A stretch of 64,000 nt of DNA, from positions 20,708,001-20,772,000 of the forward strand of contig JANJGN010000023.1 of NCBI GenBank assembly GCA_026770705.1. The letters run 5' to 3'. A program made the translations under genes and the position numbers. Under the pieces are notes generated by a model. That model had not been told where the DNA came from. It was given only the letters and a program-made list of their open reading frames with translations, and did no database searches. Shown piece after piece: positions 1 to 64,000 of the stretch; the stretch's first letter is position 1; every line of letters begins with the position of its first letter. Source of the DNA: Isurus oxyrinchus (lineage: Eukaryota).

Positions 1-66
1 GGCGGAGCAGACTTGATGGGCCAAATGGCCTAATTTCTGCTCCTATGTCTTATGGTCTTATGGTCT
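1..66 (+). mobile_element. 3' tail of a CR1-type LINE/SINE inserted into a Harbinger Myb-like gene
   Basis: CR1-like 3' end 'gatgggccaaatggcctaatttctgctcctatg' followed by (TCTTATGG)n microsatellite tail. Confidence 0.7.
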
Positions 67-80
67 AATATCAGGAAGGG

Positions 81-665
81 ATGTCAACAGCACTCCCTAG
101 ATTGCAAGGCATGATGGAGGACTCCATCCACCTTCAGACTGAGGTAATAGTACTGGCATGCCAATGCACTGAGGTCAACACTGGTAGGATGGCGGCCGCC
201 ATGGAGACCTTGGTCCAGGACATTATTCCTGCTCTGCTGAAGGCCATGGTTGGCCTCCAGCAATGTGCATGTGAGAGTGGTGCAGGGCAGCCTGATCTCA
301 CTCCAGCTACCCCTTTTCCTCAAGGTGTCAGCCTGGGACCCTCGGGCACCCATAGGGAGGAGGATCAGCAGGTGCACATCCTGGGGCCATCCATCCAGGA
401 GACTCTGGGAGTGACCGGCTCATCCGAATCCCCTTTTCCTGTGACCTCAGCAGCTCCAGCTCCACAGGCCAAGGAGAGTACCACTGCCACACAGCAGGAC
501 CCTGAAAGTAGGCCAGGGCCCTCCAAGTCTCAGTCCTCCAGAGGACGCCTGCCAAGGTCAGGACAGACAGGATGTAGCAGTCACCAGGCTGCCTCCACCT
601 CCACTGTGGATGTCTGGGGAGCACCAAGATGTAGCAGCAAGGTTAGGAAAGTTAAGAAGAATTAG
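81..665 (+). pseudogene. C-terminal exon of Harbinger Myb/SANT-like accessory protein
   Basis: S/P/Q-rich ORF ending PRCSSKVRKVKKN, resembling 39119-39613 (PRLSTRKRKHKAP); AATAAA at ~720. Confidence 0.6.
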
Positions 666-1399
666 TTGCACAGCCTGGACATGGGTGTTAATCACTTGTG
701 TATAATGTTCACTGTTGTCAATAAACTCCCAAGAATATCTCCCTGCCTATGATTCCTTGTTCTGATGAGTAGTGTTCTTGTCACTCAGATGTGGAACCTT
801 TCTGCACAAGATAAATTCATGTGTCTCAGCCCAGGGCCTCTTCCCCGTGCTCTGTGCAGCCTCCGGACCAAAGTGATGGTCCAGCCTCACACTCCCTGGA
901 TACATTACCAATACCTGCACCATTGCTGCCAGAGTGTATTGGACAGGTGTCACAGAGTTCTGTCATTCTCTCTGTGTGCTCTGAGCACCTTTAAGGTGGG
1001 GCTGGCCCCCATCTCTTCAGCATCTGTGACCAGTGATGCTGTGCTCCTGAACGGCTCAGATACTGAAGGTGGACAAAAGATCAAATGTTTCTGAAGTTTC
1101 ATGGCTGCAATTCTATGCTATGACCCTGATCACAGAGCTCAATTGAGCTGCCCTCAGCCAGACAGGAGTCAGACTTTCTCAGAGGCTTTGTGAAGATCTG
1201 TGGAGTGTCCTCACTGCATGTGGTCATCATCTTCCTGCAATGGAGCGACTATTTAGGCCTCCACTGCATCTCCATGAGAGGAGCATTCTCAGAGAGGATA
1301 TTCACGCTGCCATAATCCAGACTGGAGTCAAACATTCACAGATGCAATGTGGGGATTTAAGGGGTCACCTCACTGCATGTCATCATCATCCTCCTCAAA

Positions 1400-2330
1400 T
1401 CTAGCAGCCATGAGGGCCTCCTAAGTGCACCTGCCTCGTCCAGCAAGTGCGAGGGCCTCATCCCTGTTATTGTCGCCTCCAAGGGCCTCCTCACCCTTAT
1501 CCCTATTGGCGTCCTCCTCATCGCGGAGGAGACCTCGAGCTCTTACATCTCCTCTTCAGCCAGCTCCTCTCCCCATTGGAGCGCCAGGTTGTAAAGGGCG
1601 CAGCAGGCGACGACAATGTGTGACGCCCTCTGTGGACTGTATTGCAGGGCTCCACCAGATCGGTCCAGGCATTGGAACTTCATTTTCAGTATCCCAGTGG
1701 TCTCTCCACCAAGTTGCGAGTTGCAGGCTGAGCCTCATTATACCCTTGCTCTGCTGCAGTCTGAGGCTGCTGCACGGGTGGCATCAGCCAAGGCTTCTGC
1801 AGGTAGCCCTTGTCCCAGAGGAGCCATCCCTGTAGCCTCTGTGGACCCTGGAAGATGCCAGGGATCTGTGACTGAGGATGTAGGAGTCATTCACACTCCC
1901 TGGAAACCGTGCGCACACTTACAGAATGCGTTTCTGGTAGTTGCACATCAGCTGCACATTCAGTCAATGGAAGTCCTTAAGGTTGATATAGTTCACGTCG
2001 TGTTGCGATGGAGGTTTGGGCGCCATGTGAATGCAATTGATCGCACTCTGAACCTGTGGGAAACCTGAGATCTGGGTGAATCCAATCACGCTTGCATCCT
2101 GGCTGTCCTGGTCCCAGGTGAAATGCACAAGGTTTCGTGCCCTCCCGAAGATGGCATCTGTGACCTCATGGGTGCATTTGTGGGTGGTGGCTTGTGAGAT
2201 CCCTCGAGGCGGGGTGAAAAGCTTTAGAGCACATGGTGGAACTTTGATGTCTCTGCATTGCTTGAGTGGGCAGATAAAATAGAAGCCCGACTCCAATCAT
2301 ATCAATGTGGCTGTGCCTGAACTGTCTGGG
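1400..2330 (-). pseudogene. Harbinger (HARBI1-like) DDE transposase remnant
   Basis: GISQATTHKCTHEVTDAIF..ISGFPQVQSAINCIHM..YINLKDFH resembles the HARBI1 [18 protein letters not shown] motifs; frameshifts and stops. Confidence 0.8.
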
Positions 2331-3097
2331 TTGCAGAGGAATGGTCATTTTATACAGGTTTCCCTAATGCGTGGCCTCTTCCCTCACCCACACTACCACC
2401 CCCCCCACCCCACCCCTGATGCTTGTGCGCTATATTCAATAGCAGGCGCTTGACCATTCCCCCTAACAAGTTGCCTCAACAGCCGGGTTGCCTTTAACCC
2501 TGACCGGCCAGCGCCCCTCAAGCTTTAAGTCCAACAGGCGACCCTGGTGAGCGCTGCACAATGTTACTATGTACTCACCTCCGAGTTCCGCTCAAAGTGC
2601 AGGCTGCCAAGTACACGCCACTTATGTGCTGTTGCGAAACACGTCGGCTTGTTTTCCTGCTGACGTGGACGGACCATCCGGTGGCATGGGGGGAGGGGGC
2701 GGGGGGGGCGGGGAAGACAATTCCGGTGGGCAGGTCTAGTAATGATATGCTGATGTATTACTATGATGCTCCTGATGTCCGATGGCGTGAAATGCGGCCT
2801 GTCATTGGCAGGTTGAGCAGAGAATCGCCAGCTGTCATAAAACCGATCGTGCCATATTGTGCGCTCACACCACTGAACACGCCCGATGCTGGTGGGCAAG
2901 GGAAATTCTGCCCAAATGCTGGACGGGGTAGGTTTTATAGATTTAATAAAACCTCTGGCTTGAAACGATAGATATATATGCCTCAATAGGATGAAAATAG
3001 GTCAGATTTTATAATGGCCACTTCACTGGATTAATACTCATGTAACAAAGACAGAAAGTTACCCACGTGTATCTTATAACACAATTTAGGACTCATA

Positions 3098-4600
3098 GGG
3101 CGGAATCATCTCAGAATTGCACTATGCATGGTAGCGGGCCGCAATGGCAGGTTTTACCTGCCGGCCGCAATAGCAGGTTTTTGCACCGTATCGTCCGCTT
3201 CCTGACTCATTAATTATGCAGCCACAGGACGGTCTCTGAATCGCCCACCACTCCGTTACCTCACTGTTTCCTCACTCCGGGTGCCATATCTAAACTGCAG
3301 CCACGCACACAGTTCTCAATGATTTCAGCCCAGGCCTGCGCCAGTGAAGATATGGTCCTAAAAGCCAAGAGGAGTTCAGTGACCCGTCACTGGAATGTCT
3401 TTTGGAGACCCATCGCAATGTCCTCCAGCCCCGCAGGAGGTCCAGCAATCTCACCACTATAGCTTGGGAGGCGGTGGCAGTGTTGGTCAGTGCCAACACT
3501 GCATACAAGAGGCCAGCCAACCAGTGCAGGAAGAGGATGAATGATCTCATCTGTGCCACCAGGGTAAGGCCACCATCTTATCACTCTAAACTCTCACACT
3601 CACAAGCCCATCACACATTCACTGGCATCTCACTCACTGCCAACTTAAGGGACATCACCACCCATTCTCACACACACACTCAAACATCTCCATCTGGCCT
3701 CATCTCCTCTGGAGATTGCCTCCTCAGCCCTCACAATCTTGAGGCCACTTGCACAGGTCAACATGTGTCCCCAAATACAAACTGGGATACCCTCCTTCCC
3801 CATTACAGCCCTCATCCTGCAGCCTCTTCCCTTGCCTGAGGCCACTTCTCCCCCTTCCCCAAGCAAGCCCTAGCCCTGCAGCCATTGAAAGCCACCTCCA
3901 CCATACAGATGGTCTGGTAGGTAGATACCTGCCCAGGAGCCCCCCCTAAAAGTGTTGTGGTGCTGTCTGTGAAGCCTGGTGCTGATGACTGCAAGTGCTA
4001 CCTGAAGCAAGGTGGGCAAACAAGCCTCAAAGTTCTGAGCAAAGTGCAGCTCACCAGGTGCATGTTACTTATGTACAATTGTGAAACATGTTGGCTCGAT
4101 TGCCCGATGATCCAGCATGGGGCAATGATACCAGCGAGCAGGGCTTATAATGAGATGCTAAAGTATTGAAGTTAGGTTCCCGACGTGTGGCAGTGGGAAA
4201 TGTGGCCTGCCATTGATGGGTGAAGCGGATGATCGCAAACTGGAATCACGGAGGCCTTTTTTTTGTCTTTCTGGCCATTTTTTAAAATCCATTCACCGGA
4301 TGTGGGCTTCGCTGTTAGGCCAGCATTTATTGCCCATTCCTAACTGTCTTTGAGAAGATGGTGGTGAGCTGCCTTCTTGAACCGCTGCAGTCCATGCGGT
4401 GTAAGTACACCCACAGTGCTGTTAGGGAAAGAGTTCCAGGATTTTGACCCAGCGACAGTGAAGGAACAGCGATATATTTCCAAGTCAGGATGGTGAGTGA
4501 CTTGGAGGGGAACTTCCAGGTGGTGGTGTTCCATCTACCCTTACTGTCCTCTCACACCCGCCAGGACACCCATCGCCAACAGGACTGGAAAATTCTGGCC
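3098..4600 (+). mobile_element. Non-autonomous Harbinger derivative carrying a Myb/SANT exon (~3350-3563)
   Basis: Termini gggcggaatc.../...aaaattctggcc; flanks ata/tta; FSDPSLECLL..AWEAVAVLVS..QCRKRMNDL followed by donor agg|gtaag. Confidence 0.65.
4280..4535 (-). mobile_element. 5'-truncated LINE 3' fragment nested in the Harbinger derivative
   Basis: Reverse complement of the 3' end of the LINE at 6690-7722. Confidence 0.7.
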
Positions 4601-6689
4601 TTAGATTACATTTACTCCCAGATATTAACTATGTAATAATTTGACTTAAAATTTATGCATGAATAATATTTAGAACTATTTTCCCATTGCAATTTTTCTT
4701 ATCTTTCTCTAGTTTATTGAAATTTCTTATCTGAATTGATCCTGATTGTTTCTCTCAAGGCCTCACTCATACTTTCCAATAAGTTATTTTTCATTCCTGC
4801 ACCCTCAATGTGTGAAGAACAAAATTTATTGTACTATCTCTTACTCAAACTCATTCTTCCCATGGGCCTCAAAACTGTGGAACTTCCTATTCCCCTTGCC
4901 ACAAGAGTCCTACTATTTGCAGTCTTTAATAAAAAAACTAAGTTGTTACACATTACCTCACTGCCACTTCTCTCTCAATTCACCTCTCGTACTCTGTTCA
5001 ATGCTTTTGGAATCCTGATCTATCCACATAGCCCTTTACCAACATTTCTCAATTTAGAAGTGGAGAAATCCTATTTCTTTGCACATTTTGCATCATCCTT
5101 TCATCAACTTATCAAAGCATCTTCCCTATGTAAAAGGGAAGACGCAGCTTGGATGAATTAGGACCAGAAAATAAGCTTCAATGCTTTGAAAACTCCCGAC
5201 CATAAAAAGATTTCAAAATGTCTCTTCAGGTGTCTCTATTATGGTAATTCTAATACCACAAGAGAGGACGCGTGAGATGCACTATAAGCTATCGCAACAG
5301 TAATTGCTGTTCTCAGTTTTTGAATATTTAATTATTGTTACATTTAAAAGTTCCAAGTAGATGAGAAGTGCTAATTGAATGCAGGGTAAAGCATCATGTG
5401 ATGCCAAAACTCACAAATACTTAATGTTATTATTACAGTTCAAAGATGGATCTATGCTGATATTGGCCATGAGGAATGAGCTAGCGATTCAGCCCCTCAA
5501 ACCAGTTCCACCGTTCAGTTAGATTGCGTCTGATCTGTAGCTTTATTCTGTTTATTTCTCCTTGCATCATATCCTTCGATAGGTAAGCTTGTTGAAGTGC
5601 AAAACACTTGCAGCTTCGACTTTCATCCTGGGGGTTGTTGACTGATAGCCACATTACAGAATCAAGTGGCTGCACAGTAAAAAGCACACTGAATTAGCGC
5701 CGAAATCTCTGTTCTTTGCTACTACCTGGCATGCTAGAACAAATCTTCACGTTGCAGATGTTTCATGAATCCAATACTTTCAGACTGCCTGCCGTGGAGT
5801 AAATAAAAACAGGGAATGTTATCAGAGGGCATGTAACCTGCTACCCCTCACAGGAACCAATGATATAGGTCTGAAATGAAAACACCCCTGGCAATTCTGT
5901 AGCTGGAGATCTACTTTGGTCCCATATCAAACCCCACAGTTAGTGAAGGTGGCTATACTCCCACCTAACTGAACCCACCTACATTTCCATTGTAACTCTT
6001 TACCCTGTATGAGTCACATAAATCAGCACTTGTATGGACTAGAAAAAATTACCATGCCCCAAAAATCCATGTGTGATTATGATGGTGAGGTTGGGATCAT
6101 GTACGTGAATTCCCTCCAGTGTTGACATCAGATTTTATGGGCTCAGTAAGATGGCATCCGGTTTCAATGTGGTGGGGGGAACAATGTATGAGCTGGAGTC
6201 CACCTCCCCTAGGCAGCTGGAAAATCTGGTGCCTGGATGAAGCCCAGAGCCATTCACATAGAAATTGGGAGCTGAATAGTCGCCCACACCTCTGGGGATG
6301 GCTGGCAGGAAGTGCACATTCAATGTCACCTTGGTCAAAGTCAAAAAAGTCCACATGGTGCCCATGTTTGAAATGCAAGGGGCAAATAAGGAGCCCAACA
6401 TCTGTTTGAGGCTTTCTGCTACAAGATTGGTTTGCCCTGAGTCTTCTGGCACCAGATACATTCAGGAGATTAAAGGGATTGCCACAAGCTGCATCCAACT
6501 GGGTCACATATTGAAATATTATTATCTGAACATGGAGGCAGGAAAAACAGGGTTGATTCTCCAGGCCACCCATTCAGAGGACATGGACCACGGCTGGCCA
6601 CCTCTTTCCTCACTACTCCCTTGGGCACTGTTAATTCCTAATCTGATTGCTGCTCCCCTTATCATACTTACAAAGGAAGATGGCTGAGT

Positions 6690-7722
6690 TTGTTGATGTC
6701 CAATCATCTCAGTCCCAGGACATCACTGCAGGAGTTCCTCAGGGTAATGTCCTAGGCACAACCATCTTCAGCTGCTTTAGCTATGACCTTCCCTCCATCA
6801 TAAGGTCGTAAATGGGAATGTTCGCTGCTGATTATGCAAAGTTCAGCACCATTCGCGACTCCTCAGATACTGAAACAGTCCGTCCCATATGCAGCAAGAC
6901 CTGGACAACATTCACACTTGGGCTGATAAGTGGCAACTAATATTCTCTCCACAAAAGTGCCAGTCAATGACCGTCATCAATAAAAGAGAATCCAACCATC
7001 TCTCCTTGACATTCATTGGCAGTACCATCATTCAATACTCCACTATCAACATCCTGGGGGTTACCATTGACGAGAAACTGAACTGAACTAGCCATATAAA
7101 TACTGTGGCTACAAGGGCAGGTCAGAGGCTTCGAATTCTGTGAAGAATAACTCACCTATTGAGTCCCCAAAGATTGTCCACCATCTACAAGGCACAAGTC
7201 AGGAGTGTGAAGGATTACTTTCCAGTTGCCTGGATGAGTGCAGCTCCAACAACACTCAAGAAAATCAACACATCTAGGACAAGGCAGCCTACTTGATTGG
7301 CACCTTATCCATCACCTTCAACATCCACTCCCTTCACCACTGATGCACAATGGCAGCAGTGTGTACCATCTACAAGATGCACTGCAACAACTGTCCAAGG
7401 ACCCTTTCACAGCACCTCCCAAATATTGACCTCTACCACCTAGAAGGACAAGGGCAGCAGAAACATGGGAACACTACCACCTGCAAGTTCCCCTCCAAGC
7501 CACTCATCATCCTGACTTGGAAATATATCACTGTTTCTTTACTGTCGCTAGGTCAAAATCCTGGATGTTTCTCCCTAATAGCACTGTGGATGTACCTGCA
7601 CCACATGAACTGAAGCGATTCAAGAAGGCAGTGCACCACCACCTTTTCAAGGGCAATAAGGAGTGGGCAATAAATACTGGCCTAGTCAGCAATGCCCACA
7701 TACCATGAAGGAATAAAAAAAA
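6690..7722 (+). mobile_element. CR1/L2-clade LINE, RT C-terminus and 3' end (further LINE-like sequence extends upstream to ~6080)
   Basis: GVPQG-like motif, MQQDLDNIHTWADKWQLIF..ILGVTID; ends gaataaaaaaaa. Confidence 0.8.
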
Positions 7723-8793
7723 TGTAGCCCATTACTTAGCCAGCGCACATATCATAATAGCAGGCATGATGGATTAGAAACTTGCCTGATTTTCTGTGGG
7801 ATAGCCTGCCTAATAGCTGCACTATCTACCAGGCCAGATATTCCCATGTCACTCCTGGCATGGAATGCTCTGTGACAGAACACAAAGGCAGAAAATTACC
7901 CCTTTACCTCATTAATCAATAATAGTTTTAAAAAAAAAATCAGTGTTGTAAATGACTAGAAGTTTAACAATGAAAGTCATTTTTTTAGTAATCAGTTCAA
8001 GTCTGTGCAACTTGCACAGGTTATTAACATTTATATATATTTCCCAGCTGAATTTTCTGATGTTTATACTTTCACAATAACAGTATGAGTAATGTCATGG
8101 CAGATCCACTAGTTATAAAATTACTTATAACTAAAGTACCATATCTGCTACCTTCAACTGTCACCACTTTCTTTGCGAGTGGCTAAGCAGACTGCAGGTA
8201 ACAAACACTAGCTTATATGTCATGGCAAGGCACAGGACAGTGATTGGTGGCATAAATTCATTGTTCTATCTGTCATTCTAGCTAGTCCACAGAAAGATTG
8301 GAGGGAGCTGAGATCAGGTGGCTGAGGGAATTAATTCCTGATTGATCAAGTTGAATGGAGCCATTTTTATACATACATTTCAATTGTGTTTTGATTTTTT
8401 TTGCAAGCAGCAAATTGGTTTTAATCTGGATAGGATGTGCCCTTAGGGGAAAAATATATCATTTGTACTGGAGTAAAATGATTCAGCTCCTTCACAATTA
8501 TTTTTCCTCAGCAATAGTGGTCAGAAATGTAAATAATATTGGTAACAATGTAACACAGAAGTCATGGGTGAGGCCAGTTTTGTGTTATACGCTTACAAAG
8601 CTGAATACTTATTCTAAGGTTTGGATGGGGTTGTGTTTGAATAATTCAAGTATCTAGTGAAGAGGTTGTTGAGAAATATTAAAATTATACACTATAGTGA
8701 AAACCCCATTATATGCAGGGAGAGTTGGACAAATGAAGGATATGACAGGATTTATTGTGTTACTGCTGATTACAGAAAGAATATCATTTGGAC

Positions 8794-9120
8794 TTTTTTT
8801 TATTCGTTCATGGGATGTGGGTGTCGCTGGCTAGGGCAGCATTTATTGCCCATCTCTAATTGCCCTTGTTCAGAGGGCATTTAAGAGTAAACCACATTAT
8901 TGTGGAACTGGAGTCACATGTAGGCCAGACCAAGTAAGGACAGCAGATTTCCTTCCCTAAAGGATATCAGTAAGCCAGATGGGTTTTTACGACAATTGAC
9001 AATGGTTTCATGTTCATCATTAGACTTTTAATTCCAAATTTTTATTGAATTCAAATTCAAACCTGGGTCCCTAGAGCATTATCCTAGGTCTCTGGATTAC
9101 CAATACGCCACCAGCTCCCC
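8794..9120 (-). mobile_element. SINE sharing its 3' tail with the LINE at 6690-7722
   Basis: Poly-T plus 'attcgttcatgggatgtggg...gcatttattgcccat' tail (reverse strand); degenerate tRNA-like head (ggtttgaa B-box on -) near 9055-9120. Confidence 0.6.
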
Positions 9121-9689
9121 CCATAGTACATTAAAATATTGCAAGGAATGTTGTGATAATAACAATTTGCTGTCCTTCAATGTTACACATTTACTACAGG
9201 CCTACAATAACCACAAAGATTGGACATCTAAACAATTATAAATCATACTTGGTAACCAGTTTACCTTTTAAATCTAACATGTGTCATTAATTAAAATGCC
9301 AGTATTGACCAACATGTGTACTGGTCATGTTGGATTTGGAATTCTTTGCCTCATCTTAGAAGGGACAGTCAACCTTTGTTTTGTATGATGAGTATATACC
9401 TCTGTTTTTAGTTTCCTTACTTCCCTGATCTCCTGGTGTAACATACAAGTTGTAACTAGGCAAGCTAAGGGATAGTTCCCAAGCATTGGTTAATGATGGT
9501 GAAATGGAGTTGAACCTCCATCATATTCTTTGGCCTTTGTTTCGTAGAAAAGTTATCGTGGTTTTTCTTACTGGTTCCTTATAATAATGAAATGGGATTT
9601 TAAAAAATGGGAAATGATACATAAACAAATATCCCAATGCCTTTGGTCCAGAATGTTGACAGTGCTTTCAAACTCTAGAAAAATGCCTT

Positions 9690-11055
9690 ACTATGGACCG
9701 TATGACCATAAGGAGTAAGCCATTCGGCACATCGAGTCTGCTCAGCCATTCAATAAAATCATGGCTAATCTGATAATCCTCAACTCTACTTTCCTGCCTT
9801 TTCCCATAACCCTTGATTCCCTTACTGATTAAAAATCTGTCTATTTCAGTCTTGAATATACTTAATGACCCAGCCTCTACAACCCTCTGCGGTAAAGAAT
9901 TCCACAGATTGACTACCCTCTGAGAGAAGAAATTCCTCCTCATCTCTGTTTTAAATGGGCGACCCCTTACTCTGAGATTATGCCCTCTGGCCCTAGACTC
10001 TCCCACAAGGGGAAACAACCTCTCAGCATCTACCCTGTCAAGCCCCCTAAGATTCTTATATGTTTCAATAAGGTCGCCTCTCATTCTTCTAAACTGAAAT
10101 GAGTACAGGCCAAATCTACTCAACCTCTCCTCATAAGAAAATCCCTCCATACCTGGGATCAACCTAGTGAAGCTTCTCTGGACTGCCTCCAATGCCAGTA
10201 TATCTTTCCTTAGATAAGCGGACCAAAATTGTTCACAGTATTCTAGGTGTGTCTAACCAGTGCCTTGTACAGTTTTAGCAAGACTTCCCTATTTTTATAC
10301 TCTATTCTCTTTGAAATAAAGGCCAACATTCCATGTGCCTTCCCTTTTACCTGTTGAACCTGTATGTTAGCTTTTTTGGGGTTCATACACAAGGATTCCC
10401 AAATCCCTCTGTGCTGCAGCCTTCTGCAGTCTTTCTCCATTTAAGTAATCTTCAGCTCCTCTATTCTTCCTGTCAAGGTGCTTAACCTCACATTTTTCCA
10501 TGTTATATTCCATCTGCCAAGATTTTGCCCACTCACTTAACCTGTCTAGATCTCTAAGTAGACTCCTTGAGTCATCCTCACCACTTGCCTTCTCACCTAT
10601 TTTTGTGTCATCTGCAAACCTGGCGACAGTACACTCACTTCCCTCATCTAAGTCATTAATATATATTGTAAATAATTGAAGTCCCAGCACAGATCCCTGT
10701 GGCACTTCACTAGTTACAGGTTGCCATCCTGAAAATGCCCCCCTTATCCCAACTCTCTGTCTTCTATTAGTTAGCCAATTCTCTATCCATGCTAATATAC
10801 TACTCCAAACACTATGGACTCTTATCTTATTAAGTAGCCTTATGTGCGGTACCTTATTGAAAGCCTTTTGGAAATCCAAATATATTACATCTACTGGTTC
10901 CCCTTTATCTATCCTGCATGTTACCTCCTCAATGAATTCTAATAAATTTGTCAGGCATGATTTCCCTTTCATGATGCCATGCTGGGTCTGCTTGATTAGA
11001 TTATGTATTTCTAAATGCCCTGCTATTACATCCTTTATAATAGACTCCAACATTT
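9690..11055 (-). mobile_element. CR1-clade LINE, 5'-truncated, RT domain
   Basis: KSCLTNLLEF, YLDFQKAF, VPQGSVLG, FADDTK; C-terminal RRNFFSQRVVNLWNSLP. Confidence 0.92.
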
Positions 11056-11559
11056 ACTATACTTGGCTGGATTTTCTAACCAGTGAATGACCCATACTTG
11101 GATTAGGTAAACAAGGGATGGGACATTGGGCAGAGAACCACATCTTTGGAATCTTGCACAAATCACAGTGCAGATTTTTTTAGTTGGTCTTTTTTGTGTA
11201 AAAATTCATTTAAATATTAAGTACCACAATAATAACATGAAAATGAGGCTGGCAAAATGCCCCAGTGTTCTTGTGGGGAATGTACCAGCTGCTCAGCTCC
11301 CCAAATGAAAGATCTTTGAAGGGAAAGCAGGATGCATGTTTTCAGGAATTGACTATTTATAGTAGTGCTGCTACATATTTCATTGCAGCAATCTAAACAC
11401 TGAAAATTTGCCGTGGATCAAGTGCTATTCTCTATTTTTGCTTTTTGGATGTGGAGAGGAATGCAAGACAGATTTATTTGCACTAGAGATAGACAGCTTT
11501 CATCTAACCTTACACACGCAACTGGGACAGTATATATAACAGGCATGTCTACCTATATT

Positions 11560-11845
11560 AGAAAATAAGAAATAGAGCAGGAATAGGTCATTTGGTACTT
11601 TGAGCTTCCTCCACCATTCTCTATGATCATGGCTAAGCTTCTACCTCAATTTCACCTTCCCACACTAGTCCTATATCTCTTAATTCCCTTAGTACCAAAA
11701 TGTCAATTGATCTCTGTCTTGAATATGCTTAACAACTGAACATCCATAGCACCTTGGCTTAGAGAATTCCAAAGATTCAAATCGCGTTGAGTGAAGCCAT
11801 TTCTCCTCATCTCAGTCCTAAATGGTCCACCTCATCCCTAGTTCT
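11560..11845 (-). mobile_element. CR1 LINE 3' fragment
   Basis: Similar to the 3' ends at 9700-9960 and 13716-13990. Confidence 0.65.
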
Positions 11846-13713
11846 AGGGAATATCTAAGGGAAATTATTTCCACAGGTACTATTTAATCAAGGAGACAGT
11901 GATGGGAATATGCTACCTGTTGGAATCTAACCTGCAGATGACTGCCATCAAAAGAACTGTGACTGTAAGTGTTGTCAAGGTCACCATGTCCTCTTGGAAC
12001 ATTATGCTTCAGGCTAAATCAAAGCTTTTGAGGGTGTATTAATAGCATTAGTCATTCTGCATTGTATGGCTGCATATCACTTCAAGTTGCCAGGGTTAAT
12101 ACCATCTCCAACAATGCCAACAACATGTCTTTATATAATGTCCATTAATTTGTAGAGCTGCCAAAAACGGGGGTGATGAGTGGGTGGTACATTCGGGGAC
12201 AGAATACGTGTGACAGTTAGAGACAAATTTGTGTTTATAGAGGGTGGGAGACCAAAAAAGAAAGCATTGGAGTAATGATGCTTTGAGCTGCTGGTTTCAT
12301 CTAGAGGAGGGCATCTCTAATTATTTCTTCAGGACTTTTATAAATACAGTACACTTGTTAGTATCCCTTCAAATACTATTAACCTTGTAATAAATTGTTA
12401 TTCTTGAGTCTATGAGCGAGTGAGTACAGCACAGCGACAATAATAATAGAGGCTCGAGTAAAGATTGTTAAGATGGAAATGGGAAGACAGCTCCCCAACA
12501 TATAAAAATGTTGGTAATATGTCATCTAAAGGAAATGTTTTCTCTCCAGTTTTGAAGATATGGATGACCATGTTGAAAAAGAAGCACAAAGAAGAGGCAA
12601 GAATATAAAATTACTTTGAAGTAGGAACACAGCATGTTTACTTATATGAGGGTAAGCTGCAGGGTAAAAGATATATGATGTATTCAGTGACAAATTCAAC
12701 TCACTTGGACAATGGTTTTGGGCATCAACGTTGGAAGGCAAAATTGAAGGAAGGAACACTTGTGACTCCTTTCACAACCTCCGGGCATCTCAAAGCGCTT
12801 TATAGCTAATGAAGTGCAGTCACTGTTGTAATGTAGGAAATTAATGGAGGAATTCCCAAAACCTTCTGAATGCTCATTTTCAGATCAATGGCCACCAGAC
12901 ATGCTACCAATTTTGTGTGAAGTGTAACCAAGACTTTGCTGGTCTGAAATGATTTCAATAGGGCCGTGACAAGATTGGTATAATGGGGTAAGATTGTATT
13001 GCTCTTTTGAATGCTAACTCAACCAAACCTGAAAGATGATGTTGTTCCTCTCAGTTGTGTTTAAACATCAAAGAAAAGGAATCACTAAAATCCAGGGACT
13101 CTCTCATGACTTACGACAAATACAGCAGAATTACGAAAACTGAATGCAATCATCTCAAATAAGTCATCATCAGAGACTTTGTCACAAAGAATTTGTTGGT
13201 GCTTCAAGAATTCCAGATTTTGTCCATGAATTTCCTTCAGGGCCTGCAAAATTAACCATATGCAGCATATTGGCCATAAGCAGGAAGCAAGATTGGACAG
13301 GACCAGGAAACGATGGGCCCTTCAGTTTTGACAGGACCTGGGTTAGATGCAATTCTTATCTATCTAAAACTTAGCTCTTGATTTAGTAACAGTCCATGCA
13401 GAATGAACAGATTTCCCATGACTCCAACCTCCGTTCTATCCTTCCATCTGGATGCTGGGAAAACTCCAACATACAAGTCACAGTTAGAATGGATATGAGG
13501 CCTGTGTGGTCATGGCCTGCAAGATCCTGGAAACCTGCCAGCAAAAGTTCTGATTGGCCTTCCTATAAAGGGATCTGACTTGTTGAGGTGCTTGCACTGT
13601 TGGAGTGCTGCCTCAGAAAGCACAGAGCCCTAATGAAGACACAAACCCCTTGCCCTGATTTCAGGGTTAGTTGCAGTTAGTTATCAGATGCTTGCAGTTC
13701 ACCAGTTATCAAT

Positions 13714-15365
13714 GTAGAAACATAGAAACATAGAAACTAGGAGAAGGAATAGGCTAATCGGCCCTTTGAGCCTGCCCCGCCATTCATTATGATCATGGCT
13801 GATCATCCAACTCAATAGCCTGCTCCCGCTTTCTACCCATACTCTTTGATCCCTTTACTCCCAAGAGCAATATCTAACTCCTTCTTGAAAACATACAATG
13901 CTTTGGCCTCAACTACTTTCTGTGGTAACAAATTCCACAGGCTCACCGCTCTCTGGGTGAAGAAATTTCTCCTCATCTCAGTCCTAAATGGTCTACACCA
14001 AATCCTCAGACTGTGACCCCTGGTTCTGGACTCCCCCCACCATCGGGAACATCCTTCCTGCATCTACCCTGTTTTTGCTACCAAAGTGGATAACCTCACA
14101 TTTATCCACATTATACTGTATCTGCAATGCATTTGCCCACTCACTCAGCTTGTCCAAATCACAATGAAGCATCTCTACATCCTCCTCACAGCTCACCCTC
14201 CCATCCAGCTTTGTGTCATCTGCGAATTTCGAGATATTACATTTAATTCCCTCATCTAATTCATTAATATATATTGTGAATAACTGGGGTCCCAGCACCG
14301 ATTTCTGCATTACCTCACTAGTCACTGCCTGCCATTCGGAAAAAGACCGTTTATTCCTACTCTTTGATTCCTGTCTGCCAACTAGTTTTCTATCCATCTC
14401 AATACAGTACCCCCAATCCCATGTATTTTACACACCAATCTCTTATGTGGGACTTTGTCAAAAGCCTTCTGAAAGTCCAAATAAATCACATCCACTGGCT
14501 CCCCCTCATCAACTCTACTAGTTACATCCTCAAAAAATTCCAGTAGATTTGTCAAGCATGATTTCCCTTTCATAAATCCATGCTGACTCTGTCTGATTCT
14601 GCCGCTGTTTTCCATGTGCTCAGCTATTAAATCTTATATAATGGACTCTAGAATTGTCCCCACTATCGACGTCAGGCTGACTGGTCTATAATTCCCTGTA
14701 TTCTCTCTGCCTCTCTTTTTAAATAGTGGGGCTACAAACTACCCTCCAATCTGTAGGAACTGTTCCATAGTTGATAGAATCTTGGAATATGACCACCAAT
14801 GCATCCACTATTTCTAGGGCCACTTCCTTAAGTACTCTGGGATGTAGATTATCAGGCCCCAGGGATATATCAGCCTTCAATCCCATCAATTTTCCCAACA
14901 CCATTTTCTTACTAATACTGATTTCTTTCAGTTCCTCTCTCTCACTAAACCCTGTGTTCCCCAACATTTCTGGTATGTTATTAGTGTCCTCCTTTGTGAA
15001 GACAGAACCAAAGTATGTATTTAGTTGGTCAGCCATTCCTTTGTTCCCCATTATAAATTCCCCTGTTTCTGACTGTAAGGGACCTACATTTGTCTTCACC
15101 AATCTTTTTCTCTTCACATGCCTATAGAAACTTTTACAGTCAATTTTTATGTTCCTTGCAAGCTTACTCTCATACTCTATTTTCCCCTTCTTAATCAATC
15201 CCTTGGTCCTCCTTTGCTGAATTCTAAACTGCTCCCAATCCTCAGGTCTATTGTTTTTTTCTGGCTAATTTACATGTCTGTTCCTTGCAGCTAATACTAT
15301 CTCTAATTTCCCTTGTAAACCATGGTTTGGCAACCTTTCCTGTTTTACTTTTGCGCCAGACAGGA
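13714..15365 (-). mobile_element. CR1-clade LINE, truncated with internal deletion
   Basis: (TAGAAACA)n tail; RT motifs KSCLTNLLEFFE, YLDFQKAFDKVPH, FADDTK; GPDNLHPRVLKE. Confidence 0.9.
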
Positions 15366-15531
15366 TGTAGCCATCCACCAGTCTTGCAACTAAGGGAGCA
15401 TGTAGTTGTCAAGCACATCCACAACTATAATGGGAAATTCATCACACAAACAGAAAACATGATGAAAAATCATTAAAAACCCATCAGCAGTGGAGCTGTA
15501 TTATTTCACTGTATTAATTCACTGCTTCTGT

Positions 15532-16538
15532 GCCCCAGATTTTCACTCCTAGGTCGGATGCACAGAGCCGGGACATTTCCCAGCTCCGTGTATATGACCA
15601 GAAAGGAGAGGCCTGGAAGTTGCGACTTTAGATCCGGGAAAGTGGGGGAGGCAGCTGGATTAGAAGTCAGTCCCTGGAACAAGTGCAGAGGTTGGCCAGA
15701 TGTGGAGGCATGTTGGCCAGAAGGCCTGCCTCTGTGCACCAACACTGTTGAAAGGTTGAAAAAAGTAAAACACAAAACATCCCTCCAGCTCTCACCCCAC
15801 TCATCCCCCCACATGCTCCCCATGCCCCATCCGTGTTCTTCATGCCCCTGTACAGATCCCCATGCCCCCCATACCCTCCTTGCCAAACAGTGCCCCTGTA
15901 TTAATAGCAAGCAATATTTTTAAATATGCCATACATTGTTTTTTCAAAAAATGCAAAGGGCAGGCCTTTTAAATGCCTTGACATGTTGACAGCTGTCTTT
16001 GACAGTTGTTTTTGACAGGTTCTCTTGATGGTCTTGACAGATCCTGTTGACAGTTCTGACAGGTCCTGACAGTTTAGACGGTTGAATTTGACAAGCATGT
16101 TGACACTTCCAATGAACTTGATTGACAGTAATGAGTTTAAGCACTTTTTACACACATTTATGCCTTCTTTTAACAATTCCAAAGGGCACCTGACCTCCAT
16201 CAAAGGTGTCCTGGGACCAGATCCAAAGGAGTAACTTATCTCGCCTGAGTATCCAAACAGATCTATAAAGTTCAAACCCAGCTCTTACCTGGTTTAATCT
16301 GCACACTCTGGATTTCACACTCCTGGCCTCCCAAAATCCCACTTCAGTGGAGGCAGCTGATGATTTAAATGGCCAGCTGCCTCTACAAACCATGCATGTG
16401 TGAACCCCAGCCTGACTCTATTCCTGCCCCTGTGAAAATAGAGAGTCCCGTGGTCGGAGGCGGGATTTCTGATGTTCAGGCACGTCCACCATTTTCACCA
16501 CGATGGAGAGGCTCTCTGTTGTGGTGAAAATCCAGCCC
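15532..16538. mobile_element. ~1-kb Harbinger-type non-autonomous element (TGACAG/CTGTCA-rich family)
   Basis: Imperfect TIRs gccccagattttcac / gtgaaaatccagccc with 3-bp TSD TGT/TGT; related pieces at 42628-43570 and 46655-47990. Confidence 0.65.
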
Positions 16539-18567
16539 TGTGCCTTCCAGTCTGTCATCCCTTCATCATGTAGAAAATGCAGCACTAGTTGTCCAGACAC
16601 CAAACAGTAATATATGTAGCACACAGTTGACAGGAATGGAAAGCAGCAGAATCACAATTATCAATTTATCCTAGAGGAGAAAAAGGGGGGAATTTCGAAT
16701 TCCGTCTGCCTGGCATGAACCAGGCAGACTAGGAGTTAAAAGACAAGCCATTTGGTTGCTCTTTATTTCCCACAGAGCTCACTGAAAAGACTGAGTAAAA
16801 AAGAACCCTCCTACATCTGTTTCCCTGCCTCCAATTGCTGGTCCGCAGCTGGTTAAGGATGTGTAGTGTGGAATGTGTAGTGGGAGAGAGTGGTAGCAGG
16901 CTTCTAATGGCAAGTGCTCTAATGCCCTGTTGTATAAAAGTTGATGGAAATCAAGATCTTCAGTGGTCATATGTGTCAGATAGTTGGCTGTCTTTGCAGG
17001 CCTTCCTGAACCAAGTGGTCTCCCTTAGTAACATTAACATTAGTGAGACTGAGCCCCCTCTAGAACTGTCCCGCACTATGTTTTGATTAACTCTACGATG
17101 GTTGAGCTGTTGCCTGGGATAGTAGCTATGATTGTGAGCTTATCAGTCCCTATTCATGACAACAGTAAACGATCAGTACCAGAAATATCTGGAACTATTC
17201 CCAACTCACCAAATACTCAGTTATTCCAGGTTTGAACTACTGTAACTGTTAACTGTTTGATGTGCCTCCTGCAGAATGCAGGAGTTTAAGACGATCTTAA
17301 ATCCATAATCAAATTTTTGCCAGCAATTCTAACTCCCCTTTCTCAGGGATTTGGATGCTTGGAGCATGGAAGTTTAATCTGTTGCTGCTTTGATATATTT
17401 ACCAATTTTTTATATAGGTCTTAGTTCATAAGGTTTCACGAACAGGAGAATGTTAGGTCTTAGGTCTGTGTCCTGAAATTATGTGATATCGGACGCTTGT
17501 GTGAAATTCCTTTGCTACTTCATTGGAGATATTAACCCACCTAAAACCTCTGCAAAATCACACAAGAAGAATTTCAGACAAACACAAAGCCCACCACATG
17601 CATGGAGAGCTCCAGTTTCTTTAAGTTTTATGGATAACTCCTAACTGTAGGGGGCAGCATTATGTTTTGTTGAAATAGTATTCTCATTTTCATCTCAATC
17701 CATTATAAATTGATATTTGTTTTCTAAAAAAATCTGGATTTTACAATGCTGCTTAGACTTTTCTTGTTCTCTTTATTCAACCAACATATTTCAATTAAAT
17801 TTATTCAAATTACATCTTGAAATAAGGACTTTTTATTTGTTACACTAGACTGCTATGATGATCATTAAGACATCTAGTTAATGAACAACAAATCCAAAAT
17901 TTAATTTGAAATGATGATGATTGTGGTGATACTACTTGATAGTTTTCTGGATGTCTGAACTTTGCATTAATAAAATGATTTGCAATCTTCACTTACATTA
18001 TTTGTTTCTTGCTCTCCTTTTTAGTTAAGTTGCTTCATGGTTCCATTTCTCAATCTCATTTTCATTTTACTTTATCCTTCTATGTGTTCGCCTCTGTTTT
18101 TTCTCCCTGTTGTTCACTCATTCTGTTTATCTCTTCCCTGAGGGACCATTGCAAGGCAGCAGCCTGCTCCAATTGGTCAGCCAGCTGCCGTGTACAGCTC
18201 CTATCTCCAGAATCACCGTGATGCTGGATACAGTTCCCAGGGAGTCTCCAAGACCACAGCAGCATTCCTGTAACAATGCTGCACATTCTCCTGAGCCTTC
18301 TACCTTCACAGAACACCACAAGAGCAGCTGAAACGAGGACAGCCCCCAGTTTCCTACATTATCTGGAAGCGTTAAGCCACCTAGCAACAGGGAAACATCT
18401 TTCGAAGTGAAAATCCTAGGCTACCTAGCAACTAAACAATGTTATTTAGTGCTTCTCTAACTTCCAGATTCGAAAGGGGACCTGTCTCATAACACAAAGA
18501 CTAGGGTTGCCTCAAGAATAAAACAACACCAGACAAGGATTGATGGTATCAGTGTGCTGCTGAAAGA

Positions 18568-19233
18568 ATGTCTGCACTCCGTAGAAAATTCGGTGAAGAC
18601 TATCAAGTTGTGAATACTTCCCGGGTTTCCACCTACAATGCTCCCATAAAAAAGAAAAGGCAAAGGTTTGTAGACAAGAACGGCCGTTGCAACGTACAGC
18701 ATGGGAACTTAGGCGGAGAGACAAGTAGGTACATTTCTGACTTGTTCACTACTTTAGTGGATCTGAAGTGGAGATGGAACCTTCTAATCTTCATTCTGAC
18801 TTACACAATCGCCTGGCTAGTGATGGCTTCAATGTGGTGGATCATAGCCTACATCCGAGGAGATATAAACCAGACCCATGGTGAGAACTATACCCCGTGT
18901 GTGGCCAATGTTTACAATTTTCCATCCGCTTTTCTTTTCTTCATAGAAACAGAGGCCACTATCGGTTATGGCTTCAGATACATAACCGAGAAATGCCCCG
19001 AGGGCATCATCCTCTTTTTGTTCCAGTCCTTGCTTGGTTCCATCGTGGATGCCTTTTTGATCGGGTGTATGTTCATCAAAATGTCCCAGCCAAAGAAAAG
19101 AGCAGAGACTTTGATGTTCAGCCACAGCGCAGTAATCTCCCAGCGTGATGGCAAAATGTGCCTGATGTTTCGAGTAGGGAACCTTAGAAATAGCCATATG
19201 GTCTCTGCACAGATGAGATGCAAAGTGATAAAG
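18568..19233 (+). CDS. KCNJ3: G protein-activated inward rectifier K+ channel GIRK1/Kir3.1-like, coding exon 1 (222 codons; N-terminus, M1, pore, M2)
   Basis: [73 protein letters not shown]; phase-0 donor AAG|GTAAGC at 19233/19234, the same position as KCNJ3 intron 1. Ortholog versus paralog unresolved. Confidence 0.93.
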
Positions 19234-20194
19234 GTAAGCACAAACTAACTAATTTGCCAATAGAAGCCACTGTGATGTGTTCAAATAAAGCCAGACACTC
19301 TTAACCGGATTTTGCTGTCTGGATATTATGTTAGGCTAAACTGATATAGTTCTTCAACAAATGTTTTATTGCAAGGTTTTGTTGCAATCGGTAACAGAAA
19401 TGGTTGCAAATTTAATTTTAAAGCATTTAACATGTAATGGCTGAAACATTTAAGTGGAAGAAATGTTGTTCTCAGGAGCATTCAGCAGTGGAGGAGTTAA
19501 CAAAGAAAGTCAGTATGGGGACTATAAGTGCATTCAGTACTCATGCCTCCTTCAAAATTAGCTTCACAAGCAGACTTCGTCAGAACATGTTCAAATAATA
19601 TGAATATTCCCTGCTCCCCAGATGTCTCGGAAGATATTGAAATGGTTGGGGAGAGTGGGCTCGAATTTCTGTTGCTGATATTAACAGCTAATGCTTAACA
19701 TGACAATAAGGCATTTGCTGTTCCTCTATCTTGCTAGAGGTGCTATTCAGTGTGTTAAAATATGGAATTTCAGTAAGTTGCTTGTGTCTGTATGGTTGAT
19801 TCCTAATTTGAATTATTAGTCAAATAATAACAATGGCCCCAAAATTCAACAGATGTGAATCCTGGCAGCTGGAAGTTACAGAATGAGTGGAAGACACCAC
19901 AGTGCCATAGACTAGTTGGATACAGTGTCTTTTGGGATTCATCTTTGAACACCCATTTGACCATGGCCAGAATTTTATACTCCTCCACCAGCGGGTTTTT
20001 AGGTGGGGTGTGGGGCTGGAGCGTGAAATTGAAGGGATGAGATTTCCTCTGGGTTCCTGCCCGCCCTGACTGCACAGCGATTTTAACCTGGGGGAGGCAA
20101 GGTCTCAGACGGAAAGTCTGCTCTTACCTCAGTTGAGGCCCTAGGGCTGTTTCCTGCCCAGCCTCAATTTTTAGGCTGAGAGCCAATTTGTGCA

Positions 20195-20398
20195 CAGCAT
20201 TTTTGGTGCTGTTAATTGAGAAATAAATGTTAGCCAGGACAAGCTGCCTGTTTTTCTAATAGTGCCATGGGATCTTAAACATCCACCTGAAAGGATGGAC
20301 AAAATCTCAGTTACTGTCTCATTCGAAAGATTGCACATTCAACAGGCCATCCCTCCTTCTGTACTGCTCCAAAGTGCTGATTGAGATAATGGTGCCAA
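20195..20398 (-). mobile_element. Deu-domain SINE (SacSINE1/AmnSINE-like); continues after 21917
   Basis: 'gtgccatgggatcttaaacatccacctga...tctcattcgaaaga' resembles the Deu core as recalled; related fragments at ~12770-12840 and ~48023-48130. Confidence 0.55.
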
Positions 20399-21916
20399 AG
20401 GAGGGATTTTATGGAGCCCACAAGGAGGAGAAATGTTGCAAAGTGACTGAATCAGGCAGGATGCAAATTAAATTTTGACTTAAGATTAATCAGCGGCGTG
20501 TTTGCAGTGCTTTGGGCCTCACACCATCCTGTGGTGGATTCGTAATTGCAATACATTTTCATGCAGTGAATACTCAGTAGCATAAAACTTTTTCAGTAAA
20601 GTCCTACCTCTAAAGTAAAGTCAGTGGCGCATGAGAATCTTGTTGTACCCAGTTCACGTTTGTTTAATGGTGGCGTGCACCTTTGTGCTGTTGTGTCTGA
20701 GGTCAGTGGTTTTCCTTGTTGAACTCTACAGCAGAAGAGAGAGGGGCAGGAGAATGGCAGCTTGCATGGAGGTTCAGGACTGGCAAGGGTGAGTCAACGG
20801 TGTATGGGGGGGGTGGGGTGGGGTGGAGTTGTTTCAGACACATGGAAGAATGAAAGAGGGCTCAAAGGGAGGATGGAGGTTGGGGAGGGGGGGCATGGAG
20901 GAATGAAGTGCGAAGGGCCTGGCATCTTGGGTGTGGTGGGGGTTGCTGAGAACGTCAGTCAAGGTAAGAAAATGAGGGGCCGAAGGACAGTGTTAGTGCT
21001 GCCCAAGTGTGCGTCCAATTGCGGACTGGCAGGACTCTTCCAGGGTTTTGAGTTCACCTACAACATTCCTGTTATCCCTACTGAGGGTGATCTTGGACAA
21101 TGTGACTCTTCCCCAGAAAGCAGTGTAGGCTGGGCCATTGAATTTGTTAGATATGAGTTAGATAGATTTTTGATGGACAAAGTTTATGAGGGGAGGACAG
21201 GAAAGTGGAGTTGAGACCACAACCAGATCAGCCATGATCTTATCAAACAACAGTCTTGAAGGGCTGAATTGCCTACAACTGCTCCTGAGTCCTATGTTCC
21301 TCTGTTCCTCTTGTCCTTTACAATGCAAAGAAGGGAGGGCCAGCTGAACCTGCAAGTACAGCCACGTGCCACAGGGTGGTGAGTACCACACTGGACACTA
21401 ACACGAACATTCAATAAAGAGTGAACAGAAAAACACAACATTGTTTCTTCCATAACAAAGGAAACGTCCCTGACACTCCTGTAACTATCAATGCATGCCA
21501 ATCATGAGGCATGCCAGTACATTTAGATCTCTATCTAAGCTAGACTTAACGTATAACGATGAATAAAGTGAAATCAATGCAATGTGAATTATTTACAGGT
21601 GAAATTTAAATTTGCACTCTCGATAAATCTTATGTTTATGGCTATGAGGTTGGGCAAGGAAGTTACTGCCATGTCATGTTTAACCAGGAGGCTCTTTTAT
21701 GGCCCACCCATAGCTGCTGCATTGTCGGCTGATGGCGGGTTTCACCACTGAAAAGCGACTGCCGCTGTGTGATCCTACACATCTCCTGTGCAACGCCGCC
21801 ACCATTTTAAATTTTAATTAGAATCACGAGGGAGCCAGAAAAAAGAAAGAGAACGGAAGTGGTGCACACTTCCAATTCCACCAATAGAAACGCACGCCAC
21901 TGACAAAATTCTGCCC
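20399..21916. mobile_element. Old non-autonomous Harbinger-type element interrupting the SINE, with a CR1 3' fragment at ~21150-21306
   Basis: Termini aggagggatttt / aaaattctgccc; flanks caa/taa. Confidence 0.45.
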
Positions 21917-23109
21917 TAAGTCTTTGGAATGGAACTTGAACCCATGCATAACCTTTGAACTACCACTGCCATTGCTACCACTGAGGCAAAAGTTGACACC
22001 TGGCACCAGGATGCCTGCAATCACTTGGCATGCCGTCCACCACTATAGTGCTGCATCTACTAATGAGGATCAGGAGCAGGAACACCTGACCGAGAGAGTA
22101 ACCTCACCCCACTCCCACCCCCACCCCCCCCCCCCCCCACCATGCCCCCACCCCCTACCCCCCCCCCCCCCCCACACCGGTCCCTCATTTGCCTTGGATG
22201 GGGCAGGTGGAAAAGCAGCAACAAAACTCGCAGAAACAGCTGAGTGCCAGCAAATCCAGCTGCCTTTCACCTGGGAAGCTCTGCCGAAACTCCAGTGGGG
22301 AATTGTTGGAATCCCCAGGGAACTTTTGGGTCAGGAAATTCTAGAGTACGCTTGGCTGATTTGTCTCCCTTGGAATCATGCAAGCTTTTGTGCAATTTTC
22401 ATTTTGCATGAGTCGCTGTTTTAGGGTGCAAAGTTATTTACCAGAATCGTAGAACAAAAAAAAATGTTGCACCTTCAAAATCAATGGTAAGTTTGGAAGC
22501 ATGCTTGTAATGTCAAAAGGTTAATTAGAGTTTCAAGTGATTGCCATTGTAAAAAGATTAAAAGTTAAAACGCTTGAGTACGACTCGAGAGTCAAGTCAA
22601 AGTCCTGAAATATAGAGCAGGATTTTCCACTTGACGTGCAGGGAGTGGGCCCCACATGTCCACGTGTAAAATGAGGCGCGGTGATGTCGGGCGAGCGTCC
22701 TGATGTCACCGTGCACCATCGTGATATTTCACCGGGCAGGGGCGCGATGATGTCTGACGCGTGCCCCCTATTAATTAACAGGCCACTTAAGGCCTTTTAG
22801 TCTTCAAACGAAGTCGATTTTTCGGCGCCCGTCTGATCTTTGTGTCGGCGCACGGGCGCAACGGGCAGGCGGGTAGGATACTTTTCTATTAACCTCATCC
22901 ACGGGCGGGATGAGAGGGCTCAGTGGGGTCATGAATCTGCTCTGTGAAGTATTTATTGGAGATAGTCTTTTAAACTTGCCTGTATGACCTGCAATAGTTC
23001 AGAACACACCCCAGCAGCTTTTTTGGGACTCTTGACCTTCAGGTCAGCACTCTGCAGTGAAGAATCTTTTCTGGGCCTATAGCTTTCAGGAAGCCTTCCC
23101 TTCGCCTGG

Positions 23110-24341
23110 GTATGGGTCTGATCTGTCCACTGGAAGCAGCTCCTCTGAGGAGGAAGGGAGGGCTAGAAGGAGGAGGAGGCCAGGAGTGCACATTCAGCCT
23201 CCAGGGGAGGCACCTTTGGGAGGACAGGCGCAGGCATAAGGGGTGCAGGGCCAAGAGGTAGTCCAAGGCAGAAGGGGCCACAGAAGATGCCACTATCCTG
23301 CTGCCAGGGTATACAGGTGGCAAAACAGCTACCACAATATGACTGAGGTACAGGGCTGAAGGAGGTTCTGACTGTCAAAGAGACAGTGAACTATATCTGT
23401 CAGATGATTGGGCTGAGATCTCCCCTAACTGTGTGGGTGGACATCCCATGCCAGTGGCTCTGAAGGTCACAGCCGCCCTCAACTTCTATGCCTCTGGCTC
23501 CTTCCAGGGCTCGGTGGGTGATCTTTGCAGTGTCCCCCAATCAGCTGTCTGCACTTGTGTAAAGCAGGTTACAGACATTCTGTTCAGACGGATATTGACG
23601 TTCATCCATGCCATTGGCACCAGGCAAGTCAGACACAGTGAGCCAGAGGCTTCGCGGCCATTGCTGGCTTCCCCCGTGTCCGGGGTGCTTTAGACTGTAC
23701 ATATGTGACCATCAAGGCGCCAGCAGGTGAGCCCGGTGCCTTTGTCAACAGGAAGGGCTTCCACTCCATATACATGCAGATAGTGTGTGACCACAGGATG
23801 CTGATTCTACAAGTCTGTGCAAGGTACCCAGGCAGCTCCCACGATATCTACATCCTCAGACACTCCCAGGTGCCGGGGCTCTTCAGTGCTCCGGCTCGGC
23901 TGGATGTTTGGTGCTGGGTGACAAGGGCTATCCCCCAGAAGGTGTCTCATGACGCCTCTCCATCATCCAAGAACAGAAGCTGAGCAGCGGTACAATAAGA
24001 GCCACGGTTCCACAAGGGCTGTGGTGGAGAGAGCCATCGGTCTTCTCAAGATGCTATTCCGATGCCTGGACCGCTCAGGGGACGCACTCCAGTACCCCCC
24101 AGATTGCGTCTCGGTGCTAGTGGTTGCATGTTGCACTCTCCACAATCTTGTGCTGGAAAGGGGGGATGCAGTGGACAATGAAGACATTGACGCAGTGTCT
24201 ATGGCTGCACATGATGAGTCCAGCAGTGATTCCGAGGATGAGCACGCACAGGGAAATGCTGAGGGGGTAGACGCTGACCCGAGACTGCACCAAGGAGGCA
24301 GAGACACCTGGGAGGCTTTAATTCAACGAACCTTCAGTTAG
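23110..24341 (+). pseudogene. Harbinger DDE transposase (HARBI1-like), frameshifted
   Basis: [62 protein letters not shown], spread over several frames. Confidence 0.92.
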
Positions 24342-24660
24342 CACAACACAGATGGAACTTCTGGATAAGCCTGGGCTACCGTCTTGATAGATGATACCTA
24401 AGTGCAAAATCTGCCAGGTCATCAGCACTAACTAAGAGCCTTGTACATAAAGCTGACTGTCCAAAGAAACATTCATGACACTTAAACATATGCATGCAGA
24501 AGAAACGAGCCACCCTCAGCCATGGTCAGACACTTGGCATTTAATGTGTGAATCAGACGTTCTCACAATTATTAAACAATAGTGTCAACAATCCAAAAGA
24601 AATCAAAAGGACCTAATCTTGGGTCAACACAAAAGCACCAGTGAAAAACCTGTGGTGTGC

Positions 24661-27015
24661 CTAATGTGCCTTAAGCATTCATTTCGTGTTGATTCTGCTG
24701 TCCTGTTGGCCTCGATGACCTTGGCGGTCGTCCTCTGGCCTGTGGAGCCTGTGCTGGGCCCGCCTGGGAGGGAGCTGCCAGTTCCATGGCTGGCATCTCC
24801 CCAGTCATCGCAGCCTCACCGGATGATACAGTCACTGGGAGAGGGATGGAGGAGCTGGTGCCCTCATCCCGAGTGCCCTGAGACGAGCCCACAGAGACGA
24901 CAGGCAGCTGCTGCGCCGACGTGAGGTTGCCTTAGACCTCTCTGCTCAACCTGAATGGATGGGCACCGAGCTGGGAAGCTGGATATCCACACCATCTCCC
25001 ACACTGGCAGTGACCAGCTGAGGTCAATGCCGATGTGAGGGCTTGCTGGTCTGAGTGCATCCCCAGGAAGCCCTGGCCGGTCTTCTGGAGTGGCCTCTCC
25101 ACGAGAGTTGCCACTCTCTCCATGGAGGACGCATGGTGCTCTGACCTGTAGCTCATTGCTTCGGCAATCATCCGCATAGACTCCTCCACCACAGAGACCA
25201 AGACAAGTATAGCCTCATGTATCTCCTCCAGATGCTCCCACACACCCGGCTGCATTTCCTGCAGCTACCACGTCGTGGACGACTCCAGAGGCACATCATC
25301 AGGCACCGACTGAGCATGTGCCTGGTCCCCTGCAGGCCTCCGACTGCTGGCGCCATGGGCACTCTCTGTCTCTGCCAGTTCCTCCAGTGACTGTGATGTG
25401 CCCTCACCATTGTGCCCCAGGGCACTAGCCACTGTTTGAATTCTCACTGAGGTGCTAGTATTTGCACTGGTGCCTGCCTCACAGAAATGGTGTGATGCTG
25501 GTGAGACCTCAGGCCCCTCAGGTGTGAGAGGGGGTCTCTGCTGCTCCTCCTCCCGGCTGTGCTCTGATGATGCTGAAGGGAGGAACAAGGACAGTGGATC
25601 AGTTAACGTGCAGCCAGTGACAAACTTCAGCCCTATGCCCCTGGCTCATTACGCGCTCAACCTTCCAGAACCAATAGCCCAGCAATGTTGCAACAATAAC
25701 TAATTTAACAATCTTCAGTGCTATGGCTGTTGGGAGGACAATGCAGACCTCACTGTTGGCCTTAAATACCTGGCCGTGCCCCCCCAGCCTCACCAATGCC
25801 CCTGGGTGTATGATGCCTCTCCAGCTCAAGGGCCCCCTGCTCGAACCAGCTTAATATGGAGAGCTGTGCCTGGCCACCCCTAGTCCTCGCACACTTGGAC
25901 ACATTATGAGCATTCTTCTCTTGAAAAAGAGAGAAGACCATTCATTAGGGCAAATTGCACATGGACTCTGCTTGTGCAGGCCAATCAGAGTGGGGCTAAG
26001 CAAGCCTCCAGTGCCTCCTCTCCCCACTTCAGACAAAGATGCTCAGCCTGCTCCCTACCCCCGCCTCCGCCCCCTTGGACATATGCTGCCTACATCACAT
26101 TAGGAACCACACGGTATTTCCTCCCATAGCAAGGAGGCGCAACCAAGTGCGGTGTAGAGGGCAGCAGATGGTTCTTTGCCATGACACCTTGAGGCTCCCC
26201 TTCCACCTTCTCATCGCCCTGAATAGGACATGTGCTGGAGTTGTCATTACGCGCCCAGCTGCAGCTCCTCCAGGTTGCCCCCAATCTAGTCATGTGCAAC
26301 TAAGAACAACACATGCTGCGGGGGGAGAACTCATCTCCTCATGACCCACTCAGGCTGACCTCAGAATGGGCACTATCTCCTTGGCCACCCAGCAAAGGAA
26401 AAATGTCCGAAATGATTCAATGCAGTTACGACAGTAAGTCTTGGGGTGGGGCTCCTCAGGGGTTAAGGCTACCTGCTGGGTTAAATGCCCAATGCCAACA
26501 TAGTACTTACCCTGCCAGAGTGCAACAAATCGTTGAAGCGCTTGTGGCACTGGATCCAGGTGTGCTGCACCACGTTGTGGGAGCTCACCACCTCCGCCAC
26601 CTCCTCCCAGGCACGTTTGGCCATGTGAGGGGGGCTTCCTCCTCTCATCCTGGGGGACCAACACCTCCCACCGTGTTGCCACCTCCTCGAGGAGGGCAGC
26701 AAGGCAGTCATCAGGAAAACGAGGGGCGCATTGGCCCCCTGCTGGCCTACCCTGCAGCCTGTCCTGCTCCTCTGGCCTACCCTGCAGCCTGCCCTGCTCC
26801 TCTGGCCTACCCTGCAGCCTGCCCTGCTCCTCTGGCCTACCCTGCAGCCTGTCCTGCTCCTCTGGCCTACCCTGCAGCCTGTCCTGCTCCTCTGGCCTAC
26901 CCTGCAGCCTGCCCTGCTCCTCTGGCCTACCCTGCAGCCTGCCCTGCTCCTCTGCCCTTCCCCCAAGCCTGGCCTGCTCACCTGAACCCCTCCGGTGTGG
27001 CCTGGGACTGGCCAT
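24661..27015 (-). pseudogene. Harbinger Myb/SANT-like DNA-binding protein; exons ~27015-26511, 25920-25770, 25572-24661
   Basis: PRFPDDCLAALLEEV..AWEEVAEVVS..QCHKRFNDL; exon 2 EKNAHN..RTRGG; GT donors at 26510 and 25769; exon-2 acceptor mutated to AA; frameshifts. Confidence 0.85.
26742..26951. repeat. 30-bp minisatellite x7 (CTGGCCTACCCTGCAGCCTGYCCTGCTCCT) plus a degenerate eighth unit
   Basis: Seven units differing only at one C/T position; encodes (QGRPEEQ[G/D]RL)n in the Myb frame. Confidence 0.97.
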
Positions 27016-27948
27016 TGTGAGCAGCCTACAAAAGGCTGCCAGGCCTTCTCTTAAACAGATTGCCGGGTCACCATTGGACCTGGTGGTCTGTGCATGCCTA
27101 CTACCGCCCACACACTCCCGCTATCCACAGGAGTTGGGAAATAGGCTGGGCGGGCTTTAATTGGCCCACCCACGTAAAATGGCGGCGCGGTCCCGATTGC
27201 GGGTGGCGATTGGGTCCATGCCTGCATCCGCCCACGCCCGCTCCCACTCCCCCTCCTCCAAAATGGAAAATCCTGGCCATAGAAATTTTATAGGTGATAG
27301 AAATACGGAATAATTCACTACGCTTGAATATGATTAATATAATGCAAATATCTAATATATATTCTATTAATGTTTGCACTAAAAGTCAGGATAATACATT
27401 TAAAGTATGTAAATGGATACTTTAGCAAGTAGAATCTAAAAATAAAATAGACTCAGTGAGAGGTTATCTCAACAAAGGGTTTGTTAAAAATTCTAATCGC
27501 ATTTTTCTGTAAACCACTTTTATAATAAATTAATTCTTATGATCTTTTTACATGACCAGTCATGTATCAAGATGTTCCAGTGACGTAAAAGATAGTTTTA
27601 AATCTCTAATGGGTTTTTATAAATGCATTAATCAAAAGCAGCAAAACTGACATGTGCATTTAAAATTAATAAATAATTGGCTTAAAATGAGTATGTGTAA
27701 ATCTGTAAGGTAATAACCCAGTCTCACTATAGACTTGTATTGTGTAATGAATATACCCTCTGTTTTAGACCTTTCTTTTGTAAAGTGCAAATAAACTCAG
27801 TTCTATGTCTAACGTATATAATCTGTTTTTGTATTGGATATAACTTCAGTTATAGATTTATGAAGATATATCAGCTACACATCTGCTGCAATGTATTGTA
27901 ATTTCAGCTGCTGACCTTTGTTGTGGAAGGTGCACAGCTTGAATTGTC

Positions 27949-28430
27949 GGGCTGAATCTTGTTGAGGCACTGGGGGTTTTGCCTGCCAGCTGGAGAGCCA
28001 ACGAGAGACTTGCCATGCCTCTTGTCAGAAAGGCCCGCTGAAACAGAAGCCAACCAAGCAGCGGCGAGGCCAGCGGCGGGCAATTCCCTTGGAATCAAGC
28101 CCCCGGGGGCAGACGCCTCACCTACCAAGAGCTGCCGGCCAATCAGGAAATAAAGTGTGGGGGGGTTTTATGGGGCAGGGTCATGGGGAGAGGCTTGCAG
28201 AGGGAGTCCGCATCAAGGGTGGGAGGAGGGTGGCTCTCATCGGGACCCCTCCCACACACCTCTCTTCCCAATATCCAGTGCCTCGATCAGCGAGGGGCCC
28301 CTCCCTCCTCCACCAACAAGGAGGTAACAAATTGGTGCATAATTTTAATTGCCATGCACGCTCCATGATGATAGGCCTGCCTGCTGCTGGGATAATACCA
28401 GCGTTGATGAGATGAGGCCCTTAATGGTCA
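27949..28430. mobile_element. Degenerate Harbinger-type MITE fragment
   Basis: GC-rich island starting gggctgaatctt in AT-rich intron; right end not resolved. Confidence 0.4.
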
Positions 28431-31283
28431 TTAAGTTTTGAATAATTAGCACGATTTTACGTCAAGTTCAATACTTAGTTTATTGTAAAAATCATGGTAA
28501 AATCCATGGTTTGCCACAATGCCAGTTACCTCAGAATTGACCATGTTTGCAGCTATCAGATCCTATTCTTCCTTTTGCCAAGATAATTCCCCTTTAACCC
28601 TTTAGAAGTCTGCAACAATATTCTTGTCCATTAATCAAATATGGCATTTCGTATTATTTTTGACTGCCTGGTGAATTGAACCATTTTCATGTCCCCATTC
28701 TTATGTCTCACAGTTCACTGTACTGGGAAGAAATCTGATGAGGGAATGAAAATATTTCTTACTTTTAATGTGTTCAGACTCTAAGGATACAAAGATGATC
28801 AAGGTTTCAAACTACCATAATTCTTGTATTTCAAATAAAAGCATTGAGTATAAGTGATAAACAATTCCCTTTTTTCAATTAGTAACTATCACCATTTCAA
28901 ATATTCAGAAGTGTAATAGGGATATTTTGATATTCTCTTTCGTACCAAGTATTGTGACAGAGTTTTTCTGAAAAAGCTTTTACATTTAATGATTCAGCGA
29001 ATGTCTAGCAAGCAAATAATTGAAAAGGCTTGTTCCAAAAATGGACTAATATTCACACAATGGTAAAGGATGCCTCCTGTTTATCCTATGCACACTTGCC
29101 ATTTGATAATATACACAAGTGTCTCAGCCCCCTTTTTGTTCATACATGGCCAGTGGCATCTAAAATTGGGTGCTATGTGGCTCAATTTAGCCCCTGGCCT
29201 CTCCAACTGTGCAACATTGCTGTCAGAGCCAAGATTTTGCATTGAGATCTCTGCAGTACAGTTTGAACCCACAACTTGCTGACTAGACTGTGAGTGCTAA
29301 CATTGAACTGAGGTTGACAAAGTGATTTAAAATTCCCAGTTGTGGACTATTTACTGAATATACACATTATGGCACCTAGTGTTCAGCTCCACTTTTCCAT
29401 TGACATAATGAATGTGAAAGAAAGACAGGATGTCTCTCAGCATCTGAATGTGGGTGTATGTACAGCTCCACTTTTCATGACCCATAATTTTGTTGCACAT
29501 TTGCAGACGGACTATATACTACTTTGTACAAAAAAATGTCATCCGTGCATAATGTTTTTAATTAAAATGTTATATCCCTAACTGATGACCTTGTGAGGAG
29601 AATGTTTGCCTCTGCTGTGTAAAAATCTAATTCCTGTTGGTTTAATAGTATATTAGGATGTGACTAATCTGTTTTATAAATGTTCAATTAAAGAAAAATT
29701 TCTTCTCTAAATTTGTGTATGTCTAATACAGAGTGCAAGTGGAGGAAACTTGAAGGGGAAGAGTTCAATCATTGACACTCTGATATTGAGGGCCATATAA
29801 TATAGCTGATTGCATTGTATGGTTTGTTTCTGATATTTTCACCCATTGAGTTAGTGCAAGTAGGTCCAAAGGCCATATGTTGGTAGATGTGCACGTCCAA
29901 ATTCTGAGTTTCCAAATAGAAGGGGCCACAGGAAGCAAGGGTCAGTTAGCTCAGTTGGCCAATTTACTGGATTGCGTTGCAGAATAACAACAACAGCGCA
30001 GGTTTAGTCGTGGCTGAGGTCGTTCTTGCAGCCTGTCCCCTTGCCTTCCCACAGGGTGATGCCTTGATGAGCAACCCTTGGACAATGAGGATGCTACATG
30101 AGCAGAGAGAACAAGAACCGGTGCTTGCTAATTTTGGGAGAATAGCATGCATTACTAGGTTTTATATCACGGGTTTAAGGTCAGAGGTTCGAACTTGGAA
30201 CCCAGGAGTCTCTGGGAAAATTTTCCAGTATGCAAAGACTCCCAAAGTCTCTGGAGTCAGAACTGTCACTTATTCATAAGTGAAATACAATGCTGTGAAC
30301 TATCAGGTGGAATACTCATGAGCAATGGCTCACATTTTGTCCAAATTTGGAGGACCTGTTAATGACAAGGCTAGGTAGAATTTAATTCACATGTGGATGA
30401 AAACCACATATCCTATCTAATTTCTAGATCAACTAAACTGGCATGTTTTTTATCGATAGCTCATCAGTAACCTTAATTTTGTACTGGTTAAGAAAAGATA
30501 GTTTCCTTGCTAAACCTAGCTATTTCAGAACTGTACAGGTCCAAACAAATAGAAATCTCCCTTTTTTTTAATCACATGCATCATTATGTATGGATTTCAT
30601 CTGAGTTTACCTTCTATTTATTTTGTCATCAAGAGAGTTAATCCTCTTGAATCTCTTAATTTGTGACATGTTAGTGAATTATAAGATGGAACAGTAAACA
30701 GGCAGCTCACCACCACCTTCTCAAGGGCAATTAGGGATGGGCAATAAATGCTGGCCCACATCACATGAATGAATAAAAAAAAAACTGCTGTTCACAGACC
30801 TGTAAGTCTTGTCGCACCTCCACAGGTAGTTCACCAATTTTGGCCCACTTGTCCAGCGGGCAGTGGCAATCTTGTAAGTGCTTTTGTGGGGGGGGGAGGG
30901 GGGGGGGGTGGAGGGCGGTGGGGTGGGGGAGGCGGGGGTGGAGGGTAGTGGGTGGTCAAGGACAGACAGAGGGGGACAATCCCAGACATTAGAAATACTG
31001 TGGAGCAGACTCACCTGCTCCTCATGGTTTCACATGAAAGAGTTTAGTTTTATCTTTTTGATGGCAGCCACAATTGCGCCTGGAAAGCCTGAGTAGAGCA
31101 GGCCCATGACAAGGCAGCTCAATTTCCCAGGCCAATAAGTATTTGTCCCCTGTTTAATGTAAGCAATAGGCCTAATGCTTGTTTTAAATGGCTGCCCTGG
31201 ATGCCTGGGAATGTCGGAGGCCAACAGTGCATTCCATTTTATTTCAGGCTCCCTGGTTTCCTGGGCATAGACTAGGAAACTTA

Positions 31284-31400
31284 GGGCGAAATTTTACGCC
31301 AACGGGACTTTACAGTCCTGCCGAAGTCAATGGACTTTTGAATGGCTTGCCCCATTTTATGGCCCTGCCTCCACCATGACAGGGCAGTAAAATTCCGCCC
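31284..31400. mobile_element. Small (~117 bp) Harbinger-type MITE
   Basis: TIRs gggcgaaattttac / gtaaaattccgccc, TSD TTA/TTA. Confidence 0.85.
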
Positions 31401-31905
31401 TTAGTTATTTTTACCCCGTTCTGCATTTCCCATCCAGAAAATGAGGCCAACAATGACCAATTTCTACCCCATGGTGATTTCTTGCCTTCCTCAGCCATGT
31501 TATTCTTGTTCAACTATTGATTCCAATGTGAATTTAGTCAAGTCCAATAGGGTAAAGCAGAAATATGAGAATAATGATCATTTAAATACTAAGGTTGTAA
31601 ACATTCATATCATTACACAAATCTGACCTGTGTGTTGCATTGCTGGGCTGTTGTGCCATTCTGCAGTTTTTATGCACATTCTGAAGTTGTTGGTGAGCTG
31701 TGTATGTAGGCAGACAGGCCAGAGTAGTCATTACACACCAGCAGAAGAGAAACACAAAACTTTAACAGATTAATCTTCATCTGTCCCTTATGTCTTTTGC
31801 TGTAGTGCTGAAGAACAGAAGAGATCATTGCATATGTAGGGTTGAGGGCTGGTTACTGTTTAGTGTTTAGGTCTGTTTTGGTACCTGTAATACCACAGTA
31901 AAGAG

Positions 31906-32148
31906 TATTGTAATATGCTTTTAAGGGATTGCAGCATGACATCACTAGAAGGAAGTGTGTCATGCGATCCAGTTTTACTTTTGCTTTCAAGTGTGGCACA
32001 CAAAAACAGCTCTGCTTCTGGTGTCTTCAAGCTTTATGCCTCTGTATAAATGTTCCCATGTGCCTAGTCTCAATAAATTAACACACAATGAGTTTGCACA
32101 ATTCCATCTGAGAGATTGGTGCCTTTATATCATTATAAAAACACAACA
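31906..32148 (+). mobile_element. Solo LTR (243 bp)
   Basis: TATTGT(=TGTTGT)...ACAACA, internal AATAAA, 5-bp TSD aagag/aagaa; homologous to LTRs at 50656 and 57077. Confidence 0.75.
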
Positions 32149-32907
32149 AAGAATACAAGTAAACAATGCTGGGTAACCAAAAACAGGTAACTGGGGATGA
32201 TTAGAAGGCAATCTTCTCGAGATTCAGATAACCCACTTGAATGTTTTGTAACTAAGTAATAAACCTTGAATCCTGAGGGAATATTGCAGCCTTGACATCA
32301 TTCTCTTGAACACATAGATATATTTTTTACATATACAATAGAGTTCATTTTGCATTTAGTCCCTATTATTGCTAGTAAGACAACAGACCTGGAAGCCTAG
32401 GCTTAAGGTTACCTTGTTGACTTTTGGCTGTAATTGGGCAATGGCTAAAAGGATTTGTTAACTTTTATACATGTCGTAGCTTTATCTCCTTGTTTCTTGT
32501 TGTTATCTAACACACATTGAGAAGACACTAGTAAATAGAAAAGCAATGTTTTGTGTCTTTTGGCATTTTTATTCCTTATTAATTTTTTAATATCGTTTTT
32601 AACAGCAGTGTACAATACAATGTTATGGTTTACGGTATTATCTATCGAGCACCCTTTTGATTTTATTCAAGGAATTAGCTTCCACATTCTTTTCAAGCAG
32701 AGCATTCCAGACCCCGACAGTTCTCTGAGTCAAATAATTTCCCCTCATCTCCCCTTGCTATTGATTTTGAATTTATGACCTGTACTTATCAATGACTCAT
32801 GAGGGGAAATATTTTTCCCTAATTAGTCTATCAAAACTTCTCAGCATCTTAAAAACCAATATTAGCTCACCTCTTAACCTTTTCTATTTCAAGGAGAAGA
32901 GTCCTAA

Positions 32908-33019
32908 GGGTGGAATTTTACGGCTTCTCCCTCCGGTGGAGTTTTCCAGTCCTGCCAAAGTCAATGGACTTTTGAATGGATCACCACCCCCACGGTGACA
33001 GGGCCGTAAAATTCCAGCC
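32908..33019. mobile_element. Small Harbinger-type MITE (same family as 31284-31400)
   Basis: TIRs gggtggaattttacggc / gccgtaaaattccagcc; shared core aagtcaatggacttttgaatgg; flanks taa/tta. Confidence 0.8.
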
Positions 33020-33372
33020 TTAATATTCTCAACATTACTTCATACCTGAAGACTCTCACCCTGGTAAACCTCTGTATCATGTCTAATGCATTTACACCCT
33101 TCCTGCACTGTGATGTTCAGAATTGTCTACAATACCACAGCTGAGGTTTAACCAGTTAATGATAAAGTTCGAGCAACATTTCTCTCTTTTTGTATTATAC
33201 TCTTCCATTTATTTCCTAGAAGTTCAAAATTATCACACTATTTTACACAGATACAGGAGCTGACAACGAAGGTATTTCTCAGATCTCACCATGCGCTGCA
33301 AAGTGATACATTGTTAGTTGGTACATAGACTGTAGTGCTGTAGTCAGTGATGTGGCATCCTGGATACTTATG

Positions 33373-33951
33373 GGGCAGAATTTTACATTTGGTGTGTGGG
33401 GGCGGGCCTGACACGCCAGAACGTAAAATGGCGCGCAATGATGTCGGGCGTGGGTTCCGACGTTATCGCGCTGTCTCGTGATATTTCGTTCGGCGAGCAC
33501 ACGCTGGAGTTGGCTGCCCGCCCGCTGATAATTGATAGGCCTATCAAGGCCATTAAACAGGCAATAAACATGAATTTTAGTATGGCGAAAAGGCCAAGCA
33601 GCTTTCACGTTTTTTTTTTAGGAAACCTCATCCACGAGCGGGATGAAGTTTCCTAAAGCTATTACAGATGACATAAAAATTTTCTTTGAAAAAAAACATG
33701 TCCCATCTCATGTGACAGTCCCACGAGGGGACATGTTTAATTAAATTTCTCATGTCTTTATTTATTTTGTTATAAAGTGCTTCATTCTCCCTGAGGCACG
33801 GAGCTGCCTCAGGGAGATTGAAGCACTCTTCCATGAGCATGTGCGAAAGACTGCTGGACCCGACTCTCCCTCCTCCCCCTGTCCGCACAGACTCCGCAAC
33901 AGCCCCCATCCGCTCCTGCTGAGCCTGCCTGATGAATGGAAAATCCTGGCC
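33373..33951 (+). mobile_element. Four-hairpin Harbinger MITE
   Basis: TIRs gggcagaatttt / aaaatcctggcc, TSD ATG/ATG; left ~280 bp homologous to the transposase-side end of H1. Confidence 0.9.
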
Positions 33952-34246
33952 ATGTATACAGGTGCATAACAATACTAACTCTTTATGAATAATATAACAC
34001 CATAACAGCGAACCATTTGATTTTTAAACACCTTATCAACTTGCTGTGCCAACTTTAAGGATCTTTGTATATAGACGTCAAAGTCTCTCAGCTCCTCAAT
34101 ACTTTTCAAAAGAGTGCAATTTATACTGCACTGCCTTTCCACATTGGTTCTCCGGTTGTGCATCACTTCATATATCTCTGCGCTGAACTCCACCTGCCGT
34201 GCTTCTGCCCATTTCACCATCCTGTCCATGTTATCCTGAAGCCTAT

Positions 34247-34768
34247 GGCCTGAGCTATCCCTCGTTGGACATGCACGATTGGTGGGCCCAGGAGCGGTCG
34301 GGAAACAGGCCCCCGGCCACAATAGGCCCGTGACCGTGATTTCATGTTGTTTGGCCAATTAACGGCCAGCCAGCGTGAAACGCGCACTGAAAAGCTCAGC
34401 GCTGATGGGGAGGGGGCGGGAAGAGGGCTGATGACAACGTCACCGTGGGTGTGGGTGTGGGCGAGCACTGCGAGAGAGCCCCCTGAAGGCAGACAGCTGC
34501 CTCAGGGAGCTGCAAACCTGCAAATCATGAAATAAAACATAAAAAAGCTGCATCACATGTTCATGCAGCACAATCAAGCACCTGAAAACATACCCCATAA
34601 AAATGCTGTCCACTGATGTTTCTTGCTATTTTACTTCCTAATGGGGATTTCATCCCACCTTTGGATGAGGCTTCATGAAAAATGTAAAGGCCGCCTGGCT
34701 GATTGGCCCGTCCGCCAACCGTAAGGTCAGACAGACCACAAAAAATCGAGTTCAGTTGTGCCATTAAT
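34247..34768 (-). mobile_element. Related hairpin MITE, truncated
   Basis: Contains ccctgaaggca..tgcctcaggg and tcatcc..ggatga hairpins; only one terminus. Confidence 0.65.
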
Positions 34769-35265
34769 TATCCTCATCATGACTTACTGCTTCCTCAAGT
34801 TTTGTATAATCTGCAAATTTTATAATGCTCCTCCCTGCAGCCAAGTCTAGGTCATTTATAAAAATTGTAATGGGCCCAAAACCGGAGAGCATTGCCTCAA
34901 ACCACCTCCCTGTCTGACACGTATCCATCCAGCACCAGCCTTTCTTACCTGCCACTGAGCCAATTTTGTATCCATACAACCATTTTCCTCCAAAGTCCCT
35001 GGGTTTCCATCTTAATGAGCTTTCTGGGCAGTTCTTTGTACAAGGCCTTCTACAGGTCCATTTATACAACATCTGCTGCACTACCTTGATAAATCTTATT
35101 CCCTCATCAAAGAATTCAGTCAAGCGAATCAGTTTTTAACAAATCCATGCTGTCTCTCTTTGCTTAACTCATACCTTCTTGAACTGAAGCTTATTTTGTC
35201 CCAGGTAATGGTTTCCAATTACATCTTCACTACTAATGTTAGGCTGACTGGTGTGTAGTTTCCTA

Positions 35266-35641
35266 GGGCAGCATTTTCCCCCCATCATTTGGCGGGGGGG
35301 GGATGTGCGGGAGCGGGCACAGGCCGGCAGGTTCCCGATCTGCGCCCGTGGTCGGGGGTGCGCCACCATTTTACGTGGGCGGGTTCATGTTTTTTCTGAA
35401 GGCCGCCTGGGCTCTTCACCTGCCTGCCAGCCTTGAGGCTGGACGGGCAGGTCCATTCATTGGTTTAATTACTTTATTAGTGGCCCTAAGTGGCCGTTGA
35501 CAGGTCGGCATGGGCACAGCCGACTCGGCTGCGTGCCCACTGAACTGACAATCTAAATGATGCGTGGTGACCTCGGGACGCTTGCCTGATGTCACCCTGC
35601 ATCATTTTACATGTCGGCGAGCGGACCTCATCCCCCAGCCC
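35266..35641 (-). mobile_element. Internally deleted hairpin MITE
   Basis: Starts gggcagcatttt, ends gccc, TSD CTA/CTA, inside CR1 sequence. Confidence 0.8.
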
Positions 35642-36412
35642 CTAGTTTATCCCTCTCCTCCTTCTTCATTCATGGCATAATATTAGCAATTCTCCAGTCG
35701 TCCGGCACCACTCCTGTATTCAATGAAGGTTGAAAGATAGTGACCAGTGTTTCTGCTATTTCTACCTTCGCTTGTTCCAGCAAACTAAGATGTATTCCAC
35801 CCGGACCAGCTTACTGACCAACTGTTAGTAATGCTAACTTTTTAGTAGATCTTTTCCTTACTTTCTTCTCCTCTTTTAGTGTAACCATTAATCACCTTAA
35901 TACATATGCCATATCCTCAGCCTCGACATGAAGACTTTCTATTTAGGTCGTGAATATGTCCAATTTTATCCCTCCTTAAATGCTTACGTTTTATATTTTT
36001 GTAAAATATTTTAGGATTTAATACTGCTTGGTAATCTTTTCTTGTAACCTCTCTTTAACTCCTATATTGGCTTTTTTCAATTCTCTCAAGTACTCTTCCT
36101 GGTTATTAAGTGAATCTTGTGCCTGACATTTTTCAAAAACATCTTTTTTTCCCATTTTAATGTAACTTTTATTTCCTTTGTCACCCAGAACACATTGGGC
36201 AGAATTTTGCGCTTGACGGGTGGGCGGGGCCAACAGTGGGCGGGCCCAACCGACTTGACGGGTGGGCGGGCGGGCATCCAATCGCCGCTGCCGAAACGGG
36301 CCGTGCCGCCATTTTGCGCGGGCGGGCCAATTAAGACCCGCCCAGCGGGTTTGCCACTCCCATGTACAACGGGAAAATCGAATCGGCGGCGGGTGTGCTC
36401 AGACTGCCAGCT

Positions 36413-36477
36413 CCAATGGGGAACTGGCAGTCTGTATAAAGAGTGGCCAGGCAGTCTGCTTGAGGCAGTTCACCATG
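36413..36477 (+). promoter_or_regulatory. Candidate promoter of the H2 Myb gene
   Basis: CCAAT (36413), TATAAA (36435) and strong Kozak caccATGg (36475). Confidence 0.5.
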
Positions 36478-39400
36478 GCCACTCATAGAGAAGGACATGC
36501 TGGTTTGAGGGCAGAGGAGGAGGAGGAGGAGGAGGAGGAGGAAGAGGAGGAGGACAGGCCAGTGGGAGGCCCAGTGTGCCCCTCGGTTCTCAGATGCCTG
36601 CTGTGCTGTCCTCCTCCAAGAGGTGTCCAACCGTTGGGATATTTTGTATCCAGAGGATGGGAGGAGGAGGGCCCCCCCCACATCACCAGGCAGGCATGGC
36701 AGGAGGTGGCGGTGGCTGTAAGTGCCCATGACGATGTGCGGCGCACCGGGAAACAGTGCCACAAGCGCTTCAATGATTTGTTGCGCTCTGGAAGGGTGAG
36801 TACCATGTCGGCCTCGGCCATTTGACCCAGCAGGTAGCCTTAGCCTTTGAGCCCCTGTCTTAGTATCGTTACTGCATTGGGCATTTAGCACACGCTGGGT
36901 GGGCGAACAGATAGTGACCATGCTTACATCAGCCTTAGTGGTTGAGGAGAAGATGGGTTCTCCCCGCAGCATATGTTGGTGTTTGTCACATTTGAGAAGT
37001 CTGGGGGCAACCTGCAGGGGAGACAGCTGGACACATACTCAGAACTTCAACACATGTCATATTGATGGTGATGAGATGGTGGAAGGGGAGCCTCAAGGTG
37101 TCATGGCCAAGAGCCATCTGCTGGCCTCAGTGCCACCCCCAGTTATACCTTCTTGCCATGGGCGCTAAGACCCATGTGTTATTCAAAGTGATGGACGCCG
37201 AATATGTCAAAGGTGTCCATGAGGGGAGGGGGTTGGGAGCAGGTGTTCTATCTTCTGGTGGCTGATCACCAGTAGTGTGGACAGGAGCCACTGGAGGCCT
37301 CAGATGGGCCACTGTGGTTGGGGTGCGGCGTGCGCGTGCAGAGTACATGAGCGATCAGCCCCAATAAATCCTCTTCTCTGTCCTGCAGGCAGAAACAGAG
37401 AACAATCTCAGGGAGCGCCAGAGGACAGGTGGTGGACACGCCCTGTTCCAGCGCCTCACCACCTATGAGGAGCAGGCCATCGAGCTGGGGAGGAGGCAGG
37501 AGGCCAGGTCGGCAGGTGTCGGCGAGGCTGGGGTCCAGCGGGCAGGTATTTGAGGTCCACAATCCCATTCACTCTGTCTCCCCACCATCCAAAGCACTGA
37601 TGATTGCTGCAATCGTTAATGCTGCATCACTGCTCATTCACAGACTGATACAGTCAGACATGTGGGTCATACACAAAGGTCCCTCAGCCCCTTGAGGATA
37701 CTCATCTCTAGCACCTTCCAAAGTCGCCTTATCCCATTTGTGACCACTATCCCCATGGCCTAACATGCCATGGCATCACTGCTGCACATCCAAAGACGTT
37801 TTGCATCATAGGAGGGTTTGTACCTCCACCACCCTTTCAGCTAGTGCGTCCCACATTACTCTGTCCAAAAGGTCCTCAGCACCTCACCTGTCAACCTCAT
37901 GGCACTCAACTTAAATAAATGCCACCACGTTAGTCATCTCCCTGCCAAGGGGAAATGTTGCCTTCTCTCCACCTGGTCTATGCCCCTCATAATGGTATGA
38001 AGGTCAATAATGTGACCTGTCAATCTCCTGTGCTCCATGGCAAATGTCACAAGTGTTTGCAATGTTTCCACATAACTCCAACTCTCCAGGCCAGCATGCA
38101 TCCAGGTCAGGAACCTCTGCACTCTCCCCAGTCCAATACCATCCCTCCCATGAAGCGCAGGTCACAACTGAACGCAGAAGTGTAGCTGTGACCTCGACAG
38201 CATTTTCTGCACTTGCTCCATGACCTCCCTTTTCCTACATTGTATTCCTCGGCTAATAAAGGCAAGCCTGGCTTTGACCTTGTTAAATGCCTTATGTTCC
38301 TGTTCTGCTACCTTAACGGGTCTGCCCAACAAGGTCCCTGTAATTGTCGTGACTTCCCACGGTCCAACTATTATTCATGTATTCCCGTACCTTGCTTGTC
38401 TTGCCCAAGTGCTTAACCTCACACTTATCCACATAAAATTCCGTGTGGCATTCCTTAGGCCATCTGACCAGCCTGTCTGTGTGCACGTGTAATGTTTGGG
38501 CTTCCTCTTTACTATTTACCACCCCAACAATGTTCGTCTCTTTAGGTTCTTGAAGGCTGAGCGACTTATGAGGTTGGGGAGGAAAAGGATGAAAGGTGTT
38601 ACTGACTGAACACTAACTGATGCACTGTCCTTGTTGTTAATTTCAGCATTACCACCACATGGCTGCCCCCAACAAGTCCAGAGCCCCCCCTCCACACCTG
38701 AGGGGCATCACTTGCAATTAGTGTTACATAATTTCAGCGAGCCAGGCACCAGCACAGCAACAAACACTTCGGTGGGGAATATAATGTCGGCTGGTGTCCC
38801 GGGACGCAGTGGAGGGGGCACTTCACAATCGCTGCAGGAGATGGCACGAACAGAGTGCCAATGCTGCCAGCAGCCGGAGGACTGCAAGAGACCAGGCACA
38901 TGCTGAGTCGGGCAGTGATGATGTGCCTCTGGAGATGTCACCAATGCAACAGCTGCAGGACAAGCGGTAGGTTGCGTGGGAGCATCTGGCAGTGTTGCAT
39001 GAGGGTGTGCTTCAGTTGGTCTCTGCGATGGAGGAGTCCAGGCAGAGTGCATGTGAAGGCATGAACCTCAGGGCAGACTTTCAGGCTTCCTCCACTGAGA
39101 GATTGGTGACTGAGAGTCATGGAGAGGAGGTTCGATCGGATGGAGACTCTTCTGATTGGGTTATGCTCTGACCTGCAAGCCCTCACAGCGTTAATGGCCA
39201 CAGGTGGTCATTCGCAATGTGGGAGATGTTTTGGGCACCAAGTGTTGCCGCTCGGTGCCCATCCATCTGTGGTGAGCAGGGAGGTCCAATGTGACCTCAC
39301 ATCGGTGCAGCAGCTGCCTGTCGTCGCTGCGAGCTCCTCTCAGGGCGCTCCGGATGAGGGCAGCAGCTCCTCCGCCCCTCTGCCAGTGACCGTTGCATCC

Positions 39401-39613
39401 GTTGAGGCTGCGACAATTGGGGAGGTGCCAGTTCTGGAACTGACCACTCCCTCCCAGGCGGGGCCATCACAGGCTCCACAGGCCAGAGGACGCCCGCCAA
39501 GGTCATCGAGGCCAACAGGACAGCAGAGTCAGCAGGCTGTCTCACAAGCCACTCCGAGCGATGGGGCGGCACCAAGACTTAGTACCCGCAAACGTAAGCA
39601 TAAGGCACCTTAG
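36475..39613 (+). pseudogene. Harbinger Myb/SANT-like gene; exons 36475-36795, 37389-37545, 38647-39613
   Basis: Poly-Glu N-terminus, AWQEVAVAVS..QCHKRFNDLLRSGR|gtgag; exon 2 AETENNLRERQRTGGG; canonical AG/GT sites; frameshifts in exons 1 and 3; AATAAA at 39714. Confidence 0.85.
37700..38545 (-). mobile_element. Heavily decayed CR1 LINE 3' fragment inside intron 2 of the H2 Myb gene
   Basis: DRLVRW..EFYVDKCEVKHLGK; RRLTGHIIDLHTIMRGID; absent from the ~200-bp homologous intron of H1. Confidence 0.7.
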
Positions 39614-40007
39614 GCACTCCATGGGTTTGTCACTGGTGATTTTGTGTTGGCCTTAGATTAGGGAAAAAATAGTTGTGTACATCAGAGCGACGTTTGTGTT
39701 TTATGTTGGACTGAATAAAGTGCACTTTTCTGACCATGGCTGAGGGTGTTTCCTTTGTGCTGCATTTGTATGTTTCACAGACATCTCATGAGTGTTTGAG
39801 TGGACATTGATGTTTCTGTACTAAGCCTTAGTTGCAGCTGATGACGTGGAAGATGTAGCACCTAAGTGCCACGTGTGGGAGTGCCAGGCAAGGATGTTTT
39901 ATTTAGAGTAGACATAGCGATGAAGTGTGTCCTGAATTAAATGATTGCACTGGGTTTAAATTATTAGCATCAAGGGATGGAATACTGGCTGATCGATGTG
40001 TGTGGAG

Positions 40008-41110
40008 CTAGCTGAAGGTTCGTTGGATTAAATTGTCCCGGGTGTCCCTGCCTCCTTGGTGTAGTAGTGGGTCAACGTGCTGCCCCTCATCATCACCCTG
40101 TGCTTCCTCATCCTCTGAGGCACTGCTGGATTCATCATGTGCAGCCTCATCCAGGGCATCAAGGTTTTCATCGTCAACTACATCCCCCCTTTCCAGTGCA
40201 AGATAGCGCAGAGCGCAGCGTGCAACCATTATCAGAGAGACATGATCTGGGGGGTACTGGAGTGAGCCCCCTGAGCAGTCCAGGCATTGGAAGCGCATCT
40301 TGAGAAGACCGATGGCTCTCTCCACCACAGCCCTTGTGGTGCCGTGGCTCCTATTGTACCGCTGCTCAGCTTCTGTTCTTGGATGGTGGAGAGGCGTCAT
40401 GAGCCACCTTCTGAGGGGATAGTCCTTGTCACCCAGCAGCCAAACATCCAGCCGAGCCGGAGCACTGAAGAGCCCCGGCACCTGGGAGTGTCTGAGGATG
40501 TAGGCGTCATGGGAGCTGCCTGGGTACCTTGCACAGACTTGTAGAATCAGCATCCTGTGATCACACACTATCTGCACGTTCATGGAGTGGAAGCCCTTCC
40601 TGTTGACGAAGGCACCGGGCTCACCTGCTGGCGCCTTGATGGCCACATGTGTACAGTCTATTGCACCCTGGACATGGGGGAAGCCTGCAATGGCTACAAA
40701 GCCTCTGGCTCACTGTGCCTGACTTGCCTGGTCACAGCGGAAGTGGATGAAGTTCAATGCACGTCTGAACAGAACAATTGTAATCTGCTTGACACAAGTG
40801 TGGATAGCTGATTGGGAGACACCGCAAAGATTACCCACCGAGCCCTGGAAGGAGCCAGAGGTTTAGAAGTGGAGGGCAACGGTGAGCTTCAGAGCCACTG
40901 GCATGGCGTGTCCACCCACACAGTTAGGGGAGATCTCAGGGCCAATCATCTGACAGATATAGTTGACTCTTTCCCTTGACAGATGGAGCCTCCTTTGACA
41001 CTGCACCTCAGTCATATTGAGGTAGCTGCTTCACCGCCTGTATACCCTGGCAGCAGGATAGTGGCGCATTCTGTGGCCCCTTCCACCTTGGACAACCTCT
41101 TGGCCCTGCG
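40008..41110 (-). pseudogene. Harbinger DDE transposase of H2
   Basis: [60 protein letters not shown]; C-terminal ~230 codons open, TGA at 40710-40712. Confidence 0.93.
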
Positions 41111-42627
41111 CCCCTCCACAGGCAAGTTTAAAACACTTTCTGCATTAAATACTTTAGAAAAAACATGAACAACCCCTCTGAGCCCACATATCCCGCCAGT
41201 GCATGAATTTTGTTAAAATGTCACTTACCCGCCTGTCCGTTGGGCCTGTGCGTCGATCGGAAGATCTCACAGGCTCCTCAAAATCAGTGCCAATTGCCGA
41301 GCTCAGCGCACCCGCCCACCTAAATATCGCGATGCCGCGCGTTGAATTCAGGATGCTCACGTGATGTCAGCGCGCGACATTTTAAGCGTTGACTTGCGGG
41401 CTCCGCCACCCGCATGTCAGCCAGAAAATTCTGCCCTTTAACTTTGAATGTTCTGCCTTTTTTCTTCCTAGGGATAAGTCTATTTTGTATCTGAGACATC
41501 TCTTCCTGAATGTCCTCCATTTCCTCTGTTATAGCTTTACCCTGCAATTGCCTCTTCCAATCAACACCCGATTTAGCCCTTATACATGCCTGTGTAATTC
41601 TGTTTTGAATGATCTTTAAAAACCTTTTAAAACATATTTTGTTTTGTTTCTTTTTAAAGCCAATATTAATCAATGAGCAAGTCTCAGAGTATTGGCGACA
41701 ATGGACAAAATGTTTGCTATTTCTTTCCATCAGTCAAGCTAACCTGTTAACTTACTGAGATCAATTATTTTTTCAACTGAAATTAACAATTAGCTGGAAA
41801 TAAATCCTTAATTGTTAGCAGATAATTTGATAGGGCATAGAATAGTCTTCACACATGGCACTAATTTGATGTTTTTATTTAGAGTAGACATAGTGATGAA
41901 GTGTATCCAGAATTAAATGATTGCACTGGTTTTAAATTATTAGCATCAAGGGATGGAATACTGACTGGCAGTTTACCATTGTCAATTTTTCATTTTAATG
42001 TGGTTAGGCTGCTGTTCTGGTTCCCATGAATGTATTATGGCTTGATACAATCAAATACTGCAGTGTTAGTACATTGTATGTTTAAGATCCTAGGGAAGGA
42101 TAAAATATACAGGGAAATGAGAGACAGAGACAGATAGAAAATGCAAAGGAAATAAAAGGGCAAAATGAAATCTACTAAAATGAAAAAGAAACTTAAAAAA
42201 GGGGAAGAAAATAAATAAGAATAACAAAAAGCATTAAGAAAGTGAAAAATTGGACAAATGAAGGAGTCAGAAAGCAAAGAAGAAATGGGAAGATGATCTT
42301 AACAATTCACCCATTTCTACCTGCGATCTCCATTGTATTGGTATTAACTAGCAGTTATTTATTCGAGGAGATTGCTGGTGAGAATTTGATTTTCTTTGTG
42401 ATTCAATGACATAATTCTAAAAAATCTGCAATGGATGTTGCTTTACTTTCCACCTAACCATTCTGGTTTGGAGGTACCTTTTCCTTCTCTCCCTGCTAAA
42501 CGTGCAATTTCTTTATCCCGTCATTTCCTCCTTATGACTGATAGATAAGTTCTCTCCTCTCTCTTCCCTTCCATAGACTGCCAGGACAGCTCCCTTCTGG
42601 ACTCCTAGATAGTAGATAAGAATTATA

Positions 42628-43570
42628 GGGCTGGATTTTCATGGAGTCAGGGAGACTCTATGGAGGGGTGAAGATGGTGGCCAGGACCTGATTCAGGATT
42701 TCCAACAACATTCCCGAGATTTCCAATTTTCATCAATGCTATTTTAGGATGTACCTTGTACTCCTGACCTGAAGTCAAGCCAGCTTTTCAAAGAGTCATG
42801 GTTCAGAGCACCTCATTGGTGTTGTAAACCATAGTGTGGATGAGGGAACCCAAGTTCAAAAGGTCTTATTAATGCTCCTCTTGCCAAGTTACATCCTTCC
42901 AGCCAAGAATGCATAATGATGCTTGGCTGAGAGCCCAGAGACTGATTAGAGTACTGAAACAGCTATGTCACAGGGAAAACATTGCTTGATTGACAGCTCT
43001 GGCTCTCTGATCTCTTCTGTCAATTTCACAATGTTTACTTACACAAGATAAAGAGGTTTCAAGTGCTTGCAGTTCTGCTATTGACACTTTAAAGGGTCTG
43101 GATGATTGACACTTTTATTGACTGTATTGAAAGCAGTTATTAAGAATGAATGACTGTTAAACACATCCTATTGTCACTATAGGGTTCATTGGTTCTATAC
43201 AGACTGTATAGTGAGTAAATGGGCATGTAGGTGCCACAACTTGGTATGGAAGGTATGAGAGGCCATGGGAGATAGGTGGAAGGAAATTGTTTGGCATAGG
43301 GGTTATAAAGGGATATGAAGGGTTGGTGGGGGAGCATATGGCATAGGGACTATAAAGGGACATGAGGTGGGGAGAGGAAGATAGGTTGGCAAAGGGAATA
43401 TGAGGGGCCTAGGGAGGTGGGCGGACCACATGAAGTGGCATGGATGGGGAGTGTGTGGGGCTGAGTGGGCATGAGGGGTAAGGACTATATGGGTGAGGAC
43501 TAGAGGGCCTTACTGTTTTCATTATAACTGGGACAAAGTCCCAAAGCACTGAGGCAGGCCATTTAAACAG
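42628..43570. mobile_element. Non-autonomous element related to 15532-16538, interrupted by a Penelope relic
   Basis: Starts gggctggattttca; TGACA repeats and G-rich ggcatgg tract. Confidence 0.5.
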
Positions 43571-43830
43571 CTTGCCTCAGAATCCAGGGAATGGCTGTAT
43601 TCCAAGCTTTTGTTTAGTTGAAAAAGGCGCAATGCGTGTTCATGATCCTTCTGTCCGAAAAGGACAGAACCCTGTATGTGAATATATGCTGCTTCTAGCA
43701 TGCGTAAGTGAACCACATTGCAAGCCTGACTGATAATCTTAAATTTGTTATCAGTGTAATTCATAGCACAATCAGGATTGTTTAGCAAGTGTTGTCCAAT
43801 CGCAGCAAAGTATCTAATGTTGGACACTAT

Positions 43831-43959
43831 GGCCAGGATTTTACGGCCCTGCTACGCTGTCTCTCCCCGCTGGCAGATGCACTGATCCATTTAAATCTCC
43901 ATTCAGTTCAGCGGGATCATAATTTCCCATCAGATAGGATGGGCCATAAAACCCTGACC
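43831..43959. mobile_element. Small Harbinger-type MITE
   Basis: TIRs ggccaggattttacggccc / gggccataaaaccctgacc, TSD TAT/TAT. Confidence 0.85.
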
Positions 43960-43962
43960 TAT

Positions 43963-44559
43963 GGGCAGAATTTTCCCCCCATTAGGGGGGGAGTTGAAGA
44001 GCAGGTGTGCGGAGGCGCGCCTCTGATCAGCACCCCTGATCGGCCGCCATTTTATGTGTGCATGCACACGAAAGAGCACACTCATCTCCCTGAGGCAAAG
44101 TGCTGTCTCAGGGAGATCGGCTGTGCATTAAAAAATATTAAAAATAGAAAAAAAAATCCCTGACATGTCCTCTCATGTGACACTGTCACATGAGTTGGGA
44201 CATGTCCATAACCTTTAAAAACACTTTAATTAAATTTTTTTAAACCTACATGAAACCTCATCCTGCCTGTGGATGAGGTTTCATGCTATTTCTAAAGCCC
44301 ACCAGGGCCCCTGGCCTGCCCACCAACCTTAGGGTTGGACGGACAGGTCCATGAATTACTTAAATGACACTGTCAAAGGCCTCAGTTGGCCATTGACAGG
44401 TCGGTGGGCACACAGCTGATTTTGCTGACCCCCCCCGCCTTCCTGAAAATTTAAATGGGGCGGGGTGGCATCGGGAGTTCCACCCAACGTCACCGCGCAT
44501 CATTTTATGCGACGGTGAGCGGGCCCTGCCCCCCACTCACCGATGGGAAAATCCTGGCC
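43963..44559 (-). mobile_element. Four-hairpin Harbinger MITE
   Basis: TIRs gggcagaattttccc / gggaaaatcctggcc, TSD TAT/TAT. Confidence 0.9.
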
Positions 44560-45155
44560 TATGTGTTGAGTGTTGCGAGCATGGACTGGTTGGGAACAGT
44601 CAGTACTTTGCCTGTTATGAATGGGCGAAGGTCAGTGCAGTTTGATACGATTCTCCAGTTTCTTGGTTCATTCCCCATGGCAATGTCTTGATAATCAGAG
44701 TTAACCTGCCTGGTTTGAATTTGAATAAAAGCTTGGCAGTTAACTGTTCCTTGATGCCTTCTCCATGGCAACACCCCTACTAATCAGTCCACTTACCAAG
44801 CAATCAGCAATCGCTTCTCATGAAGTATAAATTGTTGTTTTCTTTACTGTTAGTAATCTTGTGATCTGTCCTGATGAGTGCAATATAAAAGCTTAGGCAG
44901 CATATTTCTTTTTTCAGCAATACATCTCTTTTTTGTCATCTCTTGTTTTACCACTCAGTAACTTTCACAAAAGATGTTATAGTGATCTGTACATCAAAGC
45001 CCAAGAATAGAACACAAAAAAAATGAGCAAATTCAAATTCTAAAAATTGTCAAGTATTACTTTCCTTCTGGAAGGTATTAATAGTCCACGGATCTGAATA
45101 TATGTTAGAAATGTATCAACTTGATGTAGTGTGAAAAACCCTATAAATATATATA

Positions 45156-45296
45156 TTTTTATCCATCTGCAGGGTGTAGGCTTCGCTGGCTAGGCCAACA
45201 TTTATTACCCATCCCTAGTTGCCCTTGAGAAGGTGGTGGTGAGCTGCCTTCTTGAACCGCTGCAGTCCAAGTGGTGCAGGTGCACACATGGTGCTT
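45156..45296 (-). mobile_element. Short LINE 3'-tail fragment ~70 bp upstream of exon 2
   Basis: Same tail as 4280-4535 and 7600-7722. Confidence 0.65.
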
Positions 45297-45365
45297 CATG
45301 AGCAAGCAGGAACATTACAAAATCTAGCTTCAGATCTAATTTTGTCTTTTCTCTCTTGTCTTCAG

Positions 45366-45582
45366 TCCAGGCAGACCCCAGAAGGAGAGTTCCTGCCCCT
45401 GGATCAGTGTGAATTGGATGTTGGATTTGGGACTGGTGCAGACCAACTGTTTCTTGTTTCACCTCTGACTATTTGTCATGAAATAAATCCTAAAAGTCCC
45501 TTCTTTGACCTATCACAACGATCCCTAAGAAGTGACCAGTTTGAAATTGTGGTGATCCTGGAGGGAATTGTGGAGACCACTG
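45366..45582 (+). CDS. KCNJ3: GIRK1/Kir3.1-like channel, coding exon 2 (217 bp)
   Basis: [72 protein letters not shown](G); ttcag| acceptor and g|gtaag phase-1 donor. Confidence 0.93.
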
Positions 45583-45890
45583 GTAAGTCTGTGATTACTT
45601 CTATGTGGCAATAAGCTATCCTATCTCTTCTTTACCTTTTACATAATCCACAGTGCTGTTTCTAACCGGCTGCTCTGAGCTTTTACGAGACAAGGGGTGA
45701 GATTTTTGCCAAGATGGAGTATCTCTCTCATTCCCACATTCGCGTTTCGCGCATTCACTTTTCTTTGGAGGCAGCTGGCTGTTCAAATAACCGGCTGCCT
45801 CCACTGAAGTGGGATTTTGGTAGGTCAGGAGTGTGAAACCTGTAGTGTGCAGGTTAGACCAGGTAAGAAGAGATCTGAGCTTTGTGGGTT

Positions 45891-46651
45891 CATTTGGATT
45901 TTGCCCTCGTTGGGCGGGCTTGGCAGGAGTGGCCAGGAAGCCGAATGCCTCCTGCGATCAGGGTCGGACCGCGATTTCACTCTGGTGGGCCAACTAAGGC
46001 CCCAAAGTTGGCCCCAATTCAACGCTCAGCACTGCCTGTGTGTGGCTGGGAAGTGGGGGGGTGAGGGGGGGGGGGGGCGGTGGGTGGGGGGGCGGGGGGG
46101 TGGGGGGTGGGGGGTGGGTGGGTGAGCAGGGGGGGGCACGAGTGCAAGTTCACGCATGCATGCAGGTACACACTGGAAAAGCTTCCTGAGGCACAGAGCT
46201 GCCTCAGGGAGATGACGATATGAAAAATTAAAAATAAAGATTTTTAAAGCGTTGTAAAACATGTCCCCTCATGTGACTCAGGTCATAGGAACAGAGACAT
46301 GTTATTGATGAAATGCTAACATTTTTATTTTATTTTTATTTGCTGTTGGAAACCTCATCTCACCGTGGGTGAGGTTTCCTAAACAATGCAAAGGCCGCTT
46401 GGGCTTCTCGCTTGCCTGCCAGCTGTAAGGTTGGATGGCCAGCGAAACATTTCTTTCAACTATAACTTTAATGGCCTTAATATGCCTTTTAATTGTCGGC
46501 GGGTGCGCTGCTGACTCCCACACAGGCCCGCTGACCGAAATACCGCACGAGTGCACAATGACATCGGGACGCTCACCCAACGTCATCATGCATCATTTTA
46601 CGCTTGTTCAGGTCGGATGTGTGCCCACCTGAGGGGCATTAGATTCTAGCC
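45891..46651 (-). mobile_element. Four-hairpin Harbinger MITE with expanded G-tract
   Basis: Same hairpins as 43963-44559; right end agattctagcc; left TIR decayed. Confidence 0.75.
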
Positions 46652-47260
46652 ATAAGCTACCCCTTTAGATCTGATCCCAGGACATCGTTGGGGAAGGTAA
46701 GGTGTCATTTGATGGAAGTCAGGTGTCCTTTGGAGTAGGTCAGGCACCCTTTGGAATTGCAAAAGTAGGCAAAAAAATGTGCATAAGCTCATTACTTTCA
46801 AGCTCATTAGAATGGTCAACAGATCTGTCAAACTAAATTGTCAAAACTGTCAGAAGCACTTGTCAAAAGGAGCTGTCAAAGAGACCTGTCAAATTGTCAA
46901 GGCATTTAAAAATCCTGCCCTTCAACTCTTTAAAAAAAATGTCTGGAGTGTTAAAAACTGATCGCTTTCTTTATCTGTTGACATAAACCTGAGGGCTTCC
47001 ATTGCTGGATTAATGCTGCATGACTGATTTCACAACATCTACTATAGGATGGTTGTTAGTTCACAGTTTGAGTGACAGCTACAAGTGGCTTGATGTGGGA
47101 CGATGGAGTCCATTACTTATTGTTGTAAGGGATTGTGCACTTGAATGAAATCTTTGTTGTTATAAGACTTTATTTAGTTGAAGGAATGTAAATGTAGTAA
47201 ATGGGTTTTTATGAATGAGAGTGCTCTTTTCAATATAGCAAAGTCTGTCAGAGACACTTA

Positions 47261-47385
47261 GGGGGAATTTTACAGCCCCATTATGGAAGGGGTGATGCTG
47301 TAAAATGCAGTGAGCCATTCAAAAGTCCATTTCCTTCGGAGGGACTGGAAAATCCCACTGGTGGGAGGGGTTGTAAAATTCCACC
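47261..47385. mobile_element. Small Harbinger-type MITE nested in an older element (46655-47990)
   Basis: TIRs gggggaattttaca / tgtaaaattccacc, TSD TTA/TTA. Confidence 0.8.
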
Positions 47386-49441
47386 TTAGAACTTAATTTT
47401 ATCTCATATCTTGCATGGGTCCTGAGGTCTACCCATGGTGGATACTGTATGAGTTGACATGGTAGGTGTAAGGGTAAAAGGTTGGGGGGGGGGGGTGGGG
47501 ATTGTATGGGGCATATGTTAGTATGAATTGGCATTAAATTGGTATAGAGGCTATAACTGGTCCTGGGGTGGAGTGGAGACAATGGATGGGTGGAAGGGCA
47601 TAGTTTGGCATAGGCACTATAAAAGGCCATGAGGGGTGGGTGGGGTCATAGGTTGACATGGAGGGTATGAGGGCTTATGGGTGTGGGTGGGCATGAGGCG
47701 GAATGGGTTGGTATGGATGGGGCCTGGGGAGTGATGAGGGGGGAGAGTGGTGCTGAGGGGTGATGGATGGAGGGATGTTTCATGCTTTCATTCTTATTTT
47801 TAAATCTTGGACACAGTGTTGGAGTCCTGAGGCAGGTTTTCTGCCTAGCCTGTCTCTGCACCTGGAATCCTCCTCACTTCTTCCCAGGTCACCCATCCCA
47901 ACTTCCACGCACTCCCACTTCTCCCCTGCTCCCCGCCAGAGCAAAAATCTGATTTCCGGGCGACCATTTTTAAAGGTTTGGTTTGCAGAGTTGGGAATTC
48001 TTTGAGCTATTGCTTTCGATGGAAAGAAAGAAAGAATTGCATTTATATAGCAATTAGCATGGTCTCAGGATGTTCCAACGTGATTTACAGCCAATTAGGT
48101 ACCTTTGAAGTGTTGGCATTGTTGTGATGTTTTGCTAGTGGGCATAGGATTGTATTCAGTTGGATTTGTTGTCTTGATGCTTAATTTTTCAATCAGCCTT
48201 ACTGCTGCTTTGTACCAGAGTGCTTCATCCTGCAGCCAGTCTGGGCACTAACGCTGGTATGAGTCTCACCAGATCCATTAATATCTGTGCGCTTCTCACA
48301 GGGTACTGGTGGGGTGATGCCAAGAGCCAGGCCTTGATTTACGAAGAAATTTTTCCTATCTAAAAAACAAACTGCAGCTTTTCTGTTTTGCTCCTGTCCA
48401 TCCTGTTCATGTGAGGTCAAGGTAATAAAATATTAAATTTCAAGTAAAAGTAATTCATCATTTCAATAGCTACTGTCAATTTGAAGGACAAGATTTCTCC
48501 CCTCCATTACAGCAGTACAGTGCTGGCTCTTATTACCTTTAAAACACACTTGCTGTAAATACATTTATCTTCTGTGGAGAAATTTGCTGCCCAGATTCGC
48601 ATAACAGCCAGACAACCCTGAACTTGCAGTTGATTGGTTAACGCCTTAGCCTGGGCCTGATTTTAACTTCTTTAAGTGGATGGGTTTTTGGCCCAAGCCT
48701 GTCACATCTCAGGAACAGAAAGTTAAAATGGAGGTTAGAAGAGCTAAACACAGCTACATTTATAGAATATATTGGGACAGAAAAATGGGACTAATTTTTT
48801 TTTATTTATAATTAATTTGAAGTGTAAAATTTGGACTGTGTAAAAAATAGTGCAAGTAGAGCACTGAAAAATACAACAAACCAATCCCAATTGCTTTGCA
48901 TGTTACCCAACTGCTTTTGAAAAGGACATCAATTCGAAGTGATTACACGAGTTCATGCTTAAGCAAGCTAACATCGTTATTTGTTAAATATTATAAAATA
49001 TCAATGGCTGTGAAATCATACAGTGAATTAATTGAGGAAGCCTGCATTGTGACAAAGCACTGCCTTAATGTCTTTTCCTCACCTGAGATAGGCACAAAGC
49101 AGCACTGTAAATAGCTCCTGTGCTCACAGTGTAACCTTGGAGAATGGACCACATCAGGTGCGCAGGGAAAACATGGGCGTAAGGGCTGAGCTGACAAACA
49201 CCCACTGCTATTGTGCTGAAGAGGAAATTTAGGCCTCTTGCCTCTCTGAGAAGCTACTGAATAAAACTTACAAAGTTGCAATTGCACCTGTTCTCACATC
49301 ACCATTTTTACATTTTGCTTAAATATGCTTCCTGAACCATGAAGTCGAGAAGAGTGGATATTTGGGAACTATTGCAATACAGCAATCTCATTCAGGACCT
49401 TAGAAAGTTTCCTTTCAGTCCAGTGTCAGTTTATACGCTTA

Positions 49442-50097
49442 GGCCAGAAAGTTACCTGTTTCGGGTGGGCTGGGCAGGAGCGGGTGCGGAGCCAATTACC
49501 ACCCGCGATTGGCTGCGCGCTGCCATTTTATGTGGGTGGGCCAATTAAGGCTTGCCCAGCCTGGTGCATGGCCTGTGCGGGTGGGGAGGAGGAGGGAGAG
49601 TCGGGGCCTTGGCTCTTTGCGTGCGAAAGAGCACAGCGGTCTCCCTGAGCTGCCTCAGGGAGATTAAGTTGTTTAAAAAACTTTGCTATAAATAAAGCAC
49701 AAAATTATTTAAACATGTCCCCTCATGTGACAGTGTCATATGAGCTGGGACATGTTTTTATATTCAGAAAAAATTTATCATCTAATTAATAAAAGCTTTA
49801 GGAAACCTCATCCCGCCCGTGGATGAGGTTTTCTAAAAAACGCAAAGGCTGCCTGGGCTCTTCACCTGCCCGCCAACCTTAAGGTAGGATGGGCAGCATT
49901 GCAAACAACTTTAATTGGTTTTTTTAATAATCTTAATAGGCCGTTGACAGTTCGGCGGGCACGCAGCTGACTCTGGCATGTGTCCACTGAATGAAAGACC
50001 CAGATGATGTGTGATGACATCGGGACACACGCCTGACATCATCTTGTGTCATTTTGCGTGTTGGCATGTCAGGCCCGTCAACAGCCATATTCTGGCC
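49442..50097 (-). mobile_element. Four-hairpin Harbinger MITE
   Basis: Termini ggccagaa / ttctggcc; flanks tta/cta; conserved hairpins. Confidence 0.85.
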
Positions 50098-50864
50098 CTA
50101 ACGTGGGGCAGGGTTTTCATTTTTCGGTTGGGAAGCCGACGTTGGCAGGAAAATGCAGGTGCCGACCCCACACTGTGTCAGAAGTATGCAACCCAACATT
50201 ATTTCTGCTGGTTTGGTCAGTTATGGCGTGGAGGATGAGCTTGCTGTCAACTTAAGGATGGCAGGCAGGGTCTCGATGCTGGAGGGGTAATAGGAGGCCT
50301 TCCAGAATTGAAGGAACTTCAGCTTGCTGTTGCAGGTAAGGGAGAGACAGGGTATGTCTATCCTGAGGACTTCCCTCAACATTTTTAAAATATTTGAAAA
50401 GAAGGTAACCACAGCTGCCAGATCACCATTGTGGAGAGGGACCCCTTCCACTAGGTGGTCCAGCCACAGTTGTGGCTGAGTAGGGGGGAGAGGGAGGGTC
50501 CTCAAAGTTATCCTGGGGCCTGGTTCTAGCTACTGCTGAGAAGCCACCTCCAGGCAGCTGCCATTTTTCCAACACCCTGGGGAGCCTGCAGGCCAGCAGG
50601 ATGATTCCAATTGATTCTGATCAGTGGTCTTATAATTAGCTGAACAAGATACCCATTTTGTAATATGCCTTTAACGGATGGCAGCATGACATCACCAGAA
50701 GGGAAACATGTAATGTGATCCGGTCTTAGTTTCACTTTTGCTTTGAGCAGAACACAGCACACAACTCTGGCATCTTCAAGCTTTATATCTATGGATAACT
50801 GTTCCCATCCATGTGCCTAGTCTTAATAAATGAACCCATAACATGTTTACCAGATCCCTTTGAG

Positions 50865-53800
50865 GCAAATGGAGTGCAACCGAAGAAACTGAGTGCAGAC
50901 CTGGAGTTTGGTGAGTTGGGGAACTTCGGTGAAGGGGGAAAGGTGTTTCTTTCCTTTTTTATATCTTTCTCACCCTGTAGGAACTGATTCTTATTCTACT
51001 ACAGGGAAAGGAACTAGCTATTTGGTGAGTATCTAGTAAGTGAGTAAGTTCTATTCAATCCCTAAGGTTCAAAATAGTACACAAATTGGTGGTAAAGTTA
51101 ATAAAATATTAAAGAAAGCAATATAAATAAGTGAAGAATATAAGTAATTATTTGACAAACATTAAGGATGGCAGGACAGGTGATATGTCAAGGCTGCAGC
51201 ATGTAGGGTCTCCTGGATAACAGTGTGATCCAGGGCAAACACATCTGTAGTTTGAGGAGCTTCAGCTCAGAGCCATTGAGCTGGACTCTGAGCTACAGAC
51301 TCTGCGACACATCAGGGAGGGGGAAGGTTACTTGGATGCTTTGTACCAGGAGGCAGTCACACCACTTAGGATAGGGTCTTCTGATTTGGTCAGTGGTCAG
51401 AGACAGGAGGGTGTGACTGTGAATGAGGCAGGTAAGGGGACCCAAGGGCAAAAGTGTCAGCTCTGCAATTGTCCAATAAGTTTGAGGTTCTCTCAAATTG
51501 TTTAGATGAGAGCAGTGGCTGCAGGGTGAATGAGCAAACTGGCCATGGCACCTTGGCACAGGAAGCCATTCAAGTGGGGGGAGAAAAAAGGAACGTGGTT
51601 TTAGTAGGGGACAGTCAGTGGGGGGGATTGACACTGTTCTCTGTAGCAAAGGGCGAGAGTCCAGACAGCTGTGTTACCTGCCCAGTGCCAGGGTTCGGGA
51701 CATCTGCTCAGGGTTGAAGAGAAACTTGCAGTGGGAGGGGGAGGATCCAGTTGTCTTGGCCCACGTAGGTACCAACAACATAGGTAGAACTAGGAAAGAG
51801 GGTCTGCATAGAGAGTATGAGGAGCTGGGCACTAAATTAAAATCAGAAAAGTTATAATCTCTGGATTATTACCTAAATTGCATGCAAATTGGCACGAGGT
51901 ACATAGAATTAGATGGATACACGGCTCAAAGGCTGGTGTGGGAGAAGTGGGTTCTGGTTTGTGGAGCACTGGCACCAGTACTAGGGAAAGTGTGGGCTGT
52001 TCCATTGAGACAGCCTGCACCTGAACCATGCTAAGGCATGTATTCTTGCAAACGACATAACTATGGAAGTAGAGTGGATTTCAAACTAAATAGTGGGAGC
52101 AAGGGATCAAATGTGGAAATATGTGTAATATCAGAGTAGAGGCAAGATGAGAGAGAAAAATAGTAATATGGGAAATAAAGGTCAGAGAATGGCAGGAAGG
52201 GACAGAGAGAAAAAAAACGTAAGCACGCACCAAGAATCAAGATTAGCTGTTATGAAGATAACATAAAGGCTAAACTAAAGGCTCAGTATCTGAATGCGTG
52301 TAGCATTCATAACAAAGTAAATTAATTGAAAGCGCACATTGAAGTAAATAAATATTATCTAACAGCCATCACGGAGACATGGCTACAGGGTTACAAGGGC
52401 TGGGTCCTGAATATTGAGGGTATATGATATTCAAGAAGAATAGGAAGCTAGATAAAGGTGGAGGGGTAACACTGTTAATCAAAGATGGCATTGGTGTAAT
52501 AGTTAGAGATGACCTTGGTTCAGGGGATCAGAATGTAGCATCAGTTTGGGTGGAGATGAGGAATAGTAGGGGAAAGAAGTTACTAGTGGGCGTGGTCTAC
52601 AGGCTCCCTAATAGTAACCACAATGCAGGACAAAGTATACAAGAAGAAATATTGGGTGCTTGTGATAAAGGGACGGCAATAATCATGGCTGACTACATAT
52701 AAACTGGAATAATCAGATTGTCAATAGGAACCTGGATGAGGAGTTCATAGAATGCTTTTGAGATAGTTTCATAGAGCAGTATGCTCTGGGATCAACCAGA
52801 GAACAGGTGAAGTTAGACTTGGTGTTGTGTAATGTGACAGGATTCATTAATTACCTCAGAATAAAGGCACCCCTCAGTAGCAGCAATCAAAATATGATTG
52901 AATTTCACATCCAGTATGAAAGGGGGAAGAGGGGTCTAAGACTAGTATTTTAAACTTAAATAAGGGCAACTATGTGGACACAAAAGCTGAGCTAGCTGAA
53001 GTGAACTGGGAAACTAGGCTAGGGGATAGATCAATACAGAAGGAATGGTAGACATTTAAGGGGATATTTCAGAATACTCAGAATAATTTATTCCTATTAT
53101 AAAGAAAAGTTCCAAAGGGAGGACCCACCATCCATAGTTAATTAATGAAGTTAGGGAAAGCATCAAATTTAAGGAAAAAGCATAGAACTGCACAAAGACG
53201 ATTGGCAGGTCAGATGATTGGTCAGAATATAAAGAAGGGCAGAGAATGACTAAAAGGTTAATCAAGAGGAAGAAATTAGAGTATGAGAGGAAGCTAGCTA
53301 GAAATATAAAAATGGATAGCAAGAGTTTTTAAGAGTATTTAAAAAGGAAAAGAATAAATAAAATAAATGTTGGTTCTCTAGAGAGTGAGACTGGGTGGTT
53401 AATAGTAGATAATAAGGAAATGGCAGATGAAATGAACAAATATTTTGCTTCTGTCTTCACTATAGAGGATACAAAACATTCCAATAATAGCTGTAAATCA
53501 GGAGGTGGCGGGGAGAGGGGATCTTGGCAAAATTATAATCACTAGGGAAACAGTACTGAGCAAACTGAAGGGCCAGAGTTTTGATGTTGGTTTGTGGGGG
53601 CGGGCCTGACATGCCAATGTACTAAATGGCGCGCGATGATGTCGGGGTGTGCGTCCCAAAGCCACCGTGCGTTATTTAGATCTTTCGCTCAGCGGGCGCG
53701 CGTTGGAGGTGGCTGCGCACCCTCCAAACTGTCAAAAGCCTATTAAGGCCACTAGGAAAGTAATTTAGGTAATTAACAGCGCTGCCTGTCCATCCTTAAA

Positions 53801-55925
53801 GTTGGCAGGCAGGAGAAGAGCTGAAGCGGCCTTCCCGTTTTTCAGGAAACCTCATCCACGGAAAGGACGTGTTTAAATAATTTTTCAATTCTTTATTCAA
53901 GATTTCCATTACCAATTTAATCTCCCTGAGGCAGCTCCATGACTCAGGGAGATTGCTGCGCTCTTTCACGTGCATGCATGTGAAAGAGCGCAGGCCCCAA
54001 CTCTCCCTCCTCCCCCCACCTGCACAGGTAATGCTGAGTGCTATCGGCGGTGCGTCACGCCGGACGGGCCTTAATTGGCCCACCTGCGTAAAATGGCAGC
54101 GCACAGCCAATTGCGGGCAATGCTCAGCTCCGTGCCCACCCCCACCCACACCTGCCCAACATAGGTAAGTTTTTGGTCATGGACTTGCAGGCTGACAAGT
54201 CTCCGAGTCCTGATGGACTTCATCCTAGGGCCTTAAAAGAGGTGGCTGTTGAGATAGTAGATGCACTGCTGTTAATTTTCCAAAAATCTCTAGATCCTGG
54301 AATGGTTCCATCAGGTTGGAAAGCAGCAAATATAACCCTTTTATTCAAGAAGGGAAGGAGGCAGAAAACAGGAAACTATAGGCCAGTCAGCTTAACATCT
54401 GTTGTGGAGAAAGTGTTAGAGTCTATTATTAAAGAGGTTATAACTGGGCAATTAGAAAAAACATAGAGTAATCGAGAAGAGTAGGCATGGTTTTTTGAAA
54501 GGGAAATCATGTTTGAAGGAGTAACATGTGCTGTGGATAAAGGGGAGTTTGTAGACGTGCTGTACTTGGATTTCCAGAAGGCATTTGATAAAGTGCCACA
54601 TCAAAGGTTATTGCAGAAAATAAAAGTTCATGGTGCAGGAGGTAACACATTAGCATGGGTAGAAGATTAACTGGCTGGGGGAAAACAGAGAGTATGCATA
54701 AATGGGTCTTTGTCTGTTTGGCAGGATGTGATGAATGGAACCCCACAGGGGTCTGTGCTAGGGCGTCAACTTTTTACAATTTACATCAATGATGAAACAA
54801 AGGCAGCAAAGTATGTTGTGAAGATGACATAAGGAGTTTGCAGACTGATATAGATAGGTTGAGTGAGTGGGCAAAAATCTGGCAAATGGAGTATAATGTG
54901 GGAAAATGTGAAGTTGTTCACTTTGGCAGGAAGAATAAAAAAGCAGAGTATTATTTAAATGGAGAGTGACTGCAGAATTCCAAGGTGCAGAGGGATCTAG
55001 ATGTTCTCGTGAATGAGTCACAAGAAGTTGGTATGCAGGTACAGCATGTAATCAGGAAGGATAATGGAATGCTATCCTTTATTACGAGAGGAATTTAACT
55101 TAAAATTAAGGATGTTATGCTTCAGTTATACCGGGTTTTGAAATGCAGAGCTAGCAGACAGAAGTGTTGATTGGCGATTATACCCACTTACATGGAAGGT
55201 TTCCACAAAGGAAGATTTTGCAGAAAAAACAAAATGTATAGCACTGAAGAGCTACTCAAGGATGGGTGTAAGCACAAAGTGATCCTTGCAGTTCAACAAA
55301 GCTTACAGGTCCTAAGTACAACCACGTTTGTTGACACCAGACCACCCAAACCCAGACTGCATCTCGAATACTGTGTGCAGTTTTGGTCTCCTTGTTTAAG
55401 GAAGGATGTAAATGTGTTGGGTGCAGTTCAGAGGAAGTTTACTAGATTGATACCTGGAATGAGTAGGTTGTCTTATGAGGATAGCTTGGACAGGCTGGGC
55501 TTGTTTCCACTGGAGTTTAGAAGAGTGAGGGGTGACTTGATTGAAGTGTATAAGATCCTGAATAGTATTGACAAGGTGGATGTGGAAAGGGTGTTTCCTC
55601 TTATTGGTGAGTCCAGAACTAGGGGCACAGTTTTAAAATTAGGGGTCGCCCTTTTAGGACAGAGAAGAGGAGAATTTTTTTCTCTCAGAAAGTTGTGTGA
55701 CTTTGGAATTCTCTGTTTCAAAAAGCGGTGAAAGTAGGGTCACTGAATGTTTTTAAGCAAAGGTAGATAGATTCTTGTTAGGCAAGGGAATCAAAAGTTA
55801 TCGGGGGTAGATGGGAATGTGGAACTCAAAACACACACAGATCAACCATGATTTTATTGAATAGTGGAGCAGGATTGAGGGGCCGAATGACCTACTTCTG
55901 CTTCTATTTCGTGTGTTCCATGTTA
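50865..55925 (+). mobile_element. Near full-length degenerate CR1 LINE (ORF1 Zn-finger/SGNH esterase, ORF2 APE-RT)
   Basis: VVLVGDS, LPSARVRDI, HVGTNNI (esterase); KGGGVTLLIK, VGVVYR (APE); NYRPVSLTS, YLDFQKAFDKVPH; HLEYCVQFWSP; TGAG flanks both ends. Confidence 0.9.
53571..54178 (+). mobile_element. Hairpin Harbinger MITE nested in CR1 ORF2
   Basis: Termini ggccagagtttt / aagtttttggtc; flanks aag/atg within the LINE KLM(G/D)L codons. Confidence 0.85.
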
Positions 55926-58186
55926 TGAGTTATTGGTGCCTTGTTCTTTCATAGTAAATAAGCCCCAGGTACTATATTATTATAATAACACAACATTGTG
56001 ATCACTGGTGGTCAGATTGGTGGCAGTAAGATTATGTACAGGTATGACATGGTGAACTGACTTATATTGTGCTATATGGCATGAAGAGACCTTGACATTT
56101 TGGTCAGAATGCAACTAAATCACAGCATCGGAGAGTGTTGAAAATGCAGGTAGTGACTGCGAAGAAAGGTTTTGAAGGAACAGCACCAAGCTAGTGCTCA
56201 GATAAAGAGCTGGTAAGCAGACAGATTCCTCATGATAAGATTACACTGAACTGTCAGTTTAGTGAGAGAGACAGCGTGTTGAGAGAACTATTTCAGGATA
56301 TGAATGAGAAGTGGAATATAGATCACACTACTTCATCCCTCCTCATTACCCTAGGCTGAGTGGCCTAAATGAATGAATGATTCACCCAGTGAAATCCTTA
56401 ATTCTCAAAAGTAGACAGGCCAAGCAAAATCTATACATTGCATCTGAGAGCAACACCTTTAAGTGCAACTAGTCAATCACTGACAGAGCTCATGTTTGGC
56501 AGACCAGTGCATAACTATTTACTAATTACTCATTCTACTCTGTCAGAAACTACAGAGCAACTTACAAAACTGTAAGGGAAGATAACCAGCATGCACAATA
56601 TAAATATAGTTACAGAGTTGCCAAGTTTAGAGTTGGGACAACAAGTTCACACCCAGGATCCCACAGAAGGTATGTGGCCACCAGCTTAGGTGACAGGGAT
56701 TTGTTCAGAACCGAGGTCCTATGAAGTCAATATGCACAAAGGTGCAATGGTGAGGTGTAACTGAGACAAATCAGATCCAAACCAGTCCCTCAGCCATCGT
56801 ACAGCCCTATTGCATCTAGGACAAGATCCCAAACACAACAAGGAACAACATCCAAGAATGACAATCCCACCGACCACCGAGAGCAATTAAATAAACCTCT
56901 AGACAAGTTTACCATTACAAGATCTGGGTGTACCGGCAGATTACCTTTACGCTTTAGAAACTCATAGAATCATTAGTTCTATACACTCATGTAATGATAA
57001 CTAAACATGAGCATGTATTGTAAATTGTTGCTTCTTTGGAAGGGGGGGGGGAAGTATCTTTAAAAAGAAAGTGGGATGTTGTAATATGCCTTTAAGGGAT
57101 AGTAGCATGGCATATTTGGAAGGGGAATGTGTCATGTGATCCAGTCTTGGTTTCACTTTTGCTTTGAGTAGAGCACACACACAAACACAGCTGTGATATG
57201 TTCAGCTTTATACTTATGTTTAACTATTCACATGGGCCTAGTCTTAATAAATAAGTCCACAATGTATTTACCAAGTCCTTTATGAGCAATTGGTGACTTG
57301 TGTCTTGTATAGTAAATAAGCCCAAGGTATTAAATCATTATAATAACATGGCAAGCTGCTGCTTGCCTTCCGTGTCTGTTCTGGCCTTCTTGAAAATGGC
57401 GCTGGAGCCAATGGCACAATGTTACCCACCTGCTGACTTCAGTTCTGGCCTTCGAAAATCCTGCCATTGCAAATCTTTGCCAGCCCAACTTTGATATTGA
57501 CCTAATTTCTATTGTGATTCCAAAGGGATTTTCCATGTTTACCCTGAAATTAATTTTATTCATGATTTGGATGTATTCTGAGTGTCAGGAAGGGTTAAAG
57601 TAGGTGAAAGTCTTTCAAACCTCAGAATCAAAATATTTGCCCTCAGCTAGAAAAATTGAATATTCTGCTCTACACATTTTTCTGTTGGCAGATTCTCTTT
57701 TAAAACAAACTGTATTTTTCCAGGTAAAAGGATTACAATCCACTTATTAAATTTTATTTAGCTAATGGTTTTCTGAACAATTTTCTGCTTCATTTTGTTG
57801 ACTTTGTGTTTCCTAATTCTTGTGATTGGGCCGTAAAGAAAACACATATTTTTCTGATCTGTTGTGTATTCTCTTTAAGAGGTTTGACAGGGCTGAAAAG
57901 CAGAAAATGTTTTTCTGTCCTTATCCAGTCCAAGCGTCAAGCATTCGTTCCCTCAGTGTGTTTCAACTGTAAAGTCAGAAGTAACCTTACCCATGCTCCC
58001 TCTTAGCTCAAATCATGTGACACTTCCACCCATCTCATGCTGCTGGGCTCTGAGTGAGGTATCCCAGACAAAGGCAAGACCAGGGTTTTCACTAAATCTG
58101 GGTCGGATGCTAGGAATTCTCAGCAGCAAGGAGGAAGAATCCCTTCCTTGCACTTTTTTCATTGCACTGGACTATTAAAGAGTCAT

Positions 58187-60350
58187 TGAGAGCAAAATTT
58201 GGCTCTAAAACACCTGTAGTTTTGGCATTGTGGGTGCCATTTTCATCTCAAAATAGCATCTGGGCTGCACATGCACATTTCTTGCATGGCCCATCCCAGT
58301 TGCCATTTTGGAGAGATGAGTAGTAGGAGCAGATGCTGGAAGGAGGCAGAGTTCCCAATGGTGGAAGGGTTGAGGACCAGACTCAAAGTGATTGACAAAA
58401 GAAGCAACAGTGCCATGAGGAAAATCTTCTCTACACAGCGAGTGGTCAGCATCTGGAATGCACTGCCTGAGAGTGTGGTGGAAGAAGATTCAATTGTGGC
58501 TTTCAAAAGGGAATTGGATAAGGATCTGAATAGAAAATATTTTCAGGGCTAAGGGGAAATGGATGGGGAGTGGGGCCAGTTGGGTAGCTCTTGCAGAGAG
58601 TTGGTATGAACACAGCAGGTCAAATGGCCTCCTCCTGTGCTCTAATCATTTTGTGATTCTAGTAAGCAGATTGTGATGCCAATCAGTGTGTGGCATTGAT
58701 TTGACACCAGCACTGTCATTTTTGAACTCGCCACTCCAGCTAATGCCCTCTTTAAACATACACAGCTGACCATCGGTTCTAGAGCAGTAACCCCCACTAG
58801 CACTATTGAAAGGGATCATCAACTGTTCTCAGGTTAGTCGCTAATTACTTTCTACTGGCTCGAACTGAGTTTGTAGAAGCTGGTGCTTGGTGGTTTGGGA
58901 GTTGGTTAAAGTTGGTGAAGTTGACGGGGAGTGGAACTGCACATGCAGAAGGCCTTCATTTTGACTTCAAAGACCATTGTCAGACCACTTGCCCCAAGTC
59001 TTGACTTGTAACAACCAGACCCTCCCCTTGGCCTGTGCAGAGGCAGCACAGAAGAGGGCACATTGCTCACATAGGGAGGAGTAGAAGAAGGAGGGGGCTG
59101 TCAGCAGGAAGCTTTACCCAACCAGGATCTTCTGGAAGCATTTCCCTTGCTGTAACATAAGCCAGGGGAGCAGTGTGTACGTTGTCTCCATTTTATGAAG
59201 GAGGTGCCCTGCCAACTCCTTGTGACCACAACGATGAAATAAAAAAGCATCACAAACTTTCCAAACTAATCCAGTATACTAGAGTCAACTAGCCATACTT
59301 GCGCATTCCCTTAGTGTCCGTCTGGTTGCCTGAGTCTGGCCGAGTGCTCCTGTGCACTGCCACCCCAGTGGCTGCAGCATGGCAGGCAGAAGGCTACTGA
59401 CATTCGGTGAAGGAGAGGCAGATGGCCTTGCAAGGACCTATTGAGCCCCAGAAGTTTCTGCTTCAGACTGTAACACCTGGACATGGGTGGCAGCAGTGAG
59501 CTTTGGCTGGCTCACAGGCCTCACCAGGGGCACTAGTAGAGTGAGAGAGGCAGGGAGATGGATGCTGCAGCTCTGAGGAAAGATTGCAGGTCCTTGCCAC
59601 TGCCACTCCCCAGGGATACACCTCAGCAACCCTAGTAATCTGCTGGAGGATGGATTGCTGTGAAACCCTCCGAGGTTCTTTCAGTACTGGTTTCTGCAGC
59701 CATGATGATAAAAGCCTGAGCCTGCACATTCGCAAGTTGAGATTTCATGACCTCAGACTGAGCTTTTCTTGCAGCACTCAGTTATTGGGTGTCTTCTGCT
59801 TGTGCTGCAATGGCAGCTGAGACATTGGCTCTCAGATGCTTCATCATGGTCATCTGCATTGACCTTCAAAAGTGGCAGGGGTGACCTAACTGAGGTTGCA
59901 TTGGATACATGGGGAATTGTGGTACAAATGTTTCTTAAACAGTTCATTCATTACATATGCACAATTTCAATTGGAGGGATGGATGCTAGTTTCATCAGTA
60001 CTGATTAAGTAACACTTCCTTTTTCATCATACTGCCCATCTCTTCTTTCCTTCCTTGAAGGCTTTGACCTCTTCCTGGAAAATAGTTCCCTGGAAACTAA
60101 TAACCTTTTCATGCTTCACCCAAGTGGCCATTCTTGGTGTGTGCGCTTTCAGCCTTAACAATGAGAGTTGGCAGGTAACCAGACTACAGGGGGCCAATCT
60201 TGTCTCACCTCCCTCAGTATCCACATGCTTCATCAAGGTTGGCTGCATTGTGATTAAGAGAAAGAGTCCTGTTCAATTTTTCCTTCCCCGACTTCCCCCA
60301 GTATGCCAGCTCTGATTAACTAACTCAGTGCAGACTGGGAGCTTCCAGAG
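58187..60350 (+). mobile_element. Old internally deleted Harbinger relic with a CR1 3' fragment inserted at ~58320-58662
   Basis: Transposase N-terminus-like remnant at ~59090-59210 (RKLYPTRIFWKHF..EQCVRCLHFMKEV); S/P-rich Myb-tail-like sequence on - strand; boundaries uncertain. Confidence 0.45.
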
Positions 60351-60379
60351 CTGTATCTCAGTTACTTGCAGGACAAATT

Positions 60380-61150
60380 CGTTCAGTTATCAAAAACGGC
60401 CTTTCTTTGTCAGACCAGCCACGCTGGCCTTCGATGACAGAATCACTGTTGGCTTTGCGACGTATTGCTACATCCAAGAATGAAATTTGAATGAACCTAT
60501 GAACCATTCCAGTTTTAAAAGGGAGGTTTGGGGCGTACTCTTTATTGGTCTGGCTTATACAAATAATAAATTCACTGGTTGAATCCACTTCTGAAGCAAA
60601 TTCAACAGTTTAGTATCAGTAGAGAACATTTGTGATTCTGGAGCGTTTCGGGCAAAAATATCTTCATGTAATGGTGAAAAATAAGAATGTGCAACAGCTG
60701 GAGTTGAGATCTTACATGTTGAAGGTTGTTTCTGCTTTGCTTCACTTCACTGCTATGAGTGGTGGCATTGGAGATGGTGAGCAATGAGTATATAAAATCT
60801 GGTTATTTCAAATTTAACTGATGCCTCAATTTAAACAGAAACAGCAGTTATGAAACCCTATCTAAAGCTTTCCTGTTGCTTCAAAGGTAATTATAATTAT
60901 GAATGTCCATTCGACATGGTTAGGAGTACAAACCTCATGGTCTCTGAATTCTCACCTGCAATATCCACCTTTAAAGATCCCACATTTAGTTCCCACTGGT
61001 GTTGTCTACTCTCATGTAGATTATATGTTGAAACAACATGAGAATTACATCATTACAATGCAGTCATTGATAACCTATACACTGTTTGATGTACCCAGAT
61101 AGTCTTGGGTCTTCCCATCTTGGGATGGACTTTAAAGGCCTTTTTGGAAA
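60380..61150 (-). mobile_element. Possible very old Penelope-like RT remnant
   Basis: YAPNLPFKT..ISFLDVAI resembles the Penelope RT 'HP.LKFT..FLDV.I' motif; otherwise decayed. Confidence 0.35.
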
Positions 61151-61351
61151 GGAACTGTTAAAGGTACATTGACTTTTGTAACTGGCTAACTTTCTAACTA
61201 ACTTGTATAAACTTTGGCCAATGCTTTCAAAGCACTCCTTCAGGTAAAATCATTGATTTCAATTATTGATTTGACTTTTGTATTGATGGCAGCCTGAGAG
61301 GTTCTTAATCAAGGTTTACACTGGAATTGCCCAACCTGTTCAAAACAGACT

Positions 61352-62038
61352 GGGGAGAATTTTTAGCTCCGCGTGCGGGCACACGCCTGACCAGACTGAA
61401 CGTAAAATGACGTGCGATGGCATTCGGCACGTGTCCCGATGTCATCATTCACTTGCATGATATTTTGGTTGGCGGGTATGCGCAGGAGTCGGCAGCTCTC
61501 CCGCCGACAATTAAAAGGCCATTAAAACTGTAATTAAAAGAAATTTTTTGCAGCCCATCCAACCTGACGGCTGGCGGGCAGGCGAAAAGGCCAAGCGGCC
61601 TTTGCATTTTTCAGGAAACCTCATGCACGGGCAGGTTGAAGTTTCCAACGGCAAATAAAAATAAAACTAAAATTTTAAAATTTAATTCATAACATGTCCC
61701 TGCTCCTGAGACAGAGTTGCATGAGGGGGGACATGGTTTATAACATTTTATAAACCTTTATTTTTTTATTTTGCAAACTGTTCATCTCCCAGACGCAGCT
61801 CTGTGCCTCAGGGAGGTTTTTAAGGGTGCAGTCGCGGGCATGCGTGAAGTTCGTGCTCTCCCTCCTCCCCCTCCCACACAGGTAGCGCTGAGCGCTGAGC
61901 GCTGCCTCTCGCATTTCATGCTGCACGGGCCTTAAGTGGCCCGCCAGCGGGAAATCGGGGTCCAGCTCCGATCGTGGATGGCGATCGGCTTCCCGCCCGC
62001 CCCTTCTGAGCCCGCCCAATGAGGGAAAGGTCCACACC
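61352..62038 (+). mobile_element. Four-hairpin Harbinger MITE
   Basis: Starts ggggagaatttt, ends aaaggtccacacc; flanks act/att; conserved hairpins. Confidence 0.82.
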
Positions 62039-62633
62039 ATTAAACTCAGAGCCCAGACTAATCGTCTGAGTGGGTATTGATGAGATATCCATATCTAATT
62101 AGTAATTTGTTCTTGTCACATAATTTAATATATCAATTGCTGAAATGGCCCTAGTCATTCTTGCTTGTTGCATGAACAATCACTCAGATAATGTGGTCAG
62201 TGTCATTATAATAGTTGATTGTGCTAGTGGATTCCAGCATTAGGTACTATATGGTACCCTGTACTAGATAGGGGTCATCTGACCTGGGAGTTGAAGATCA
62301 GATAGCACATGTTGGAACCGTTCTTGAGAGAATTCAATTACTGCAGATATGTGTTTATGTTAGGAAAATGTATTATTAATAAAGTTAGCTCAGCCACAAT
62401 GTCAACGTCCTGTGTGTATCGCTGAAACAAAAAACAAGACAGTCAGCAGTGAAGGAACCCCGCTCCCTTCACCTCGTTGACCGCTGATCACAAAGTTTTT
62501 TGCTTTTTAGTGGAAACCTGCTCTAATTGGACGTCTGATCCAGTGTGACAAACTCTGTAGAATCTGTGAGCAAGGAAGGAAACAATGAGGATTTGCAACC
62601 AATCAGACTGAAGAATCTTCACTCTGACACACA

Positions 62634-63510
62634 GCGGGGAGTTTTAACCCTGAAAAACAGGCAGATTTGGTCTAGGTTGGATGCTGAAAATCTGAATCCC
62701 ACCCCATTCCATCTCCAGCTCGCCCACTTCCAACTTTAACTGAGACAGGACGGAGGATGGGAAACTAATCACTTCAAGGAATTGGGTTGGCACTTCAAAC
62801 ATTATAAGGAGCCTTATTTGTAATCACCATTTCAGATTTAACTGTGGATAACTGGGTCTTCCAAGCCTCCGGAAATTGGTCAGCTAAACCCAGGTGAGGA
62901 CAGTCTGAACTGAGAGGGATGTATGCATTTACCCCCTGACCCTTCAGGTCTTCCCCTGACCTTCACCCCGAGTCTGATGATTATAGCTTTTTGACACCAC
63001 TCCCCAGTGTGAAGCCTTAGACCCCCCACCCCTGCCTAGGCCTCAGACACCCCCAGTTAGACCTCAGAATCAGACACCCTCTGAACCCCAGGACTGATGC
63101 AACTTGATTGCCCCGTCTACTCTTGGGCAATGGGATTGACACTCTCTGGACCCCAGGATCAGATCCTCATCCCAGGATCTCCCACCCCTGCTGGACCATA
63201 GAACTGAACCCACCCCTGCCCCCCACCAGGTTTGACTTACCCAAATCTACAGGATTGGCTAGCTCTGGGATTGAGCCCCTCCCCTCCCTCCCCCCAGGGT
63301 TTATCTGGTCCTGTGGCCTCCTCTAGAGTTCTCCTCTTCCAACTGGAAGCCAATCCTGTTAATCAGACAGGTTTCTGGGCGGGGAAGCTATTGGGGAGGC
63401 ACATGCATGCTGTCGAGTTAAAATTCCACAGCTTGAACCTTGACTTACCAGTTCTCTGAGCTCCCCGAGTCTCAGCCACTGAGTGGGTCAACTAAGTTAA
63501 AATCCAGCAG
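62634..63510. mobile_element. Degenerate Harbinger-type non-autonomous element
   Basis: Termini gcggggagttttaac / gttaaaatccagc; C-rich interior. Confidence 0.4.
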
Positions 63511-64000
63511 AGTCTAAGCCAGAATATATAAAGCAAGAAGTATAAATTAGATTTAAATTATGTACAGAGAGCAGAATAAAAATTGGTAATAACAGAATGC
63601 GATTACAAAATCAAAATTAAAGAGACAGACAGAAAAGTATAAATACTTATCATTATTGTTTTCAAAAAGTCTCCAAGGCTGATTAACCAATGGAGGAATG
63701 AAACTCCACATTTGTAAAATTAGAATTTCATCCCCCAAGAGGTTTTTTAACATAATTATTACTTATCACACCATTAAAAATTCACTTACTTCCTGAATGC
63801 ACCAGCCTTGATTTTTTCTGCCATCTTTAGCAGATTATTAGTGGGCAAGTACCCCAAGTTCACACCATTGCATTTGTTTCAGTACTGAGCCTATCAGTAG
63901 GGGCTGTAGCAATGCATTCTATAGAGGTGCAGGTATCTTTGACAGCAACCTTTGAAATTGCACATGATGCTGGAAGTCACTGTCTGATTAACTGTTACTA

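Follow-up and report, generated by a model that had tools for sequence, protein, structure and literature searches.

The window analysed here is a 64,000-nt stretch, positions 20708001–20772000 of its contig in a 4.98-Gb assembly. At 33373..33951 on the plus strand lies a dead non-autonomous Harbinger copy of 579 bp, compared with ~704–708 bp for the family, with two internal deletions. Its limits are exact as first predicted: an ATG/ATG target-site duplication (33370–33372 and 33952–33954) flanks both sides, and terminal inverted repeats (TIRs) occupy 33373..33384 and 33940..33951 (both given on the plus strand). The four internal inverted repeats expected in this copy, HP-a to HP-d, are all in place. 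HP-a (33435..33469; arms 33435–33448 and 33456–33469, 7-nt loop) is common to the left ends of autonomous relatives, and three of its pairs covary along the subfamily ladder described below. HP-b (33617..33657; 17-bp arms 33617–33633 and 33641–33657, 7-nt loop) has a conserved core and two covarying outer pairs, and marks the point where the MITE and the autonomous left ends diverge. HP-c (33694..33738) is MITE-specific, derives from an unpaired precursor, carries a 2-nt bulge in its left arm and, in the family, is centred 84 bp from HP-b. The arms of HP-d (33776..33827; 33776–33798 and 33805–33827) are 23 bp long in this subfamily, ladder bin B10, and its 6-nt loop (33799–33804) lies here in the opposite orientation to that of the lineage. 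Finally, a decayed fifth MITE-specific dyad, HP-e (approximately 33822..33860), overlaps the outer right arm of HP-d. No open reading frame of at least 120 amino acids lies inside 33373–33951; one 131-residue frame overlaps the element and runs out of it. The host gene in the window encodes an inward-rectifier potassium channel (IRK, E 4e-59), which we take to be GIRK-like. The element sits between its exon at 18544–19248 and a coding piece at ~45370–45580, in an intron that holds the autonomous-type elements H1 and H2 and four MITE copies, and it is probably inert for the host gene.

All eight copies listed in the original prediction exist. Besides the 33373 copy, they are a B01 copy of the oldest subfamily without its left end and with HP-c not yet paired (34247..34769, minus strand), a B17 copy with the middle, HP-b to HP-d and beyond, deleted (35266..35642, minus), a late B19 copy with a TAT/TAT duplication (43963..44559, minus), two early B05 copies (45891..46650, minus; 61352..62035, plus) and two B14 copies, one with a deletion at the HP-d centre (49442..50097, minus) and one deleted from the HP-b loop through HP-c (53571..54178, plus). 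The ordered repeats claimed for these copies need correction at the 34247 copy, in whose subfamily HP-c forms only 7 of 21 pairs, and at the deleted 35266 and 53571 copies, which lack HP-b to HP-d and HP-c, respectively. The reported arm changes are also found: HP-b is of the CATG type at 44249 and of the TAGG type at 33617, and HP-a reads GGTGA/TCACC at 22678 and 35564 compared with GATGA/TCATC at 50011. The insertion at 49442 occurs at the same place in a second organism (organism B), where the flanking contig differs at 41 of 1,661 letters; thus the insertions are old and fixed. Further Harbinger-like remnants lie at 69–3839, 15477–15923 and 46720–47900 of the window (a Myb/SANT-like frame at 3348–3839; self-matches). 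Several reverse transcriptase remnants, presumably of CR1/L2 type, occupy 9668–15264 and 53239–55900.

The consensus built from 30 close copies is ~708 bp long, with 12-bp TIRs that start with GG. Genome-wide, 19,816 places match the exact 24-base HP-b pattern and none matches its backwards control, which excludes a chance origin. A density sample of 1.6 Mb, made up of 160 pieces of 10 kb that were placed at intervals on large contigs rather than drawn at random, 20 of them adjoining the window, holds 123 copies or fragments covering 45,640 bp, 77 with the internal part. Extrapolating this density gives ~240,000 copies, and scaling the exact-pattern count with 77/18 gives ~85,000. An exact 3-bp duplication flanks 76 of 135 two-ended copies and one with at most a single mismatch flanks 117, compared with 10, 1 and 3 exact duplications at 2, 4 and 5 bp. 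The duplication consensus is H-W-D, with TAT and ATA making up 24 of the 76. The TWA duplication that defines the PIF/Harbinger group in the narrow sense of Han et al. (PMC4482050, in the passages available) appears, as TTA or TAA, in only 5 of 76, and the duplications are not strictly ANT (Pangu) or CWG (NuwaI; 7 of 76) either. The family does have the 3-bp duplication, the ~12-bp TIRs starting with GG (where G or A is expected) and the pairing of a DDE transposase with a Myb/SANT partner of PIF/Harbinger elements, together with the absent coding capacity, uniform length of ~704 bp and high copy number of MITEs. The element is a PHIS/Harbinger-type MITE. The central proposal, a Harbinger MITE with maintained internal symmetry, stands, with the maintenance confined to the replicating lineage.

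Two degraded autonomous-type Harbingers in the window provide the comparison. H1 (22615..27278, plus strand; duplication ATA/ATA) has a DDE_Tnp_4 fragment on the plus strand (E 3e-12) and a weak Myb/SANT fragment on the minus strand, and H2 (36200..41436, minus strand) has a stronger DDE_Tnp_4 match (E 4e-35) and again a weak Myb/SANT match; the Myb matches of both (E 0.004–0.008) fall below the curated cut-off. H1 has MITE model positions 3–299 and 568–706 in common with the MITE. Across autonomous-type elements, left ends align with the MITE up to model position 296–299, inside HP-b, and right ends from ~569, so that the middle segment with HP-c, HP-d and HP-e is MITE-specific. As predicted, neither H1 nor H2 contains HP-c or HP-d (best blastn E 0.084). 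The H1 terminus had been said to hold both HP-a and HP-b; it does hold HP-a, and of HP-b only the inner part (6 of 17 pairs form in the H1-type consensus). When five H1-type copies are combined into a consensus, the dyads H0, HP-a, Hf, Hk and Hg of the left end fold there too, in part with different sequence, so this part predates the MITE. As a source of the HP-c/d/e segment, H1 and H2 offered nothing, and a 1.66-Mb sample gave 0 matches to the HP-b, HP-c and HP-d motifs outside the called copies. A TIR-like 12-mer in the linker before the future HP-c, seen in bins B01–B03 (window 34580–34591, minus strand), is perhaps what remains of the end of a nested element from which the internal segment started. 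A 30-bp tandem repeat lies within the Myb-side reading frame of H1 (window 26742–26979).

Over all loci, 283 copies and fragments were called. An alignment of the 205 that span the middle, in which CpG columns and the HP-d loop were masked, yields a single ladder, which we cut into 20 bins (B01–B20) of 7–23 copies each, with B07–B13 oversampled by the searches. Fifteen autonomous left ends attach at the B01 end; the direction is therefore B01 to B20. Dating by CpG retention was set aside, as cluster-specific sites are too biased and common sites (0.41–0.52) give no clear trend before B17. The B06 consensus represents a side subfamily in which two HP-a pairs switched together, A-T to T-A and G-C to C-G, on both arms each.

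The replicating lineage, or trunk, changed fast. Between B05 and B20 the difference amounts to 31% of sites, whereas the decay of individual copies is 0.080 ± 0.004 in B04–06 and 0.066 ± 0.006 in B19–20 (17 unbiased copies each, 245 invariant non-CpG columns), so the lineage evolved about tenfold or more faster than resident DNA. The transition:transversion ratio is 171:320 on the trunk compared with 656:498 in resident copies, where noise in the consensuses and badly aligned AT runs inflate both the speed and the transversion figures. Trunk changes are strand-symmetric (A>G 51, T>C 44), and CpGs persist at 60–85 per consensus from B05. A fast, transversion-rich trunk points to error-prone copying in each round. 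In yeast, repair synthesis after a break is described as 1,000-fold more mutagenic, with quasipalindrome mutations and prominent −1 frameshifts in runs (PMC12891019, in the passages available), and gap repair with template switching has been proposed for the birth of MITEs (PMC3814204, likewise in part). By analogy, both models may apply to this family.

The four predicted hairpins are all real, and folding of the bin consensuses brings the count to about 13 dyads. The structure used below comprises these 13 dyads and 192 pairs, each hairpin being picked from the bins where it looks best. The 11 of 20 bin consensuses that were folded give a chain of local hairpins, with z from −12 to −33 under RNA parameters (12 dinucleotide shuffles each) and from −8 to −33 under DNA parameters, and the minus strand folds about as stably as the plus strand. 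Pairing rises along the ladder, from 7 to 21 of 21 pairs in HP-c, 2 to 14 of 14 in HP-e, 6 to 13 of 13 in H0 and 4 to 11 of 11 in Hk, and the fold energy moves from −272 in B02 to −392 in B10. HP-c and HP-e arose stepwise from unpaired precursors at constant length, and the outer arms of HP-d reach 23 bp in B08–B12 and then shrink as HP-e extends. The oldest subfamilies, in which HP-c and HP-e are not paired, account for 18 of 102 unbiased aligned copies; they spread all the same, so paired HP-c and HP-e are dispensable. No convincing motif is common to the 13 dyads; a TGAGG-like core in HP-b, HP-c and HP-d is seen by eye only.

Along the ladder, two Watson–Crick types occur at 39 of the 192 pairs, compared with 14.4 ± 3.4 (maximum 27) in 2,000 draws of a re-pairing null; some of these two-type pairs owe their status to early bins that predate the dyad concerned, and the choice of stems was made in hindsight. 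With CpG columns left out, 22 of 99 pairs are still two-type where the null gives 6.1. Some pairs pass through several states: 23–41 runs through G-C, T-A and A-T, and 549–563 through C-G, T-A, G-T and A-T. Joint change of the arms, as claimed, is seen in HP-a, in the terminal dyads and in the outer pairs of HP-b; the cores of HP-b, HP-c and HP-d hardly covary and are instead conserved. The outer HP-b pair (G-C or T-A) could be followed genome-wide: it is discordant at 308 of 12,716 loci (2.4%), where ~4,500 would be expected if the arms were unlinked. This 2.4% is the level of later transversion decay (~1–2% per site), hence there was no large unpaired intermediate. Six identical discordant sites at regular spacing (G000:C3:24985972-25017645) represent a tandem or segmental duplication that slightly inflates the discordant count. 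In the 30 raw copies, the named structure has 81% paired cells compared with 35–42% for slid partners, and 220 double-change cells compared with 155 in shuffles. Two whole-structure measures that count pairs or types in these copies did not beat the shuffles (147 and 142 of 500), and RNAalifold found only 11 pairs; on raw copies it is uninformative because of decay and gaps, and the signal thus needs subfamily consensuses or a named structure.

The positions also differ in rate, a sign of selection within the active lineage. From B04 to B20, the cores of HP-b, HP-c and HP-d accumulated 0.15 changes per site, paired GC positions 0.49, all paired positions 0.57 and loops 0.82. The corresponding figures are 1.25 for GC and 1.89 for AT positions of the linkers, whose AT-rich parts align poorly, which inflates their rates and transversions. 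The linkers differ from B06 by 38–56% in B12–B20, and despite this the spacing is kept: the HP-b and HP-c centres are 84 bp apart in 53 of 70 measurable copies (B05–B19), the modal value in 15 of 16 bins with data, and the HP-c and HP-d centres are 85.5 bp apart in 31 of 65 copies. A distance of 84 bp corresponds to eight turns of B-DNA. Such a spacing would fit duplex DNA on which proteins or bends sit in phase. By arithmetic on the dyad columns, this helical phasing is limited to HP-b, HP-c and HP-d; elsewhere the distance between centres does not come to an integral number of turns.

After insertion, the arms part company. At one core T-A pair of HP-b, single changes number 659 and 728 on the two arms and double changes 28, where 24.2 are expected under independence (P 0.25); 9 of these 28 doubles are complementary compared with 12.5 expected, by a hand tally that takes base shares from the first 100 of 1,387 singles. 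Correction of resident copies by template switching, one of the causes suggested originally, is thus not upheld at this single pair. Since the arms behave independently here, resident copies experience neither arm-to-arm repair nor selection at this pair, and such arm-by-arm decay gives no indication of a host function.

We consider that the dyad chain consists of putative symmetric, phased protein-binding sites on duplex DNA that would serve during transposition, re-symmetrised by arm-to-arm copying when new copies were made and filtered by competition among elements, a reading to which we assign roughly even chances. In active elements, putative sites for dimeric proteins likely act together with templated copying. 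First, autonomous Harbingers would have supplied the transposase and a Myb/SANT protein. Error-rich repair at the donor site would then have copied the element, one arm templating the other in a lineage changing some ten times faster. Competition among elements may have retained variants whose HP-b, HP-c and HP-d cores were intact and lay 84 and 85.5 bp apart, close to eight turns of the helix, and whose terminal dyads were paired. Lastly, inserted inactive copies would decay freely. Several results bound this account. The 13 dyads have no convincing motif in common, so simple recognition of every dyad by a single Myb protein is not an option, and long-lived mismatches and the retained bulge of HP-c mean that templated correction is not fast everywhere. 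The constant linker lengths would need strong selection on spacing to be reconciled with the −1 frameshifts of the yeast system. The rise in total pairing along the ladder also fits selection for shape.

The main alternative, possible though less likely, is that the fold itself is selected, as cruciforms in supercoiled DNA or hairpins in single strands, with sequence of minor importance as long as the arms pair. Such selection would account for the covariation seen in numerous dyads whose sequences are unrelated, a few of them passing three types of pair, for the stepwise assembly of HP-c and HP-e from unpaired DNA at constant length, and for the late, harmless loss of closing pairs beside 1-nt and 6-nt loops (555–557 and 455–462); the recurrent inversion of the HP-d loop, treated below, suggests that the palindrome is occasionally extruded or folded. 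The cores of HP-b, HP-c and HP-d are conserved in sequence rather than covarying, however, and a fixed 84-bp spacing is not expected of a free single strand. To our knowledge, no known step of Harbinger transposition requires a folded strand. In a more tentative form of this idea, a cut-and-paste lineage was selected for DNA shape, built a hairpin or cruciform chain de novo and kept it up by compensatory change, and this chain boosted amplification by way of an error-prone, single-stranded copying step, with HP-d as a processed site that flips. If this were true, Harbinger and MITE amplification would include an unrecognised replicative or structure-dependent step.

Pure mutation bias, in which template switching in a fast-copying lineage makes and repairs palindromes without selection, appears unlikely. 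It would explain why changes are concordant in one step, why HP-b was extended exactly where the MITE departs from the autonomous end and why loop inversions resemble template switching, and gap-repair template switching is the mechanism put forward for MITE birth in the available part of PMC3814204. Bias of this kind gives no reason for paired sites to evolve more slowly, but relative to linkers their rate is lower by a factor of 2.5 (GC) to about ten (cores); it also leaves the constant spacing and the kept HP-c bulge unexplained. A structured RNA, as product or mobile intermediate of the element, is very improbable. The predicted folds are very stable and some plus-strand G-T pairs are long-lived (631–643, 549–563), but the fold energy has no strand preference, the trunk changes are symmetric between A>G and T>C, and TIRs and 3-bp duplications are present. 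The RNA fold offered as an option in the original prediction finds no backing either: both strands fold alike, G-T and A-C mismatches occupy 22 and 19 cells outside CpG, and an Rfam search of window positions 33200–62200 returned no match; this balance and the lack of an Rfam family make a strand-specific RNA unlikely. We give least credence of all to the idea that resident copies serve the host, such as by acting as enhancers in the channel-gene intron, and that this keeps up the hairpins, since arms decay independently genome-wide and window copies have deletions through dyads, even though, according to the available passages of PMC12676858, open chromatin of the Xenopus liver is enriched for a palindromic Harbinger MITE; a small co-opted minority of resident copies is possible.

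We compared the family with known systems. Like the Tourist-like PIF/Harbinger MITEs such as rice mPing, as described in the accessible parts of PMC9921582 and PMC4482050, it has short TIRs starting with G, a 3-bp duplication, no open reading frame, a high copy number and ends in common with two-gene (DDE plus Myb/SANT) elements. It differs from them in its H-W-D duplication, which is broader than TWA, and in its length, ~704 bp being longer than most MITEs. In mPing, internal sequence can raise or lower mobility; the available text of that paper suggests nucleosome effects and contains neither 'palindrom' nor 'secondary structure' (PMC9921582). Internal palindromes in a Harbinger MITE are known from Harbinger-N12A_XT of Xenopus tropicalis, which, with Kolobok-N2_XT, resembles this vertebrate family in its internal palindromic repeats and better conserved centre (PMC12676858, passages available). 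The Harbinger-N12A_XT entry is 342 bp with 3,521 copies, its internal repeats are drawn in Supplementary Figure S1 and the same passages report no covariation, spacing, ladder or loop inversion (PMC12676858). Fold-back MITEs and gap-repair derivatives similarly acquire inverted segments through template switching at donor-site repair, as far as described in the passages available, but fold once, as a whole element or by long TIRs, whereas here many local dyads were kept and remodelled over a long ladder (PMC3814204). In the accessible literature, our searches listed no description of dyads that covary in a chain, of a spacing kept constant, of a rapidly changing ladder or of flipping loops. 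In zebrafish Harbinger3_DR, a Myb-like protein reportedly binds short palindromic motifs inside the element ends, said to be one short repeated sequence; the present family instead has 13 long dyads of different sequences that covary. The family bears on the question of how cut-and-paste MITEs reach at least 100,000 copies and outcompete their autonomous partners. It offers a dense fossil record of one lineage, with its kept positions, pairings, distances and pace, and turns the question into one of specific mutants in the core sequence, compensatory stems and the 84-bp spacing.

The HP-d loop is inverted in 274 of 2,648 loci genome-wide (79 of 513 with long arms and 195 of 2,135 with short arms); among 20 'inverted' loci checked, one (L264) is a mis-oriented forward copy. 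The HP-b loop, between 17-bp arms, is inverted in only 16 of 2,806 loci, making HP-d ~17 times more prone. On the tree, 33 inverted tips out of 80 need 25 changes, compared with 25.8 for shuffled labels; the flips are therefore independent events, and the trunk keeps one orientation. Forward and inverted copies do not differ in age by CpG retention (0.40 and 0.43; 19 and 11 copies in 5 of 20 bins) and have similar left-arm mismatches (19 of 287 and 16 of 268). The HP-d flip represents a natural reporter of palindrome inversion in a vertebrate germ line. Among the copies listed, the loop CpG is kept in 95 of 179 inverted and 69 of 200 forward copies (hand tally; P 0.0003), a contrast with P 0.11 in the short-arm set alone, and the near context is the same in both orientations. 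This excess fits either post-insertion flips that require the loop to be intact or a rate of CpG decay that depends on position.
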